From: a virus
Lineage: Duplodnaviria; Caudoviricetes
Length of the DNA stretch: 64,000 nucleotides
Direction: 5' to 3' (one strand)
Virus record (IMG/VR): IMGVR_UViG_3300047322_001193
Coordinates: 1,735 to 65,734 of that record
The notes below the pieces were generated by a model. That model made no database searches, was not told the DNA's origin, and saw only the letters and a program-made list of their open reading frames with translations. Positions 1 to 64,000 of the stretch are shown one piece after another; within the stretch, counting starts at the first letter, position 1, and every line of letters begins with the position of its first letter. Position numbers and translations under genes: made by a program.

Positions 1-1
1 C

Positions 2-124
2 GCCTATTCCGACGCGGAGACGATTGCCGAATTGCAGGGCGACGTCCACACGCAGATGAGCCACTTCGCACACATTCTGAATGAGGCGCGAGAGATCGCA
101 GCCGGAAACGGGAGGACGAAATGA
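2..124 (+). CDS. Hypothetical protein, 3' partial
   Basis: Open frame (AYSDAETIAELQ...RTK*) ending in an ATGA overlap with the next gene. Confidence 0.6.
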   Translation, partial: AYSDAETIAELQGDVHTQMSHFAHILNEAREIAAGNGRTK

Positions 125-411
125 GAACGACATCTGAAGGCAACGGATTGTATGAGGTCTCGCGCTGCCACGAGATCGGCGAGGCCTACCTTGACGCTCG
201 CGTGCAGCTTCAGAAACCGTTCGATGCCGCAGAGACAGAGAAGGTTCGCACGGGGTCGAGAGCGGTGGAGACCTGCGACAGCGCCGACTGCACCAAGATC
301 CATTTCTGGAGCGTGTACGAGCGGCAAACATGGGGCGGTGCGCTGTGCATCGCGGACTGTCCGCTGGAAGCATACGCGCTGGGTATTGCCAGCGCATTGG
401 AGGCGAAATGA
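121..411 (+). CDS. Hypothetical protein
   Basis: GGAGG RBS; ATGA overlaps at both ends. Confidence 0.75.
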   Translation: MRTTSEGNGLYEVSRCHEIGEAYLDARVQLQKPFDAAETEKVRTGSRAVETCDSADCTKIHFWSVYERQTWGGALCIADCPLEAYALGIASALEAK

Positions 412-1058
412 AACGACGACCGCAGTTCAGCAAAACCCAGCGTGCCAGCATCCATTCGATTGGGATGGATGTGGCCTGCATCATGTCCAGCTTCGATTGG
501 AAAGCGTGGCAGGGCGAAGACTCACGCAGCGTGTTCCAAGCGGCCACAGAGGCTGCTGTGGCCGTTGAAGACCACATCTACAGCACCGGCAAGGATGTGT
601 TCTCGGATGAGGACATCGACTTCACAGAGTTCTCAGAACGGATCGCTGCGAAGATCGAAGGCGGCAGCCACATCAACTGGTCGACTGAGATTCCGAAGAT
701 GATCGCGGCATGGATTCTCGAGTCCATCGACCCGATGTGCAGCCGCTGCGGCAAAGCGATTCGCCCGTGCAAGTCGTGGGGCATGGTGAAGGGTGAGTAC
801 GTGCACAGTAACCCAGCGTGCGACGGGACATCGCGGAACATAATCGACGTCGCACTCGATGCGGATCTCGCAGCCGATGCAGCACGCGTTCTCTACCTGC
901 ACAATGACCAGCCGTTCACCTGTCCGACATGCGGCAGCCGCACGGTGTTGTCGAGCGAGTTCGACGGCGGCACGATTGAACTGTGCCTGACCTGCGACAA
1001 AGCGTTCGAGGTTTGGAACGACAACGACGCTCAGGAGGAGAACGACGATGCCGAATAA
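408..1058 (+). CDS. Hypothetical protein with C-terminal zinc ribbons
   Basis: GGAGG RBS, ATG at 408; CSRC, CPTC, CLTC motifs. Confidence 0.75.
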   Translation: MKRRPQFSKTQRASIHSIGMDVACIMSSFDWKAWQGEDSRSVFQAATEAAVAVEDHIYSTGKDVFSDEDIDFTEFSERIAAKIEGGSHINWSTEIPKMIAAWILESIDPMCSRCGKAIRPCKSWGMVKGEYVHSNPACDGTSRNIIDVALDADLAADAARVLYLHNDQPFTCPTCGSRTVLSSEFDGGTIELCLTCDKAFEVWNDNDAQEENDDAE

Positions 1059-1212
1059 CGGCTGTCCGATGTGCGGCTCCGAGCAATGCACTTATCTCGG
1101 CACGCTGGGTTCAGTGCAGTGGGTACGCTGCGCTGCCTGTGGCTGGGATTACACAACCGAATTGGAATTGAACGACGACGACGATACTCAGGAGGAAACG
1201 AATGACGAATAA
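1048..1212 (+). CDS. Small zinc-ribbon protein (54 aa, not in ORF track)
   Basis: AGGAGG RBS; MPNNGCPMCGS...RCAACGWD. Confidence 0.7.
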   Translation: MPNNGCPMCGSEQCTYLGTLGSVQWVRCAACGWDYTTELELNDDDDTQEETNDE

Positions 1213-1429
1213 GAAGGCGCTGCAGATTGTCGAGAAATTGGCGAAGCTCGCGAACGCGCAGGGGCTCATCGTGGACGTGGATCAGGTCGAAGCCATCGAG
1301 TACATGGACAGCATCATCGCGTCCATGGACAGCTTCGTAGCTGAAGATGAGGACGACGACGAAGGGGCAGACATCACGCCCGGCACGCGAGCTGAACTGG
1401 ACAAACTGTGGGGTGGCGACAATGAGTAA
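1202..1429 (+). CDS. Small acidic hypothetical protein
   Basis: AGGAGG RBS; overlaps neighbours. Confidence 0.75.
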   Translation: MTNKKALQIVEKLAKLANAQGLIVDVDQVEAIEYMDSIIASMDSFVAEDEDDDEGADITPGTRAELDKLWGGDNE

Positions 1430-1619
1430 AGCACCCAACAAACCCGCCCAGCAGCCCCGCAGGACGACGAGAGCTCGCCAGACGGTCGTCTACCTCACTG
1501 ACGACCTCACCACGCGCCTTGCCCGTTACATGCTGGCCAAATATCCGGGCCGCCTGAATGTCCGCAACCAGATCATCGTCGACGCGATCAACGACAAGCT
1601 CACCAAGGAGGGATTCTGA
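1422..1619 (+). CDS. Ribbon-helix-helix-like DNA-binding protein
   Basis: RQTVVYLTDDLTTRLARY...RNQIIVDAINDKL matches the RHH pattern. Confidence 0.6.
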   Translation: MSKAPNKPAQQPRRTTRARQTVVYLTDDLTTRLARYMLAKYPGRLNVRNQIIVDAINDKLTKEGF

Positions 1620-1981
1620 TGGAGATGCTACTGCTGCCTGCGATGTTCCTGTTCGTTTGTGTGGTGGGGATCCTCAGCTTCAGAGCAGGCTATTGGGCCG
1701 GGAGGTGGGGCAAGTAATCCACCATCACAGCACACAGAACAGGGCCGGGGGGTTGCCGATGCCGATCCCCCGCGGCCACCCCGCCACCCCTCGCCGCCCG
1801 TCCCCCACCTCACCTGGCATGCGCCCACGAAACGCTATACTGGTGTCCAGAGCAAATAATATCGACCGAGCCATCCCACACCACCCTGGAATTCATTGGA
1901 CTATCACGCCCGTTAGTTTATTATCGCCCGCAGTCCACCCTCTCCAGCTCAGCCCGCAACCTCGGGTTACTCTTCTTCCCG

Positions 1982-2359
1982 GTGGCGGACTCGACTGTGC
2001 AGACAACAAACACGCGCTTCGATTCCAATTTACGAGAGCGGCTCAGACAACTCGCGATCCAGGCTGGCATCACCCCTGACGACGCGGCCCGGCGAGCCCA
2101 CATCCCAATCGCCACTGTCCAGAGCTGGTTCAAGCCGAGTGTGAGATTGAATCCCACGGTGCAGAATCTCCGAGCATACTGTGCCGCCTGCCATTCCTCG
2201 CTCGGCGAGCTCTTCGACTTCACACTCTCCGACCAGCCACGCACCTCTACCCAGGATCTGCTTCGCGTCATCGAACGCGCCACCCGAAATCCCAACAAAC
2301 GTCACTGGGTGGAGAGTTTCGTCGAGATGCTGCGGCACATCGAGCGCGGCAGCACGTAA
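1982..2359 (+). CDS. XRE-family HTH regulator (repressor candidate)
   Basis: LRQLAIQAGITPDDAARRAHIPIATVQSW...NPTVQNL. Confidence 0.8.
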   Translation: MADSTVQTTNTRFDSNLRERLRQLAIQAGITPDDAARRAHIPIATVQSWFKPSVRLNPTVQNLRAYCAACHSSLGELFDFTLSDQPRTSTQDLLRVIERATRNPNKRHWVESFVEMLRHIERGST

Positions 2360-2456
2360 CCGCACGCCTCAACTTACCCAAATCTGTCACATTTGTGTCA
2401 ATACTCATCCACTTTGTGACAGAATTAGGTGATATACCGTCTTTGCAGTTATCCTA

Positions 2457-2485
2457 TTGACCTTGCTGCACGTATCGACTATAAA
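2457..2485 (+). promoter_or_regulatory. Sigma70-type promoter
   Basis: TTGACC-17 bp-TATAAA. Confidence 0.6.
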
Positions 2486-2761
2486 TTCACGCCAGTACCA
2501 CCCTACAGTGGACTGGGCGCAGACGACACCACAACCCATTCGACTGTAGACTGAAGCTGAGTAAGCATTTCAAGGGAGAGACGACACCTTGACTGCAGCA
2601 GACCGCGATTGCCACAAATCAACCACACCACACCACAATTTGAAGGGATTACTATGTCACGAGAGATCGGAACGACGCGCCGACTTGTGTCTGCTGGGCA
2701 GGCAGCAACACACGCCAGTCGACGCAGCAGACGACTAGCCAACAATACGGAGATGAATCAG

Positions 2762-3130
2762 ATGCCACGCAAAGCCAAAGACCCTGCTGAAGAGCGCGTG
2801 ATGCTGCCGCCGCAGAACGAGATTGAAGTGGCCGAACCCGGCACGTCAGGGGAGACCGTCAATCAGAAGAAGCTGAGAGAATTCTATGAACTGCAGAAAG
2901 AGTATGTGGAGCTGCGCAATCGGTTCCTGGCGAAATATGCCCAGCTCCAGGATCTCATCATCAAGGGTGCCGACATCACGCAGGGTACGTACAAAGTGCA
3001 GTATGGAGTGCGGCTGGTGAGACGGCCCAGATACAAACAAGTCGTGATCGATTTGAAGGGTGAAGCCTACCAGCAGCGAGTATTGGAGAGCACTCAACCT
3101 CACGCGCATTTCAGAGTGAAGGTGGATTAG
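2762..3130 (+). CDS. Hypothetical protein (coiled coil)
   Basis: GGAG RBS before ATG 2762. Confidence 0.7.
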   Translation: MPRKAKDPAEERVMLPPQNEIEVAEPGTSGETVNQKKLREFYELQKEYVELRNRFLAKYAQLQDLIIKGADITQGTYKVQYGVRLVRRPRYKQVVIDLKGEAYQQRVLESTQPHAHFRVKVD

Positions 3131-3134
3131 GACC

Positions 3135-4073
3135 ATGGCATACATCAGACGACAACAACCCACACCCGCCGCTGATCGAGCACCACAGGAACTCGATCTC
3201 AATCTCAAATCATTACGCGAAGAAGCGTTCAGCAATCTGCTCAACAATCTCAGAGAATCATTGAAGGCATTTGACGAGATCGACGCGCTCGATAGGATGT
3301 TGCAGCGCCAGGTGGAGAAGACCGCCACTACAGCCGCAGTCGCAGCCCAAGCGCATACGAATGGTACGAACGGTCATGGGCGCACCGGACGCCCGCCGGG
3401 TATCGTTGAACATAAGGCACGCAAGGGAAGCGCCGGAGTGCACGCCAGTGTCGAAGAGATGGAAGCACGCAAACGTGCCGCATTAGAGATTCTGCGGGCG
3501 ACGGGCACGGGTGGCATCACCACTGTCGAGTTCATGGAAGAGCTGCGGGATCGCAGGGTATTCCCTAAGAGTCACCTCACTCTGCGTTCATCCGTACGAA
3601 AGCTGATGATGCCGCTGATCCGCCAGAAGCAGGTGATCGCGATCAGAGGGGAGGGTCGGCACGCGGAGATGAAGTACTTCCTGGCTGTGCCGAGACCAGC
3701 TCACAAACCCACGAAACAGTCGAAACCACTCACCACCGCCCAGACTCAGCAAGAGCGCGCCGCACTGACACGAGTAAAGAAGAAGAGCGCGAGTTCAGTT
3801 GGCGATGGCCTGTCCATGCGCCAGCTCGTCACCGATGCGCTTATGAAATTTCCGGCGGGTGCGACTCCGGCAGCTGTCACTGAAGTCCTGCTCAAAGACG
3901 GCATCCCACCCAAACGCGGTAAGAGCGGACTCAATCTCCACGTCAACTGGGCGCTGGGTGCATTGGCCGAGCGTGGCCGGGCCTCGAAGCGTCAGGTGGC
4001 GGGTAAGCCTGTTTACACTCTCAAGCGGCCTAGCATCGCCGTAACTAAATCCGACACCGCATCCGAAACCTAG
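3135..4073 (+). CDS. Basic protein with two winged-helix-like domains
   Basis: ALEILRATG...ITTVEFMEEL and LVTDALMKFP..ATPAAVTEVL...LGALAERG segments. Confidence 0.65.
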   Translation: MAYIRRQQPTPAADRAPQELDLNLKSLREEAFSNLLNNLRESLKAFDEIDALDRMLQRQVEKTATTAAVAAQAHTNGTNGHGRTGRPPGIVEHKARKGSAGVHASVEEMEARKRAALEILRATGTGGITTVEFMEELRDRRVFPKSHLTLRSSVRKLMMPLIRQKQVIAIRGEGRHAEMKYFLAVPRPAHKPTKQSKPLTTAQTQQERAALTRVKKKSASSVGDGLSMRQLVTDALMKFPAGATPAAVTEVLLKDGIPPKRGKSGLNLHVNWALGALAERGRASKRQVAGKPVYTLKRPSIAVTKSDTASET

Positions 4074-4111
4074 CACGACACGAGAATGAGAATGAAAGGG
4101 ATCTGGCAACG

Positions 4112-4429
4112 ATGGCGAGTAGACCAGTCAAGAAGAAGCGTCGCACCACCACCACCACCAACGGCACCACCCACGGCACCGAGCAATCGGGATCTGATGA
4201 TCGCGGCGGTCAGATCACCCGCACTCTACGCATCCTGGAAATGCTGGCGCATGGCCCTCAGACCACGCACGAGATTGCCCGCGCCGAGAAGATCAGCATG
4301 CGCACCACAATGAGGTTCATGAAGATCCTCGCGGCCCACACTCCGATCTATTTGCGCAAGAAGCCGGGAGATTCCAGCAGCAGCTGGACGCTGGATGTCG
4401 AGGAATATGTGGCGAGGTTCAAAGCGTGA
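4112..4429 (+). CDS. HTH / winged-helix DNA-binding protein
   Basis: ILEMLAHGPQTTHEIARAEKISMRTTMRFMKIL. Confidence 0.75.
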   Translation: MASRPVKKKRRTTTTTNGTTHGTEQSGSDDRGGQITRTLRILEMLAHGPQTTHEIARAEKISMRTTMRFMKILAAHTPIYLRKKPGDSSSSWTLDVEEYVARFKA

Positions 4430-4656
4430 AGTTGTGCGCTTGTGGCAAGCCACTGCACTACACCGACCGCCAGATCCAGCGTGCCGTGCAGTGGCTCGTC
4501 GATCAGAAAGGAGAATGTGTCGAAGTGAAGGTGATCGGCAAACCCGACACGTATCTGGTGCCGCGTCACTTCATCGCATTGCACGGAATGAAAGCGTCCG
4601 AGCTGGAGGATCTGGCAGCGTTCTACGGATTCAAGCAAGTGAGGAAAGCCCAATGA
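4426..4656 (+). CDS. Hypothetical protein
   Basis: GTGA overlap; CACG motif. Confidence 0.7.
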   Translation: MKLCACGKPLHYTDRQIQRAVQWLVDQKGECVEVKVIGKPDTYLVPRHFIALHGMKASELEDLAAFYGFKQVRKAQ

Positions 4657-4889
4657 GCAATATACGAATCAAGCTGGCATCGACAACCGGCGCGACACCG
4701 AAACCCAGCACGGCACCGAGGAATGCGCCGAAGTGTTCGATCCACCACGTCCCGCTCATCAGCTTCTGTCCCGCCTGTCGTGGTGCGGTCAAGAGTAAGA
4801 AGAAGGCCGTCTCATCGCGTGAGAACGGCAAGCTGGGTGGCCGTCCACTCGGCAGCAAAGACACCAAGAGTCGAGCGCGTGCGAAGTGA
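4653..4889 (+). CDS. Small basic zinc/DNA-binding protein
   Basis: CSIH...CPAC and SSRENGKLGGRP motif. Confidence 0.65.
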   Translation: MSNIRIKLASTTGATPKPSTAPRNAPKCSIHHVPLISFCPACRGAVKSKKKAVSSRENGKLGGRPLGSKDTKSRARAK

Positions 4890-5125
4890 ACGGGCTCGTA
4901 ATGTGGGTGATCACGCGCAACCCGCTCGATTACCCGCCGAATATGTTTGTCGCCCGCAAGTGGACCTGGCATGACGAGGTGCGCGACATGCTGCCCACCA
5001 CCCAGACCATCGCGGTGGAGGACATCACCAGCCTGCGCCGCACCCTGGTCGAGGAGTATGGAATGTCACTCGCGATTGATCGTGCACCCGATGACGATCC
5101 GACTGTATTGGAGACCTGGATATGA
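4886..5125 (+). CDS. Hypothetical protein
   Basis: Coupled overlaps; NPLDYP...VARKW...DDDPTVLETWI. Confidence 0.75.
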   Translation: MNGLVMWVITRNPLDYPPNMFVARKWTWHDEVRDMLPTTQTIAVEDITSLRRTLVEEYGMSLAIDRAPDDDPTVLETWI

Positions 5126-5577
5126 GTCTGTACAACATGCTGCACGGCACCGATCCGTACGCCGGGCTGTTCCTCAAGATCCTCAACCTCAACCCGCACC
5201 ACATCGCACGCTTCAGAGATTGCCACCTGAATGCAGATGGCACTGAGATCTATCTTCTCACTCGCACTGGCGGCGGCAATCGAACAGAGTATGTGGACTG
5301 GTGGGCAAAGATCCGCATGCATCAGGATTACATTTCAGATCGCGACGACGATTACGACTCCACATTCGCCATCACCACATTCCGCGTCCCCGACTGGGCA
5401 AAGAAGATCGCCTCAGTGCAGGCGAATGGTATCGAGCCCGAGACTCTGCAGCAGAAGACGGAGCGCGTCATGAAGGAACTCAGCACCAAATCTGTAGACG
5501 AGCTGGAGAAGGATCCGCGCACGAAAGATATTGTGGAGGCCTTCCGCCAGCTCTTTGCCCGAACAACAACGAAATAA
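5122..5577 (+). CDS. Hypothetical phage protein
   Basis: ATGA overlap; RFRD...TRTGGGNR...DDDYDSTFA. Confidence 0.8.
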   Translation: MSLYNMLHGTDPYAGLFLKILNLNPHHIARFRDCHLNADGTEIYLLTRTGGGNRTEYVDWWAKIRMHQDYISDRDDDYDSTFAITTFRVPDWAKKIASVQANGIEPETLQQKTERVMKELSTKSVDELEKDPRTKDIVEAFRQLFARTTTK

Positions 5578-5590
5578 GAAGGAGAGCATC

Positions 5591-6070
5591 ATGGTCGACG
5601 ACAACAAGATCAGACGGTACTGGCCGCTGGAGACTTCGCACCTGGAGCGCGGCTATTCATTCGAGTTACGTTCCGCCCTGACCTGGGAATTGATTCACCA
5701 TTTCGGAGCGGTCGCTGGTGCTGATGGTGGAGAGGATTCTGCAGGACGGGCGAAGCTGCGCCTCTCCACACCCGGCGAACTGGTGACGCGCTGCTACGAG
5801 ATCACCGACATGTTCATGCAGGCGTGCCAGGAGCGTGGTGAGATTCGCGACCTGGGCATGAGTGATGAGGAGGCGGCTGAAGAAACGGGCCGGATCATGC
5901 GCATCAGGAGCCGGGCCGAGTATCCGGTCAGTGACATGCCGAAAGAAGGCACGCTGCCGGAAGACGAGGTCGAGGTCATGAAGCTGCGATCCAAACACGC
6001 CGAAGCCAGAAAGACACTGCGGCTCGAACAGATGCGAGAGATCGAAGAGTTCAGGTCGAAATCGCAATGA
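5591..6070 (+). CDS. Hypothetical protein
   Basis: AAGGAG RBS before ATG 5591. Confidence 0.75.
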   Translation: MVDDNKIRRYWPLETSHLERGYSFELRSALTWELIHHFGAVAGADGGEDSAGRAKLRLSTPGELVTRCYEITDMFMQACQERGEIRDLGMSDEEAAEETGRIMRIRSRAEYPVSDMPKEGTLPEDEVEVMKLRSKHAEARKTLRLEQMREIEEFRSKSQ

Positions 6071-6300
6071 CAATGACGCCCGAACAACGGCTGGAGGATC
6101 TCGAAGCCTGGCTGCTGAGCGAGTACAACGCGACACTGGACATCTGGGCGCACAGCGAATCGCCGACAATGAAAGCGATCTGGTACGCCCGGATGCAGAC
6201 CTTACAAGCAGTGGCCAGGCATCTGATCACATCACGTGACGACCTGGTACCGGTATTCAACGAGCGCTTCATGCCGTTTACCCAGCACGTCAAGTTATGA
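6067..6300 (+). CDS. Hypothetical protein
   Basis: ATGA overlaps. Confidence 0.7.
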   Translation: MTMTPEQRLEDLEAWLLSEYNATLDIWAHSESPTMKAIWYARMQTLQAVARHLITSRDDLVPVFNERFMPFTQHVKL

Positions 6301-6596
6301 AGTCACCCGAACGCATTGCGCTCACCGAATTCCGCAAGTTACTGGATAACTTCTTCTATGCCGAGTGCACCCACGACCCGGTGAAGAAGCAGCTCGTCTG
6401 TACCGCCTGCATGAACGATATCCGCGTCGTGCTGTGCTCGATCTCCCTCCACGCCGAAGAGTTCGATAAGTGTGCCGGGCCCGGCACTGTTGTGCAGATG
6501 CTGATCCCCTATTGCATCGTGTGCGAACGCCCGCCTGAAGTGTATGGCTGCGTTCACATGCCGTACGGGCAGGTGCGGAATCTCTTCGGAATGTGA
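6297..6596 (+). CDS. Cys-rich hypothetical protein
   Basis: CTAC and CIVC motifs; ATGA overlap. Confidence 0.7.
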   Translation: MKSPERIALTEFRKLLDNFFYAECTHDPVKKQLVCTACMNDIRVVLCSISLHAEEFDKCAGPGTVVQMLIPYCIVCERPPEVYGCVHMPYGQVRNLFGM

Positions 6597-6615
6597 GAGG
6601 TGTGGTGACTTCTAT

Positions 6616-6644
6616 TTGACAAATATGGGTACATTTAGGACAAT
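6616..6644 (+). promoter_or_regulatory. Sigma70-type promoter
   Basis: TTGACA-17 bp-GACAAT. Confidence 0.65.
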
Positions 6645-6716
6645 ATAGGGCATCAGACGACCACAGGCGGGTACGACACCGCCAAATTCAGTGCAGTCGT
6701 CGGCAAGCTGGATGAC

Positions 6717-7199
6717 ATGCCCGACAGTAAAGTTAGGATGACGAGCAACCCCAACAACGACAGCCACCCCACTTCATTCCATCCCGTTCACTTTCTGCAG
6801 CAGCTGGAGCGCGAGATCGAGCGCCGACAGGAAGAGCTCACCGCTCTCATGCATGTGCGAGAAGTGCTGCTGGGTGGCCAGCCCGCTACCACCACCGCTC
6901 TGCCAGGCCCCAAAGCAGTGCACGTCTCCCACACCGTCGCCGACGCGGTAGAGGTGATCCTGGGGCGCGGAGACGGTACCGGATTGCACGTTGCGGATCT
7001 GCTGCCCGCACTGCACAAGCACCACGGCATCCAGATCACCAGCAAGAATCTGATCAACACCCTCAATCGCTGGGTGACAAGAGGCAGACGGTTCAAGCGT
7101 ACCGCACCGAACACATTCGCGCTGGCTGTTGATGGTGCTGGGCGTAGTGAATCGGCTACCACAGTCGCTGTGACTGGCGGCCACCGCCGACACCGCTGA
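6717..7199 (+). CDS. Coiled coil plus winged-helix (HARE-HTH-like) protein
   Basis: TVADAVEVIL...LHVADLL...LINTLNRW...FKRTAPNTFAL; start uncertain (6717 or 6738). Confidence 0.65.
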   Translation: MPDSKVRMTSNPNNDSHPTSFHPVHFLQQLEREIERRQEELTALMHVREVLLGGQPATTTALPGPKAVHVSHTVADAVEVILGRGDGTGLHVADLLPALHKHHGIQITSKNLINTLNRWVTRGRRFKRTAPNTFALAVDGAGRSESATTVAVTGGHRRHR

Positions 7200-7282
7200 G
7201 AAATTATTTGCTGCGGGCGGGGTGGACTGTAGTACCCTTGTCTCGTCGTCTGATCGGAAAGAGCCTGCACGCTTTCCAGATT

Positions 7283-7320
7283 CGGCCCGGCTGGTAACCC
7301 CAGACCGGGCCGTTTCATTT
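7283..7320 (+). terminator. Rho-independent terminator
   Basis: CGGCCCGG-CTGG/CCAG-CCGGGCCG hairpin followed by TTTCATTT. Confidence 0.65.
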
Positions 7321-7400
7321 GTAGGATCAGAATTTCACTTCCCCACCACACCCCTCTCGCTGTAGTCTGACGGGCATTAGACGACAGATGGGAGAGCTCC

Positions 7401-7817
7401 ATGCCGCTGTCGTCGGTATTCAACCGCACCCCGACCACCACCCAAATACGCGTTGCCATCCCGGATGAGATCCTCGATCAGTACCAGGCGCAGGCCCAAA
7501 CTCTCGGGATCGATGTCGAGACGCTCTTAGCGCGGCGGCTGGCACAAGCGGTGGAATACACAGCCTCGAAGCCTCTCTACTTCTCCGATGCAGATCGCCA
7601 GGAGCTCGAACAGACGCTCGGCAAGAACGTGCTACACACTCGTGATGCGATCAGCCAGATCAAGATCGCGATGACGGTGCGCATCCACAATCTCAAAGTG
7701 CAGCTCAAGCCCGCCGTACTCACCCGACTCAAGACTCGCTGCCTGGGCATGGGCTGGGAGGAGTTCGTCGAACAGCGCGTCGTTCAAGCCCTCGAACAGT
7801 ATGTGGGGATGAGGTAA
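7401..7817 (+). CDS. Hypothetical protein, possibly tandem RHH-like
   Basis: GGGAG RBS; IRVAIPDEILDQY and VQLKPAVLTRL segments. Confidence 0.7.
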   Translation: MPLSSVFNRTPTTTQIRVAIPDEILDQYQAQAQTLGIDVETLLARRLAQAVEYTASKPLYFSDADRQELEQTLGKNVLHTRDAISQIKIAMTVRIHNLKVQLKPAVLTRLKTRCLGMGWEEFVEQRVVQALEQYVGMR

Positions 7818-7823
7818 CGGACG

Positions 7824-8207
7824 ATGGCAGTGCTGCACGATTACGAATGCGACAGCTGCGGCGCACTGGTCGAGGATCTCCCGCTGCAGAAGAAGTCGCA
7901 CCGCTGCCCGAAGTGTAAGAAGGGCACGCTGCAGATCATCTTCCGATCATTACTGGCGCGCAATGCATCCGCACTCGACTCTCATTCAATGACTGTGGTC
8001 TACGAAGATCCTCGTACAGGTAAGGTGGCCTATCCCGGTCGTAATGATGTGCCGATGCCCGCCAGATACCAGCAGCAAGGTTACGTCAGAAAGGAACTGC
8101 GTTCGTTACGCGAGCTCGACAGGTTTAGTGAACGCCACGGTCTGGTCAATGAGGCGGCACACTACAACTCCGGTAACGGTTACGATTCTGAACCCGGACG
8201 GCGCTGA
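7824..8207 (+). CDS. FmdB-like zinc-ribbon protein
   Basis: HDYECDSCG...CPKC immediately before portal. Confidence 0.75.
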   Translation: MAVLHDYECDSCGALVEDLPLQKKSHRCPKCKKGTLQIIFRSLLARNASALDSHSMTVVYEDPRTGKVAYPGRNDVPMPARYQQQGYVRKELRSLRELDRFSERHGLVNEAAHYNSGNGYDSEPGRR

Positions 8208-8209
8208 CA

Positions 8210-10132
8210 GTGGCGAATGATTCCACCGCACCTCCACCGAGCGACTACGAACACCGCCTGTTAGGTTTCTTCAAGGAAGGGATTGAAGAGGGCGATGCTT
8301 TCCTGAGATCGCAGGTCGGATACAACCGCATCCCCGAATCCATCAACGGGATCATGGGCCAGAACCAGGATCTCCGAGTCTCGAATCTCAGCGGCGTCAC
8401 CAGCAACCACATCGGCAAGATTGCGCTCGACCTCGTGAGTGGGATGACGGACGTCAAACCATTCTTCGAGTTCAAGACCTACAACAAGCGCAACGAAGCC
8501 CACACCTCCATCTACGGCAAGTGCTCGCAACACATCTGGCTGCAGGGCATGTTGGACATGAAGTTCGCCGACACCGTGAAGTATTCACTGGCGGCAGGAT
8601 CCGGCTGGGCCGAGATCTACTTCAACGAAGAGACCCAGATGATCGACATGCAAGCCTGGGATCCCAGAGATGTGATTCCGATCCGACCCAGCACGTCACT
8701 CTCAATCCAGGACGCGTACGGTGTGATTGCCCGCAAGAGTCGCACGGTCAATTACGTCCGCTATCTCTGCAATGAGGTCTACGACTGCCCCCAACAAGCG
8801 TCCAAGATTGTGCCCGACCGCGACGGCTCGATGGTCTCGCTCTCCCTGCGCAACACTCGTGTCGGCCAATTACTCGACAAGTTAGGTAATCCATTCCGCG
8901 AGCGTTTATTTGGTAATCGCCCGCACCAGGACATCCCGCGAGTTCCGACCTGCGATCTCTTCACCGCCTACGTCAAAGACGAGACCGTCAACGAGAAGAA
9001 GTTCGACGTCGAGATGGGTCAGTTCAAGGACGGCCAGCCGCGCAACAACTGGTCCTACACCGTCAAGCCCGGTGACAAGCTCTATCCGGGCAAGAGAATG
9101 GTGGTCTTCACTTCCACCGCGATCCTGTACGACGGGCCATCCATCTACTGGCACGGACTCTTCCCGTTCTGCAAGCTGACACTCGATCCCTGGCCCTGGA
9201 GCTGGTTAGGCAAGGCGGTGCTGTGGGATCTGCTGCCACTGCAGAAGAGTGTGGATAAGCATCTGCGGGTGTATGACGACTGGTTGGAGAAGCTGGCGCG
9301 TCCGGATGTCATTGCAGATAAGAACAGCGTGTCGAAGGCCGCGCTGGATCGTATGGACACCCGGCGCGCTGGCGGTAAGTATCAGCACAATCCCATCGCG
9401 GGTAAGGGCATGCAGATCGTGCCGCCACCCCCACTCCCACCCGAGTTCTTCAAAGGCCTGGAATTCTATCTGAACGAGATGAACACGCTGAGCGGAGTTG
9501 CCGACATCTCGCAGATGATGAAGCTGAACCAGATCCCGTCCAGTGATTCCATCGAGCAGATTATGGAGTCGATGTCGCCCAGTGTTCGGCTTCGTTCTCG
9601 GGTGATTGAAGCCTTCATGCGCGAGTTCGCCACCATGATGGCGTACAACATTTCGCAGTTCATGACGCTCTCTCAACGCCTCACCATCATGGGCACAGAC
9701 GGCGTCACTCAAGAAGACTTCGACTACGATCCGGCCACCCTCATCCCGGCATTCGTCCACGCTGATGATTTCAATTCTGACGGCACGATCACGACGGCGG
9801 CGCTCGCTCGCGGCCCACTCCCACGTTACGACAGGGCTCGCGAGTTCCTGCGCCAGTTCTCGTTCCAGATCGCGCCAGGCTCACTCTTAGCCGCCTCAGA
9901 GATTCAACGCAAGATGATGTACCTGCAACTCTCTCGCGGCGGCCTCATCGATCACTGGACCTTACTCGACGTGCTGGGTATTCCGAACGTCGGCAATCCT
10001 CCTGCGGGTGCCGACAACATCACCGACCGTCTCATGCAGGAGCAACAGATGGGGCTCGGGATGCAAGTCAATCCCGCTGGCAGGAAGGCGAGCGGGCAGG
10101 AGACTCCCCGCCTGGTAACGAAGGAGTCGTGA
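8210..10132 (+). CDS. Portal protein
   Basis: 640 aa; position upstream of head genes; podovirus-portal-like HGLFPF...WPWSWLGKAVLWDLLPLQK...SGV segments. Confidence 0.8.
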   Translation: MANDSTAPPPSDYEHRLLGFFKEGIEEGDAFLRSQVGYNRIPESINGIMGQNQDLRVSNLSGVTSNHIGKIALDLVSGMTDVKPFFEFKTYNKRNEAHTSIYGKCSQHIWLQGMLDMKFADTVKYSLAAGSGWAEIYFNEETQMIDMQAWDPRDVIPIRPSTSLSIQDAYGVIARKSRTVNYVRYLCNEVYDCPQQASKIVPDRDGSMVSLSLRNTRVGQLLDKLGNPFRERLFGNRPHQDIPRVPTCDLFTAYVKDETVNEKKFDVEMGQFKDGQPRNNWSYTVKPGDKLYPGKRMVVFTSTAILYDGPSIYWHGLFPFCKLTLDPWPWSWLGKAVLWDLLPLQKSVDKHLRVYDDWLEKLARPDVIADKNSVSKAALDRMDTRRAGGKYQHNPIAGKGMQIVPPPPLPPEFFKGLEFYLNEMNTLSGVADISQMMKLNQIPSSDSIEQIMESMSPSVRLRSRVIEAFMREFATMMAYNISQFMTLSQRLTIMGTDGVTQEDFDYDPATLIPAFVHADDFNSDGTITTAALARGPLPRYDRAREFLRQFSFQIAPGSLLAASEIQRKMMYLQLSRGGLIDHWTLLDVLGIPNVGNPPAGADNITDRLMQEQQMGLGMQVNPAGRKASGQETPRLVTKES

Positions 10133-10135
10133 TGT

Positions 10136-10522
10136 ATGGACGAACGTCTGAACTGGTTGTTGACGCAGCGCAAGCACCTCGAAGTGCAGTTGCGCGAAGC
10201 CGAGATCATCGTCGGCATCGTGAAGCGTCACCTGGCGGAAGCGGACCGCATTATCGCCAGCATTCGCGACCGCACGGGTATCAAGCTCGAAACCCGTACC
10301 CGCAAGCAACAAGCGGGATTCCGTGTCCCGCCCGAGATGGATGTGCAGATCGCCGAACTGTGGAAGACGGACGGCACATTGAACGGCGTCGCCCGCACGA
10401 TTGGCATCAGCCGACTCACCGTCAAGCGACGCCTGCTGAAGATGGGCCTGATCGGCATGCCCAGCGACTTCATCGGGATATTGAGCGTCAAAGCGAAGCT
10501 CTCGGAGGATCTATGTCACTAG
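10136..10522 (+). CDS. Coiled coil plus HTH protein
   Basis: TLNGVARTIGISRLTVKRRL. Confidence 0.7.
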   Translation: MDERLNWLLTQRKHLEVQLREAEIIVGIVKRHLAEADRIIASIRDRTGIKLETRTRKQQAGFRVPPEMDVQIAELWKTDGTLNGVARTIGISRLTVKRRLLKMGLIGMPSDFIGILSVKAKLSEDLCH

Positions 10523-10833
10523 CACTCACCACCACACAGAAAGCCACCGCCACCGCTACACCCGTCGATGCGAAGGGCCGCCCTTCCACTATCGACGGTA
10601 TTGCGGTGTGGACGGTCAACCCGGAAGGATACGTCACCATGTTCCCTTCTGACGACGGCACGCACTGCGACATCGTTGGATTTGCTGCAGGCGATTGCCA
10701 GGTCATCGTCACCGGCGATGCGAATCTCCAGTCCGGCGACAAACCAATCACCGGCGTACTGGATGTCAGTGTGAAAGCAGCTCAGGCAGTAGGGTTCGCG
10801 CTCACAGTCGGGCCGGTCGAGGAGCAGCAATGA
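10513..10833 (+). CDS. Ig-like (Big-2-like) virion protein
   Basis: GGAGG RBS; ATPVDAKG...VWTV...GDCQVIVTGDA beta-sandwich pattern. Confidence 0.65.
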   Translation: MSLALTTTQKATATATPVDAKGRPSTIDGIAVWTVNPEGYVTMFPSDDGTHCDIVGFAAGDCQVIVTGDANLQSGDKPITGVLDVSVKAAQAVGFALTVGPVEEQQ

Positions 10834-11201
10834 GACGGCTCCTCCTCCTCGGCGCGCTCTTTCTGATCCTGGGCTCGATTCAAAGCAGTCAGGCATTCGA
10901 GGGCGCGATGTCCGACTCCGCAGCAATGACTCAAGCGATCAAGCTGTGGGGGCCACACGGCGCGATTGCGAAGTTTCGTGCGGTGGGCGCGACCTACTGG
11001 ACAACTCAAATCGGCTGCAACGACCCGATCAGCGGCTTCCTTATCGTGGCACAAGGCACCAACACCTGGGACGACGCGTTCGCCAAAGTGAATCTGGATG
11101 AGAACGGGCCGCGCAAGCTGACCGCAACAGCAACCCAATCCGATGGTCAGAAGGCGGTGTCGTTACCAATCTCCGTCTACATCTGCAACGTCCCGCACTG
11201 A
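10830..11201 (+). CDS. Protein with signal peptide
   Basis: MRRLLLLGALFLILGSIQSSQA with AxA-like cleavage site. Confidence 0.65.
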   Translation: MRRLLLLGALFLILGSIQSSQAFEGAMSDSAAMTQAIKLWGPHGAIAKFRAVGATYWTTQIGCNDPISGFLIVAQGTNTWDDAFAKVNLDENGPRKLTATATQSDGQKAVSLPISVYICNVPH

Positions 11202-11212
11202 CTGAGGAGTGA

Positions 11213-11584
11213 ATGGCGAACAGCATCTTCACCGCACCCATCAATCTCCCGACCGGCACCCGGCTGCTCGGTCCCGCGAACGTACCGGACGGTGTCACGA
11301 CGATTGCGGTGCGCCTGGCACGATTCACAACCGCTACTCCTACAGTGTGGCCATCCGATCTCACCACCGTCGACTGCATGCTGCAAATTGATGCAGGGCT
11401 CGGTTTCCGGGATAACAACGGCTTCACAGCGAAGGGCGGCCTCGCTATCCGGCGTGACGGGTCTGAAGCGACCGAGACCACATTCACAACGCAATTGCCA
11501 GCGGGAGCCGGTCGCCGAGCACAGGTGAACCTGATCGTCGGCGGTGGTCCGCTCGTCTCCTCACTGACAGTGGAGGTCACCTAG
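11213..11584 (+). CDS. Beta-rich putative virion protein
   Basis: GAGGAG RBS; T/G/P-rich. Confidence 0.75.
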   Translation: MANSIFTAPINLPTGTRLLGPANVPDGVTTIAVRLARFTTATPTVWPSDLTTVDCMLQIDAGLGFRDNNGFTAKGGLAIRRDGSEATETTFTTQLPAGAGRRAQVNLIVGGGPLVSSLTVEVT

Positions 11585-12262
11585 ATGTCGGTTGCAGTCG
11601 ACAACACGGGCAGTGCGGTGGGCGCAACTTCTGTGACAGGGATCAACATCACGAGCTTTGCAGTAGGTGCGGGCTCGAATCGCCTGATCTTCCTCGGCGT
11701 CAGTCAGTGGAAGAGTGTGGACACCGCACCGTCAGCGACCTTCAACACATCTGAGAATTTCGCGCTATTCGACGCGGTGACAATGGCGGATTCGGGCGGC
11801 ACCCGTCGCGGCACGATCCTTAGTCTGAATAATCCGACAAACACGACCGCCACCATCGCCGTCTCATGGGGTGGTGGCACGGTGGATGAAGCGGTGTGTG
11901 GCGCGACCTCGTGGACCGGTGTAGACGGCACCACTCCACTGTCGGGCGTGCAGAAGGCCAGCGGCCTCGCCAACCCCATGTCCGTCACAGTCGCCAGTAC
12001 CTCGGACGGGGCTGTTCATGACGTGTGGAACATGTCGCAGGGAATCTCCACCGACATCGGCGTGGGAAATCAGACCTCACGATGGAACACCGGCGCAGGC
12101 GGCGCGAGCACCAATGGTGCAGGTCAAAGCGCAACCGGTACTGGCAGCAACATCACGATGACGTGGAACTTCGCTAATAGTTTCCCTCGCTGCCTGATCG
12201 GCTGCGTCATCGCTGCAGTCAGTGCGGGCGGCGACACTCTGCTCGGTCAAGGAGTCATGTAA
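11585..12262 (+). CDS. Ser/Thr/Gly-rich putative virion appendage protein
   Basis: GGAGG RBS; beta-sandwich composition. Confidence 0.75.
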   Translation: MSVAVDNTGSAVGATSVTGINITSFAVGAGSNRLIFLGVSQWKSVDTAPSATFNTSENFALFDAVTMADSGGTRRGTILSLNNPTNTTATIAVSWGGGTVDEAVCGATSWTGVDGTTPLSGVQKASGLANPMSVTVASTSDGAVHDVWNMSQGISTDIGVGNQTSRWNTGAGGASTNGAGQSATGTGSNITMTWNFANSFPRCLIGCVIAAVSAGGDTLLGQGVM

Positions 12263-12265
12263 CTT

Positions 12266-12622
12266 ATGAAACATTCCAAACGCGATAGCGAAGGCGTCCT
12301 GTACGTCAACCACAAAGATTCGCCCGGCCTCACTCCCGAATTCCTCGCGGAGGTCGCCAAAGCATTCCCCGGCCAGGACACCCTCCCACCCGGTACTGGC
12401 ACCGGCATCTTCGAGGCTCCCATCCTGACCTGTGTGCACTGCCAGACGATGCTCATCATGAATCCACTGCGCAACCGGCAGCGCGGCTGGTGTGGTAAAT
12501 GCGCCCACTACATTTGTGATCGCTGCGCGCTCAACCAGTCGTTGGGTGTCGCCTGCAAACCTTACAAGCAAGTGATCGAAGAGATCATTGAACTGAACAG
12601 CGGCAACGTAAAGGAGATCTAA
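12266..12622 (+). CDS. Cys-rich zinc-finger protein
   Basis: CVHC...CGKC..YICDRC...C motif. Confidence 0.75.
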   Translation: MKHSKRDSEGVLYVNHKDSPGLTPEFLAEVAKAFPGQDTLPPGTGTGIFEAPILTCVHCQTMLIMNPLRNRQRGWCGKCAHYICDRCALNQSLGVACKPYKQVIEEIIELNSGNVKEI

Positions 12623-12624
12623 TC

Positions 12625-13125
12625 ATGGCAAAGCGAATCATTTCGCTCACCTCACTCGCGCCGACTCCCATCGCCGACGCGACCAACTTTGTCAACCAGA
12701 CGTTCTTCACCGTCATCCAGGGAGGCAGCGCCTCTCAGGTCATCAACATCGTCGAGGTCTATGAAGGCGGGCTGGCGGGTACCAGCGCGCCCACCATCAT
12801 GATCTCGTCAATGGACTCCACAGTAGGCGGAACCATCGCCGCTGGTGGTACCACCGACGCTCCGGTCAGCGCGGCCACAGCAGCTCTCGCGGCCCCTGTG
12901 AAGACGGGGAACGTCCAAACGACCCTGTCACAACGCTCCAGCGCACTACACATCCACAACCTCGCGCTCAACGCGTTCGGTGGAATCGTGCGCTTGAACT
13001 GGCCGCAGGATCAGCAAGCCGTGATCGTGGGTAACGCTGCCAACACGGGCGAGATGTCGATCTCCGCATTCACAGGTGGCACGTCGGGACTCATCGGCTT
13101 CCACTGCATCTATGAGCCTTCCTGA
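12625..13125 (+). CDS. Beta-rich putative virion protein
   Basis: AAGGAG RBS; A/T/G-rich. Confidence 0.8.
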   Translation: MAKRIISLTSLAPTPIADATNFVNQTFFTVIQGGSASQVINIVEVYEGGLAGTSAPTIMISSMDSTVGGTIAAGGTTDAPVSAATAALAAPVKTGNVQTTLSQRSSALHIHNLALNAFGGIVRLNWPQDQQAVIVGNAANTGEMSISAFTGGTSGLIGFHCIYEPS

Positions 13126-13126
13126 T

Positions 13127-13861
13127 ATGGACTGCTTACTGATTGGCAACCCCTCATCGGATCGCAGGCTGGTGAATACCGCAGCCCAGCTCGTGGCGCA
13201 CTCGGTATCGGGCAAGCGCCGGACCATTCACATGGAGTATTCCTGTTCGACGCCCTGCTACAACTTCAATCAACTGTGGGTGGCGGCACTCAATCTCCGC
13301 GCCACGAAAGGCGTCACTCACTTCCTGCTCTGGCATGCCGACATCCGCCCGCTCGGTGCCGACTGGCTCGACACGCTATTCGACGAGATGGCGATCAATC
13401 AAGCCGACGTGCTAAGCGCGATTGTTCCGATCAAAGACGAGCGCGGTCTGACCTCGACTGCGTTCGATCTCGGTAATTGGCAGGGTGTCCGTCTCTCTCA
13501 GAAACAAGTCTGGAGCAAGGCGTTCCCTGACACCTGGACCGCCGACAATCTACTGGCCAACACCGGACTCATGCTGGTCGACATGCGTCATCCATGGGTC
13601 GAGAAGATCTGCTTCACAATCAACGACCGCATTGTGTTCGAGAAGGGTCAGTGGAAAGCCCAGACGGAGCCGGAGGACTGGAACTTCTCCAAACAGTGCC
13701 ACGCGCTCGGCGTCAAGCTGTTCGTCACACGCAAAGTGGTTACCGAGCATCACGGCTCGAAAGCCTATCGCAGCGACGAGATCTGGGGGCAGGCAGTCGA
13801 TCACGAGGCAGGCGCAACGGAACAGCATTTCGCCGCGATGGAAGTGGCTGATGTAGGGTAG
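13127..13861 (+). CDS. GT-A fold (GT2-like) glycosyltransferase
   Basis: THFLLWHADI (DxD-like), NTGLMLVD, PEDWNFS, TEHHG motifs. Confidence 0.75.
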   Translation: MDCLLIGNPSSDRRLVNTAAQLVAHSVSGKRRTIHMEYSCSTPCYNFNQLWVAALNLRATKGVTHFLLWHADIRPLGADWLDTLFDEMAINQADVLSAIVPIKDERGLTSTAFDLGNWQGVRLSQKQVWSKAFPDTWTADNLLANTGLMLVDMRHPWVEKICFTINDRIVFEKGQWKAQTEPEDWNFSKQCHALGVKLFVTRKVVTEHHGSKAYRSDEIWGQAVDHEAGATEQHFAAMEVADVG

Positions 13862-13870
13862 CAACAACTT

Positions 13871-15052
13871 ATGGCGACCGTTCCACGCGCACCACTCATC
13901 GCCAACCCGTGGAAACGGAATCGAGGTTGGCTCAACGGGATTCACGATCAGGGGTGTAACGACACCCCCACCACGCTGCTCGTCCGCAACCCGCCCATCC
14001 GCCAGCGCGACTGGCCAGTCCCTCCCGCCCGAGTGCGCTCTCGTGAGCTGTATACCTGGCTCAGAGAGAATCCCAATCTCTATCTGAATCGCTTCCCGCC
14101 CGGCGCATCTGTTGGGATGGACGTGCCGCGGAATCTCCGTCGTTACGATCCCGAGCGGCTGACCGAAGTCAGCTCGAACCCAAATCTCTACTTGACTGTG
14201 GTGGCAACTGCACCGCCCGGCCAGGCGGTCGGCATGGACGTGCCGCGCAGTGTTCGCTTCTCGCAACGCCCGACCCTGATAAGCGACAACCCGAGTCTCT
14301 ACACCAACCCGATACCACCGCCGCAGCAGTGGGATCTCTCAACACCTCCAGCCCGCGCCTATCCCATCGATCTGCGAACGTGGGTGAGCCAGAACCCGAA
14401 CCTCTTCACCAACAGCCAGCCGCCACCGCAGCTGTGGGACTTTCCGGTCCCGCCTGCTCGGAGCTTCCCTGTCGATCTGCGCAATGGAGCGGAAGGTTCG
14501 ACCATCTACATTCCGCCACCTGTCGAGCAGACGCCATTCCAGAACCCCGAATTTCCTGCACCAGCCGCCCGTAGCGTCACGATTGAACTGCGCACCTGGC
14601 TCAGCTTCAATCCGAACCTATACGCCAATCCAGAGCCGGTACAGAATCCGGAGTTCCCTACTCCATCAGCGCGCCGATCCGATATCACACTCCGCACCTG
14701 GACCTACTCGACGACCGTCTACATGCCCGCACCTCCCACCGCGCAACCGATGCCGAGTGTGGAGATGCCGGTACCACGCAGCCGCACTCGTGACATCGCA
14801 CTCAGCACGTGTATCGGTGGCAACCCGAACATTTATGCGAATCCGATCCCGTTCAATCAGGTAAACTGGCCCACACCACAGGGGCGTAGTCATGGTCCTG
14901 AGCAAAAGATCTGGAGTGTTCCCACCAATCCCAACCTGTATCCTCCCCCCACACCACAGCCGGGTGGCGGGCAGCAGAAGCTCTTCATCGGCGAGATCCA
15001 GGGCGAGATGGGATTCAACAACATCATGGACAGTTCAATGGGAGGGCTGTAG
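13871..15052 (+). CDS. Proline-rich protein with nine ~36-aa repeats
   Basis: Repeated P-x-P-x-x-R...LRTW...NPNLY units. Confidence 0.8.
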   Translation: MATVPRAPLIANPWKRNRGWLNGIHDQGCNDTPTTLLVRNPPIRQRDWPVPPARVRSRELYTWLRENPNLYLNRFPPGASVGMDVPRNLRRYDPERLTEVSSNPNLYLTVVATAPPGQAVGMDVPRSVRFSQRPTLISDNPSLYTNPIPPPQQWDLSTPPARAYPIDLRTWVSQNPNLFTNSQPPPQLWDFPVPPARSFPVDLRNGAEGSTIYIPPPVEQTPFQNPEFPAPAARSVTIELRTWLSFNPNLYANPEPVQNPEFPTPSARRSDITLRTWTYSTTVYMPAPPTAQPMPSVEMPVPRSRTRDIALSTCIGGNPNIYANPIPFNQVNWPTPQGRSHGPEQKIWSVPTNPNLYPPPTPQPGGGQQKLFIGEIQGEMGFNNIMDSSMGGL

Positions 15053-15055
15053 CTG

Positions 15056-15283
15056 ATGTCGACACACCAGCAACCGCAGCTCGATCTGCAGCAGCTCTCA
15101 GTGGGTATGGGTCCGGCGTTCATGCTCCTCGAACACAACTACCAGCCCCCACAACTACCGCGCACTCGCTGGCGTCGCTTCCTCGACACGCTGAAAGATA
15201 AGTGGTGGCGCTTCACGCTCTACTTCCGGCCTTACATCCTGAACCAGCGAGCGTATGAGCGGAAATTCTGGAGGAGAGACTAG
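15056..15283 (+). CDS. Small basic, aromatic hypothetical protein
   Basis: GGGAGG RBS; fills gap in operon. Confidence 0.6.
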   Translation: MSTHQQPQLDLQQLSVGMGPAFMLLEHNYQPPQLPRTRWRRFLDTLKDKWWRFTLYFRPYILNQRAYERKFWRRD

Positions 15284-15628
15284 ATGGCACAGCACGCGAT
15301 GGGTGAAGTCAAGCCCGCCTCCACCGTCACTGCACTGCGAGCAACCAACAATGAAGTGACACCCAGCAAGCAATTCCCCGCTCAGGCACTGCAGTTCCAG
15401 GCGCTGGCGACCAATACCGGCTCGATCTACATCTGTGATCGCGAGACGCCGTCACTCACCGCGAACGTGCATGTGGAGATTCCGCCGCCCAGCAACAGCA
15501 CTCCCATCACGCGGCCAGCCTGGTCGGTGGGCAATCCAGCCGGAGCCAATCCACTGAATGGTGCCGACTACTGGATATTGCCTGCAGTATCGGGTGAAGG
15601 AGTGCGCATCACAGCCGTACGCACCTAG
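15284..15628 (+). CDS. Small beta-rich putative virion protein
   Basis: GGAGGAG RBS; FQALATNTGSIYI. Confidence 0.75.
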   Translation: MAQHAMGEVKPASTVTALRATNNEVTPSKQFPAQALQFQALATNTGSIYICDRETPSLTANVHVEIPPPSNSTPITRPAWSVGNPAGANPLNGADYWILPAVSGEGVRITAVRT

Positions 15629-15658
15629 CATGTTAGGTTACTTGGAGGAAATTTCTTT

Positions 15659-15940
15659 ATGGCGTGGCACACACTAAATAAGACGCTGACCGGCAACAAC
15701 GACCAGGTGACCACCACCCACATCCCGGTGCGCCAGGTGCTGATCTTCAACGACACAGGCAATGGCACGCTGCTGGTAGGCGACAAGAACATCTCGGCCA
15801 CCGTGTATGGATTCGCGGTAGCAGCGGCGACTGTCGGTCCCAGCATCGGACCTTTCTCCAACCAACTCCCACTCAACTTGGAGGAGATCTGGTTGCGCGG
15901 CACGAACAACAATATCGTCCGCATTGCGTATGTGACGTAG
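15659..15940 (+). CDS. Small beta-rich putative virion protein
   Basis: GGAGG RBS; resembles previous gene (NxGxxxVGD pattern). Confidence 0.75.
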   Translation: MAWHTLNKTLTGNNDQVTTTHIPVRQVLIFNDTGNGTLLVGDKNISATVYGFAVAAATVGPSIGPFSNQLPLNLEEIWLRGTNNNIVRIAYVT

Positions 15941-16007
15941 CTGGGTGGAGTGCACTGAACGTGTCGTTGACAGGTGTGGTCTCGTAAGTGTATGGACTGT
16001 AGTCATC

Positions 16008-16187
16008 ATGGCGGGTAAGCAAAGAGCAATCTTAGAGTCGGTCGGGCACGAGATGAAAGAGAACCCGCCGAAGATTCTCTCCCACACTCGCGACAAGTTC
16101 GGATCCGCCCGTGCCGACAAGCAGCGCACGGCGATCCTCTTATCCAAAGCGCGCCGCGCAGGCGCAAGCATTCCGAGGAGCAAATAA
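16008..16187 (+). CDS. Small basic protein
   Basis: HEMK...KQRTAILLSKARRAG, typical small phage head-region ORF. Confidence 0.7.
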   Translation: MAGKQRAILESVGHEMKENPPKILSHTRDKFGSARADKQRTAILLSKARRAGASIPRSK

Positions 16188-16189
16188 TC

Positions 16190-16306
16190 ATGGCCAAGAT
16201 GTACGGCGGTGCCAAGGGTGGCGGTATGAAGGGCGCGAAAGCAGGCAAAGGCTTTGTCGCCGGTCCCGGCGCGTCACTCTCACCCAAGAAGGGTCTGAAG
16301 AAGTAG
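16190..16306 (+). CDS. 38-aa Lys/Gly-rich peptide (not in ORF track)
   Basis: GAGGAG RBS; MAKMYGGAKGGGMKGAKAGKG...KKGLKK. Confidence 0.6.
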   Translation: MAKMYGGAKGGGMKGAKAGKGFVAGPGASLSPKKGLKK

Positions 16307-16378
16307 CAGTCGTTCGGTTGGGGTCCACAACATTGAGCCGCGGGTAGCTCCCGGTCGGGCTCACCAAAGAGATCGAAT

Positions 16379-16423
16379 AGAGCCCGCTCAACTGTGCACA
16401 GCGGTTGGGCGGGCTCTTTCTTT
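16379..16423 (+). terminator. Terminator-like hairpin
   Basis: AGAGCCCGCTCAAC/GTTGGGCGGGCTCT stem followed by TTCTTT. Confidence 0.65.
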
Positions 16424-16446
16424 GGGACACACGAAAGTTTCACATC

Positions 16447-16866
16447 ATGTCGATGACAGAGCCCGGAGCTGGACCGACGTCGGGCGGCACACTCGACTCC
16501 GCTCCTCCGCAACCTCCCGGCAGTGGCAAGCGCGCCACGCTGATGGATACCCAACGCGGTGGAGCTGGCGGTGGACTGGGAGCCGACGCTTCTAATCCGC
16601 AGATCATCGCACTGCAAGGTCTCGCCATGATGGATCAGGCTGTTCAATTACTCTCCACCGCCTTGCCTGCCCTCGCACAACCCCTGATGGGTCTCATGCA
16701 GAACCTCAAACAGGTCGTGCCGCAAGCAATGGCGGATCAAGTCGCTGGCATCCAGGGTGGCGGCGCTGGCGCAGGCGCTGGTCCTGCTGGTCCCGGTGCG
16801 GGTGGGGCGATGAGTCCCAGCGCACCCCCACAGCCCGCTCCTGCAGGAGTCGCCCCCGGTGCTTAA
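16447..16866 (+). CDS. Gly/Pro/Ala/Gln-rich low-complexity protein
   Basis: ORF before scaffold; helical core with disordered ends. Confidence 0.7.
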   Translation: MSMTEPGAGPTSGGTLDSAPPQPPGSGKRATLMDTQRGGAGGGLGADASNPQIIALQGLAMMDQAVQLLSTALPALAQPLMGLMQNLKQVVPQAMADQVAGIQGGGAGAGAGPAGPGAGGAMSPSAPPQPAPAGVAPGA

Positions 16867-16967
16867 ACCTTTCAACAATCCAACCCATAACCTCCAACCG
16901 GTTCTAGGTGCTGGCGACAGTGAGTATCGAGCTCCTGTCAGGCACTGGCAGAAAGGGATGTGAAGTC

Positions 16968-17771
16968 ATGACCGTAGCAGAAGCCAAGACCCATTATCAG
17001 AAGCTGGCTCAGGACGCGGGTCTCAGCAAAGAAGAGACCGAGGCGGTACTGAAGGCATTCGATAACGACAAGTTTGGCAAAGCCGTCTCCGATGGACACC
17101 AACGCCACGATGAATTCTCCCGCGAGATGGATAGAGTTCGCGTCGAGAAGCAGCGTCTCCAGGAATGGTACGAGAAGGAAGAGCTCCCGAAGTATCAAAC
17201 CTATCAGGCTGGATTGCAATCGCTCCAGAAGTATCGCGAGTTGTATGGCGAGCTGGGCGACGACGATCAGGGCCTCAACAATGGCAACAATCGCGGGCGT
17301 AGTTCTGCAGGAGCTGGCATGACGAAAGATGAAATCGACCGGTATCTCGAAGACAAGTTCAAGCAGCGCGATGGCGCATACGTCGGGCTCACCAAGACGG
17401 CGGTGCGCATCTCTGCCGACTTCACCAAACGCTTTGGTGACGTGCTCGATGTGGATGCAGTCGAGAAGCTGGCACTGGAGAAAGGCCTGCCTCTCGATCA
17501 AGCCTACACGATGTTCATCGCACCCAAAGAGCAGGCCGCCACTGAAGCTCGCCACAAAGACGAGATCGAGAAGGCGAAGGTCGAAGCGGTTCGAGACTTC
17601 CAGTCGAAGATGAAGCTGCCCGTGGATACCCGGCCCAAAGAAGCCCACCCGTTCTGGGATCGCAAGACACCCGAAGCTGGCAAGAGTGAGATGGACAACG
17701 ACCGTACGTCTCGCGAGGCATTCATGCAGGGCTGGAATGAACACGAAGCGGAACTGACAAAGAACCCGTAA
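16968..17771 (+). CDS. Capsid scaffolding protein
   Basis: Charged, helical protein immediately upstream of MCP; AAAGGGA RBS. Confidence 0.75.
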   Translation: MTVAEAKTHYQKLAQDAGLSKEETEAVLKAFDNDKFGKAVSDGHQRHDEFSREMDRVRVEKQRLQEWYEKEELPKYQTYQAGLQSLQKYRELYGELGDDDQGLNNGNNRGRSSAGAGMTKDEIDRYLEDKFKQRDGAYVGLTKTAVRISADFTKRFGDVLDVDAVEKLALEKGLPLDQAYTMFIAPKEQAATEARHKDEIEKAKVEAVRDFQSKMKLPVDTRPKEAHPFWDRKTPEAGKSEMDNDRTSREAFMQGWNEHEAELTKNP

Positions 17772-17829
17772 TCCGATCCGGTTACTGCTGGACTCACATC
17801 CCTGGCAGTGATCGGAGGGAGCACATGGA

Positions 17830-18903
17830 ATGGCTGAACTGAATCAAATTGACGTTGCCACCAAGCGCTTCATCCGGAACACACCAAAGTTAGTCGACAT
17901 GGTGTTCCAGGAAGGGCCTCTAGTAGCGTACGCCAAGCAGAATGTCCGCGAGGACTACGACGGTGGCCGATTCATCGGTGAGAACTTCTACTACAACGGT
18001 CTCATCGGCGGCCCATATCAGAAGGGGAAGAACTTCGACATCACGCAGCCCCAGATCGAACAGCAGCTGCAGTTCAATGTGAAGTTCTTCGAGATCGATG
18101 TCACTCTCTACAAAGAAGACATCCAGGTCATCAACAAGGGACCGAATGCCGCGTTCAAGCTGATCGAATCCAGGATGACGAATGCGTACATGACGATTGG
18201 TGCGCACCTGGAGATCGGCATGTTCCTGAACGGCGTGGATGCGGGCTACACGGCCAACTTCAACGGCCTGACAGAGGCCTGCAACGACAACTCCACCACC
18301 AACTGGAATGGTGTGGCGTACGCCCAGTACGGGACGATCACGCGAGGCGGTGCGGTCGGCACGACCCTCAATTCACTCGCAACGAATGTGGGCGGGACTA
18401 TCGAGTACAACACGCTGGAAGAGACCTACGCCAACGCCAGCTATGGTCCGGGCAAAGAACCCAACATGGGGCTCACCACATACCTGGGCTATTCGTATGT
18501 GAAGGAGAAGTTCCAGACCCAGCAGCGCTTCAACAACATTCAGGATCCGAAGATCGGCTTCACCGGAATGCAGTTCAACGAAGCGACGCTGATGAGGTCG
18601 CGCTACGCACCGGGCTCTTACATCTCTGGTACGGGTGATCCGATTGCGACCACCTTCATCACGCAGATGTCGAACGGCGCGCTGACGGCGTATCCGACCG
18701 TCACCAGCGAGACGTTGTGGTGGCTCAATTGTAGGAAGCCTTACTTCAACTTCTACATCAGTGACGATCCCGAGTACGGCTTCGGCTTCACGGGATTCAA
18801 ACCGGCACAAGGTAACACTGTGGTGGCCGGACAAGTGCTCTTCGCTGGCGCTGTGACATTCGCACCGCGCTATCACCGTCAACTTTACGGGATCACCGGT
18901 TGA
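17830..18903 (+). CDS. Major capsid protein
   Basis: 357 aa after scaffold; HK97-fold-like pattern (DMVF...GG..I..N...FNGL...YGTITR). Confidence 0.85.
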   Translation: MAELNQIDVATKRFIRNTPKLVDMVFQEGPLVAYAKQNVREDYDGGRFIGENFYYNGLIGGPYQKGKNFDITQPQIEQQLQFNVKFFEIDVTLYKEDIQVINKGPNAAFKLIESRMTNAYMTIGAHLEIGMFLNGVDAGYTANFNGLTEACNDNSTTNWNGVAYAQYGTITRGGAVGTTLNSLATNVGGTIEYNTLEETYANASYGPGKEPNMGLTTYLGYSYVKEKFQTQQRFNNIQDPKIGFTGMQFNEATLMRSRYAPGSYISGTGDPIATTFITQMSNGALTAYPTVTSETLWWLNCRKPYFNFYISDDPEYGFGFTGFKPAQGNTVVAGQVLFAGAVTFAPRYHRQLYGITG

Positions 18904-18924
18904 CCCGGATAAGGAGGAACGAAC

Positions 18925-19467
18925 ATGCCAAACAATAAGAATCGCGACGGCACGGTTTACATCCCCACCGGGAATCCGGAGACGGTGAACTACACCCCGA
19001 ACTACGCAGCGGGTGAACTGGGCACCGACTACAGCTACAACCAGAAGCACTACCAGATCGTCCAGTGCGACTCGGGTGCGACCGTCTCGACCCCGACCGG
19101 CATTGTGGCGACCAATATGTTGGCGTTCTGGAAGGATCGCACCAACTACATCGTCACCAATGATCGGAGATTCGCAGAGGGCGGCAACGCTACCCAGAGC
19201 TACCAGAACAAGGTGGCGGGCCGCTTCGGTAACGCAGTGACAGCGGGCAACATCTGCCACATCACGCAGCGCGGCATCGCCAACCTGCTGGATGGTGGCA
19301 ACACGTTTGCGGTCGGTGAGTCGGTGATCGCGGAGAACGATCTCGTCGCTGGAGCGGATCGCATCGCGGTCGGCACGGCGGTGACATTCCAGAGACTGGG
19401 ATTTGCGCGTGGCGCAGCGGCAGCTGGAGTGGTCTCGGTCGATCTCGATATCCCGTCCGTCGAATAG
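18925..19467 (+). CDS. Capsid cement / decoration protein
   Basis: AAGGAGG RBS; directly after MCP; G/A/T-rich. Confidence 0.65.
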   Translation: MPNNKNRDGTVYIPTGNPETVNYTPNYAAGELGTDYSYNQKHYQIVQCDSGATVSTPTGIVATNMLAFWKDRTNYIVTNDRRFAEGGNATQSYQNKVAGRFGNAVTAGNICHITQRGIANLLDGGNTFAVGESVIAENDLVAGADRIAVGTAVTFQRLGFARGAAAAGVVSVDLDIPSVE

Positions 19468-19477
19468 GAGGTGTGAG

Positions 19478-19726
19478 ATGGCAGCAGCAACAGTCACTTT
19501 ACGCCGACAGAATGATGTGCTGGGTCGACTTCGCAATGTCTCGGCAGGCTCGATTGTATTCGCCAGCAATGGTGACACCTGGGCGGTGCCTGGCATCAAG
19601 AACATCTACGCCATCAATCTGACCCCGACAGCAGGTACCGCGTTCGGGTTCACTCGAAGCGGTAACACCATCACTCTCGTCGCTGCGGGTGGACTCACCT
19701 TCAGCGGCTCTGTGCTGGGCTTGTAA
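19478..19726 (+). CDS. Small virion protein
   Basis: AGGAGG RBS before ATG 19478. Confidence 0.7.
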   Translation: MAAATVTLRRQNDVLGRLRNVSAGSIVFASNGDTWAVPGIKNIYAINLTPTAGTAFGFTRSGNTITLVAAGGLTFSGSVLGL

Positions 19727-19743
19727 TTGAAGCGGGGTGACGC

Positions 19744-20961
19744 ATGAACGACACGTACACACAGATCTGGAATCGTGTGCTCCTGCGTTGCCCCGCCGTC
19801 TCGTCATTCCTCGCTAAGGATTGGGTCACCAACGCATTCAGAAGGCTCGCAGAACGACGACGCTGGAGCTGGCTGATCAAGTACGGGCAGTTCGTCGTGC
19901 CCGCCATCTACAATACGGGGACAGTGACGGTCACCCTTCAATCCACCACGGTCACGGGCGCGGGCACTGCCTGGACGAACGCGATGGTGGGCCGTCAGTT
20001 TAGGCTAGGGAACGCCACACCCATCTATACCATTGCGCAGGTCAACAGCGCGACCTCACTCGATCTCGATAATCCGTACGGATCGGCAACCCAGTCCGCG
20101 ATTGGGTATCAAATCTATCAGTGCTACTTCACCCCGCCAACCGACTTCCACGCTTTCATGACGGTGTGGGATCCGGCAATGAACTGGCAGCTGTGGCGCA
20201 ACATTCAGCAGGGTGAACTGAACACCTGGGACGCGCAGAGATCGAACCTCGGCCAGGCGTACTGTGTCGCGAGCTTCGACTACACCACTGACAGGCTGGG
20301 TATTGTGGCAGCTGTGAACCAGTCGAGTGGCAGCGGCCCGGATCCTGTGAGCACCGGCACCTTCACCGCGCCAGCGAATGCGATCTTCACGGTCGAGTGC
20401 ACTCTCGGCGGCATCACGGGCACCGCGACATTCAAGTGGAAGAAGAATGAGGGCTCGTACACGTCTGGAGTCCTGACCGATTCGGTGGCTCAAGCGCTGC
20501 AGGATGGCGTCCAGATCTACTGGCCGACCGCGCAGACGTATGTTCTGGGCGACATCTGGGTGATCCAGTGCACCGCCACACAGTCGGCAGGACTCCCGCG
20601 TTACGAGATCTGGCCACATCAAACCGCAGCTTACGTCTACCCGTTCTTGTACGAAGCGCGAGCCCAGGATCTGCAGGACACCAACGCTGTGCTGCCGCGC
20701 TACGTCAGAGGCGACGTGCTGCTGGAGATGGCGCTCGCAGAATCGGCGCGCTGGCCAGGACCCAGCCCAGATAAGCCGTCACCTTACTTCAATCTCAAGC
20801 TCGCCGAGATGCACGACGTCCGCGCCGAGAAGCTGATCATGGAATTGGAACGTCAAGATGATGAGACGTACGAGCAGGACATGATGTACCAGCTCCCGCT
20901 CGGTTATCCGTACGCTACCCCACTCGGCGATGCGAGTTGGTTACAGTCCCACGCAATATAA
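19744..20961 (+). CDS. Head-tail adaptor-like protein with inserted beta domains
   Basis: WVTNAFRRL...RRWSWL N-terminus; EIWP...YVYPFLY C-terminus. Confidence 0.65.
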   Translation: MNDTYTQIWNRVLLRCPAVSSFLAKDWVTNAFRRLAERRRWSWLIKYGQFVVPAIYNTGTVTVTLQSTTVTGAGTAWTNAMVGRQFRLGNATPIYTIAQVNSATSLDLDNPYGSATQSAIGYQIYQCYFTPPTDFHAFMTVWDPAMNWQLWRNIQQGELNTWDAQRSNLGQAYCVASFDYTTDRLGIVAAVNQSSGSGPDPVSTGTFTAPANAIFTVECTLGGITGTATFKWKKNEGSYTSGVLTDSVAQALQDGVQIYWPTAQTYVLGDIWVIQCTATQSAGLPRYEIWPHQTAAYVYPFLYEARAQDLQDTNAVLPRYVRGDVLLEMALAESARWPGPSPDKPSPYFNLKLAEMHDVRAEKLIMELERQDDETYEQDMMYQLPLGYPYATPLGDASWLQSHAI

Positions 20962-20973
20962 GGAGACACGATC

Positions 20974-21165
20974 ATGGCATTTGATGTCGACAGTCCGATG
21001 AAACCGATTGCTACCCCGCCCGCTGGTAATAAGGGTGGTCCTGGAGATTATGACGGCGTGCCGGGATATCCGCCGCGCACATCGAGCCCGAATGCAGTGC
21101 CAGAGAAGGTCTGTGACGGGTCATTGCCGAACGCTAAGATGCCGACCGGTCCGGGTAACGAGTAA
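20974..21165 (+). CDS. Small Pro/Gly-rich protein
   Basis: AAGGAG RBS. Confidence 0.65.
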   Translation: MAFDVDSPMKPIATPPAGNKGGPGDYDGVPGYPPRTSSPNAVPEKVCDGSLPNAKMPTGPGNE

Positions 21166-21177
21166 GCATATCCCAGC

Positions 21178-23616
21178 GTGCAGCGGGTTCAGGGCTGGGT
21201 TGAGAATGGCAATGTTGTCGTCACGATTGCGGGAACGGGGTACGTTTCCAGCAACAAAGTCCAAGGCTCGTTTCCATTAGGCACGGTCACTGTATACCTG
21301 GCGGGCACGCTGACCATTGCCTCGATCTACGCCGACAACGCCAGCACCGCGAAAGCGAACCCGTTCACCGCATCATCGAGTGGGCAGTGGTTCTTCTACG
21401 CTGCGAATGGTACCTACGATATCAAGTTCAGTGGTGGTGGGATCGCAGCGCCCTTCACTATCGGGGCCGTCATAGTCTTCGATCCCAACGCCAGCTATCT
21501 GGGCACCAGCCCGCTCGAATACGGTGCGGTCGGGGATGGAGTGACGGACGACACTGCTGCTATCAATGCTGCGATCACTGCACTGTCCGCTGGCGGCACG
21601 CTCAACCTCGGCTGCCTGAAGTACGCGATCACCAGCCAGATCGCGATCACCAAACGTCTCACCATCCTCGCCTCAGGCCAGGGCGGGTTCGTCGAGAAGA
21701 CCGCGATCACGGGCGTACAGAGTGCGGGCGCGATGGTCTTCTTCAACGGATCCAATTGCACCGCGTCGGTGGTACAAGGTGTCAACTTCTACGGCATCGA
21801 GACCAACGCGTCGTTCCTGGCCGATCCAGGCGCGCAGACCAAACAATACTGTGCGGTGTACTTCAGCCTCTGCGATCAGCCGCACTTCATCGACGGCAAG
21901 ATCAGCGGCAAACGATACGGTGTCGTCTTCGACCGCTGCACTAACGCTCTGTCGCAAGCTTCCAACTTCACCGGCATCCTCACCGGCGACACCGCCACCT
22001 CCAACTACAATGTCGGTGTCGAGCAGGAAGGCGGCAACGATCACGTCGTCAGCGACTGCACATTCTTCCATGTGGGTAATGCCGTGCTCACCGGCACCTC
22101 GATCACGGGCGGGCAGACGCCACACCGCATGACAATCTCGAAGTGCCAGATCGATACCTGCTGGAACAACGGGATCTATCTCTCGCTCAACTTCGACTCA
22201 GTCGTCAGCGAGTGCAGCATCACCAATATCGGCGTGACCGGCAATGCAGCCAACGCGATCAAGATGAATGGCTCGCGGAATAGCGCGATCAACAACAAGA
22301 TCGAGACCTCTCAGGTCGGTATTGGTATTGCGGGTGGGGACGCGGCACCCGACGCTTACAACTGCACGGGCTACGGCGATCAGATCATCGGCAACACCAT
22401 CAAGAACATCGCCTGGGATGGCATCAGTCTGGGCACGCACGCCGGGTTCGCCTTCCGCAATCTGACCGTCATCGGCAACTACATGGTCAGCATTGCTACC
22501 GACAGCGTCAACTTTGGCCTGATCCGTGGCGGCGGCTACTTCCATTATGTTGCCGACAACACCTTTGAGGACAGCCGTTCTCAGTACGGCATCCTGATGT
22601 CACCTGACGGTGTGCACACCGCCGTGCTGGGGATGGTGATCTCGCGAAATGAGTTCATCAACTGTGCGGGGAAGGGGATGCACCTGATCACTTACCAGAA
22701 CGGCGTGATCGAGAACAATACCTTCCAGGATATCGCTGTCACACCCATCGTGCTCGTGACGACATCCACCACCAATCTCATCGCCTACAACAAAGGCATC
22801 TCGGGCTTGGCCAATGTGGTGGTGTCCGTTGATGCTGGATCGATCAACAACGTCCTGATCAAGAACACGGGCGGGACTCCGGATCTCTCAGTGGATGAGA
22901 CGCTGAACAGTTTGTGGCTCGGGCCGCGCACGGGCTCTGCGGTGCCTTCGATTACGGGCCCGGATCGTGGTCAGCTCTATGCGGTAGTCAAGACTGTCGG
23001 GGATCGGACGTTTGTCGGTCGCCACACCGGTAGTGTGAACCAGTGGGAACCCATCACCGACGTCTACATCGCTTCAGAGAACGGTGCCAACAACGCCATT
23101 GCCTGTTCGGCCAACGCCAACCTGCCGACGCTCTACGACGGGCTGTGCGTCACGGTCAAGCTGGGGCACACCTTACGCGCTGGTACCAACACCTTCGCCT
23201 ATAACGGTGGCGCGGCAGTCTCGATCAAGAGCAACACGGACCGCAGCGCCGACATCGTCAACGCGTACGGCACGAACTCCTACATCCGTCTGGTGTACGA
23301 CGACGCGAACAACGTCTGGCAAATCGTCGGGCAGCGCGGGACGAACGAGCCGGTCTACCTCGCGGCGGCAGGCATCGCGAACGCCATCACGGCGACCGGG
23401 CCGCCACTCGTCGACGGTCTGGTGCTGGTGCTGCAGCTGGGCGTGCTGACACTGCAGGCTGGTGCCAACACGTTCGCTTACAACGGTGGAGGAGCGCTCT
23501 CCATCAAGAGTCACTTCAACCGGGTGAACGATATCGCGACGGCGTACGCCCAGCAGTCGCGGGTGATGCTGATCTATTGCGACAACATCGGGTTGTGGCA
23601 GGACGCGGCGCAGTAA
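21178..23616 (+). CDS. Tailspike 1 (pectate-lyase-like right-handed beta-helix)
   Basis: EYGAVGDGVTDDTAAINAAI motif; Asn/Ile-rich helix rungs; duplicated C-terminal domain. Confidence 0.85.
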   Translation: MQRVQGWVENGNVVVTIAGTGYVSSNKVQGSFPLGTVTVYLAGTLTIASIYADNASTAKANPFTASSSGQWFFYAANGTYDIKFSGGGIAAPFTIGAVIVFDPNASYLGTSPLEYGAVGDGVTDDTAAINAAITALSAGGTLNLGCLKYAITSQIAITKRLTILASGQGGFVEKTAITGVQSAGAMVFFNGSNCTASVVQGVNFYGIETNASFLADPGAQTKQYCAVYFSLCDQPHFIDGKISGKRYGVVFDRCTNALSQASNFTGILTGDTATSNYNVGVEQEGGNDHVVSDCTFFHVGNAVLTGTSITGGQTPHRMTISKCQIDTCWNNGIYLSLNFDSVVSECSITNIGVTGNAANAIKMNGSRNSAINNKIETSQVGIGIAGGDAAPDAYNCTGYGDQIIGNTIKNIAWDGISLGTHAGFAFRNLTVIGNYMVSIATDSVNFGLIRGGGYFHYVADNTFEDSRSQYGILMSPDGVHTAVLGMVISRNEFINCAGKGMHLITYQNGVIENNTFQDIAVTPIVLVTTSTTNLIAYNKGISGLANVVVSVDAGSINNVLIKNTGGTPDLSVDETLNSLWLGPRTGSAVPSITGPDRGQLYAVVKTVGDRTFVGRHTGSVNQWEPITDVYIASENGANNAIACSANANLPTLYDGLCVTVKLGHTLRAGTNTFAYNGGAAVSIKSNTDRSADIVNAYGTNSYIRLVYDDANNVWQIVGQRGTNEPVYLAAAGIANAITATGPPLVDGLVLVLQLGVLTLQAGANTFAYNGGGALSIKSHFNRVNDIATAYAQQSRVMLIYCDNIGLWQDAAQ

Positions 23617-23618
23617 TT

Positions 23619-25892
23619 ATGCAGAAGCTACAGGGTTGGGTTGAGCAAGGGAACACGACGCTGACCATCGCAGGTGCAGCCGGTACGATTGCGCGCAAGG
23701 TGCAGGGCTCCTATCCGCTCGCGACCGTCACTGTCTACATCAACAACGCGCCCGCTGTCGCGATCACGTCCATCTCACGCGCCGCCAATGTCGTGACCGT
23801 GACGATCTCAGCCAACTCCAACTTCATCGCGGGAGAGTTAGTCACCATTGCCGGTGTCACCGACGCCTCATTCAATGGCACCTTCACGATACTGAGCAGC
23901 GGCTCGACGACGTTCACCTACGCCCAGACCGCCGCCAACGCGTCGAGTTCGAGCGGGACAGCGTCATCGACACTACGACTGGCAACGATCTACGCCGACA
24001 ACAGCTCGACAGCGAAAGCCAATCCCTTCACGGCGTCGAGTGATGGTACCTGGTTCGTATACGCAGCGAATGGGAACTACGATGTGAAGTTCAGTGGTGC
24101 TGGTATCACGTCACCCTTCACGATTGGGGATCTCCAGAGCTTCAGCCCGCAAGTCATCGATAATGTGGCGCACGCCGCACTCTTCCCAGGTGCGGATGCC
24201 AGCATCAAGATCGCCAATGCCATCGCATCGCTACCGAGCACTGGCGGGATCGTGGATGCGCGCGGATTCCAGGGCACGCAGACATTCAGCGTCAACCCGT
24301 TTGCAGGCATTCCGAGTGTGAACTTCCCACTCACTGTTCTGTTCGGTGCCGCGACGTTTCATGTGCAGACCACGATGATTCTCGATCTCGCCGCAACCAT
24401 CCAGCTCCTCGGGATTAGTGTGGGCGGCGGCATCGAAACCGGCAGCGTCTTCGTCTGGGACGGCGCGAACGGCGGCACGGTGCTGTTCTTCAACACCACC
24501 CGCGACTCCTATGTCGACGGTATCAGCATCAAACCCGGTACCGGCACGATTGGAATCGGGATCCTGAGCGACAACGTCCACCCCGCGGGATCTTCCAACA
24601 GCACCAATATCCACTTCAGGCACATCACCGTCGACGCATCGACAGTCGGCATTCAGATCGGCAAAGATCAGGTCGACGGCAACAATGCCGAGATGACGTT
24701 TGAAGATGTCTACATCCTCGGTGCTGGCACGTACGGTTACTTCATCAAGTTCTCCCAGTCGCGCAACCTCTCCTTCATGCGCGGCACGGTCGGCAGCCGG
24801 ACGTTCGGCATCTACTTCAACAACGGCTCGGGGCGCATCTATGGCGTGAACTTCTCCCAGAACACGACCGACATCTACTGCGTCCAGGCGGATGACACGA
24901 TCATGGTGGAGGCTTGCCATTCCGAACTGAGTGGTCGCTTCCTGGATACGGGCGGGCCGAGCGGTTCCAACTTCGCTGTCTTCCTCGCGGGCAACCAGTT
25001 CACTGCCGACAACATCAATACGCTGAACCCTTTCCTGCGCTACCGCTACACCGGACCGTTCGTGATGACGGGGAATGACTTCACTGAAGGCAATTACCAC
25101 GCGACGCCGAAGATGGACATCTCTTCCAGCAACCCGACCGTGATCGTGTCGCTCGGCAACGTCTTCCCCAACGACCAGATATTCACTGGCGCGACTGGAG
25201 CCTACACGCTGACGTCGCTTGGAGATCGCACCTTCGATGCGGGCAACAATCCGCAGCGCATGCCCAACAAGATGCAGCAGGCGCTCACGCTTGAAGCTCA
25301 GCTGGACGTGTTCGGAGCCATCACGACGGGATCGAACCTGAGCGCTGCGGGGAATCTGACGGTTGTAGGCGGTGCGACGATTGGTGGTGCGGCAGCGATC
25401 ACTGGAGCCATCACCGGCGCGTCCGCCAGCGTGACCGGCAATCTCCATTCAGGTGGCGCTTTCGATGTCGCGGGTACTGCCGCGATTGGAAGCACGATCT
25501 CGGTCGGGGGTGAGACTGCGCAGGCGCATCTGCTGTCGGGGACCTATACGCCGACGCTCACTAACGTCGCGAACATCTCGGCCTCACACATGATCGAGGA
25601 TGCATCGTACGTGCAGGTTGGTAAGGAGATCGTTGTCTCAGGCCGGATCAACCTGACACCGACAGCGGGAGGTAATGTCACCACCGAGATCGATCTCACG
25701 GTACCAATCTTGAACAGCAGCAACGTCGATGCGATGGGAGGAGCGGTCACTAGTGGAGCGGTGGGTCTGTCGGGTGTGGCGACGTTTGGGGTGTCGTTTG
25801 GTAACGGCAATAAGATCCGGCTCGTCGCGTCGCAGGTGACCAACACGAGCGCGATTGATTACTCGTTCATCATTTCCTACCACCTGGCTTGA
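23619..25892 (+). CDS. Tailspike 2 (beta-helix)
   Basis: N-terminal anchor shared with tailspike 1; KIANAIASLPSTGGIVDARG; beta-helix composition. Confidence 0.8.
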   Translation: MQKLQGWVEQGNTTLTIAGAAGTIARKVQGSYPLATVTVYINNAPAVAITSISRAANVVTVTISANSNFIAGELVTIAGVTDASFNGTFTILSSGSTTFTYAQTAANASSSSGTASSTLRLATIYADNSSTAKANPFTASSDGTWFVYAANGNYDVKFSGAGITSPFTIGDLQSFSPQVIDNVAHAALFPGADASIKIANAIASLPSTGGIVDARGFQGTQTFSVNPFAGIPSVNFPLTVLFGAATFHVQTTMILDLAATIQLLGISVGGGIETGSVFVWDGANGGTVLFFNTTRDSYVDGISIKPGTGTIGIGILSDNVHPAGSSNSTNIHFRHITVDASTVGIQIGKDQVDGNNAEMTFEDVYILGAGTYGYFIKFSQSRNLSFMRGTVGSRTFGIYFNNGSGRIYGVNFSQNTTDIYCVQADDTIMVEACHSELSGRFLDTGGPSGSNFAVFLAGNQFTADNINTLNPFLRYRYTGPFVMTGNDFTEGNYHATPKMDISSSNPTVIVSLGNVFPNDQIFTGATGAYTLTSLGDRTFDAGNNPQRMPNKMQQALTLEAQLDVFGAITTGSNLSAAGNLTVVGGATIGGAAAITGAITGASASVTGNLHSGGAFDVAGTAAIGSTISVGGETAQAHLLSGTYTPTLTNVANISASHMIEDASYVQVGKEIVVSGRINLTPTAGGNVTTEIDLTVPILNSSNVDAMGGAVTSGAVGLSGVATFGVSFGNGNKIRLVASQVTNTSAIDYSFIISYHLA

Positions 25893-25893
25893 T

Positions 25894-27288
25894 ATGGCGT
25901 ACACCTACATCACCTTCAGCCAGCTCAAGACGCAACTCGCTCTCCGACTCGACGACCCCACCGAAGTGTACTGGGTCGACACCGAGCTGGGCCTGCACCT
26001 CACCGAAGCGCTGCGGACATTCGGGCTCACCGCAGGATTCTGGCGCGAACGCGGCACGATCTCGGCGTCACCTGCTCTCGCCTTCTACGACATCAATCCC
26101 AACCTCAGCAACGGCAGCGAGAATATCCTGCAGCCGACCGTTACTGACCAGGACATCGTCCAGCAACTGCAGTATGCCCTGCTGGAGAAGGCGACATCGC
26201 AAACCACCTGGACCGGCACCGAGATGTTCACTTACCGGGATCTCGCCAATGCCATTCAGAACCGGCTCAACCAGTTCATGAGTGACACGGGTATTGTGGT
26301 GAACCGCTCACTGGTGAACGTGATCTCGCCGCCGAGTGGACGTGAGGTGCTCGGGCAATCGACCATCGATGTGAGGCGGGCGGCGTGGCTGGGCAGCTCT
26401 CCTGAGGCCTATTACACGACACTCTGGCGCGAGGATGAGCGCACCCTGACATCCGCGAATCAAGACTGGAGTGTGTCGCAGGGTCAGCCTATTGCCTACT
26501 CGATCATGGCACCGCCACCATTACGATTCCAGATCGCGCCGCCACCGCAATCGAATGGGCAGCTCGAACTGCTCACTGTAGATTCCACCACTCTCGATCC
26601 GGCCAACACTGCGACTGTGCTGGGTATCCCCGACGATCTCACGCCCGCGATCAAGTGGGGCGCACTCGCCGACTTGTTAGGAATGGATGGTGTGGCTCGC
26701 GACCTGGTGCGTGCTTCTTTCTCGGAACAGCGTTACCGTCAGTACGTCGCCCTCGCCCGCATGCTTCCGGTCATTGTGCATGCGGAGATCAACGGCGTGC
26801 CTCTGCTGGCGGTGACGCTGCAAGAGATCGACAGCGGCGATCCGAACTGGCAGAACAGCGTCGCATCGAGTGCTCAGGCAGTAGACACTCTAGTACTTGC
26901 CGCGCCCAACCTGATTGCATTGTCGGCAATACCCAACACTGCATACTCGGTGACATTGGATGTGGTGCGCCGCACTCCGACCTATAACGATATCGACACA
27001 GTCCAGATTGGGCGTGAGCAGCTGGATATGATCCTCGACTACGCCGAGCATCTTGCGCTGTTCAAAGTGGCGGGTGCGGAGTGGCACGCGACGGAGCGCC
27101 AGGCGGCGAACTTCCTGCTGCAATCGCTCACCTACAACTCGCGCATCAGTGCCGCAGCACGGGCCGCATTCTCAGCAGCCGACCAGTCTCAGCGACAGAA
27201 GCAGCAGGTGCCGCGCCGCACTGTCGATCTCGTCGGGCATACGTTCGGTGTCGGTGCATCAAAGGCGGGTGAAGATGCCGGAAAGTAA
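25894..27288 (+). CDS. Tail adaptor / tubular protein (tandem adaptor-like domains)
   Basis: TFSQLKTQLALRLDD...YW..TEL N-terminus; position before nozzle. Confidence 0.65.
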   Translation: MAYTYITFSQLKTQLALRLDDPTEVYWVDTELGLHLTEALRTFGLTAGFWRERGTISASPALAFYDINPNLSNGSENILQPTVTDQDIVQQLQYALLEKATSQTTWTGTEMFTYRDLANAIQNRLNQFMSDTGIVVNRSLVNVISPPSGREVLGQSTIDVRRAAWLGSSPEAYYTTLWREDERTLTSANQDWSVSQGQPIAYSIMAPPPLRFQIAPPPQSNGQLELLTVDSTTLDPANTATVLGIPDDLTPAIKWGALADLLGMDGVARDLVRASFSEQRYRQYVALARMLPVIVHAEINGVPLLAVTLQEIDSGDPNWQNSVASSAQAVDTLVLAAPNLIALSAIPNTAYSVTLDVVRRTPTYNDIDTVQIGREQLDMILDYAEHLALFKVAGAEWHATERQAANFLLQSLTYNSRISAAARAAFSAADQSQRQKQQVPRRTVDLVGHTFGVGASKAGEDAGK

Positions 27289-30200
27289 GTACGAGCGCGA
27301 TCCCAACAGATTCGATTGCCTGGGCCTCGATCTCAATCGACCTGTGGATAGTGTCAAGCCGGGCAAGTTCCCTTACATGAAGAATTGCCGGTCGTATCAG
27401 AACGGTCGAGTGGAGCCGCGCTTCGGCCTCACCGACCTGGCATTAGTGGTGGCGGGCGCGTCGCAGGTGCATTCCATCCGCCGACTGAACGAATCCAACG
27501 GCACCTTCACTCGTGTGATCGGCACGCTGGGTCATCTCGCATATGGTGTGTCGACCGCGATCACTCCATTCACGGATATCGATTCTGGATATTCCGGCAA
27601 CCCACTCGCACTCGTACCCTGGCGGCCAGAAGAATCGCCCACCACATTCATGTACATCGGGGACAGTGCGAGGATGCGGAAGCTCTCGGTCGCCGGATCG
27701 CTGCATACGATTGGCTTGCCCGCGCCAGCCGCATCTCCTGCTGTGGGTCTCACCATCAACCCGCAGTACAAGACGATTGATGACTTCGAGTCCACTGCAG
27801 GCTGGGCCCAGGGCGGCACCGCAGGCGCACCAGCACTCCTGACCTGGCGAGTCGATACCACCATTGCGCAGATCCTCTATGACAGCGGCTCGACCGGCTG
27901 GGCATCCATCCAACCTACCGTCATCGCCAACATCGGTGAAGGGACGCTGCTCACCCTCAATCCGGGCGGGGCTGCTGAGGTTGTCAAGGTGCAATCTGTG
28001 ATGCCGGGCTCAGTAGCGACAGCGGTCGGCAGCATCAACTACGACGCTGGCACTACAGGCGACTGCTCGATGGTGCTGGAGACCGCCATCGATCAGGCGC
28101 GGTGCGACGCACTCATCCGCAATACAAGTCTGGGCGAGAATGCGCGCATTGTCGCGGTGCTGCGCGGTCCCAACAACACCACTTCACTCCGACTCTCGAC
28201 CACCGGCACCTGGTCACCAGGCGACAGCGTGCAGGTGCTGTTCAGCTTCCGCGCCTACTGCTCTTCGCACCGTTCAGTGGCGGACGTGGTGCGTACGAAT
28301 GGTGTGCGGAGCGCGATCACAAGCGGGACAGGCACCCTGACGAAAGTGGGTGCGATTGATCTCTCATTACTCGCGACCGGAGTGCCGACGCTGCCCGACG
28401 ATTACATGCACATCTCGATGCGGGTGTCGGACCCGACCGTCATCACCGAATTGAAAGTGCTGCTCGACGTCAATCCGGGTGGTGTGAACAACTTCGATCA
28501 GAACTACTACTGGAAGTCGTTCCGCGCCAATGATCTCACGCCAGCTGCGTCGAACCTGCAATCGTTACTGGCGACACGGCAACAGATTATTCAGCGCACC
28601 ATCATCGACACTCCCATCTCTGCCACCGATCTCGCTAATCAGGGGCTGGGGCAGCTGGACCTGGGTGGACTCTCACCCGAGCAATACGCGGCGCAGCAGA
28701 ACGAACTGCAAGCCCAACAAGCTGCCGACGCCCAGCAGTTCGTCACTGAACTCGACACCGCGATCTCGCAGCAATTGGATGCCGGTGTGACTCAGTGGGT
28801 GGAGCTGAGATTCCGATTGTCGGATCTGATCCGTATCGGCACCGATCAAGCCCGCACGCTGCAAGACGTCGCATCCATCCGCATCGTCGCGCTCGTGACT
28901 GGCAATGTGGATCTCGACGTCGACGCCTGGTGGGTGGGTGGTGGCTACGGTCCCGACACCGGCGATGACACGGCGAGCGCTTACCTGTATCGTTATCGTG
29001 CTCGTAACCCTGCGACGAACGTGCCGTCCAACTTCTCGCCTGCGACACGTTACGCCGCCAACCCGCTCCGGCAGAAGGTCACCATCCGACCGACGCAGTA
29101 TGCGGCCCCGAGCGGGACGACACTCACCACAGCCGACTTCGTGCTGGATATCGAGAGGTTCGGTGGGCAGGTCGCCGACTGGCATTACGTCGGCACCATT
29201 CCGAACGCAGCCTCTCCAACCTTCACCGACATCTACGACGACGAGACGGTCGCCAAGCAGCCGATCCTCACTAACGACAACTATCAACCCTGGCCAGTGA
29301 TTGGAGTGCCTGTCAGCGGCACCACAGGCAATGTGGCGGGCACGAGTGTTGATGATAGTGGTGCGAACTTCGATATCAACTGGGATCCCGGCACCACCAT
29401 TCTCATCAAGGACCAGCCCTACACGATCTACCGCGTGATCTCGACATCCAAACTAGAGACGGTGGAGAACGTCGGCACCCAGACTGGAGTGTCGTGGCGC
29501 ATTGACGAGCCGGTGACGCTCGCTCAACCACTGGCATGTCTGTGGCAGTGGGACAACAGGTTCTGGGCGTGTGCGGATCCGGTGAACGCGGGCAGGTTGT
29601 ACTTCTCCAACCCCGACAGCGAAACGACGATGGTGACCAACTATATCGACGTCACGTCACCCTCCGAACCGCTGATGAATGGAGTGGAGTACAACGTCAG
29701 AGGTTGGGTGTTCAGCAGTGAGGACTTCTTCCAGATTCTCAAGACCGGCAATGAAGTCTCTCCCTATTACACCCAACAAGTACCGAACGGGAAGGGTTTG
29801 TTCACGCGCTGGCTACTGACACGGGAACCCGCCCCGTTCATCGCGTTCGGCTCGAAGGACGGGCTGTACATGACGACGGGCGGGGCGGCTATACCGCTCA
29901 CCGACGCCGACATGTATCCGCTCTTTCCGAATGAAGGCAATCAGGGCGCGACGACCAACGGGATATTGGCTCCCGTCTACACTGCGATCCAGGCGCGGCG
30001 GCTGAGACTGGGGTTCTATGACGACTTCCTGTACTTCGACTACCCGAGCGGTGAGCTGGGCACGCCCACCACATTAGTCCTGGCATTCAATCTCGGGGCC
30101 ACTGAGCGAGGTGAAGCGCCTGGTGGGTGGTTCTTCGACGTCTACACTCCCCCCGTTCTGACGCACTATGGTGAAGAGGGGAACGGCGTCCACTCACTGC

Positions 30201-30925
30201 TGTGCGGCGGGAATGATCAGCACCTCTACCAGTACGCGGGTGACTCGGACAACGGCACAGCCATCCGCATGGAGCTCACCACACCATCCAAAGACCAGGG
30301 CGATCCAAGATCAGAGAAGCTGTACGGCGACATCATGCTGGACGCCAACACAGAAGGGCTGGCCGTCACCGTCACGCCTTACTTCGACAACAACACGACG
30401 TCCGCAACTCCAGTAGTTGTCAACACCGCGACCCGCACTCAGACGCCGATCCCATTCGATTCCGCCTGGGTCACAGCCCGCAACATCTCGATGTTCTTCT
30501 TCTGCAACGTCTCGACCAGCGCTCGCCCGAAGTTCTACATCTGGGAGCCGCGCTGGACGTTTGAAGCAGCACCAGTATCGAGTCAGTCGTGGGAGATCTC
30601 ACCCACATCATTCGGTGCGCACAACTTCACTTCAATGGGCATCATCCGCATCGCGCACGTCTCGACATCCGACCTCTCACTGATCGTAACACTCGATGGC
30701 GTGGTGCAGCCGACCATCACCGTGCCCAACAGCAGCGGGGTATACGAGCAGACCGTGTTCCGAGTGCCAGTGTGGAAGGCGAAGCTGTGGAAGCTGAGAC
30801 TCGCCAGTGACGCCGCATTCAGGCTGGACACTCGCGACACGTTCTTTGAAGTGAAGGAGTGGGCCAGTGACGGACCGTACGCTGAGCTGCGCGTGTTCGG
30901 CGACTTCGCAATGGTGGAGGGCTAG
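27275..30925 (+). CDS. Tail nozzle / tubular protein B-like
   Basis: ~1216 aa, beta-propeller-like segments (NRFWA...GRLYFS). Confidence 0.7.
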   Translation: MPESKYERDPNRFDCLGLDLNRPVDSVKPGKFPYMKNCRSYQNGRVEPRFGLTDLALVVAGASQVHSIRRLNESNGTFTRVIGTLGHLAYGVSTAITPFTDIDSGYSGNPLALVPWRPEESPTTFMYIGDSARMRKLSVAGSLHTIGLPAPAASPAVGLTINPQYKTIDDFESTAGWAQGGTAGAPALLTWRVDTTIAQILYDSGSTGWASIQPTVIANIGEGTLLTLNPGGAAEVVKVQSVMPGSVATAVGSINYDAGTTGDCSMVLETAIDQARCDALIRNTSLGENARIVAVLRGPNNTTSLRLSTTGTWSPGDSVQVLFSFRAYCSSHRSVADVVRTNGVRSAITSGTGTLTKVGAIDLSLLATGVPTLPDDYMHISMRVSDPTVITELKVLLDVNPGGVNNFDQNYYWKSFRANDLTPAASNLQSLLATRQQIIQRTIIDTPISATDLANQGLGQLDLGGLSPEQYAAQQNELQAQQAADAQQFVTELDTAISQQLDAGVTQWVELRFRLSDLIRIGTDQARTLQDVASIRIVALVTGNVDLDVDAWWVGGGYGPDTGDDTASAYLYRYRARNPATNVPSNFSPATRYAANPLRQKVTIRPTQYAAPSGTTLTTADFVLDIERFGGQVADWHYVGTIPNAASPTFTDIYDDETVAKQPILTNDNYQPWPVIGVPVSGTTGNVAGTSVDDSGANFDINWDPGTTILIKDQPYTIYRVISTSKLETVENVGTQTGVSWRIDEPVTLAQPLACLWQWDNRFWACADPVNAGRLYFSNPDSETTMVTNYIDVTSPSEPLMNGVEYNVRGWVFSSEDFFQILKTGNEVSPYYTQQVPNGKGLFTRWLLTREPAPFIAFGSKDGLYMTTGGAAIPLTDADMYPLFPNEGNQGATTNGILAPVYTAIQARRLRLGFYDDFLYFDYPSGELGTPTTLVLAFNLGATERGEAPGGWFFDVYTPPVLTHYGEEGNGVHSLLCGGNDQHLYQYAGDSDNGTAIRMELTTPSKDQGDPRSEKLYGDIMLDANTEGLAVTVTPYFDNNTTSATPVVVNTATRTQTPIPFDSAWVTARNISMFFFCNVSTSARPKFYIWEPRWTFEAAPVSSQSWEISPTSFGAHNFTSMGIIRIAHVSTSDLSLIVTLDGVVQPTITVPNSSGVYEQTVFRVPVWKAKLWKLRLASDAAFRLDTRDTFFEVKEWASDGPYAELRVFGDFAMVEG

Positions 30926-31878
30926 TGGGATTGCAGTTCACGGTCGAGGATCTCAAGACCCCAGAAGGTACGGAGAGAGTGCTGCGTCAGTTCCAGGACA
31001 GCATCCTGCGAATGCCCACCGGATTCCCGGCGCAGCAGAAGGTGCCATCGGTTGGTGAATTAGTTGGCGAGCTCGCGCCGCTCATCCGATCTCAGCTCCA
31101 AGCGCCAGGCGGCACACCACTCAACTTGCAATCGTTGCTGCCCGCGCTCTCCACTTCCGCCTGTCTCGAAGATACTCATGCGAACCGCCTGGCACTCTAC
31201 CCGCCCGGCAACTTTCCAGTCGGCACGCTGTTCTACGAAACAGATCGTACGGTGCTGTACGGCATCGTGAATAATTCCGGCACCTTCGTCTGGCAGTACA
31301 TTACTGGCCTGTTCATTGCGGTGTTCGGCAACCGCCCCACCGATCTCGGCACCAGCGACCGCGGCTTTCAGCTGTTCGTCACCGTGCAGGCGCATACCAT
31401 GTGGTGGAGCGGCACGCAATGGTTCTTCCTCGATGAGGGTGGCGGCAAGATCGTCGACTTCGTGACCGCGCCGCCATCACCACTCGGCTGGCAGCTGTGT
31501 GATGGGACCGCCACCGATTATCTGGTGATATCGGGAGCAGATCTGGCACTGACAGCCTTCACCACACCTGACGAGAACAGCGGTGCGGCGGGCGTCTACC
31601 ACAAGTCCATTGCCGCCTACACCGGCACCATCAATGCCGCCACAGCCGGTGCCATGAGCGGCATCACCGCGGCCAATTCGACCGGTATCACCGTGAACGC
31701 GCACGGCGTCACGCAGATTACCGACGTAGCGGGCGCGAATAATTACGCCTTCACTGCGGCGGGCGACGCGGGGCACACGGTAGTGGATCCCCAGCACCAG
31801 CACCTGTTCGGCACCATCGCTGTCGATGCCACCGGACAACCCCGCAACATGGGTGTGCTGCGCTATTTCAGGAGATGA
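30925..31878 (+). CDS. Tail fiber / collar-domain protein
   Basis: PLGWQLCDG collar motif; HTVVDPQHQH. Confidence 0.7.
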   Translation: MGLQFTVEDLKTPEGTERVLRQFQDSILRMPTGFPAQQKVPSVGELVGELAPLIRSQLQAPGGTPLNLQSLLPALSTSACLEDTHANRLALYPPGNFPVGTLFYETDRTVLYGIVNNSGTFVWQYITGLFIAVFGNRPTDLGTSDRGFQLFVTVQAHTMWWSGTQWFFLDEGGGKIVDFVTAPPSPLGWQLCDGTATDYLVISGADLALTAFTTPDENSGAAGVYHKSIAAYTGTINAATAGAMSGITAANSTGITVNAHGVTQITDVAGANNYAFTAAGDAGHTVVDPQHQHLFGTIAVDATGQPRNMGVLRYFRR

Positions 31879-32228
31879 GCATGAAGTACAGACTACTCGA
31901 ATCGTACGAATGGGAGCGGCTGGAAGGGCTCGTTGAACCTGAGTTCCTCCCCGCATCCGACGCCGCCACTGCCGCTGTATGCGAGACCGATCAGGGCGTG
32001 ATCGTGGGTGTGTTGTTCTTGCAACTACAGCTGCATATGGAACCGCTCATCATCGACGACAACCGGGTCGACTTCAGAAGATTGGTAACGGTACTCGACG
32101 ACGCTGTATCCGACCGTCACGGTCTGGCATACTACGCCTTCACACAGGATACGAACGTCGCTCGCATGGCCGAGATCGTCGGCATGGAGAAGCTGCCGTA
32201 TGAAGTCTGGCGCAAGGAGGTGGTCTGA
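31875..32228 (+). CDS. GNAT-like small protein preceding the ejection genes
   Basis: Position; IVGVLFLQ...HMEPL...RMAEIVGM. Confidence 0.55.
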   Translation: MSMKYRLLESYEWERLEGLVEPEFLPASDAATAAVCETDQGVIVGVLFLQLQLHMEPLIIDDNRVDFRRLVTVLDDAVSDRHGLAYYAFTQDTNVARMAEIVGMEKLPYEVWRKEVV

Positions 32229-32938
32229 TGTCCATGCTCGCACCTTTCGCCCCGGCACTGATCAAGGGCGGCATCGGTCTGGGTGCATCATTGATCGGCG
32301 GCAAGCTGGCAGGCGGTACACCCAAAGGCGATCAATCGATACTGGACGCCAACAACCAGGCGATGAAGGACAACCTGGCGATGTCGGGCCAGCTGCGGCA
32401 GGGCGGCTCGGATCTCGTGAATCTCGCGGGTCGCAGCTTCAACCCTGTTGTCGATTACTACAGCAGGATCCTGAGCGGTGGGAGATCTGGTCTGATGTCC
32501 GCACTCGGCCCGCAAGCCAGCAACATCGGCATGGGCTACCAGAACGCCCGCAATACCATCGCCTCACTCACACCACGCGGTGGTGGACGCAGCACGATGA
32601 TGGCGGATCTGCCCTTCCAGCAGCAGAAGGATGTCACGTCACTCTTCCAAACCGAACGTGCTGGTGCTCCCGCCGGTCTACTGCAGGCCGGATCACAAGC
32701 ATCGAACGCTGGCAATAATCTGATCTCGAATGCCATCCAGTCGATGTATGGAGCGACCAGCGCCGGGCGTACGGTGCTCGACTACAACGCCCAGAAGCGT
32801 GCTGCGGATCGCGAGTTCGGCGGCAAGCTGGCCGCGCCCATCTACGACCTGTTGAAGGGGCTGAACATCGGCAAGCTCGGTGGTGGCAGTAAAGGATCCG
32901 GCACTGCAACAGGCGGGGTCTTAGGAGAGTTTCCATAA
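32228..32938 (+). CDS. DNA ejection (pilot) protein
   Basis: G/A/Q/N-rich with hydrophobic N-terminus GIGLGASLIGG. Confidence 0.7.
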   Translation: MSMLAPFAPALIKGGIGLGASLIGGKLAGGTPKGDQSILDANNQAMKDNLAMSGQLRQGGSDLVNLAGRSFNPVVDYYSRILSGGRSGLMSALGPQASNIGMGYQNARNTIASLTPRGGGRSTMMADLPFQQQKDVTSLFQTERAGAPAGLLQAGSQASNAGNNLISNAIQSMYGATSAGRTVLDYNAQKRAADREFGGKLAAPIYDLLKGLNIGKLGGGSKGSGTATGGVLGEFP

Positions 32939-34815
32939 TGCGCGACGTATTGCTTGGCATATTAGGTGGACTGGGTGAAGCGCACGAGAAGGATCAGCAG
33001 AACCTCCTCCAGCAGGAAGTGGCGCGCCGCAAGAACATTGCCGACAGCTGGCAATTCTTAGCGGAACATCCCGACACTCGCCCGGAGACACGAGACCTGG
33101 CGTTCCGGAACCGTCTCCTGATCGCGCAGACGCCGTACGGGAAGAAGCTGCCCAAAGAGGTGGAGGACTTCGGTGCGGCTGAGCATCCGGCAATGCAGAT
33201 CGGGCAGAGCATTCAAGCGCCACCGACCGACTCCAGTGCCAACCCCGGCATGCAGTCTCCCATCGCGCCGGGTATCTTGCCGGACGTGTCGGCACCGATC
33301 CCGCCACCGACATTGAGCCAGGACACAGTCAACAAGTGGCCGGACAATCGCGCTCCATCCCCCTTCTACACCACCGAAGAGAAGACGCGGATGCAGCAGC
33401 AGTCCACTCAAGCTGCAATTGAAGCGGCTGGCCAGAAAGCCTACTCCGAAGAGAAGGGCCGGACTCGCGCCCTGTACTCCCCCGAGAACATTCAGGGCAT
33501 CATCGCTACCGAGCAGGCCAAGAAGCCGGTCACCATCATTCCGCGTGGTGGCACTGCCATCGATGCGCAGGGGCGCACCATCGGCGTTGGTCAACCGTAT
33601 GAGCGCACTCCCGATCAGCAAATGCTCGAAGCGGCATCGCAGATCGTTGCGAAGCGCCACAATCTCTCCATCAAGGACGATCTCGGTATCGGAATCTTCG
33701 GCAAATTGCCGCCGTCATTACAGGCGGAAGCGGCACAGGAACATGCGCTGATGAAAGAGAATCCCGATGCTGCTGAAATTCGTAAGCTCGGGATGACGCG
33801 CAGCAAACTCCTCAACCAGGAGACGCAACTCCGTATCAACGATCTGCTGGCCGAGAACAATCCAGACTCGTTCGACAAGATCGCGGATCTGGTGAACGAC
33901 TCCCCTGACGCGCTGTTCAACTACTCGCCGAAGGATGTGGCGAAGATCTCGAATGCGATGCTGGTGAAGGGCTACCCAGTCCCGCGCAAACCGCTGCCCG
34001 CCACACAGCAGGTACAGGTCTCGAATGCGGAACTGGTGATGCAGAACATCTCCGACATCCGCGCCATGATCCAGAAGTATCCCGATGTGGTGGGTCCTAT
34101 CGTCGGGCGAGCTGGCCTGACTGAAGAGGAGTGGGGTGCGCCGATATTCGACGCTCGCAACGACCCCGAGAAGGCGTCTGTTGAGCAGGAGCTGCGCAAC
34201 CGGATGAAGTATCTCATCGCGCAGGATCTCAAAGCTCTCATCGGTGCGCGTCCACCGCAGCAATGGTTACAAGAGTTGCAGAAGTCTTCACCGCGACCGC
34301 AACAAGCGCTGCCGTTCCTCGAAGGATCCCTGCGCGGTATGGAGGGCTCGGCGGGTCGTGTTCTGGATCAAGCCTACCGCACCAGATACGGTACCCAGCC
34401 GACCGCGACGGGCCGGGGGCCGTCTCCGGGGTCCACCGCGACTCCCCGCCCGTCTGCCGCTCCCACTACTCCAGGCGCTCCGACACCGCCACCGGGAGGC
34501 AGGGCTGCCGCTCCCCCAGCCGCAGGTGCAGGTGGTGGCAAGGCCGAGCCGGGTTCGGCAGGCTATGTGACGCTCGAAGATGTGCAGGCCTTCGCCGACG
34601 ATCCGCGTCACGCGAAGATGACACTGGCGCAAGCTGAGGAACAATTCCGCTCACAGGGCTTCACGATCCTGCCACCAACCACAACACCCGCCCAGCGCAG
34701 GAAGAAGCCCGCTTACACACCATCCGCCAGTCATGGCGTGCTGATCCCTGGTGAAGGCGTGCCGCTCAGCCTGCAACCGGCACCGCTGAATCTTTCGCTG
34801 AGGCCGGGAGGGTAA
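32938..34815 (+). CDS. Internal virion / ejection protein
   Basis: LLGILGGLG N-terminus; helical with Pro-rich linkers; position. Confidence 0.7.
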   Translation: MRDVLLGILGGLGEAHEKDQQNLLQQEVARRKNIADSWQFLAEHPDTRPETRDLAFRNRLLIAQTPYGKKLPKEVEDFGAAEHPAMQIGQSIQAPPTDSSANPGMQSPIAPGILPDVSAPIPPPTLSQDTVNKWPDNRAPSPFYTTEEKTRMQQQSTQAAIEAAGQKAYSEEKGRTRALYSPENIQGIIATEQAKKPVTIIPRGGTAIDAQGRTIGVGQPYERTPDQQMLEAASQIVAKRHNLSIKDDLGIGIFGKLPPSLQAEAAQEHALMKENPDAAEIRKLGMTRSKLLNQETQLRINDLLAENNPDSFDKIADLVNDSPDALFNYSPKDVAKISNAMLVKGYPVPRKPLPATQQVQVSNAELVMQNISDIRAMIQKYPDVVGPIVGRAGLTEEEWGAPIFDARNDPEKASVEQELRNRMKYLIAQDLKALIGARPPQQWLQELQKSSPRPQQALPFLEGSLRGMEGSAGRVLDQAYRTRYGTQPTATGRGPSPGSTATPRPSAAPTTPGAPTPPPGGRAAAPPAAGAGGGKAEPGSAGYVTLEDVQAFADDPRHAKMTLAQAEEQFRSQGFTILPPTTTPAQRRKKPAYTPSASHGVLIPGEGVPLSLQPAPLNLSLRPGG

Positions 34816-34819
34816 AGAT

Positions 34820-36580
34820 ATGCCGCAGCTGTCGGTGGAACAATTCATGCGTGAACGAGGAGCGCCCGCCGCTCCGACTGCCACACCACCGTCACGCAGC
34901 GCACCGCCATCGCGCAGTGCGGGAGGTCTGTCGCCTGCCGACTTCATGCGTGAACGCGGCGCACCGCTCCCACCGACCAACGCACCCGCTGCCAGCGCCG
35001 GTACGGATGAAGAAGCGCCCAGTCTCGCGGGTTTCGGGAAGAATGTGGTCACCTCCACCGGCAATCTGCTGGGCGGTGTCGCGGGTATGGTGCTGCACCC
35101 ACTCGACACACTGGAGAACGTCGGTGAACTCGCACTCGGCGGTGCTGAGAAGCTGGTACCGGGTGCACATCAGGCGATCACTGGTACACCAGCGCACGAG
35201 ATCAATCCATTCGATCAGGTGTGGGCCGGGCTGAAGGACAGGTATGGTGGCATCGAGAACATCAAGAAGACGGCGTACAAAGATCCGGCGGGATTCGCTG
35301 CCGATCTCGCGGCGCTGGTGTCGGGTATCGGTGGCGCTGCAGAGCTGGGCGGTCGGGTGGCTGGCATCAGTAACCTAGCACGCGCTGGCGAACTAGCCAC
35401 TCAAGCGAGCCGCTTCGTCGATCCGCTCAACCTCGTCGCCAAAGGTGTAGGGAGTGTCGGCGCACCCATTGCGCGAGGTGCAGGTAAGCTGGCTTCAGAA
35501 GCTGTCGGGCTCACAACGGGTGCGGGTGGTGAAGCGATCCGCACTGCACTCCGATCTCCATCACAGGACTTCTTAGCTGCGATGCGCGGCGACATCTCGA
35601 TCCAGGACATCGCCGACAATGTGAAGAAGGCAGTGCAGGATGTCCGTAAGCAGCGAGGGGATGAGTATCGGCTGCGGCTCAATACACTGCCACCAACCAA
35701 TCTCAGCATCTTCCCGGTGCAGCAGGAGCTCGTTAATCAGTTGAATGATTTCGGTGTCAAGCTGACACGGAAACAAGTCACGGTCGGTAAAGGTCCGATG
35801 GCGGTAGTGAAGAGTGTGATCGTGCCGGACTTCTCGACATCCACACTCGGCGACGTAGCGGCGCAGAACCAGGTGCGTAAGGTCGTGAGCGATGTATTGA
35901 CCTGGCCGCAACGGAACGGTGTCCCACCCGACCTGATCCCGCACGAGATGATGGACACGCTCAAACGCAGACTGGATGCGTACTACGGCCAGACCAGCGA
36001 TGCGCGCAAGCTCACCGCGGCGGTGAAGAATTCGGTCCGCACCGAATTGGGACAGGTGCCGGGCTACAACGCGATGACGTCGGCGTACGAGAAGGCGACG
36101 CGATTCCTCGATGAGGTGGAACCGGAGCTCAGCGCCAAACGGACGACGATGAAGGGCACCACCGTACGCAAGTTGACGTACGCGCTGAACCAGAACAACG
36201 ACTACCGTCAGCTGCTCGTCGACGCGCTGGATGCGAAGACGGGCTCCGCACTGCACGACCAGATCGCCGGGCACGCACTCAGCAAGTGGGCACCTCGTGG
36301 CCTGATGCGAACTGTCGTGGGCGGCAAGATTCTGTTCGGCATGGGCGCTGCATTCCACCCCGCAGCACTGCTCGAAGCGTCGCTGACGTCACCGCGTGCG
36401 ATGGGAGAGCTGGTGTCGGGCGTCGGTCAGCTGAAGAAGTTCGCCGGGCCCGCAGCAGGTAAGGTAGGGCGCACGCTGGCAGCACCTGGGGTGTACCGAC
36501 CAGTGCTGAACGCCCAGCCCTCGCCGCAACCGTCGCAGGAGTACGACTACATCAACGGTCGGCTGGTGCCGCGATTATGA
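34820..36580 (+). CDS. Internal virion / ejection protein
   Basis: Ala/Gly-rich amphipathic segments; SPRAMGE near C-terminus; N-terminal FMRERGAP duplication. Confidence 0.7.
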   Translation: MPQLSVEQFMRERGAPAAPTATPPSRSAPPSRSAGGLSPADFMRERGAPLPPTNAPAASAGTDEEAPSLAGFGKNVVTSTGNLLGGVAGMVLHPLDTLENVGELALGGAEKLVPGAHQAITGTPAHEINPFDQVWAGLKDRYGGIENIKKTAYKDPAGFAADLAALVSGIGGAAELGGRVAGISNLARAGELATQASRFVDPLNLVAKGVGSVGAPIARGAGKLASEAVGLTTGAGGEAIRTALRSPSQDFLAAMRGDISIQDIADNVKKAVQDVRKQRGDEYRLRLNTLPPTNLSIFPVQQELVNQLNDFGVKLTRKQVTVGKGPMAVVKSVIVPDFSTSTLGDVAAQNQVRKVVSDVLTWPQRNGVPPDLIPHEMMDTLKRRLDAYYGQTSDARKLTAAVKNSVRTELGQVPGYNAMTSAYEKATRFLDEVEPELSAKRTTMKGTTVRKLTYALNQNNDYRQLLVDALDAKTGSALHDQIAGHALSKWAPRGLMRTVVGGKILFGMGAAFHPAALLEASLTSPRAMGELVSGVGQLKKFAGPAAGKVGRTLAAPGVYRPVLNAQPSPQPSQEYDYINGRLVPRL

Positions 36581-38085
36581 GTCGACTCGAAGATCCCGCG
36601 ACTCTACCGCCGATGATCCGAGTGAACGCGCCGGATGGTCGTGTGATCCATTACCCCGGCGACACGCCGATCCATGCGATCCAGGCGCATCTCGATTCTC
36701 TATTTCAGACGCCCGAGATGATGCCCGCACATGCTGTGGCACCAGCACCAATCCCAGCACACAACAAGCGGCTCATCCCGACCGCAGCACCAGAACCTAT
36801 CCCGCCATCGACTGTCACTGGTGGTGGCACAGGCTCGATGCTGGACTTCAATCAGAACACCCCCAATACGATCCTCGGTCAGCTCGGCACTATCGGCGAT
36901 ATGGGATCCTCCCTGCTTCGACAATTCGGCGGCGGTACCGACAAGACCTACGAAACCCTCGACACACAGAACTTCTTGCCCGGCCAGCAACCCGCACCAG
37001 GCTCACCGCGTTTCGTCACGAGCGAGAGATACGGTGCGATGGCACCCCCATTCGCGGGCGGCGCTGCGGGTGAAGAAGAGGATCTGCTGCGCTCATTCGA
37101 GCGAATGAAGAAGCACATGCGCCCGGAAGTCGCTGAAGTTCTCGACAAGGGGATGAAGACCCGCATCGCGAGCGCATACTCCGAACTCCCACCCGCCGCT
37201 GAATGGGAAGCCGCTGCTCGTGCTGGCGTCGCCAAACGCGGCTGGTACAAGAACAGCGGTGCCGCCATCAAATCCATGTTCGGTACCGACACCCCACTCT
37301 TCACCGGCGTTCTCGCGGCAACGTCTCCTCGCCAGACAGTAGCCGACAATCTGAAGATGGCCACCCGCGTCTTCGGAGCGTGGGTGGATGCCGGTCGCCC
37401 GGAGTCGGCTGAGGAGATCATGAAGGTCCTCGAAACCGTCCCCGGTGCGAGCATGGGCTCACGAGTACCGAACCAGATCCGGGCGCTGCAGGGCAAACCG
37501 CTGGTAGATTTCGTCGAGCCCGGTGCGGGTGGCAGCGGCTGGAAGGTGGAGTCGTTCCGTCGCAATCTATTGGGTGAAATGGACTACTCGACCAACGACA
37601 CCTGGATGGCGAAATTCATCGGCAAGAATGGCGATTGGTTCGGCAGCAAAGCCAACTACCTCGCTGCTGATGCTATGGCCAGGCAAGTCGGCAAACGCAT
37701 GGGCTGGGAGACCGCAGAAGTTCAGGAAACCGTCTGGTCCTGGATGAAGACTCTTATCGAACAGACCCCAAGTTCTAGTACACTGAAGGAAGGATTGAAA
37801 GGAGTCACCCATGAGCTCATCGCACAAGACCCGGACTTCGCGACCCTCCTCAGCGACCCCGAGATCGCCAAAGAACTTGAGCGAGCCGGGTTCAAACCAC
37901 CCGCCGCAACCGGGAGCCGACCAGGCACTACCGCAGCGAACATTGGAAGAGAAGAAGGCGGTGATCCTCGCGTTCTTGAGAGGGTTGTCCGCCGACTCAA
38001 ACGGCAAGGAATCGAACCGGTAGGCGCGGCCAAGCCGCGCATTGCCGCACCCTCTCCACCACCCCCATCACGACCACCCAGATGA
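36577..38085 (+). CDS. Last virion-operon protein with helical, DNA-glycosylase-like domain
   Basis: GWY...LAATSP...N...KVESF..NL.G...TNDTWM...Y...EVQETVW motif series. Confidence 0.6.
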   Translation: MSRLEDPATLPPMIRVNAPDGRVIHYPGDTPIHAIQAHLDSLFQTPEMMPAHAVAPAPIPAHNKRLIPTAAPEPIPPSTVTGGGTGSMLDFNQNTPNTILGQLGTIGDMGSSLLRQFGGGTDKTYETLDTQNFLPGQQPAPGSPRFVTSERYGAMAPPFAGGAAGEEEDLLRSFERMKKHMRPEVAEVLDKGMKTRIASAYSELPPAAEWEAAARAGVAKRGWYKNSGAAIKSMFGTDTPLFTGVLAATSPRQTVADNLKMATRVFGAWVDAGRPESAEEIMKVLETVPGASMGSRVPNQIRALQGKPLVDFVEPGAGGSGWKVESFRRNLLGEMDYSTNDTWMAKFIGKNGDWFGSKANYLAADAMARQVGKRMGWETAEVQETVWSWMKTLIEQTPSSSTLKEGLKGVTHELIAQDPDFATLLSDPEIAKELERAGFKPPAATGSRPGTTAANIGREEGGDPRVLERVVRRLKRQGIEPVGAAKPRIAAPSPPPPSRPPR

Positions 38086-38089
38086 CAGC

Positions 38090-38341
38090 CACTGCTACTA
38101 AATTGCTACCATCGACGGCGATCAATGAGCACCATCACACTCCCAGTTGCTCCAAGATCTCCGGACACCACACTGAGCTGAAACCCGCGACCACACTGGG
38201 GTTGCCACCTCCCGCACCCTCCCGCTGCTACCACGCACAACTTTCGTAGAATCTGCGGATTATGCCTGGCAGGCATAGGGTTTGACTTGTGAAGTCAGAG
38301 AGTTAGGTGGGATTTGGAAGTCACTGCTACTAAATTGCTAC
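38090..38341 (+). repeat. 20-bp direct repeats CACTGCTACTAAATTGCTAC (38090-38109, 38322-38341); candidate integrase arm sites
   Basis: Exact repeat, each with two TGCTAC cores; a third TGCTAC at 38226. Confidence 0.75.
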
Positions 38342-38361
38342 TTTGATACTGTTTCGCCCTC

Positions 38362-38434
38362 GGGCCTGTAGCGCAGCTGGGAGCGCGCCACACTGGCAGT
38401 GTGGAGGTCGTCGGTTCGATCCCGACCAGGTCCA
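38362..38434 (+). tRNA. tRNA-Ala (GGC)
   Basis: Cloverleaf GGGCCTG/CAGGTCC with G3:U70 Ala determinant, CCACA-CTGGCAG-TGTGG anticodon arm, GGTTCGATCC T-arm; followed by CTA instead of CCA. Confidence 0.93.
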
Positions 38435-38436
38435 CT

Positions 38437-38520
38437 ATGATTCCAATCGGTACTGTTCTGGCGATCCTCTGGTTCCTCTTGTGGTGGTACGAACACGTAC
38501 GAGACAGTCGGCCACGGTGA
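38437..38520 (+). CDS. 27-aa single-TM micropeptide
   Basis: MIPIGTVLAILWFLLWWYEHVRDSRPR; stop lies 1 nt before next ATG. Confidence 0.45.
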   Translation: MIPIGTVLAILWFLLWWYEHVRDSRPR

Positions 38521-38521
38521 G

Positions 38522-38818
38522 ATGGGCGTCACGATCCGTCAGAAGAACCGCAAGCAGGGTGACAACAACTGGTGGATCTTCGTATCCCACCTCAATCGCC
38601 GTACGAGCCTCAAGGTGGGGTCGAAGACGGCAGCGATGGATGTTCAGCGGGAACTGCAGGTGATGCTCGCTGTGGACCGGATTATGCACGATCTGACCCC
38701 GCGAGAACGTCGCCGGGTGAAGCTCGATCCGGAGCTCGAACGGCAGGCCGACAATCTGCGCTCACGACTGTGGCGATTGTGGAATGAACTGGAAGTGTTA
38801 TTGGGGAGGAATCATTGA
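38522..38818 (+). CDS. Protein resembling an integrase N-terminal arm-binding domain
   Basis: MGVTIRQK...WWIFVSH..RRTSLKVGSKTAA. Confidence 0.6.
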   Translation: MGVTIRQKNRKQGDNNWWIFVSHLNRRTSLKVGSKTAAMDVQRELQVMLAVDRIMHDLTPRERRRVKLDPELERQADNLRSRLWRLWNELEVLLGRNH

Positions 38819-39102
38819 CCGACGACGAGAAGACCGTCACGCCTCAGATGCGAAAGCAATACCGACAGCTTGCCGAAATGATGAGGTCCGCTTTCCTGGC
38901 AGACATGTTCAATCTCAAATACGAAACCATCGAGCGCCAGTTCGGATCCGAGAAGCCGCCTGACGACTACTGGATCTTTGCGGCTGCGCGGACCTGGGGA
39001 GAGATGCATGGGCTTCTGGAGAAGGCGGATGAGGAGGGTCGGGCGAGAGTCGTGGGGAGCCGGGCGGCGTTGAAGCTCGTCCGGCCCCAACCTGTCGATT
39101 AG
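38815..39102 (+). CDS. Hypothetical protein
   Basis: GGGGAG RBS, TTG start; converges on integrase. Confidence 0.6.
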   Translation: MTDDEKTVTPQMRKQYRQLAEMMRSAFLADMFNLKYETIERQFGSEKPPDDYWIFAAARTWGEMHGLLEKADEEGRARVVGSRAALKLVRPQPVD

Positions 39103-40244
39103 CTCAGCTTCAGTTTGGACTTTTGCGCTTCGAGGTAATCGCTGAAGCGATCCGCCGCCTGCGCCCGTGCTGTGGAGTCGAGGTGGATGTAGGTGTCCGC
39201 CATCTTGATCGATGCCCAGCCCGCCATCTGTTTCAGATCGAATGCAGACGCACCGCCCTCCACCGCACGAGTGAGTGCCGTGTGACGGAAATCGTACAAC
39301 CGGAAGCGCGGGATCGCGAGCGGCTCATTGCGCGTCCACAGACGTTTGTGTGTCGACTGGAATGACGTGAGCGGCGTGTGGTGGAACTTGCCGTTGCGGT
39401 CGGCGGGGAACACGTGACCCGACTTCGGGCAGCCCATCCGCATCCAGCGTTCCTTGAGAATCTTCGCGAGTCCGAGCGTCATCCCTAGTTCACGCTGACG
39501 CATCTTGCCCGTCTTCATACAGCTGTCGAAGATGTAACCGTTGGTGTACTTGCCGACTGCGCCGAAGAAGACGTTCGGCCAGGTGAGCCCCGCGCAGGTG
39601 CCTGGTTCCATCCCGCTGTTGATCAGGATCGAACAGAAGTCGCGATGGTCACGGTCCACCGCCGCCATGTAGATCGCCTCTTCCTCGAACGTGACAGAGA
39701 CGCCCATGAACTCCCCTTTCGGAAACGTCGTGAACGTCGGGAGTGTGGCGATCAGCTTCCAGTCCTGCGCTTTGGTCAGGATCACGTTCAGCACGACCAT
39801 GTTCTTCTTCTGGGTCTGCACCGCCAGCTTCTGTTCGCACAGCTCACCCTCGAAGGCGTCGATGAGTTCGCGGTCGATCTTGTCCAGCGTGGCGTCAGCG
39901 AGAGGCGCGAACTTGAGGATGGCTGTGATGCGCTGGCGATAGAATTCGAGCGTGCTGGGTCTCTTCTTCTTGCGGCACCAGTCCCAGAACCGGCCACCCA
40001 CTTCATCATCGGCGTCGGGTAGGCGGGCGAAGTCAGCGAGCGTGGGGGCGGTCGGGAGCGGTTTCGGCTGCGCAGCTTCCTTCTTCGCATCCTCGAATTC
40101 CTGCGCGACTTTCACACGTTCGGCGGTCTCGCGCTTCAATGCGACCTTCATGTCTGTGGTGTTCAGAGAGCGGAAGATCTGCTTCCCCTCGTGCATGAAC
40201 TTTGTGTAGAGCTTCGGTGAACCTTTGCGAGTGATGATTGCCAT
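39099..40244 (-). CDS. int: Tyrosine recombinase / integrase
   Basis: YDFRHT, GWASIKMADTY (catalytic Tyr), KTG; box I reads SGMEPGT. Confidence 0.9.
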   Translation of the reverse strand: MAIITRKGSPKLYTKFMHEGKQIFRSLNTTDMKVALKRETAERVKVAQEFEDAKKEAAQPKPLPTAPTLADFARLPDADDEVGGRFWDWCRKKKRPSTLEFYRQRITAILKFAPLADATLDKIDRELIDAFEGELCEQKLAVQTQKKNMVVLNVILTKAQDWKLIATLPTFTTFPKGEFMGVSVTFEEEAIYMAAVDRDHRDFCSILINSGMEPGTCAGLTWPNVFFGAVGKYTNGYIFDSCMKTGKMRQRELGMTLGLAKILKERWMRMGCPKSGHVFPADRNGKFHHTPLTSFQSTHKRLWTRNEPLAIPRFRLYDFRHTALTRAVEGGASAFDLKQMAGWASIKMADTYIHLDSTARAQAADRFSDYLEAQKSKLKLS

Positions 40245-40289
40245 TGGTGTCGTCCTTTCGTTAGTAGCCTGATGTTGCAGACGGGAGCA

Positions 40290-40317
40290 ATGATACCACA
40301 GGAGGTCATGGGGTCAA
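40290..40317 (-). promoter_or_regulatory. Integrase promoter
   Basis: TTGACC-16 bp-TATCAT with extended TG. Confidence 0.6.
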
Positions 40318-40320
40318 CAG

Positions 40321-40548
40321 CTAATCGTTGCGGTCTTTGTTGCGCTCGATGAACGCATCCAGGTCGTCGAGATCGATCTTGGCACCACGCATATCGTTGT
40401 GCGGCCCGTCACCGGCGGGAAAGCGGATGAATGGGATCTTACCGCTCGCGATCCAGCGTCGTAACGTCCAGCGCGAGATGCCGAGGTACTCTGCAGCTTT
40501 GTTGATGCCGACGACGCGGTGGTCGGTGCGTGTTCTTACGATCTTCAT
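40321..40548 (-). CDS. Excisionase-like HTH protein
   Basis: INKAAEYLGISRWTLRRWIASGKIP...IDLDDLDAFIE. Confidence 0.85.
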   Translation of the reverse strand: MKIVRTRTDHRVVGINKAAEYLGISRWTLRRWIASGKIPFIRFPAGDGPHNDMRGAKIDLDDLDAFIERNKDRND

Positions 40549-41297
40549 GGGGTCGACTCCTCTTCGGCGGCAGGTGCGGTGGTCTGGAACAGGTCGTAAT
40601 ACTCTTGCGTGCCGCCGCGCACGCCCCACTTCTGATAGAAGTACTCGCGGTTGGCTTCAGCCTGCTTCATGATGCGGTCACGTTCAGCATTGTCGGCGTT
40701 CTTCACTGTCTGAGATGCGTGGTGCAGGAAAGGGAGCTCCAGCGCTTCAGCTCGAATACCCACCTTCTGCATTCGTAAGTGGTAATCCCAGTCTTCGCAG
40801 AACGCGATCTTGAAGTTCTCGTCGAATGCGCCGACGACGTGATAGGTTTCGCGGCGGATCAGGTAGCAGCTGAAGTCGGGATGGGGGCGCTTCTTATCCG
40901 GATCCGGGTCAGGGCACGCCAGCAGCTTCTCCCGATCCCGCACTCCCACCGCAGTAACGAACGGTCCGCCGTCCGCAACCAGATGCCGGTACGTGTCGGG
41001 TCTCAGCTCGACATCGTTGTTCACCACCAGTGCGTACAGCTCTTGCGGGAAGCTCTCGAAAGCGAACTCCAATCCCCTATTCCAACTCGCTGCGACACTC
41101 ATCCCCGGCCTGTTCATGAGGGTGAAGATGTCGCGCTGGGTCGACAGCCACCGACCGGTACCATCCGTCGATCCGTTATCGATGATGAGGATGTGCACAC
41201 CACCCTCAATATCCTGAGCGCGGAAGGTGCGCACCGCTTCTTTGGTGAGCGATAAGTTGTTCCTTACCGGGCATATGATCCAGTTCATCTGATCCAT
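40545..41297 (-). CDS. GT2 glycosyltransferase
   Basis: IIDNGSTDGT, VVNNDV, FDENF..AFCEDWDY. Confidence 0.9.
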   Translation of the reverse strand: MDQMNWIICPVRNNLSLTKEAVRTFRAQDIEGGVHILIIDNGSTDGTGRWLSTQRDIFTLMNRPGMSVAASWNRGLEFAFESFPQELYALVVNNDVELRPDTYRHLVADGGPFVTAVGVRDREKLLACPDPDPDKKRPHPDFSCYLIRRETYHVVGAFDENFKIAFCEDWDYHLRMQKVGIRAEALELPFLHHASQTVKNADNAERDRIMKQAEANREYFYQKWGVRGGTQEYYDLFQTTAPAAEEESTP

Positions 41298-42436
41298 CAC
41301 TTCACCGCCTCCATTCCTAAGATCCACCAATCTCTCGCGATATCGGCACCGGCAACCGGACGCCAGTCAAAGCCCTTCACGTACTGCCACGATGCAGCCG
41401 CTTGTAACTGGGTCGTCAGCGACTTCCAGGTGAACCCCCACTTGTGGCGGTCCGCTTCATCCCCCATGAACGCGCCGTAGACGTTGGTGAAGTAGGTGGC
41501 GTCATCGATCTGGTGCATCAGCCAGCGCTGAGCGAGCGACTGCATGTTCGGCACAAAGACCAGCAGACTGCCGCCCGGTTTGAGAACCTGCCACGCTTGC
41601 TTCATGAAGCCGGTGGCGTGATCGCCCCAGACGTGTTCGAGGGTGTGATGCGCCACCACCAGATCCATCGTGCTGTCGTGAAAGTAGTGGGTGAGATCGT
41701 CCCAGGTGCCGCAGATATCGGGCTCCCACTGCGCTTGAATGTCGATGTTGATCCAGCCCTGGCCGCGATCAAACGGGCGCTGGCCCGAGCCGCAATTGAG
41801 CTTGGTGCCGTGGGGGTGGAACGACTCGATGTCACGCTTGAGTGGCTGCGTTGACCCGATGAACGCGGTGGAGTCGTTCCAGCGCCGGATCGAGGACGTG
41901 TGCAGTCCGTACTTCTCGAAGAGCGCCATCCACTCCCAGTCCGTCATCGTGCGTTCGTTCGGCTGATCGAAATGCTTCCACCTCTCATTCGGACAGAGGA
42001 AGTAGAACTTGCCCGACGCGCCCAGCAGCTCGCGGATGTTCGCCAGCGCCGCATCCAGGTTCACGATGTGTTCCAGTGATCCGAGCGAGACGACGTAATC
42101 GAACCTGCCACCGGTCGATATCCAGTAGTCGCGCTCTTCAATCGAGACCTGTGCGATAGCGGCCTGCGGAGCGCGTGCCCGCGCCTTGATTGCGCCGATG
42201 CCGCTGATCTCGGATCCGAAACAGGTAACGCGTTTGGTTGCCTCGGCCAGGAAGTGACCGGCACCGCACCCTACATCCAGTAATCGCAGCAGCTTGTTGA
42301 ACGGCACCCCCAGATCATCGAGGTGCTGGTTGCATTCAGTGGCGGGAGTGTGCCAGCCGTCGCCCATCGCCAGGTATTTCGCGTCGTACCAGGCAGCCAG
42401 ATCAGGAGTGGATTCGATGACCTTACGATATTCCAT
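41297..42436 (-). CDS. Two-domain class I SAM methyltransferase
   Basis: LLDVGCGAG and KLNCGSG motifs; two LEH motifs. Confidence 0.9.
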   Translation of the reverse strand: MEYRKVIESTPDLAAWYDAKYLAMGDGWHTPATECNQHLDDLGVPFNKLLRLLDVGCGAGHFLAEATKRVTCFGSEISGIGAIKARARAPQAAIAQVSIEERDYWISTGGRFDYVVSLGSLEHIVNLDAALANIRELLGASGKFYFLCPNERWKHFDQPNERTMTDWEWMALFEKYGLHTSSIRRWNDSTAFIGSTQPLKRDIESFHPHGTKLNCGSGQRPFDRGQGWINIDIQAQWEPDICGTWDDLTHYFHDSTMDLVVAHHTLEHVWGDHATGFMKQAWQVLKPGGSLLVFVPNMQSLAQRWLMHQIDDATYFTNVYGAFMGDEADRHKWGFTWKSLTTQLQAAASWQYVKGFDWRPVAGADIARDWWILGMEAVK

Positions 42437-42999
42437 CAATCCCGTCTCCAGATACCCAGCCCGTACGCTTGCTTGTGCTTCGTCCAACCTTTGGCGACGA
42501 ACGGATCGACAGCCTCTGACACTCCACCAGACGGGTAATCGTGTGTCAGCAGATACCCACCCGACCTGATACGTGACGCGACGATCTGCAAATCCCGCTC
42601 GACAACAGGCTGATCGTGGCAGCCGTCAATGAATGCGAAGTCAATCCCGTCTGGGGTGAGCCGCTCAATATGCACCGCTGCGGCTTCGGTGGTCATATGC
42701 AGCACGATGAATGGATGCCACTCACAGCGTTCCGCGACGTTCTCCATCCACTGCTTCGCTCTGTCCTCGAACTCGAACCACGGGTCGACATGAATGGTCA
42801 TGAAGTTCTTAGCCGCAGCGACCTGCGAGATCAGACTCGACGAGCGCCCGACATCGCACCCGATTTCGATCAGGGTTGATTCATCCGGCAGTTCGTACAG
42901 CACGTCGAACATCGCCTGGCACTCGACAATCTGCAGGATATTCACGACGCTGATGGGGGAAGTGATGCTCATCACCTCGTCGTAAGTGGGTACGTTCAT
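42436..42999 (-). CDS. Class I SAM methyltransferase (Methyltransf_24-like)
   Basis: IEIGCDVGRS, FAFIDGCH, LLTHDY. Confidence 0.85.
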   Translation of the reverse strand: MNVPTYDEVMSITSPISVVNILQIVECQAMFDVLYELPDESTLIEIGCDVGRSSSLISQVAAAKNFMTIHVDPWFEFEDRAKQWMENVAERCEWHPFIVLHMTTEAAAVHIERLTPDGIDFAFIDGCHDQPVVERDLQIVASRIRSGGYLLTHDYPSGGVSEAVDPFVAKGWTKHKQAYGLGIWRRD

Positions 43000-43724
43000 A
43001 ATGGCCATCCTCCAATCGCGTCCCACACCGGCTTCATCACTCGATCTTTGCCTGTGACGGGATCGCTGTATCCGCCATTGAAATGGATCGCGCAGGGGAA
43101 GGTTTGAGTCAGCGCGTTGTAGATCCGTCCGTCCATCACCTGCAGTTCATCGGCGAGATCGCCATTACCTGCCGACTGAAAGACCTGGCACTCGGTATCG
43201 AGCACGAACTGCGGTCCGAACTTCCCGTCAACGAACGCTTGCACCATCCAGCCCTGCTCGTTCTGATCCTCGCCCACTTTGTCCATGTAGTCGTCGCGCA
43301 GCATCTGCCACATCGGAATCAGGTAGTCGAGCTCGCCCATGAACTGGCCACTGCCCAGCCAGCGATAGTGGTGGCCGGGATCCGGGAAGCGGTCAGCCAA
43401 CCAACAACGCGGATAGCATTCGGTCTCGGTCGCCATCAGGCAGCCCGGTGCACCGACGTAGAAGTACTTGAGCTTGATCTCCATCAGCCCGCTGAGGAAG
43501 AAGCTGTCGCGCCCATCGGTGTAGAGGATGTGCGTTGCGCCGGTGCGCTTCATCTGCTGGAAGTGTTCCAGCATCTGCGTGATCTTGATACGCGGCCAGT
43601 CGGTATAGGTCTGGCCCAGCCCGTACGGGTGCAGTGGAATGGCGAAGCGGTCGCAGCTCTTCTGCAGACGCCAGATCGGCCAGGCAGTCTCGAACACGCA
43701 GGCTGTGATCGCGGCGAGCGTCAC
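42996..43724 (-). CDS. PLOD-type glycosyltransferase domain protein
   Basis: LYTDGRDSF, ATETECYP, WLGSGQFMG, LDTECQVFQ, IHFNG. Confidence 0.8.
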   Translation of the reverse strand: MTLAAITACVFETAWPIWRLQKSCDRFAIPLHPYGLGQTYTDWPRIKITQMLEHFQQMKRTGATHILYTDGRDSFFLSGLMEIKLKYFYVGAPGCLMATETECYPRCWLADRFPDPGHHYRWLGSGQFMGELDYLIPMWQMLRDDYMDKVGEDQNEQGWMVQAFVDGKFGPQFVLDTECQVFQSAGNGDLADELQVMDGRIYNALTQTFPCAIHFNGGYSDPVTGKDRVMKPVWDAIGGWPL

Positions 43725-44263
43725 GGCTTCCTCCGGTACGCCAGAGTTTGCACGTGCCCGCCATCCCAGCCCGCACAGACGCGTTTCACGGTGTCGAACA
43801 CGTCGGGGAAGTTGTGGGGCTCGTAGTCGTGGAAGACCGCCCAGCCACCACTCTTGAGCCGCGGTAACCAGACGGCACAGTCCAGTTCAATCCAGGGACG
43901 CTCATGATTGGCGTCGATGAACACCAGATCGATGCTCTCCAGCGGGAAGTAGGCTTTGGCCACATTAGAATCGCCGACGATGGTCAGGTAGTCCTCGACG
44001 CCGATGCGCTTCATGTTGGCCTGGAACTTATCGAGATAGGGTGTGCCGTCGAAGTCCGGGCCGAAGATATCCACACAAGCGAGGTGGAAGAATTTGGTCT
44101 TCATCAGCTGACCGGGCACGCTGGTCGAGCGCCCGTGATAGATACCGACCTCCACAACACTGGCATTGTCGGGCAGGTTCGAGAGGATCGCGTGATACTG
44201 CGACGCCTCTTCAAATGAGAACCAGCCTTCAATAGTGGCGGTGAGATTCCAGAACTCGCTCAT
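43721..44263 (-). CDS. Class I SAM methyltransferase (Methyltransf_24-like)
   Basis: VEVGIYHGRST, LVFIDANH, GGWAVFHDY. Confidence 0.9.
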   Translation of the reverse strand: MSEFWNLTATIEGWFSFEEASQYHAILSNLPDNASVVEVGIYHGRSTSVPGQLMKTKFFHLACVDIFGPDFDGTPYLDKFQANMKRIGVEDYLTIVGDSNVAKAYFPLESIDLVFIDANHERPWIELDCAVWLPRLKSGGWAVFHDYEPHNFPDVFDTVKRVCAGWDGGHVQTLAYRRKP

Positions 44264-44982
44264 TGCTGGATCACCCCTTTGTATCGCGTCATCTTGTGCG
44301 CCCCGACTGCCGGATCTCCTGCGGTGTTGGTGAGCCCACAGGCATACACCACCTCAGGGAATAGTGAGCCGACGAAGAACCCGGCATTGACGATCTTCTG
44401 GCAGAAGGCGAAGTCTTCACTCATCCCAGTACCCGGCCCGTGTGCGTCGAGCGGTCCGTACTCGTGCCAGGTCTCCCAATGCATCAGGTGCGAATAACCC
44501 GACACCGCATCATGAGCCCGCAGATGCAGCACCTCACCCGCTTCAGTCTCGATCTGGTGCGCGACGTTCCATTGATGGAAGGGGTGGGTGCTGCCCGCCA
44601 GCACACGGTAGCCGAGACCCCACGACGTGACCCAGGCGTCGAGCATCTTCTTCAGCCAGCCGGGTGTGAAGAACACGTCGTTGTCGGAGAGGTAAATCAT
44701 ACGGGTCGGACCCCAGTACTTCTCGGCCCAGTACACCCCGAGATTGCGCACCTGGCCGGTGATGCCACGGGATTGGGTAACGCGCAGGATCGTGTAGTTC
44801 TTCATGCCCAGGAGTCGCTGCTGGATGCAGTTGTGGGTCGGCTCGTCACTCTCGTCATCAACAATGGTGAGATAGAAGGCGTCGTGCGGTGTGTTGAGAT
44901 AGAGACTGTTGATCGATTGCATGGTGAGTCGCAGCCGACCCTTCACGAGCATGATGATATTGGTCTTGTCGGTGGTCTTCAT
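44260..44982 (-). CDS. GT2 glycosyltransferase
   Basis: IVDDESD, LSDNDV, SEDFAF. Confidence 0.85.
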   Translation of the reverse strand: MKTTDKTNIIMLVKGRLRLTMQSINSLYLNTPHDAFYLTIVDDESDEPTHNCIQQRLLGMKNYTILRVTQSRGITGQVRNLGVYWAEKYWGPTRMIYLSDNDVFFTPGWLKKMLDAWVTSWGLGYRVLAGSTHPFHQWNVAHQIETEAGEVLHLRAHDAVSGYSHLMHWETWHEYGPLDAHGPGTGMSEDFAFCQKIVNAGFFVGSLFPEVVYACGLTNTAGDPAVGAHKMTRYKGVIQQ

Positions 44983-46448
44983 TCGGGTTCACTCGTTCTC
45001 AACATGAACGGCGGCAGCTTGCCCATACCCATGCTGGCTTCGTATCGACGAGCCGCCGCCGCGGAGTAGTAAGGAATTTGGAGCTTTGTCCTTACTTCTC
45101 GTTCTACCCGGTCCCGCAGTCGCACAATGTCATCCGCGCTGAGATGATCCGTGTAGACGTAACTCTTGTAACCGCCATCCGGATCGCCTTTGTAGTAGTC
45201 AGCGATCTGGGTGTAATCGAGATCGATGGAATAGAGGAAGTCGCCGTTCACCTCAAAGCACCAGATGTCGGTGCTAAGAACCCGACGTGATCGGTCGTAA
45301 TATGGCGAGCCGGGATATGCCGTGATGATCGTGACATCGAAGTCGGCAGGTTTGACGGCGAGCAACCAATCCTCAGTCTGCTGAACTGTGGTTTCGCTCT
45401 CTCCGGGATGGCCGAGACTCATCAGCGCCTTCATCTCCAGGCCGTACTTGTGCGAAATCTCCATCGCAATCGTGTTGTCGGTGAGAGTGGCGTTCTTGTT
45501 GATGTTCTTCAGAATGCGCGGTGAGCCGCTCTCAAAGCCGCACATGATTCTCCGGAATCCGGCCCGATACATCGCTTCAGCTTGTGTGGGGGTGAAGAGC
45601 TCCGACTTCACAAACCCCCGGCATCTGAACCCGACACCCAATTCACACTGCAGATCATCGATGGCGTGCATCAATTCCAGCATCTGGCGGTTCACATTCA
45701 ACTCGTCGTCGAAGAACATGAAGCCGTGGATGCCGTGCACTTCATAGATGTGCCGCATCTCCGCGATCACGTTCTCTGTCGGGCGCAGGCGCACTCTTCT
45801 CAACATCGCTGAGTCCCGGCCAGCGCAGAAGTTGCAGCCGAACGGACAGCCTAATTGCCCGATGAGACCGGTGACCGGTACCCCATCAATGGTGTAGTGG
45901 TACGACTTCAGATCGACCAGGTGCCGGGCAGGAAAGGGCAGCTCACCCAATCGCTTGCCGGTGAGAAAGAAGAGCGTGTTGGGATCGTCGGCGTCAATCA
46001 CACCCGCTTCCGTTTGGATAGCGAGATCAATCGCGTCCTCACCATCGCCCGCGACAATCACATTGAAGAGAGATTCGAGCTGGTCGGCAGCCCCCAATGC
46101 CCGGCTACTGGCGTGCTTCTTAACCGCTGCATAAACGAGCGTGGGATGGGGGCCGCCGAGAATCAGTTTGGCATCCGGCAGCGCGGCCCGGATGGTCTTC
46201 GCGAGTATCGTGACGGCAGGCATCTGGGGTGTCGTAGCCGTCATCGCGAAGATCCGGGCCTCGCTGCGGGCGCAGTGGTCGAGGGTGGCGTCCTGGTAGT
46301 TCACGACGCCGTTCAGATCGAGGTGTTCAACCGGATATCCCGCCTGCTCGGCCACTGCAGCCACTTTCAGTATACCGAGTGCGACAAATACTCTCTCGTC
46401 GAGTAAGAAGATCGAGGGTGGTGTGATGAAGCAGACGCGTGGCTTCAT
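44979..46448 (-). CDS. B12-binding radical SAM enzyme (class B methylase-like)
   Basis: LGGPHPT cobalamin domain; CPFGCNFC; GFESGS. Confidence 0.92.
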   Translation of the reverse strand: MKPRVCFITPPSIFLLDERVFVALGILKVAAVAEQAGYPVEHLDLNGVVNYQDATLDHCARSEARIFAMTATTPQMPAVTILAKTIRAALPDAKLILGGPHPTLVYAAVKKHASSRALGAADQLESLFNVIVAGDGEDAIDLAIQTEAGVIDADDPNTLFFLTGKRLGELPFPARHLVDLKSYHYTIDGVPVTGLIGQLGCPFGCNFCAGRDSAMLRRVRLRPTENVIAEMRHIYEVHGIHGFMFFDDELNVNRQMLELMHAIDDLQCELGVGFRCRGFVKSELFTPTQAEAMYRAGFRRIMCGFESGSPRILKNINKNATLTDNTIAMEISHKYGLEMKALMSLGHPGESETTVQQTEDWLLAVKPADFDVTIITAYPGSPYYDRSRRVLSTDIWCFEVNGDFLYSIDLDYTQIADYYKGDPDGGYKSYVYTDHLSADDIVRLRDRVEREVRTKLQIPYYSAAAARRYEASMGMGKLPPFMLRTSEPE

Positions 46449-46804
46449 CAGTTGGTCCTGTGCTCATCGCAGCTGGTCTCTTCACCACAACTACAATCTC
46501 GGAATCCCTGCAGCCTGGAGAGCGCATTCATGATGGACTCACGCGCCACATTCAGTGCCAGCTGGGGTGTCGGGATCATGTCGATCTTCACCTTGTCGAG
46601 CACGATGCCGACCGTCACGACCAGGCCGTCGTTGCGCTGGCCCTGCAGTTCCGCTTTGTAAGATGGCGGGATGCGCGGATCGATGGACTGGCTGAATGCG
46701 CTCATCCCGATCTGCTTCCAGCCACGATTCGCCCGCGCCATTTCGGAAATGATGCGAGAGTTCGGGATGTGCCCGTTCGACTTCTTGATCTTAGGCTTGC
46801 CCAT
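46448..46804 (-). CDS. Hypothetical protein
   Basis: Coupled within cassette; C-terminal CSC...C..H. Confidence 0.6.
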   Translation of the reverse strand: MGKPKIKKSNGHIPNSRIISEMARANRGWKQIGMSAFSQSIDPRIPPSYKAELQGQRNDGLVVTVGIVLDKVKIDMIPTPQLALNVARESIMNALSRLQGFRDCSCGEETSCDEHRTN

Positions 46805-47552
46805 CGCCAGCGCACCTCCAGGGCAGCACATCGCGGTAGTTGTCGTACACCCAGCGATGCGAGACTTCGTGAATCTCCTGATCGCTTAACCCTTCATGTT
46901 TGGCTGCCCACTCGATGTACTGCGGCGTCGTCGATGTACGCCCACCGAAGTGATGACAGTCAATTCCAACCATTCGCACACGATAGCCGTAACGATGAGC
47001 CTCAGCACAGATCGCATAGTCGTAGCAGTGAAATCCCCCAGGAACAGCAGGCCAGCCGCCACACTTGTCGAGAAGAGCGCGGCGTACAACAAGAGCAAAG
47101 CCGTCCAGCACCGCCACGTCGCAACTACCTGCGAACCGGGTGCCGTGCGCTTCGGCGTCGCGGGTGTTGGAGAGATAGTGACCCCGAGCGAGTTGCTGGA
47201 GCTGATAGGGCCGACGATAGATATCAGGCGTGCCATGATCGAGACCTCCACCGAACCCCACCACTCCCACTGCGGGGTCGTCGAATTCGCCTAAGATGCG
47301 CAGATCCCAGCCGCGTTGATAGACCTCCACGTCGTCGTGGATGTAAGCCAGGATCGGTTCCGTTGTCTGTTCGTAGAGCGCTTGATAACTCCCGATGACA
47401 CCGAAGTTGAGCTCGGGCGTGTTGCGCATGAAGTGAAGCTGGTAATCCTTCGTCGCAGCGGAATGCAGATGCAGAGTCGTGACCGGTGCCGGGATCTCGG
47501 GATCGGGTACCATCGTGGCGATGCACAGCCCGAGCTTGTCGTGTACGTTCAT
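46791..47552 (-). CDS. GT-A glycosyltransferase (GT2-like)
   Basis: YIHDDV, VAVLDG, FHCYD, CHHFGG. Confidence 0.85.
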   Translation of the reverse strand: MNVHDKLGLCIATMVPDPEIPAPVTTLHLHSAATKDYQLHFMRNTPELNFGVIGSYQALYEQTTEPILAYIHDDVEVYQRGWDLRILGEFDDPAVGVVGFGGGLDHGTPDIYRRPYQLQQLARGHYLSNTRDAEAHGTRFAGSCDVAVLDGFALVVRRALLDKCGGWPAVPGGFHCYDYAICAEAHRYGYRVRMVGIDCHHFGGRTSTTPQYIEWAAKHEGLSDQEIHEVSHRWVYDNYRDVLPWRCAGDGQA

Positions 47553-48709
47553 GCGAGCCCATCCAGGAACCACTTCTTCCAGCGCGACGGCCACAACAGC
47601 TTCCAGTCGAGGTGCTCCACACTGCTGCGGCACATCGCCGGATCATGACCGTGACACAGCACGTTCTCGATCTCGACAGCGAAGTCGATGGGGCGGTAGA
47701 CGGGACGCAGGCAATTGTGGGGTGTATCGAGGCGCTCGGCGACAGGATCCACTAACCAGACGGTGTTGGGGATCAGCTCCGCAGCACCACCATACGATCC
47801 GGTAATGCACGGCACCCCGCACGCCAGCGACTCCACTACTGGATATCCGAACCCTTCACCCAGACTGGGCAGCATCGTCACGTCACATGCAGAGTAGTAG
47901 TAACTCAGCTCGGTATCGCTCAGCACCGACGACTGGGTGACAATCGTCCGGTTCTGCAGATCGAAGTCAGCGGCGAGTGCCTGGATATCCCAGCTCCTCA
48001 GCAGCGTATCGACATGCGCCCAGAAGATGAGATTGGGATGGGTCTCGCGCAGCTTCGCGATGGTTGCGAACGCCAGCCCCCAATCCTTACGTGCTTGGTT
48101 GGTCATGACGCAGCCGACCACCAGATCATCCGCACGCGCTCCGAGTGCCATCCGAGCGGCGACACGATCTCGCGGGGTGAAGACGTCCAGGTTCATTCCG
48201 TGCGGGATCCATTCCACTTCATTGCCGGTCGACTGCAGGACCACCTCAGCACCGAAGATGCCGTACGCCAGGGTGCGGTTATAGCCCGCCAGCGTCTGGC
48301 AGCTCATGGTTGTGAGCCGCTTCCCTACTCCATATGAGTCGATAGGAAAGTAGCCCCAGCGCTGAAATCTCCCTGACCGTAGGAACTCGCCCAGCGCGCC
48401 GTCAATACCGACAGGATTAGCGAACCAGTGCAGGCGGGAAGGATCCCAGATCGAGAAGATGATGCCCTTCTGCTCGCCTGCGAAATCCCGCCAGGTCGAC
48501 TCGATATAGCGCTCGCCCCACTGCGCCGATTCCGGGAAGTTGAGGTTCGGGAAGGGTAACTGGAATGAGCCGACGCCGCCTCGCCCAAGATACCCCACAC
48601 GGAACTGTGGCAACCCGGCAACGAGCGAAGCCAGGTCGCGCCCAATCCGTGCCAGTCCCGTGTGGAGGTTCGGGGAGTCGCCGAGGAAGAGTATGGGGAT
48701 CGGTTGCAT
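47549..48709 (-). CDS. GT4 (GT-B) glycosyltransferase
   Basis: NQARKD, PSLGEGFGYPVVESLACGVP. Confidence 0.92.
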   Translation of the reverse strand: MQPIPILFLGDSPNLHTGLARIGRDLASLVAGLPQFRVGYLGRGGVGSFQLPFPNLNFPESAQWGERYIESTWRDFAGEQKGIIFSIWDPSRLHWFANPVGIDGALGEFLRSGRFQRWGYFPIDSYGVGKRLTTMSCQTLAGYNRTLAYGIFGAEVVLQSTGNEVEWIPHGMNLDVFTPRDRVAARMALGARADDLVVGCVMTNQARKDWGLAFATIAKLRETHPNLIFWAHVDTLLRSWDIQALAADFDLQNRTIVTQSSVLSDTELSYYYSACDVTMLPSLGEGFGYPVVESLACGVPCITGSYGGAAELIPNTVWLVDPVAERLDTPHNCLRPVYRPIDFAVEIENVLCHGHDPAMCRSSVEHLDWKLLWPSRWKKWFLDGLA

Positions 48710-49074
48710 CAGTCTGCACCTTTCATTTCAGTAACGGACACATACGGTGCGCCGGGCTCACGGGGTGTAGTGGCCGCCTCAATCGTCTTGACCGGCACGC
48801 CCAGTTCAACGAGCCGCTCTTTACTCAGCCGCCCACCCTTACCCGAATAACCCAGCGTGATACGATGGAAGCCGAATTTGACGCTCTTGACGTCTGCGGT
48901 CGCCAGCATGGCACCGATCTCCAGGTTCAGCTCCGCGAGTTCGGACTCGATAGCGTCCTGCTGATACTTGAGTTCGATACGCCGCGCTGCCAGCTTCTCG
49001 AAGTCGTTCTGGACGAGATATTGCGACTCGGACCATTCCGGTGCTGGCGGCTGAGAATTCGGTACAAATGGCAT
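48709..49074 (-). CDS. Hypothetical coiled-coil protein
   Basis: GAGG RBS; first gene coupled to cassette. Confidence 0.7.
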   Translation of the reverse strand: MPFVPNSQPPAPEWSESQYLVQNDFEKLAARRIELKYQQDAIESELAELNLEIGAMLATADVKSVKFGFHRITLGYSGKGGRLSKERLVELGVPVKTIEAATTPREPGAPYVSVTEMKGAD

Positions 49075-49190
49075 AACATTCCTCGACTACAGTGTAGTGG
49101 CCAATTCGGTGCGTGTGGGTGGTAGTGTAGGCGTGGTGTGGTATCAACACAAGACACAAAATGTAGTCGGGTGTGGTCGTGTCCGACACA

Positions 49191-51983
49191 TCATTTGAGC
49201 CCACCCCAGGTCTTTGCGAACGCACCCTTCGCACCAATCGGGATCATCAGCTTCACCGCTTCCTGCAGTTCGTTGCGGATGAGAACATCAGCGACATCAG
49301 CGATATCTTCGTCCATCTCGAAGATTAGCTCGTCGTGAATTTGTAGTATCGGCTCGATGTAATGGCTCTCACTCCACAACTGCGGCAGCACACGCTCCCA
49401 GATCCCTTTCATGCCGAATTTGAAGATCTCCTGCGCTGTGGTCTGGATGTCGTGATTGAGACAGACACGTTCCGTCTCCGATCTCAAACGGTTGTTGAAG
49501 GAATTCATCGCGGGCAGGTATCGAATGCGCCCGAACATCGAACGCACATACGCATTCTGACGGGCTTCGGACTTCTTCTCTTCCATCAACCGGCGCACGC
49601 CAGGATAGGCGTCGACCAGGTACGCATCGATCATCGCTTTGCACTCAACTTCACTGCGGTCGATCCCCCGCAGCTTCATCTGTCCCTGAAGCCCCTGCGA
49701 GGTGAGGCCGTAGACAATGCCGAAGCCGATACTCTTCGCACTGTCCCGTTGCCAGGTGCCTTTGCCGACCTGATCCATAGGGAGTCCGAACACGAGAGAT
49801 GCAGTCTTCTGGTGAATGTCCTCGCCTGAGAGGAAGATGTTGATCAGTGTCGGGTCTTCACTTCGATGCGCCAGCACTCGCATCTCGATCTGATCGAGAT
49901 CCCAGGAGCCCAGCACACACCCGTCTTTGGCGACGAAGCCGTCACGGATCGCTTTGCCCAGCTTCTTGCCACCCACTTCACGTTGCGAGCGGGCTGGGAT
50001 TGCCATCAGGTTAGGTTCGCTGCATGCCAACCGTCCACTCGGTACGCCGGTGATGCGGAGTTTGGGGTGGATCCGCCCGTCCTGCTTCATCCACTTGCCG
50101 AGCCTGTCGGTGTAAGTTCCCTTCATCTTCGACAGCTCGCGGTAGTCAGCGATCAGTGCCAGCACGGGATTGTTATCGAGCATCCGCAACGCTTCGATAG
50201 TGGTGTCATCAGTAGAGGGTTGCTTCGAGTCAGGGTTGTAACGCTGGACCGGCATCTTCAGGACGCTGAACAGAAGGTTCGCGACCTGGAGGGGTGAATT
50301 GGGATTGAGATCGTAGCCGATCTCTTTACGGATCTGCGCCAGACACGCCTTCTTCTCAATTTCGAGGTCACGCCCGAGCTCTTTGAAGTACTCCGCGTCG
50401 ACCTTGAAACCGATGTGCATCATGCGGTCGACCATCGGAATGACCGCGATGTCGAGGTTGTACGCGTCGGTGAGCCCCATATCTTCGATGCGCTGCTTGA
50501 GAATGGGATAGATCACCCAGGTATCGTCGGCATCACCAGCGGAATAGTTGGTCGCCTTCTTACGCCCCTCCGGACCAAACACCGTTTCGAGCGCATCCAG
50601 GCCCGCTTCCGGCATCGCACCAAACATCAGCGCCGCTGCACCGGTCTGGTCGGGCAGATCCTCCTCGACATCCTCCCAACGCTTACGAGGGTCTTTGGCG
50701 GTCTTGGGATCCGGGAAGAGGTGAATGATATCGGGCGGCGCATTCGCACCAGTGAGCGCGGCGTAGGCTTTGCGCGGGGTTCGACACTCGATCCAACCAG
50801 TACGTGTCTTGTTGTACCTGCCGACCGTGATGCCGAGTGCGGTCAGCTCCTTCTTCAGCGCCGTCATCTCTTTCTTGTCACGAGTGCGAGTGCTCAGAAT
50901 CTCGCCCTTGTGCACGCCGAGAATCCCTTCAATGCGCCGGTTCAGCGACTGCGGGCTATAGATCCTGGGCTCCTCATCCTCGAAGTACAACTCCTCCGCA
51001 CTCGGACCCCAGTCGTGATCGGCAATCTTCTCCAGCCAATCCAGCGCCAGCTCGCGACTCGCGGGGCCGATCACTTCCAGGTAACTCTCACGCCGCAGCC
51101 CACGGTGCTGGTATGCCAGTTCCTTGAGCCCAACCACCGAGACGCGGAGCAAGGACGCCATCACCATCGTGTCGTCGAAGTTGGTGACCGTGACCTGCAT
51201 GTCTCGGAGTACTGCCAGATCGTGAAGGGAGTTGTGCAGGATCACGCGGGAGTGCTCGATTTGACGCCGGAACTCGAAGAGCGGGACACGATCATTCACC
51301 CGGATAACGTGAGCGCGCCGCGGCTGGTTCGAGAAGGAGAGCCCCCAGGGGTTGCCCTTCAGACCTTCCGTATCGACTGCTATGAGTGGTGGGTGATGCA
51401 GCCAGTCCACATCACTGGTCGAGGTCGCTTCCAGATAGATGTAGGTAGCGTCGGGAGATTCCCACACCGGCGGCAGCAGCTCACCTTCCAGAACCTTACG
51501 TGCTTGGTCAAAGGCGTACCAGATCTGTGGCTGCAGGTCCGGCTCGTACATGCGCAGGTGGTTCGGGATCACAATTGCCGGGCGGATCAGTTCAGGTGAG
51601 GTGAAGTAGTGGGGCAGTCCGATCACTTCACCCAGATCCACATCCTTACCCAGGAATCGTTGGGTGGGCATACGCCCCAGCGTCATGATGACTTCGGGCT
51701 GGCACATCGAGAGCTGGAAAGAGAGCTCCTCCTCATCGATGTCCTTCTCAGTGATTCCAGAACGGTTCTCCACCACTTTCAGGCAGAGGTTGGTGAGGAA
51801 GACCCGCTGACGACTCCAGCCCAGCACCCAGCGCAGATAGCGGGTCAGCTCGTTGCCCGTAACGGCTCGCGGGTGGAATGGTACGCCCGTCTTCGATTCC
51901 ACTTCACCAGGATGTTCACCGATGATGAGCAGGCGAGCGGGCCAGGGTCCTTGACCTGGAACGATGCTGAATGTGCCACTCAT
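49191..51983 (-). CDS. polA: Family A DNA polymerase with N-terminal uracil-DNA-glycosylase-like domain and 3'-5' exonuclease
   Basis: IGEHPG (UDG family 4-like); DTE, HNSLHD, YSAGDA exo motifs; DLDQIEMR, RDSAKSIGFGIVYG, QIHDE pol motifs. Confidence 0.93.
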   Translation of the reverse strand: MSGTFSIVPGQGPWPARLLIIGEHPGEVESKTGVPFHPRAVTGNELTRYLRWVLGWSRQRVFLTNLCLKVVENRSGITEKDIDEEELSFQLSMCQPEVIMTLGRMPTQRFLGKDVDLGEVIGLPHYFTSPELIRPAIVIPNHLRMYEPDLQPQIWYAFDQARKVLEGELLPPVWESPDATYIYLEATSTSDVDWLHHPPLIAVDTEGLKGNPWGLSFSNQPRRAHVIRVNDRVPLFEFRRQIEHSRVILHNSLHDLAVLRDMQVTVTNFDDTMVMASLLRVSVVGLKELAYQHRGLRRESYLEVIGPASRELALDWLEKIADHDWGPSAEELYFEDEEPRIYSPQSLNRRIEGILGVHKGEILSTRTRDKKEMTALKKELTALGITVGRYNKTRTGWIECRTPRKAYAALTGANAPPDIIHLFPDPKTAKDPRKRWEDVEEDLPDQTGAAALMFGAMPEAGLDALETVFGPEGRKKATNYSAGDADDTWVIYPILKQRIEDMGLTDAYNLDIAVIPMVDRMMHIGFKVDAEYFKELGRDLEIEKKACLAQIRKEIGYDLNPNSPLQVANLLFSVLKMPVQRYNPDSKQPSTDDTTIEALRMLDNNPVLALIADYRELSKMKGTYTDRLGKWMKQDGRIHPKLRITGVPSGRLACSEPNLMAIPARSQREVGGKKLGKAIRDGFVAKDGCVLGSWDLDQIEMRVLAHRSEDPTLINIFLSGEDIHQKTASLVFGLPMDQVGKGTWQRDSAKSIGFGIVYGLTSQGLQGQMKLRGIDRSEVECKAMIDAYLVDAYPGVRRLMEEKKSEARQNAYVRSMFGRIRYLPAMNSFNNRLRSETERVCLNHDIQTTAQEIFKFGMKGIWERVLPQLWSESHYIEPILQIHDELIFEMDEDIADVADVLIRNELQEAVKLMIPIGAKGAFAKTWGGLK

Positions 51984-52711
51984 GATCGCTTCTGCTTCCA
52001 GATCTCTTCCACTACACCCGCCGCGATGCCTTTGCCGATGCCGGTGATCTTGCGCCACTCCTCGACAGGCGCGAGGATCATGTCGACCACACTCGTGTAG
52101 TGTTGCTCGACAGCTTGAGCACGCTTCCAGCCGACGCCTTTCAACTGTGCCGCCATGCGTCGGAGTAGTGATGTGGGTAGGAGTGGCGGCTCGCCCGAGT
52201 AGTCGAACGCGCAGCCAGAGCGGTGTTCATCGAACGTCTTGTCGGTCCACCAATGGTGAAGATTCGAGATGCAGCGCGCCGTCTCGTTCTGGTCGTAGGT
52301 GCGCCGCACATGGACGTTGTAGCGATTCTCCATGGTGGTCAGAAACCCGTCGAGATCGCGATACATCCAGCGTTTGGCACCGAACTCGGCACTGCGCCAG
52401 CCGCTCTTACCTGGCACCTGCAGCACACCGGTTTGTGGATCCGGGCGATAGCGACCCTCCACCACGAGATAGACGCGGTGATAGTCGCGCAGCAGTCCCG
52501 GGAGTTGATGGCCTGCGAATCTCCCGTCCACCATCGAGCACAGCATGTCGGCGAGCGCTTTCCTCTCGACACCGATCATCAGCGGGACGCCTTCCGGGCC
52601 ATTTCCCAGGAACATCGCGTCACCGAACTGCAATCGGCTCAATTTGGCCTGCTGTGGGGTGAAGAACCGCATCAGCTCGCGACTTCCGACTCTGTCGTCC
52701 AACAAGATCAT
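51980..52711 (-). CDS. ERCC4-domain nuclease with HhH
   Basis: LDDR, GD, VERK, VVEG; ITGIGKG HhH. Confidence 0.85.
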   Translation of the reverse strand: MILLDDRVGSRELMRFFTPQQAKLSRLQFGDAMFLGNGPEGVPLMIGVERKALADMLCSMVDGRFAGHQLPGLLRDYHRVYLVVEGRYRPDPQTGVLQVPGKSGWRSAEFGAKRWMYRDLDGFLTTMENRYNVHVRRTYDQNETARCISNLHHWWTDKTFDEHRSGCAFDYSGEPPLLPTSLLRRMAAQLKGVGWKRAQAVEQHYTSVVDMILAPVEEWRKITGIGKGIAAGVVEEIWKQKRS

Positions 52712-52871
52712 TTCGTTTCTTCCAAGGTCGAGCGAGGCGCTCATGGGTTGAGAATCTCCGGCCACATTTCACACAGCGACGGTTGCGCCAGATGCGGCGA
52801 CCGTTATCGACGGGACGCGAATCGATGACGCGGGCGACGCCGTCACACTTGGGATCGGCGCAGCGCATCAT
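52620..52871 (-). CDS. NrdR-like zinc-ribbon protein
   Basis: C..PKC...RVIDSR...RRCVKCGRRFSTHE. Confidence 0.7.
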   Translation of the reverse strand: MMRCADPKCDGVARVIDSRPVDNGRRIWRNRRCVKCGRRFSTHERLARPWKKRNDLVGRQSRKSRADAVLHPTAGQIEPIAVR

Positions 52872-53686
52872 GATTCCCAGTCCTCGACATTGGAGCCGGG
52901 GAACACATCCGCAGCCAGGTATGGGAAGGCGTTGGTGCGCAGCGGCCCGATCTGGCTGTATACCCGATGTGTGATGAGCGGGTTCTGGGTGCACTTCAGC
53001 ACTTTGGCCTGGAACGGTGAGTCGGTATCTTCGGGGTTGAAGTAGGTCTGCACAATTACCTGGCAGGCAAACCCGATATCACTGAACCCCGCCCGCTCTT
53101 TCTTGCCGGTGCGCCTGCCCTTCTCGGTGCCGGTCTTGGCATCGGTGTAGTTCTGCCACTCGTCCTTCAGCCGATGGATCATGATCAGGTTGGTGTCGGA
53201 GTCGAAAGCGGCGCGGATGAGTCGCCTGAACCCGTTATTCACTGCAACGTAGTGATGCGGCATCACATTCGTCAGCTTGCCGAACGCCTCTAATCGTGTC
53301 TGCTCCCAGATCTCGGTGGCGGTGTCCCACACGATGGTGCGGATCTCGGTACTGCGAACGGCGTGATCGTAATCCTTGCGGAATGTCGTCATCACCTGCT
53401 CTGCCAGCAGCTGCGCTTTCGGGTCGTTGGAATCAGGGATGTCGTAGTCGAGCTGGTAGATCTTCTTCTTCGTCGCGAATTGTTTGAGCGTGAACTCGGT
53501 ATTGAGATCGAATTTGAAGAACGCAATCGGACCGGGCGCTGTCAATGCGAGATCGGTCTTGCCGGTGCCCCAATCGCCTTCTATCGACATCACCATGCGA
53601 CGTTTGATGGTGGAGTCGACCAGTTTGAAGTTAGGCGGTAATTGACCAGTAATGGGTAGAGTAGATTGTGTCGTCTGAATGGGCAT
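52868..53686 (-). CDS. P-loop ATPase (AAA_24 / Sak4-like)
   Basis: GDWGTGKT Walker A; IVWDT Walker B. Confidence 0.8.
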   Translation of the reverse strand: MPIQTTQSTLPITGQLPPNFKLVDSTIKRRMVMSIEGDWGTGKTDLALTAPGPIAFFKFDLNTEFTLKQFATKKKIYQLDYDIPDSNDPKAQLLAEQVMTTFRKDYDHAVRSTEIRTIVWDTATEIWEQTRLEAFGKLTNVMPHHYVAVNNGFRRLIRAAFDSDTNLIMIHRLKDEWQNYTDAKTGTEKGRRTGKKERAGFSDIGFACQVIVQTYFNPEDTDSPFQAKVLKCTQNPLITHRVYSQIGPLRTNAFPYLAADVFPGSNVEDWES

Positions 53687-53698
53687 CTGAATCTCCTT

Positions 53699-54280
53699 CT
53701 ATAACCAGCCTTCAGCACGTGCGTGGTTGACACACATCTGAAAGGCGTCATCGACTTCTTGTTGTGTGAATTGGAATTGATAGGCGCGGATCTGTGGCCC
53801 GGACCCTTTCCAGTCACCGACGATGAACCAGACCCGTAATCGTGCGGTGAGGGTCGCCAGCGCCTTGCAGTAGCACTTCATCTGCACATGCCAGTGCCAG
53901 AAATAGCTGGTGTCGTCGATCTCGTGGGATGACGACACGTACGTTGCTTTGTATTCTTCGAGCGCGTAATCGGACAGGTCAATGGCGTCGGGTGACATCG
54001 CGATCCCTGACAGATACAGCTCGCCGGGCCTGACCAGCACGCCATCCGACTTCTTGACTGCTGTGTCGCGGAAGACCTCACTCAAGAAGCGCTCCCACAT
54101 GAATCCCATCGAGAAGTACCCCTGACGTGTCTGGTTATCAGTGTCGGGGTAGCGTTTGCCATGGATCGACTTGTCGATGGCCGAGATGATCTGACCGAGG
54201 TGAAGCCCGGTAGAACGTGGGGTATCGGCTTCACTGTAATCTTCAGCGACGATCTCGAACGGGATGGGCGCGACGATCAC
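53699..54280 (-). CDS. PD-(D/E)XK exonuclease
   Basis: SPDAID...EEYKAT...QMKCY. Confidence 0.8.
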   Translation of the reverse strand: MIVAPIPFEIVAEDYSEADTPRSTGLHLGQIISAIDKSIHGKRYPDTDNQTRQGYFSMGFMWERFLSEVFRDTAVKKSDGVLVRPGELYLSGIAMSPDAIDLSDYALEEYKATYVSSSHEIDDTSYFWHWHVQMKCYCKALATLTARLRVWFIVGDWKGSGPQIRAYQFQFTQQEVDDAFQMCVNHARAEGWL

Positions 54281-54459
54281 GATTCCACCTCCGGTTCGAT
54301 ACCGTCACCACCGTCAACGACCTGGATTCCTTCCAGCTTGCAGGAGATGCAGCACTGTGTCTTCGCGACGTAACAGCACAGACCGATGAGATCCTTACAG
54401 ATCGGACACGGGGCCACTTCCCGCGTGAACTCACCACAGATGCTGCAATATCCCTGCAT
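54277..54459 (-). CDS. Small Cys-rich zinc-finger protein
   Basis: GGAGG RBS; CSIC, CPIC, CC, CCISC. Confidence 0.65.
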   Translation of the reverse strand: MQGYCSICGEFTREVAPCPICKDLIGLCCYVAKTQCCISCKLEGIQVVDGGDGIEPEVES

Positions 54460-54468
54460 GCCTGCCTC

Positions 54469-55254
54469 CTATGCGCCTGCGTAGACGATGCTTCCGTTCG
54501 CGGCGTCGTAGAACACACCACGCTCCACCAACGACCCGAGGAACGCGTCCTGGATCAGTATCTGCAGGATCGGCGAACGGTTGGCGTCGGCGGGAAGCTG
54601 GTTGAACACGGCAGTGGCGAGCGTCTTCTTGTCGAGCGTCTTGTCGGGTGCAGCCTTGAGTGCGATCACCAGAGCGTTTGCGGCTGCGGGTTCGAGAGCG
54701 CTATCGACTGCCGCCTGAGACCCATTCGCGCCTTTCGCCTTGCTCGCGGGTGCGCCCTTGCTCGCGACAGCGACGCCCATGGCCTGCAGGTTGTGGATCT
54801 TCGCGACCACCGCCAGCGCCTTCTTCTCCATCTTCTTGTTCCCGATCTGGCGCTCTTTGGTGGCCTCGTGCATGATGTCGACATCCAGCCCCATCAGGAG
54901 CGTGATGTCGTTGCCGAGCTTGTCTTCCGGGAAGTTCGCGTTCACGAGTGCGTGAAGGAACTGGAAGAGGTTGGTGCCGTCGTTCAGACCACCAGAGCTG
55001 CCGACCTTGCGCAGCCGCTTGCCGTCTTCGCTGGGGGTGAGGTTCTTGATATCGCCAGCCGAGTAGTACTGGGTATAGGTGCTGTCGTCGGTGCCCTTGT
55101 ATTCGACACCGAGCGCAGGTACTGCATTCGGCTGCGTGCCGTTGTAGTCCCACAACGTGAACTTGGCTTCGAGGATCTTGTAGCGGCCTTCCGGCACCAT
55201 ACCGCCGCCGTGGATCGCATCGCTGGGCTTCAGACTTACATATTCATCAGACAT
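54469..55254 (-). CDS. Putative single-stranded DNA-binding protein
   Basis: VPEGRYKI N-terminus; position in replication module; AGGAG RBS. Confidence 0.55.
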   Translation of the reverse strand: MSDEYVSLKPSDAIHGGGMVPEGRYKILEAKFTLWDYNGTQPNAVPALGVEYKGTDDSTYTQYYSAGDIKNLTPSEDGKRLRKVGSSGGLNDGTNLFQFLHALVNANFPEDKLGNDITLLMGLDVDIMHEATKERQIGNKKMEKKALAVVAKIHNLQAMGVAVASKGAPASKAKGANGSQAAVDSALEPAAANALVIALKAAPDKTLDKKTLATAVFNQLPADANRSPILQILIQDAFLGSLVERGVFYDAANGSIVYAGA

Positions 55255-56881
55255 GATTGGAATCTCCTATGTTGAGTTTGGGAAGCGGGTCAGAGAGCGT
55301 GAGATCGGAACGAACAGCGGCCTGGAACCAGCGCGGCGCGAATTTGCGGTGTCTGCGCCAGAACCAGGTCCACTGGTCGTCGATGATGAACACTTCGCAC
55401 TGGTCGTCTGCAGAGCGCATGCCACGGCCACTGGCCTGCACAATCGTCTGCATGGCGACATACGGACCGTAGTCGGCGTCCTGCTCACTGCGGGCTTTGG
55501 TGATCGAGGAACGGGTATCAGGAAAGGGAATCTTCGCGATGATGGCGTACTCGCACTCTTCAAACGGCAGATCCCATCCGGTTGTCATTGACGGGCTGAC
55601 CAACACTGCGGGCGGATCGGCGCGTCGGAACTTCTCGACGACGGTACGTGTATTGGTGCCGTCGTGAACGTGCATGATGGAGCGGTTGCGCGAGAGCGAG
55701 AACAGCAGGTTGCGCCGCGCATAGGATGTGGTGTGGATGACACCCTTCCTGTCCTCGCGCCTGTCGATGATCTGGTCGATACGGTTCACCCAGGTGCGCT
55801 GCTCCACATCGGTCCACTTGTGATGACAGCGCACTGATGGGACGTAGATCACCGGGCGGCGCGAGACAGGAAACGTGCTGGGATACTCGAAGAACTGGAA
55901 GTCCTCTTTCTTCACACCCAGATATTCCAGCGTCTTCTCCTTGATCGTGGCCGACACCAGCACCACTCGCGGGATATTCAGAAAGAGGTACTTCTCCGCG
56001 TACGGTGCTGCCCAGACGGGCGCGATCCTGACACGCTTCGGTTCGCGTTCCACCACCCAGACGCCTTCCATCTGCGCGATCACTTGAATGCGTTTCAGCA
56101 GGCTCTTCAGCGTGTGTGCCTCCCGCAACAACGCCGTCTCCGGGTGATCGCCGGAATCGCGAGCGGCCTTGATCTGATCATCGAGAGACGCGACACGGTA
56201 CTGGGTGACAGCACAAACTTCCTGCGCCCAGCGCTTCCATACGAGCGGGTCTTCACCGGCAGGCATGTGGCGACCGAGAATGGTCTCGACGTCAAAGTCG
56301 TTGAGTTCCACTTCCATCGAAGAAGCCAGTTCGTCGGGTGCGTTGTGCGCTTCATCCATCACCAGCAGATCGAACTTGCCGAGTCCATCAGAGTAGCGGT
56401 GCTGTGCGATCCAATAGGTGTAGTTGGTGACGACCAGCTTCGCGGATCGCGCCGCCATGACAGCATCGAAGTAATAGCAGCCGCCTTTACGCAGACTGCA
56501 CAGCGCACCGGCATGACAGGGACCGGCATCGCAGTTCTCACTACCCGACAGGCCCTGACCCCGAAACTCGCCGCCGAACTTGAGCGCCTTGCACGGGTAG
56601 TTGTTCTGGCCGCGCACGTCGACCAGACCGCACTCGGCGAAATCCTGAACGAGTTGGGTTTGTAGACCTTTGGTGGAAGTGAGGATTGCCGTGCGTTTGC
56701 CGGTGAGGATGGCCTGGACGATGTACATCACCGTCTTGCCGAAACCGGTAGGAGCGTTCGGAACCGCAAATCTCTTATCGCAGTCGATGAGGGCGAGTAC
56801 GGCGCGATCCTGAGATGGACGCCAGCCGACGAACTTATCCGGGAGTCCGAGAAGTGCCGGGTCGGGAAGGAGGAGGCTCAT
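55247..56881 (-). CDS. DinG/XPD-family helicase
   Basis: APTGFGKT, DEAH, Fe-S Cys cluster, QASGRGMR. Confidence 0.9.
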   Translation of the reverse strand: MSLLLPDPALLGLPDKFVGWRPSQDRAVLALIDCDKRFAVPNAPTGFGKTVMYIVQAILTGKRTAILTSTKGLQTQLVQDFAECGLVDVRGQNNYPCKALKFGGEFRGQGLSGSENCDAGPCHAGALCSLRKGGCYYFDAVMAARSAKLVVTNYTYWIAQHRYSDGLGKFDLLVMDEAHNAPDELASSMEVELNDFDVETILGRHMPAGEDPLVWKRWAQEVCAVTQYRVASLDDQIKAARDSGDHPETALLREAHTLKSLLKRIQVIAQMEGVWVVEREPKRVRIAPVWAAPYAEKYLFLNIPRVVLVSATIKEKTLEYLGVKKEDFQFFEYPSTFPVSRRPVIYVPSVRCHHKWTDVEQRTWVNRIDQIIDRREDRKGVIHTTSYARRNLLFSLSRNRSIMHVHDGTNTRTVVEKFRRADPPAVLVSPSMTTGWDLPFEECEYAIIAKIPFPDTRSSITKARSEQDADYGPYVAMQTIVQASGRGMRSADDQCEVFIIDDQWTWFWRRHRKFAPRWFQAAVRSDLTLSDPLPKLNIGDSNHV

Positions 56882-56882
56882 G

Positions 56883-56956
56883 ACATGCGCACATGCGCAC
56901 ATCTGCACATGCCCCCTTGTACCCTTACCCCCCTACCCCCTACCCCCCTAACCCCC
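56883..56956 (-). repeat. ACATGCGC tandem repeats plus six G-tracts (G-quadruplex motif)
   Basis: - strand GGGGGTTAGGGGGGTAGGGGGTAGGGGGGTAAGGGTACAAGGGGG. Confidence 0.8.
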
Positions 56957-57061
56957 ATACCGCGAAGCGCACATACGCCCCGGTCATGCGCACATTCGCA
57001 GCACCTCAAAACGAGTGTGTCCAAGATATAAGAAGGAGAGTATGAGAGGAAACATTGCATC

Positions 57062-57676
57062 TCAGAGTTCCTCGTCTCCATCAACCGGTACGTGGATGAA
57101 CTTGCTCGGCTGAAGGTTCACGAACTCCAACTTGCTCTCGGCGATGGCACGGACGTCAGCGAACCGCTCCTCGATGCCATCCAACCAGGCCCGGCCCCAG
57201 TACGGTTCGGAGATGAGGGTCGACTCCGCACGCCGCTTCTCGCCCGCCAGGATGTAGGAGATCTCCCCCCAGGCCTTCTTCTTCTGCAGGTCGGCGATGG
57301 ACTCGGTGAGGTGGTCGAGGTGGTTGAGGATCGCTGCAGCGGCCATCCTTCGCCTCACAACGGCGTTTGCAGCGTCGATGTTGGCCTCGACGGATGGGAC
57401 GGCCTTCTCGATCCGCGAGAGCTGTAGGCAGGCCAGGAAGAAGCCATACCGCATCAGGTCGCCTGTAGTGCGGAATGGGAACTTCTTGCTGCCACAGATA
57501 TCGGTGCCCCAGGCGAGAAGCTGGCCGGGTGCTCGAAACTGGCAGCGAGCGGAGTCGCCATTCTCGTCAACGGACGGGATGACGAATTCATCGGATGAAT
57601 GCTGGAATCCGGGTTCTGGGTCAGGCTGATCGATCTCAGGCATCGTGAAATAGCGACGACGACGGGTCTCGGCCAT
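57062..57676 (-). CDS. Hypothetical protein with RHH-like segment
   Basis: GGAGG RBS; RCQFRAP..L......FRTTGDLMRYG. Confidence 0.7.
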   Translation of the reverse strand: MAETRRRRYFTMPEIDQPDPEPGFQHSSDEFVIPSVDENGDSARCQFRAPGQLLAWGTDICGSKKFPFRTTGDLMRYGFFLACLQLSRIEKAVPSVEANIDAANAVVRRRMAAAAILNHLDHLTESIADLQKKKAWGEISYILAGEKRRAESTLISEPYWGRAWLDGIEERFADVRAIAESKLEFVNLQPSKFIHVPVDGDEEL

Positions 57677-57843
57677 AAAGCTGCCTCCGTACGTTGGCGA
57701 ACATTGAATTGTTGGATTAGGGAAGTCGGGTCGGGATGTTCAAGCGCCGTCTGATTGGGGCGGTGTCGTCTGAGCAAACCGGCGAGACGGGAAGCAGACT
57801 ACACCCGCACCACACTGTAGTACAGCCACAAAATCTAGTGTTG

Positions 57844-58695
57844 TCAGTAGGGATCTTCCGCAATTTCGGAGAAGCGCTCTTCCCACTGCTCGAACATGCG
57901 ATCAGAGCTGATATCGGATTGCTGCCAGTTGGTGGGGACGGAGCCGACTTCGACCCGAGAATGGCTGTCCGTCTCGATCTGCGAGTTCCAGTCGTGGGCC
58001 GCCCACACTGCCATGAGAAGTGCGCGCATGCGGTCGTCGTGAGCGCCATACGCGGCTTTGGCGGCCATCTTGATAGGATCCTGCACGCAATCGGTCATCT
58101 CCTCCACAAAGTAGTCGCTGCGGATGATGATGCCGCCACGATTGATGTGTCGTGAGCCGCGGATCCAGAGATCGCGCACGGATTTGGGTGATGCGGTCCA
58201 ACCCAGCACGTTGGTCGGTTTGGTGGTCATGGAATCGAGGTATTTCCAGACGAAATGGTTGGTGTAGCCGTGCGCGTTGATCATCTTCCGTAATGTGAGG
58301 AGTCCCGGTCCGGGATAGACCTCGATGATGCAGAGACACTGCTCGTCATCACTCTGACCGCTGTAGAGGCGACCCAGCACGTTTGCGACGTCTGCCAGGT
58401 CCTCAGGGTCGATGGGAGCCGCGTATTCGCACACCTGGACGTCAGGTTTGCCCATTCGACCGACTTTGATGATCTCGATAGCGCCATTATCGGTCTTGGT
58501 GTCGTCTTCGGTTCTGAGCGTGCGATCCCAGTTGGTGATGCCGACAGTCGGGTCGATTCCCATCACATAGGTTGCTCGCGGGTTGGGTTCTTCAAACATC
58601 CAGCAGATTCCACGCGGATCCTGGTCGAGCATGGTGCTGGGCAGCAGCTCGAGATGGTTGGTGCCCTGGATTGTGTAGCCGGTGGGTCGGCTCAT
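57844..58695 (-). CDS. Terminase large subunit, nuclease (RNase H-like) domain as a separate gene
   Basis: YVMGIDPTVG, DNGAIEI, IIEVY, HDDRMRA. Confidence 0.85.
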   Translation of the reverse strand: MSRPTGYTIQGTNHLELLPSTMLDQDPRGICWMFEEPNPRATYVMGIDPTVGITNWDRTLRTEDDTKTDNGAIEIIKVGRMGKPDVQVCEYAAPIDPEDLADVANVLGRLYSGQSDDEQCLCIIEVYPGPGLLTLRKMINAHGYTNHFVWKYLDSMTTKPTNVLGWTASPKSVRDLWIRGSRHINRGGIIIRSDYFVEEMTDCVQDPIKMAAKAAYGAHDDRMRALLMAVWAAHDWNSQIETDSHSRVEVGSVPTNWQQSDISSDRMFEQWEERFSEIAEDPY

Positions 58696-58913
58696 CGTTC
58701 GCTCCACCATCCCAGGCGCACCGACTTCGAGAAGCAGGTGAGCCAGAGACCGGTAAAGAGCTTGGTCTCACCTTGCTGGTAAGCTCTCCGGTAGAAACCA
58801 ATGGACATCAGAACGAAATGGCGAGCATCGATCAAAGGAACGCGCAGCCAGCTCGACCACATACCATCCCGATAAGACCAGGCGATCCATCCCACATCCG
58901 GTGAGTACTTCAT
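58692..58913 (-). CDS. 73-aa Trp-rich ORF inserted between the terminase halves
   Basis: GGGAG RBS; ATGA overlaps at both ends. Confidence 0.6.
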   Translation of the reverse strand: MKYSPDVGWIAWSYRDGMWSSWLRVPLIDARHFVLMSIGFYRRAYQQGETKLFTGLWLTCFSKSVRLGWWSER

Positions 58914-60139
58914 AAACTCCCAACTCTCACGTCGTAAGGCTTGCCACGCGTACATTCCAGCCGCAGGCGCTCGATAACTTCCGGACTGAATGCAGCAACA
59001 GTGGTGTGCTGGAAACTCTCCTCGGGAGTGGCGGCATAGTTGGTCAGGAAGAGGTTCAGCTTGCCCGCATCGAAGTATTCACGGCGGGTGGTCTCATACC
59101 AGTACAGCGTGTCTCTGCCGAGCAGCGCGTCGTAACCCACGAACTCGCGTGACGTCTCGTACACTTTCTTAGCGTGCATCAGAGTGAGATCGGATGGCGT
59201 CCAGGCGGGAGGTGGAGTACGGCGATATTTCTTCTTCTCCGCATAATACGGTACGAAGCAGTAAACCCAGCGCGCTGTACGACCCGCCCGCACACGCTCT
59301 GTGAATTCATGCCAGTAATTGCGCCGACCCTGGGCTGTCGATTCCAGGATGCAGAGGGTGTACGGGTTCTGGGGTAGTGTCGGGAAGAAGTCGTGTTCCA
59401 GCATGTCGGGATAGCTTAGTGATGCGACTTCAGTGATGTGCGAGACGTCGAACTGGCGGCCCTGACCGAGACCGGATTGTTGGTTGCCTTGCTGGTACAG
59501 AATTCGCGAGTTCAGCGCTTCAAGATAGATGTGCTCACCCTTGACATTGAAGCCCGGAGAATCAGGCCAGCCGCGGGGACTCAGATACCATGGCAGGTTG
59601 TCAAGGATTAATTTGTCGCGGTCGTAGAGCTCTTGAACCTTGTCGTCATCCACTGACGCTGCCATGCCTCTTGTGTGAGGGTGCAGAGTCAATCGATGCA
59701 TGCACGCCACTCGGGAGTACATGGTGTGACCGACCTGGCGATCCTTGTGGTCGACGATCAGAATTCCATCAGCAGTCGCTCCAATCTTGAGCGCATCGAC
59801 ACCCAATTCCTCAGCGCGGGCAATCTTGTCGTGCAGGATCTGTTGCGTCTCCCATAACTTCAATTTGCCGATGCCGCCACCCTCGACACCGTCGCGCTGG
59901 ATTGTCGCGTACCGTTCAGCCCAGTATAAGAAGTCGATGGGGCAGAGTAGACGCTCGTTGCGAATAAACGCGCTCTCCTCCTTGCTGAGCGGGCGTTTCA
60001 GCTGGCCATCCGCCTTTCTCAGTGATTGGAGGTGGTCGGCGATATCGAGCACGTTAGGGACGTCGTAACGGATGAGCTTGAAGCCGAATTCACGCTCCAG
60101 GCGCTCCACATTCTCCTGTACGACGCGTTGGGAATACAA
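58910..60139 (-). CDS. Terminase large subunit, ATPase domain
   Basis: KDRQVGHT Walker A, SHITEVA Walker B, LESTAQG coupling motif, YAATPEESF. Confidence 0.88.
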   Translation of the reverse strand: MYSQRVVQENVERLEREFGFKLIRYDVPNVLDIADHLQSLRKADGQLKRPLSKEESAFIRNERLLCPIDFLYWAERYATIQRDGVEGGGIGKLKLWETQQILHDKIARAEELGVDALKIGATADGILIVDHKDRQVGHTMYSRVACMHRLTLHPHTRGMAASVDDDKVQELYDRDKLILDNLPWYLSPRGWPDSPGFNVKGEHIYLEALNSRILYQQGNQQSGLGQGRQFDVSHITEVASLSYPDMLEHDFFPTLPQNPYTLCILESTAQGRRNYWHEFTERVRAGRTARWVYCFVPYYAEKKKYRRTPPPAWTPSDLTLMHAKKVYETSREFVGYDALLGRDTLYWYETTRREYFDAGKLNLFLTNYAATPEESFQHTTVAAFSPEVIERLRLECTRGKPYDVRVGSL

Positions 60140-60144
60140 AGTAG

Positions 60145-60387
60145 CTACTCCTCAGCCTGTTTACCGACTTTGCCGATCTGTTCAGCCAATTCGGTGAAGT
60201 AGTCGCGCTCCTCATCCGTGTAGAGCGTCACCGGGTCGGCACCGCTGGTGTCGGCTACTGGAGGTCGGATGTGGATGCCGGTATAGGCCAATTCGAGCTC
60301 TTTGATGTCGTTCATGCGCTGTAATTCGAGCCGAATGGCCCGCAATTCACGAATAACCGGCTTCAAACGCATCAAATTGACGTTCAT
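60145..60387 (-). CDS. Hypothetical protein
   Basis: Coupled ORF in terminase operon. Confidence 0.7.
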   Translation of the reverse strand: MNVNLMRLKPVIRELRAIRLELQRMNDIKELELAYTGIHIRPPVADTSGADPVTLYTDEERDYFTELAEQIGKVGKQAEE

Positions 60388-60656
60388 TCGACCAGCCCCT
60401 GCTTCTTCATGTAGTACTGCTTCCAGAAGGGCGACAGGGTGCGGTCGACGAGGTCGCGTTCATCGGACCAGGCGAGCTGGAACGCTATCGTGTTGGTTCG
60501 GGCGAGCCAGTCCATCTCGGCTGCGGTTGCCAGCTTGATTTCGGTCTTCGGGATGAAGATCTTGCGCTCACCGGGCACCCAGAGCAGCTTCTCGGGGTCC
60601 AATACCGCGGTCGTCGTGACTCCCGCCATCAGATTCAAGAATTGTCGTCTGTTCAC
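60384..60656 (-). CDS. Protein with Tat-like N-terminus
   Basis: MNRRQFL...LDPEKLLWVPGERKIFIP. Confidence 0.7.
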   Translation of the reverse strand: MNRRQFLNLMAGVTTTAVLDPEKLLWVPGERKIFIPKTEIKLATAAEMDWLARTNTIAFQLAWSDERDLVDRTLSPFWKQYYMKKQGLVE

Positions 60657-60889
60657 TTGTCCACCACCTTAATTTGCTCGACGTCATCAATCGTCATCGC
60701 GTACTCATCGCTCAGGATCTTGAGAAATGGCCCTAGCAGGCTGGGATCGCTGAAATGCACGCGTAATGGGCATCGCCAGGCGCATGCTTTGGCTAATTTC
60801 GCCAGATCGTCGTCGTATTCATCGAGTCGGAAGTCGTAAAAGTTCAACTTGCGCTCAGGTCTGGGACCCAACCACACGCGCCAGCTCAT
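60653..60889 (-). CDS. Hypothetical protein
   Basis: Overlap coupling. Confidence 0.65.
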   Translation of the reverse strand: MSWRVWLGPRPERKLNFYDFRLDEYDDDLAKLAKACAWRCPLRVHFSDPSLLGPFLKILSDEYAMTIDDVEQIKVVDK

Positions 60890-61512
60890 TCGCCGCCGGT
60901 GCCGAGCTTGAGGACCTTCTGCGAGGTCATCAGGAGCTCTTCGAGAGCGGAATCCATGCCGAAATTGTTGTTCTGGACCGCAAACATCGGTACTTTCTTG
61001 CCAATTAACCCCGCTGCTTCACTCACGATCTCGCGGGCGACCTTATCGCCCACGTGGCGCACTAATCCGGTCTCGTTACATACCGGACACGCTCGGATAA
61101 TGGGCTTCTTGCCATCATCGCCACCCTCACTGACGCGTTTCAGGCCGTCACAGCGCGGGCAACAGACCATACTGGAGCGCGCATCTTCCACCATATCCGC
61201 CATCATGTCCGGCACCTTCGACATCATCCGCATCATCCCGACGTGGAGCTGGTGATTGCGCCAGATATCGTCCACTTCACTCAAACTGACGTTGAACTTC
61301 TTGCAGAGTGAGGCGAAAGAGCTGGTGCGGTAGGCCGGATCCAACCTTGCTGCCAGGAGCATCTCGATCTTCGGCTCAGAACACACTTCAAGAGCCGCCT
61401 GGAACTCGGTCTCGGGCACGTTCTCGATGAAACGGCGCATCGCTTTGTCAGCGCGGGGGCGGACGGGCAGCTTGCGACCCGCATTATCACGACCTTTACC
61501 GGCTCTCGGCAC
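60886..61512 (-). CDS. Terminase small subunit candidate with DnaJ-type zinc finger
   Basis: GGAGG RBS; HTH-like N-terminus, CPRCDG...CPVCNETG; upstream of TerL. Confidence 0.55.
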   Translation of the reverse strand: MPRAGKGRDNAGRKLPVRPRADKAMRRFIENVPETEFQAALEVCSEPKIEMLLAARLDPAYRTSSFASLCKKFNVSLSEVDDIWRNHQLHVGMMRMMSKVPDMMADMVEDARSSMVCCPRCDGLKRVSEGGDDGKKPIIRACPVCNETGLVRHVGDKVAREIVSEAAGLIGKKVPMFAVQNNNFGMDSALEELLMTSQKVLKLGTGGE

Positions 61513-61580
61513 CGGATCCTCCCCCGGACGTAACTCGCCTTCGGCGACTTCCGTCCTCCCTCCTCATATTCCTGGTCATT

Positions 61581-61913
61581 TCAGCGTCTTTCGAGGCGCG
61601 GGAGACCGGCATCCTCATCCTCTATATATATGCGACGCTCACGGGCAGGTGGTTGCCAGCCTTTGACCACGATCCAGGCCGGTTCCGGCTTGTCCGATGC
61701 ATAAGGTTTGGTGAGTTGACCGGCAAAGTGGGCAGCGTGCGGGTTGTAGATCTCATCCGCCAGCACTACCAAGCGTGTTAGGACGTCGGTGTAGTACGCC
61801 CAGCCACCCCTCCCGCCCGTAATGAGGACACAGCGGAGAGTGTGGGGGGTCGGTTCGGGCTCTTCGCGCTCGACGCCGAGGGTGTAGTTGTCGGAAATGG
61901 TGTGGTCGGACAT
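61581..61913 (-). CDS. Hypothetical protein
   Basis: ORF from MSDHTIS. Confidence 0.55.
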   Translation of the reverse strand: MSDHTISDNYTLGVEREEPEPTPHTLRCVLITGGRGGWAYYTDVLTRLVVLADEIYNPHAAHFAGQLTKPYASDKPEPAWIVVKGWQPPARERRIYIEDEDAGLPRLERR

Positions 61914-62006
61914 GTGAGGGACGATACCACACCCAGCACCAGTGCGGGAAGTTGCGGTGACGTGATAGAATTCCGCCCACTTCAAGAGATTGGACGACGA
62001 CACCCA

Positions 62007-62417
62007 ATGATAACGATCACGTTCACGATGATGCAGTGGATCTCCGTCATCTTTCTGATGATTTCGCTCGGCAGCCAGCTGTTCGCGGCGTACTGCGCCC
62101 ACAAACGGGCAAAAGTGCTGAAAGTGTGGGACGCCGCACTGGATGAAAGGGAGAAGGCGATCTTCAATCTGGAGCCGGACCAGATGGCGGCGCGGGTCAC
62201 CAGCCTGGTGACGGTGCAGATCAGCGACGGGGCCGAGATGCTGGAGCGGGCGCTGGGCGATATCGATTACCTGCACGACCTCTTATATAAGGACACTCCG
62301 CATCCTGCGGACTGTCCTACATGTCATACGACGAGAAGTGAGCTGGAGAAGCTGATCGCGGCGCTGAAGTCGGCGAAGGTCGCGGTCGAGGGGCGCAGAG
62401 AAGGTCGTGGTGAGTAA
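62007..62417 (+). CDS. Membrane-anchored hypothetical protein
   Basis: N-terminal TM, coiled coil, CPTC. Confidence 0.6.
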   Translation: MITITFTMMQWISVIFLMISLGSQLFAAYCAHKRAKVLKVWDAALDEREKAIFNLEPDQMAARVTSLVTVQISDGAEMLERALGDIDYLHDLLYKDTPHPADCPTCHTTRSELEKLIAALKSAKVAVEGRREGRGE

Positions 62418-62665
62418 TGGCCTGGGAAACCTATGACGATAGCTGTCCGGGATGCCAGCCGGTACTCATTGATGTGCTGAGCGGCAAGAAGTTGCCCGAC
62501 GACGATCCTGCCGTGCTGGCGATGGCGAAGATCTGGGCCAGTACCACCCTACCCGAGCGCCAGGCATTCCATCGCGTCACCTGCCTGAACTCCAAGGCCA
62601 TAGCGGATCTCGCTGTAGTGCACAAGATGATGCTGGCGTTCGTCGCGGAAGGGCAGAAGCTGTGA
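62417..62665 (+). CDS. Hypothetical protein
   Basis: TAATG overlap; CPGC. Confidence 0.65.
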   Translation: MAWETYDDSCPGCQPVLIDVLSGKKLPDDDPAVLAMAKIWASTTLPERQAFHRVTCLNSKAIADLAVVHKMMLAFVAEGQKL

Positions 62666-62886
62666 GAATCGACCGCTACACTATCCGACGACTCATCGAT
62701 GGGCTGGAATACGCCATCCGCGCAGAGGAGCATGACCTCGCGACACACGACCTGGTGTTCACCGGGTTCGATCTCCGGCGACGGGTGGCCGGGTCGAAAC
62801 GGCGCATCTGGGTGTGGCGGTCACTGGTCAGAGATCTCGAACTCGTCCTGGAGCGCCGCAAGAAAGGACCGGTCATCGACATCTGA
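62662..62886 (+). CDS. Hypothetical protein
   Basis: GTGA overlap. Confidence 0.55.
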   Translation: MRIDRYTIRRLIDGLEYAIRAEEHDLATHDLVFTGFDLRRRVAGSKRRIWVWRSLVRDLELVLERRKKGPVIDI

Positions 62887-62939
62887 GCGCATCCTCCCCT
62901 GCTCTCGTCACGCTTCGCGTGCCGTTCGCTCCCCACCTT

Positions 62940-62975
62940 GACCGTCATGTGATCGACGACCGTCATGTGATCGAC
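62940..62975. repeat. Perfect 18-bp tandem duplication GACCGTCATGTGATCGAC
   Basis: Two adjacent exact copies. Confidence 0.85.
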
Positions 62976-63015
62976 CCGAGCAGCGTCAGCTGCGAGGGTT
63001 CCCCTTCTGCCGGTA

Positions 63016-63195
63016 TTACCTCAGTCGTGGGATCGGCAGGTCCACAATTCCGAACGCGGTCATGAGGTACAGGACCACGCAAATTCCGGCCACAATGAAG
63101 ATGATAGTCTTGAAGGGTGCTGGCATCGGGATGTAGGTCGTGATCAGCCACACTACCAGGCCCAATAATGCGAGAGTCAGGATCAGAGCAATCAT
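63016..63195 (-). CDS. Two-TM small membrane protein (Thivi_2564-like)
   Basis: LLGLVVWLITTYIPMPAPFKTIIFIV...LYL..FG; GAGGTGG RBS. Confidence 0.75.
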   Translation of the reverse strand: MIALILTLALLGLVVWLITTYIPMPAPFKTIIFIVAGICVVLYLMTAFGIVDLPIPRLR

Positions 63196-63548
63196 GGTTA
63201 CCACCTCAGTGACGAGCGTATCAGAATCGGTGTAACGGACACGTACAGTCCTATACAGTGATTAAGCTATCGTGCTGGGTTACGCCCTGGAAATTTATTT
63301 GTTGTGGCTGAGCGACCGAGCCACAGCCGGGTGGCCGGGGTGGGCGACCCCTTGGACAATGGCGGGCGGGTGGCGGTGGCAGGGGCGAACTACCCCGCCA
63401 GCGGCAGGCGGTGGTGGTGGTGGGGTAGTGAGCAGAGGAGTGGAGTTGGTAGCATGAGTGGTAGTGGGGAGCGGTGTCAGGCTGTAAGGTGTTGAGTTAA
63501 TGGGCTTGCCCTCCTGCTTGACAAGCATGTGGACAATAGGCCAGCGTG

Positions 63549-63836
63549 TCAGGTTATCGGCTCACCCTCGACGTTGATGGGGTGAGTGGATCGCCACAAC
63601 CTAGCGAGCTTACCAGCTGGAGGGAAGAACCAGTCACGCGGCGGCAGCTTCGTGCCAGGCGCGACCTCGTGTAACGCCACTCCGACCGCCCAGCGCCGAC
63701 CGCATTCAGCCGTAGTACACCGCTTGACCCACGGTCCTCTATGACTCATCTGATGGACAAGTAATGTGCCGCAGTGCAAGCAGTAGAACTCCACCACACC
63801 AATAAAGCGTGCGTATATAGGATGCGATTCACTCAT
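63549..63836 (-). CDS. Zinc-ribbon hypothetical protein
   Basis: CLHCG...CTTAEC; start uncertain. Confidence 0.55.
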   Translation of the reverse strand: MSESHPIYARFIGVVEFYCLHCGTLLVHQMSHRGPWVKRCTTAECGRRWAVGVALHEVAPGTKLPPRDWFFPPAGKLARLWRSTHPINVEGEPIT

Positions 63837-64000
63837 ACTCGGCTGCCACAATATCAGAGATTCTGATGCTGTGAGTAACTGTGTGTGTCCGTTATACCGG
63901 TTCAGCACCACCACACTCCACCCAGCAACAAGATTGGTGTTGTACGTTTACTGGCATGTGTGTATAAAGGTGATGGAGGTTTGATATGAACGACACAACG

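Follow-up and report, generated by a model that had tools for sequence, protein, structure and literature searches.

A tailed-phage large terminase encoded as separate ATPase and nuclease genes, with a variable gene slot at the domain boundary

The locus described here lies in a 64,000-nucleotide stretch of the Caudoviricetes record of a soil phage from IMG/VR (IMGVR_UViG_3300047322_001193), and this whole stretch is referred to as the window. The phage record is rated 100% complete. An earlier note, made from the sequence alone, had described a separate ATPase gene, a 73-aa Trp-rich ORF, and a nuclease gene of the large terminase (TerL) at this locus, and the three ORFs were confirmed at those coordinates, all on the minus strand and each in a different frame (Table 1). 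They are called ORF1 (ATPase), ORF2, and ORF3 (nuclease) below. As had also been described, both junctions are ATGA overlaps, the ATPase TGA overlapping the ORF2 ATG and the ORF2 TGA overlapping the nuclease ATG, and both downstream genes have a Shine-Dalgarno-like site of their own, GGGAG and GGTGGAG, respectively. For ORF2, an 87-aa reading from an ATG at 58955 is likewise open, and the nuclease ORF reaches 58710 (288 aa) in the program-made ORF listing.

Table 1. Features of the divided terminase locus in window coordinates.
Feature	Position	Strand	Details
GAGGAG Shine-Dalgarno-like site	60148..60153	(-)	8 nt upstream of ATPase TTG; read directly from the sequence
TerL ATPase gene (ORF1)	58910..60139	(-)	409 aa; TTG start 60139; TGA stop 58910-58912
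GGGAG Shine-Dalgarno-like site	58917..58921	(-)	3 nt upstream of ORF2 ATG
ORF2, Trp-rich orphan	58692..58913	(-)	73 aa, 7 Trp; ATG at 58913
GGTGGAG Shine-Dalgarno-like site	58702..58708	(-)	6 nt upstream of nuclease ATG 58695
TerL nuclease gene (ORF3)	57844..58695	(-)	283 aa from ATG 58695; stop 57844-57846

The identity of ORF1 was analyzed by profile and structure comparison. The ORF1 family profile matched the ATPase of T4 gp17 among PDB sequences (3ezk, E 1.3e-4), and a weak TerL match in PHROGs was obtained for ORF1 only (E 0.057). Foldseek analysis of the ORF1 AF2 model (pLDDT 89.6) returned the T4 gp17 ATPase domain as the top match (2o0j, E 1.3e-10, 343 columns), followed by 2o0h and 3cpe and then by the TerL proteins of T7, P74-26, D6E, Sf6, and HK97. 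ORF1 thus matches the N-terminal ATPase domain of T4 gp17 over its whole extent and has, in its model, the ASCE/P-loop ATPase fold of a TerL. Its motifs had been described as all intact, which holds insofar as they are recognizable and conserved, but they are not canonical. At the position of the Walker A Lys of T4 (SRQLGKT), the family sequences carry His in 17 cases, Ala in seven, and Met, Gly, or Leu in one each, and the canonical G-K-[ST] lysine is thus absent at the T4-aligned position from 27 of 27. An invariant K132 was found six residues upstream of this position, giving the pattern K132-x-R-Q-x-G-x-T, which we take to resemble the deviant P-loop of lambda gpA. Similarly, the T4-aligned Asp of Walker B is replaced by Thr in all 27 sequences, in which the next residue, Glu237, is invariant. 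With neither the lysine of Walker A nor the aspartate of Walker B at its T4-aligned position, ATPase activity is assumed from this family-wide conservation. ORF1 ends in a low-confidence tail of 10 residues (..RGKPYDVRVGSL), which contains the family-conserved PY[DE] motif.

The same analysis was conducted with ORF3. Neither ORF3 nor the other two ORFs matched any Pfam family at E ≤ 1, and a tblastn search of 50,697 phage records with ORF3 gave no match. The ORF3 family profile matched the nuclease of RB49 gp17 (3c6a, E 8.5e-6). With the ORF3 AF2 model (pLDDT 84.4), Foldseek matched T4 gp17 (3cpe, E 4.7e-9), the RB49 nuclease (3c6a), and the proteins of G20c, P74-26, and SPP1, together with the herpesvirus nucleases HSV pUL15 and HCMV UL89. 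All 37 nuclease family members share residues D48, D69, E125, D220, and D221 without exception. When the profile is aligned with RB49 gp17, D48, E125, and D220/D221 fall on acidic positions of that protein; the nuclease triad of T4 gp17 is described as D401/E458/D542 (PMC3012670). ORF3 has, in its model, an RNase H-like terminase nuclease fold.

Next, the position of the break was compared with fused relatives. In the fused TerL of Tunturi_1 (723 aa), residues 1-406 align to ORF1 and residues 444-719 to ORF3, and no part of the protein aligns to the spacer of the window. The fused relatives P0035 and P0071 likewise show the two halves of the window without missing residues. The break sits in the interdomain linker, 5-8 residues past the conserved PY[DE] motif, and a stop codon, a frame change, and the 73-aa ORF lie between the domains, which sets the locus apart from a canonical single-chain TerL. 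A duplication of the linker had been suspected from the segments TRGKPYDV and SRPTGYTI. This was refuted, as the two segments are identical at only 2 of 8 residues and stand consecutively in the normal linker of fused relatives such as P0071 (...GRPYEF...GQTITIP...). A split intein was also considered and rejected, because the three ORFs gave no Pfam match and the flanks of the break align with the fused relatives' linker with no extra residues. No intein splicing blocks were found at the break, and the 5-8 residues after the last conserved ATPase motif are too few for a split-intein half.

The distribution of the split was then analyzed among relatives, which were metagenome assemblies throughout. 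Lengths of 360-433 aa were found for 112 of the 120 best-matching proteins related to ORF1, and only three of the 120 were seen as ATPase-nuclease fusions. At the DNA level, 57 of 80 IMG/VR loci are split at the same site with a nuclease gene nearby, and three further loci are split with a nuclease found by profile search, giving 60 of 80; the others are fused (17), probably fused (one), or cut by contig ends (two). The ATPase of split relatives is 33-76% identical to that of the window. A metagenome scan with a single-protein query found no relative, and one with an alignment query found 52 loci. In 37 of these, among them the closest relatives (65-76% identity), the contig includes the 3' end of the ATPase gene, and all 37 genes end at the conserved position. 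One relative was found among genome contigs, on a 3.5-kb MAG contig, and it is likewise split. The genome G002, which is complete (63,022 nt) and has terminal repeats, gave one match for each half: an ATPase gene at 34995-36185 on the minus strand and a nuclease gene at 8018-8842 on the plus strand, so that ~26 kb and a change of strand separate the two genes. Fused forms comprise distant relatives and a few members within the split clade; the tree that would place an ancient split before rare re-fusion is a quick FastTree tree with several long branches and one mislabelled row (L134). From these comparisons, the split is judged to be old and inherited through a large clade of ~58-67-kb soil and freshwater phages. 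The counts among IMG/VR and metagenome relatives and the unlinked genes of G002 support the proposal of the earlier note that this TerL is made as separate ATPase and nuclease chains. We infer the separate polypeptides, and their stoichiometry, from the DNA.

The content of the junction varied between loci. There is no spacer in 26 of the 57 split IMG/VR loci, where the nuclease gene starts between −26 and +6 nt of the ATPase stop. The genes of the split loci L042, L134, and L053 overlap or abut. The frame of the nuclease relative to the ATPase differs by locus among split relatives, being +1, +2, or 0. Such zero-spacer loci with varying frame rule out an intervening intron as well as any single recoding rule. 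The other 31 loci have a spacer of 112-2264 nt with mutually unrelated genes, and across all relatives the spacers run from overlap to 3.5 kb. Genes found there encode DNA methylases, HNH endonucleases, DUF7178 proteins, and small orphans, with domain matches to N6_N4 methylase (E 2.5e-22), Methyltransf_24 (E 1e-20), DUF7178 (E 3e-16), and HNH_3 (E 7e-13 in two loci, L006 and L015, and weak in L041). The junction of the closest relatives holds an 80-aa basic ORF and a 517-aa ORF, and an ortholog of the latter is present in the window at 36577-38085 on the opposite strand. Of 25 distinct loci that have a spacer, 14 have it filled by one ORF, and an ATGA/ATGA arrangement like that of the window was observed in L005, L014, L028, L031, and L052. 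Since the ATPase and nuclease are independent cistrons, the junction would tolerate insertions and would have become a cargo slot, in which the start of the cargo gene is usually fitted, as it appears, onto the ATPase stop and its own stop onto the nuclease start.

ORF2, which occupies this position in the window, shows coding-like codon usage, with a score near the bottom of the range for genes of this phage. Its codon-usage score of 0.184 was reached by 1 of 306 out-of-frame segments of the phage's genes, and 6 of 153 in-frame segments were as low. A word-based search of 5.8 billion protein clusters returned only ORF2 itself, and no Pfam or PHROG match was obtained. Its ESM Atlas neighbors were all below 0.9, none of them informative, and the Atlas model has a pLDDT of 0.51. 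A profile search yielded three more small proteins (P0122, P0123, and P0125; E 5e-13 to 4e-6); P0124 (563 aa, 7 repeats) was dropped as a repeat artefact of this search. When the family alignment was scanned against IMG/VR, the L008 contig alone was found, where the homolog is a 98-aa ORF directly downstream of the nuclease gene and not between the halves. ORF2 thus has four weak homologs, and protein-level conservation extends over the five members of the family. Free-standing homing endonuclease was rejected as an identity for ORF2, because no HNH, GIY-YIG, LAGLIDADG, or similar nuclease domain was matched in Pfam or PHROG. Because the L008 homolog follows the terminase genes instead of separating them, ORF2 appears to be a passenger and not an adaptor, and we infer both its expression and its dispensability for packaging. 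Given the low-end codon score and the tiny family, ORF2 could also be a decaying or non-functional insert.

Taken together, we consider it highly probable that the locus encodes a two-chain large terminase, split in the linker, with the junction serving as a cargo slot and ORF2 as its cargo. One cistron would provide the complete ATPase (motor) domain and the other the complete RNase H-like nuclease domain, and the two chains would come together without a covalent link to form a working terminase. The simplest relatives have a nuclease start codon that overlaps or abuts the stop of the ATPase gene, an arrangement that would couple the translation of the two genes. ORF2 would be one cargo gene inserted ATGA-to-ATGA, and by this mode of insertion the coupling chain from ATPase through ORF2 to nuclease would persist. 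A joint reading that goes further has, in our judgment, a small but real chance of being correct. The nuclease would be an exchangeable trans-acting subunit, the coupled slot a dedicated site for late accessory-gene expression, and ORF2-type proteins would act on packaging. The ATPase ring alone would then translocate DNA, the cutter would be recruited via the conserved PY[DE] tail at initiation and at headful cleavage and at no other step, and ORF2-type proteins would, for instance, hold the free nuclease in check or mask terminase surfaces from Avs-like sensors. Escape of the split terminase from Avs-type defenses, which the earlier note had raised, is speculative.

Alternatively, ORF2 might be a functional part of the terminase, as an adaptor bridging the two chains or a regulator of the nuclease. 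It is placed exactly between both genes and would be translationally coupled to each, its sole located homolog (L008) also adjoins a nuclease gene, and its family shows conservation at the protein level. An essential adaptor is, however, expected to be conserved along with the split, and this was not observed: nothing lies between the genes in 26 of 57 split relatives, unrelated genes lie there in the others, the DNA examined from the closest relatives (65-76% identity) contains no homolog of ORF2, and the protein-cluster search retrieved no second copy. Complex prediction with ORF2 as a partner of both halves gave a score of 0.13 (mark 0.32), which counts neither for nor against binding. From the distribution of ORF2 among relatives, we regard this role as improbable, so that of the two options raised earlier for the small ORF, adaptor or passenger, the evidence favors the passenger.

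Recoding, by programmed frameshifting or a ribosome hop over ORF2, could yield a fused chain besides or instead of the separate ones. Overlapping stop/start junctions and a need for stoichiometric expression would fit such a mechanism, and a bypass of 50 nt is described for T4 gene 60 (PMC10732093). In the window, though, a hop of ~215 nt across an open, coding-like ORF would be needed, and the variable frames (+1, +2, or 0) and spacers (overlap to 3.5 kb) of the relatives leave no possibility of a single conserved recoding signal. Recoding is thus very improbable as a general explanation; low-level frameshifting may give some fused protein in zero-spacer relatives.

Splicing of the spacer was also considered, in which the ~200 nt would be removed as a self-splicing intron or another kind of spliced element, leaving an mRNA for a single-chain TerL. 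In other phages, terL is indeed divided by group I introns, whose splicing is proven by RNA reads (PMC12880540), the Twort terminase is described in three CDS (PMC13729910), and fused relatives show that the coding sequence of the window is complete. Nevertheless, an Rfam search of positions 57500-60400 at E ≤ 10 returned only chance-level snoRNA and IRES matches, the spacer fold is no stabler than that of shuffled sequences (z = 0.21), and no Rfam family reached the gathering threshold at 18 relatives' loci. In addition, the spacer-free relatives (26 of 57) retain the stop and frame change, the spacer of the window is a coding-like ORF with ATGA overlaps at both ends, and the halves in G002 are ~26 kb apart on opposite strands. 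Removal of these ~220 nt by splicing, which the earlier note had named as what would overturn its reading, accordingly finds no support, and the intron explanation is close to refuted.

Finally, an artefact or a decaying terminase of a defective phage has a negligible probability: metagenome assemblies do carry frameshift errors, and two indels would give three frames in 2.3 kb, but contigs from other runs (X3, 58589-58747 and 58827-59073; X5, 58817-58967) show 0 differences across the two junctions, four runs gave no indels or joints, the stop falls at this point of the linker in many relatives too, neither half varies in its catalytic residues, the record is rated complete, and the halves have nothing missing compared with fused forms, so that the sequencing frameshift doubted at the outset, and misassembly likewise, are unsupported.

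The two-chain terminase bears on how packaging motors work, as TerL translocation models disagree on whether the nuclease must be hinged to the ATPase domain. In the electrostatic model for T4, the C-domain is described as moving against the N-domain via a hinge (PMC3012670). The present clade is a natural experiment on this point, being large and apparently successful with the domains on separate chains, and with unlinked genes in one genome. If such enzymes package DNA, a covalent hinge would be unneeded, and the conserved C-terminal tail of the ATPase would be a candidate docking element. The junction is also a defined spot at which to seek accessory genes, among them those for methylases and endonucleases and small orphans of the ORF2 type, that would be co-expressed with the packaging machinery. 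When genomes of this clade are annotated, a ~400-aa "TerL" followed by a ~280-aa ORF without a Pfam match should not be called truncated or broken.

Several known systems resemble this locus in part. T4 gp17 shares both folds with it, as well as the acidic residues of the nuclease. It is, however, one hinge-linked chain, whereas the window phage encodes two polypeptides, and the positions of the Walker A lysine and the Walker B aspartate are substituted throughout the window family. TerL inteins occur among family relatives, three of which (P0075, P0084, and P0101) carry one (PF14890) at the P-loop of the ATPase gene; the break between ATPase and nuclease shows no intein features. The Jug phages and Twort share with the window an essential packaging gene in fragments with intervening DNA, and the HNH genes in the spacers of L006, L015, and L041 recall terL genes with introns and homing endonucleases. 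In the Jug phages, RNA splicing restores one chain (PMC12880540), whereas no intron model matches the window. Moreover, in contrast to Jug and Twort, the window clade is often spacer-free, and its break is always at the domain boundary and never within a domain.

The closest parallel was found in Arthrobacter cluster AY phages, whose TerL ATPase and nuclease domains are described as two consecutive genes (PMC11920828). TerL does normally consist of one chain, as the earlier note states, but splits between ATPase and nuclease that occur naturally had already been annotated, and this kind of terminase is known. In literature searches on split TerL, that genome announcement was the only source found for a split at the domain boundary. 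Examples are BillyTP, RadFad, and Isolde; in BillyTP, gene 2 spans 600-1679 and gene 3 spans 1663-2259. As in the window phage, the two domains are in separate cistrons. BillyTP and RadFad are annotated without a gene between the halves, whereas the window clade has variable cargo there. The AY split is also narrow: of the records that match the BillyTP nuclease gene, 19 have an identity of 90% or more and the remaining 655 stay below 60%, and those of the 655 that stand in a sampled listing of 40 are all annotated with a single terminase gene. The split of the window clade, in contrast, reaches relatives at ~33% identity. No actinophage was among the tblastn matches of ORF1 or ORF3, and homology to the AY genes was undetectable by this search, indicating that the two splits are parallel and belong to different lineages. 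The window clade is therefore an independent and much larger case of a split TerL, one with a cargo slot between its halves.

On the minus strand of 57844-60139, three ORFs lie in succession, each in a different frame: a TerL ATPase gene (ORF1), a Trp-rich ORF (ORF2), and a TerL nuclease gene (ORF3). Both junctions are ATGA overlaps, in which the TGA of ORF1 is shared with the ATG of ORF2 and the TGA of ORF2 with the ATG of ORF3, as the earlier note had correctly described together with the coordinates. The TTG start of ORF1 was supported because relatives begin with the same MYS... residues. The source IMG/VR virus record (65,734 nt) is rated 100% complete. Same-strand replication genes, with no portal gene, follow the terminase genes, and none of the four small ORFs upstream of them could be identified as a small terminase. 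The claim that the junctions are not sequencing errors held: a 25-kb contig of run X1, which may be the source sample, crosses the whole stretch with zero differences, and contigs of X3, a run of a different study (58589-58747 and 58827-59073), and of X5 (58817-58967), which together cover both junctions, also showed 0 differences, indicating that misassembly was not involved. Neither indels nor alternative joints were found in the contigs of four sequencing runs.

Coordinates of the features in the window and in relatives (L, loci of relatives from the IMG/VR and metagenome sets; G, whole records of relatives)
Feature	Location	Strand	Remarks
ORF1, TerL ATPase gene	60139->58910	-	409 aa; TTG start; GAGGAG 8 nt upstream
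ORF2	58913->58692	-	73 aa; 7 Trp; GGGAG 3 nt upstream
ORF3, TerL nuclease gene	58695->57844	-	283 aa; ATG at 58695; GGTGGAG 6 nt upstream
Four small ORFs	60145-61512		upstream of terminase genes
90-aa ORF	60384-60656	-	upstream of ATPase gene; twin-arginine-like N-terminus (MNRRQFLNL...)
Replication genes	within 49191-56908	-	DinG/Rad3-like helicase (phrog_2488), Sak4-like annealing protein, DNA polymerase (phrog_17)
Ortholog of 517-aa spacer gene	36577-38085	+	502 aa; at end of plus-strand module
517-aa gene between TerL halves	L093:1245-2798; L085:4558-6111		closest relatives of window
97-aa spacer ORF	L026:2773-3066
G002 ATPase gene	34995-36185	-	one match, profile search
G002 nuclease gene	8018-8842	+	one match, profile search

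Pfam gave no match for ORF1, ORF2, or ORF3, and PHROGs gave a weak TerL match for ORF1 only. At 28% identity (E 3e-21), tblastn connected ORF1 with a TerL annotated in Tunturiibacter phages, a single chain of 723 aa whose residues 1-406 align to ORF1 and 444-719 to ORF3, with no part of it aligning to the spacer. The ORF1 family profile (27 sequences) matched the T4 gp17 ATPase (E 1.3e-4), and the AF2 model of ORF1 (pLDDT 89.6) aligned over 343 columns with the ATPase domain of T4 gp17 (E 1.3e-10). Similarly, the ORF3 family profile (37 sequences) matched the RB49 gp17 nuclease (E 8.5e-6), and the AF2 model of ORF3 (pLDDT 84.4) resembled the terminase nucleases of T4, RB49, G20c, SPP1, and herpesvirus; the acidic nuclease residues D48, E125, and D220/D221 were invariant in 37/37 sequences. 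In the T4 gp17 alignment, the motifs of the ORF1 family (ORF1 residues 129-141 and 229-239) follow the patterns K-x-R-Q-x-G-[H/A]-T and H-x-T-E. In 27/27 family sequences, the Walker A Lys position was occupied by another residue and an invariant Lys stood six positions before it; the Walker B Asp position was Thr in 27/27, followed by an invariant Glu. Therefore, the statement that all motifs are intact needs qualification: the ATPase motifs are conserved family-wide but deviant at these two positions. The P-loop may be of the lambda gpA-like deviant type.

Separate ATPase and nuclease genes are common to much of the family. Among the best 120 protein relatives of ORF1, 112 are 360-433 aa long and 8 are 653-711 aa. 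Six of the long ones were inspected: P0011, P0035, and P0071 were judged genuine fusions of ATPase and nuclease, whereas P0084 is an intein-bearing ATPase ending at the usual site, and an intein of the same family is present in P0075 and P0101. This intein (PF14890) lies within the ATPase gene directly after ...KARQLG of the P-loop, also in L033-L039, and in all these relatives the usual break between ATPase and nuclease genes is nevertheless present. In P0011 (711 aa, 72% identical), the domains are joined by a 36-residue Gly/Pro-rich stretch, absent from other fused forms, which looks like a former spacer read through.

In the IMG/VR set (80 loci, 30-60% identity), 57 loci have an ATPase gene that stops 5-8 residues past a conserved PY[DE] motif and is followed downstream by a nuclease gene; 17 have a single open frame, and 1 more is open up to the contig end. 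The other 5 gave no tblastn nuclease match, and a whole-record profile search placed the nuclease gene in 3 of them: about 3.5 kb downstream of the ATPase gene in G001, 135 nt downstream in G003, and, in G002, a complete genome of 63,022 nt with terminal repeats, on the opposite strand at a distance of about 26 kb. The metagenome set comprised 52 loci, 15 of which end before the ATPase 3' end; the remaining loci stop at the conserved site (37/37), including the closest relatives (65-76% identity). These counts are not additive with the IMG/VR ones because some contigs are common to both sets. In a FastTree of 98 distinct ATPase sequences, with the fused Tunturiibacter phage TerL as outgroup, the window fell within a 74-row clade of 71 split, 2 fused, and 1 undetermined rows, the fused ones (L004, L023) each being nested singly; farther rows included one wholly fused clade. 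As read from this quick tree with long branches, the split would be old and re-fusions rare.

Recoding, splicing, and an intein were considered as alternatives to two chains. Recoding at the junction was rejected, since no rule is common to the loci: with the ATPase frame as reference, the nuclease gene lies in frame +1, +2, or 0, depending on the locus. In L003, L046, and L048, the two genes share a frame and are separated by one stop codon (TAA or TAG), which a start codon follows within 0-6 nt; reading through this stop would yield a fused chain. An intron has no space in 26 of the 57 split IMG/VR loci, where the distance from the ATPase stop to the nuclease start is -26 to +6 nt (as ATGA, TAATG, or direct abutment). 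Against Rfam, the window region matched neither an intron nor any other family with the cutoff relaxed to E <= 10, and 18 relatives' loci matched none, and the spacer RNA fold showed no extra stability over shuffles (z 0.21). A split intein was excluded because the few residues flanking the break all align with the linker of fused relatives; by the same alignment, the linker duplication suggested earlier is not real. For G002, separate polypeptides appear to be the only simple reading. At the level of DNA, there is good support for the core of the earlier interpretation, a terminase with a predicted separate nuclease chain.

The codon-usage score of ORF2 was 0.184 over 65 non-overlapping codons, where windows of the phage's long genes averaged 0.369 (sd 0.137) in frame and -0.466 (sd 0.172) out of frame. 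This score was reached by 1/306 out-of-frame windows, 6/153 in-frame windows were as low, and the other two frames at ORF2 scored negative. A word-based protein search matched nothing besides ORF2 itself, and no fold or family was assignable with Pfam, PHROGs, or ESM Atlas. A two-sequence profile run against 1.84 billion representatives recovered a further three small proteins of 94, 97, and 109 aa, at E 5e-13 to 4e-6, the common pattern being W..W.R..L...S.G....FTG...F....G.W. The sole homolog with known context (98 aa, L008) starts 6 nt past the nuclease stop, at a locus where the ATPase and nuclease genes overlap directly. We conclude that ORF2 is probably a real but rare, fast-evolving small gene, mobile around the terminase genes, and a passenger rather than a conserved adaptor.

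The remaining 31 of the 57 split IMG/VR loci (25 distinct) have spacers of 112-2264 nt, and the longest reach 2380 nt (metagenome set) and about 3.5 kb (G001). Their contents are unrelated from relative to relative: an N6_N4 DNA methylase (L005), a second methylase-like ORF (L052, weak match), HNH_3 endonucleases (L006, L015; weakly L041), a Methyltransf_24 protein of 413-435 aa (L020, L021, L025, L027), a LAGLIDADG-looking ORF with no Pfam match (L021), a DUF7178 protein of 703 aa (L012), signal-peptide-like small proteins (L007, L010), and many orphans. The junction of the window's closest relatives holds an 80-aa basic ORF and a 517-aa ORF, and no ORF2 homolog was found in these relatives. 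The window has its ortholog of the 517-aa gene (45% identity, E 2e-116) about 21 kb away, in the opposite orientation, and the TerL junction may be a point of module rearrangement. The ortholog is also a distant relative of the DUF7178 cargo. The L026 spacer ORF is homologous to the 90-aa ORF upstream of the window's ATPase gene (E 3e-12). Of the 25 distinct spacer-bearing loci, 20 have a cargo ORF beginning at the ATPase stop, 23 have one ending on the nuclease start, and 14 have a spacer filled by one ORF; the ATGA/ATGA arrangement of the window recurs in L005, L014, L028, L031, and L052. Since cargo ORFs usually fit both ends of the junction, selection for coupling nuclease translation to the upstream sequence is suggested.

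TerL proteins commonly contain inteins, as do some of the present relatives, in the P-loop. Splits of terL by group I introns are documented in Jug phages (PMC12880540), the TerL of Twort is likewise split (PMC13729910), and most Arthrobacter cluster AY phages are stated to have TerL divided at precisely the ATPase/nuclease boundary, as two adjacent genes (PMC11920828). In the record of BillyTP, a cluster AY phage, these are genes 2 and 3, with an overlap of 17 nt. The cluster AY split has a narrow range: of the 674 records that matched, 19 were at least 90% identical, and sampled others were annotated as single genes. A sequence relation between the cluster AY TerL genes and the present family was undetectable. 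The limited set of literature covered yielded no description of the present clade, of unlinked TerL halves, or of a cargo slot between them. The ideas of Avs evasion and of ORF2 as an adaptor are speculative. Thus, the kind of arrangement is already known, being annotated in one cultured phage cluster; new are the depth and breadth of the TerL split in a clade unrelated to cluster AY, a genome with unlinked TerL halves (G002), and a hypervariable, presumably translationally coupled cargo site, of which ORF2 is one occupant.
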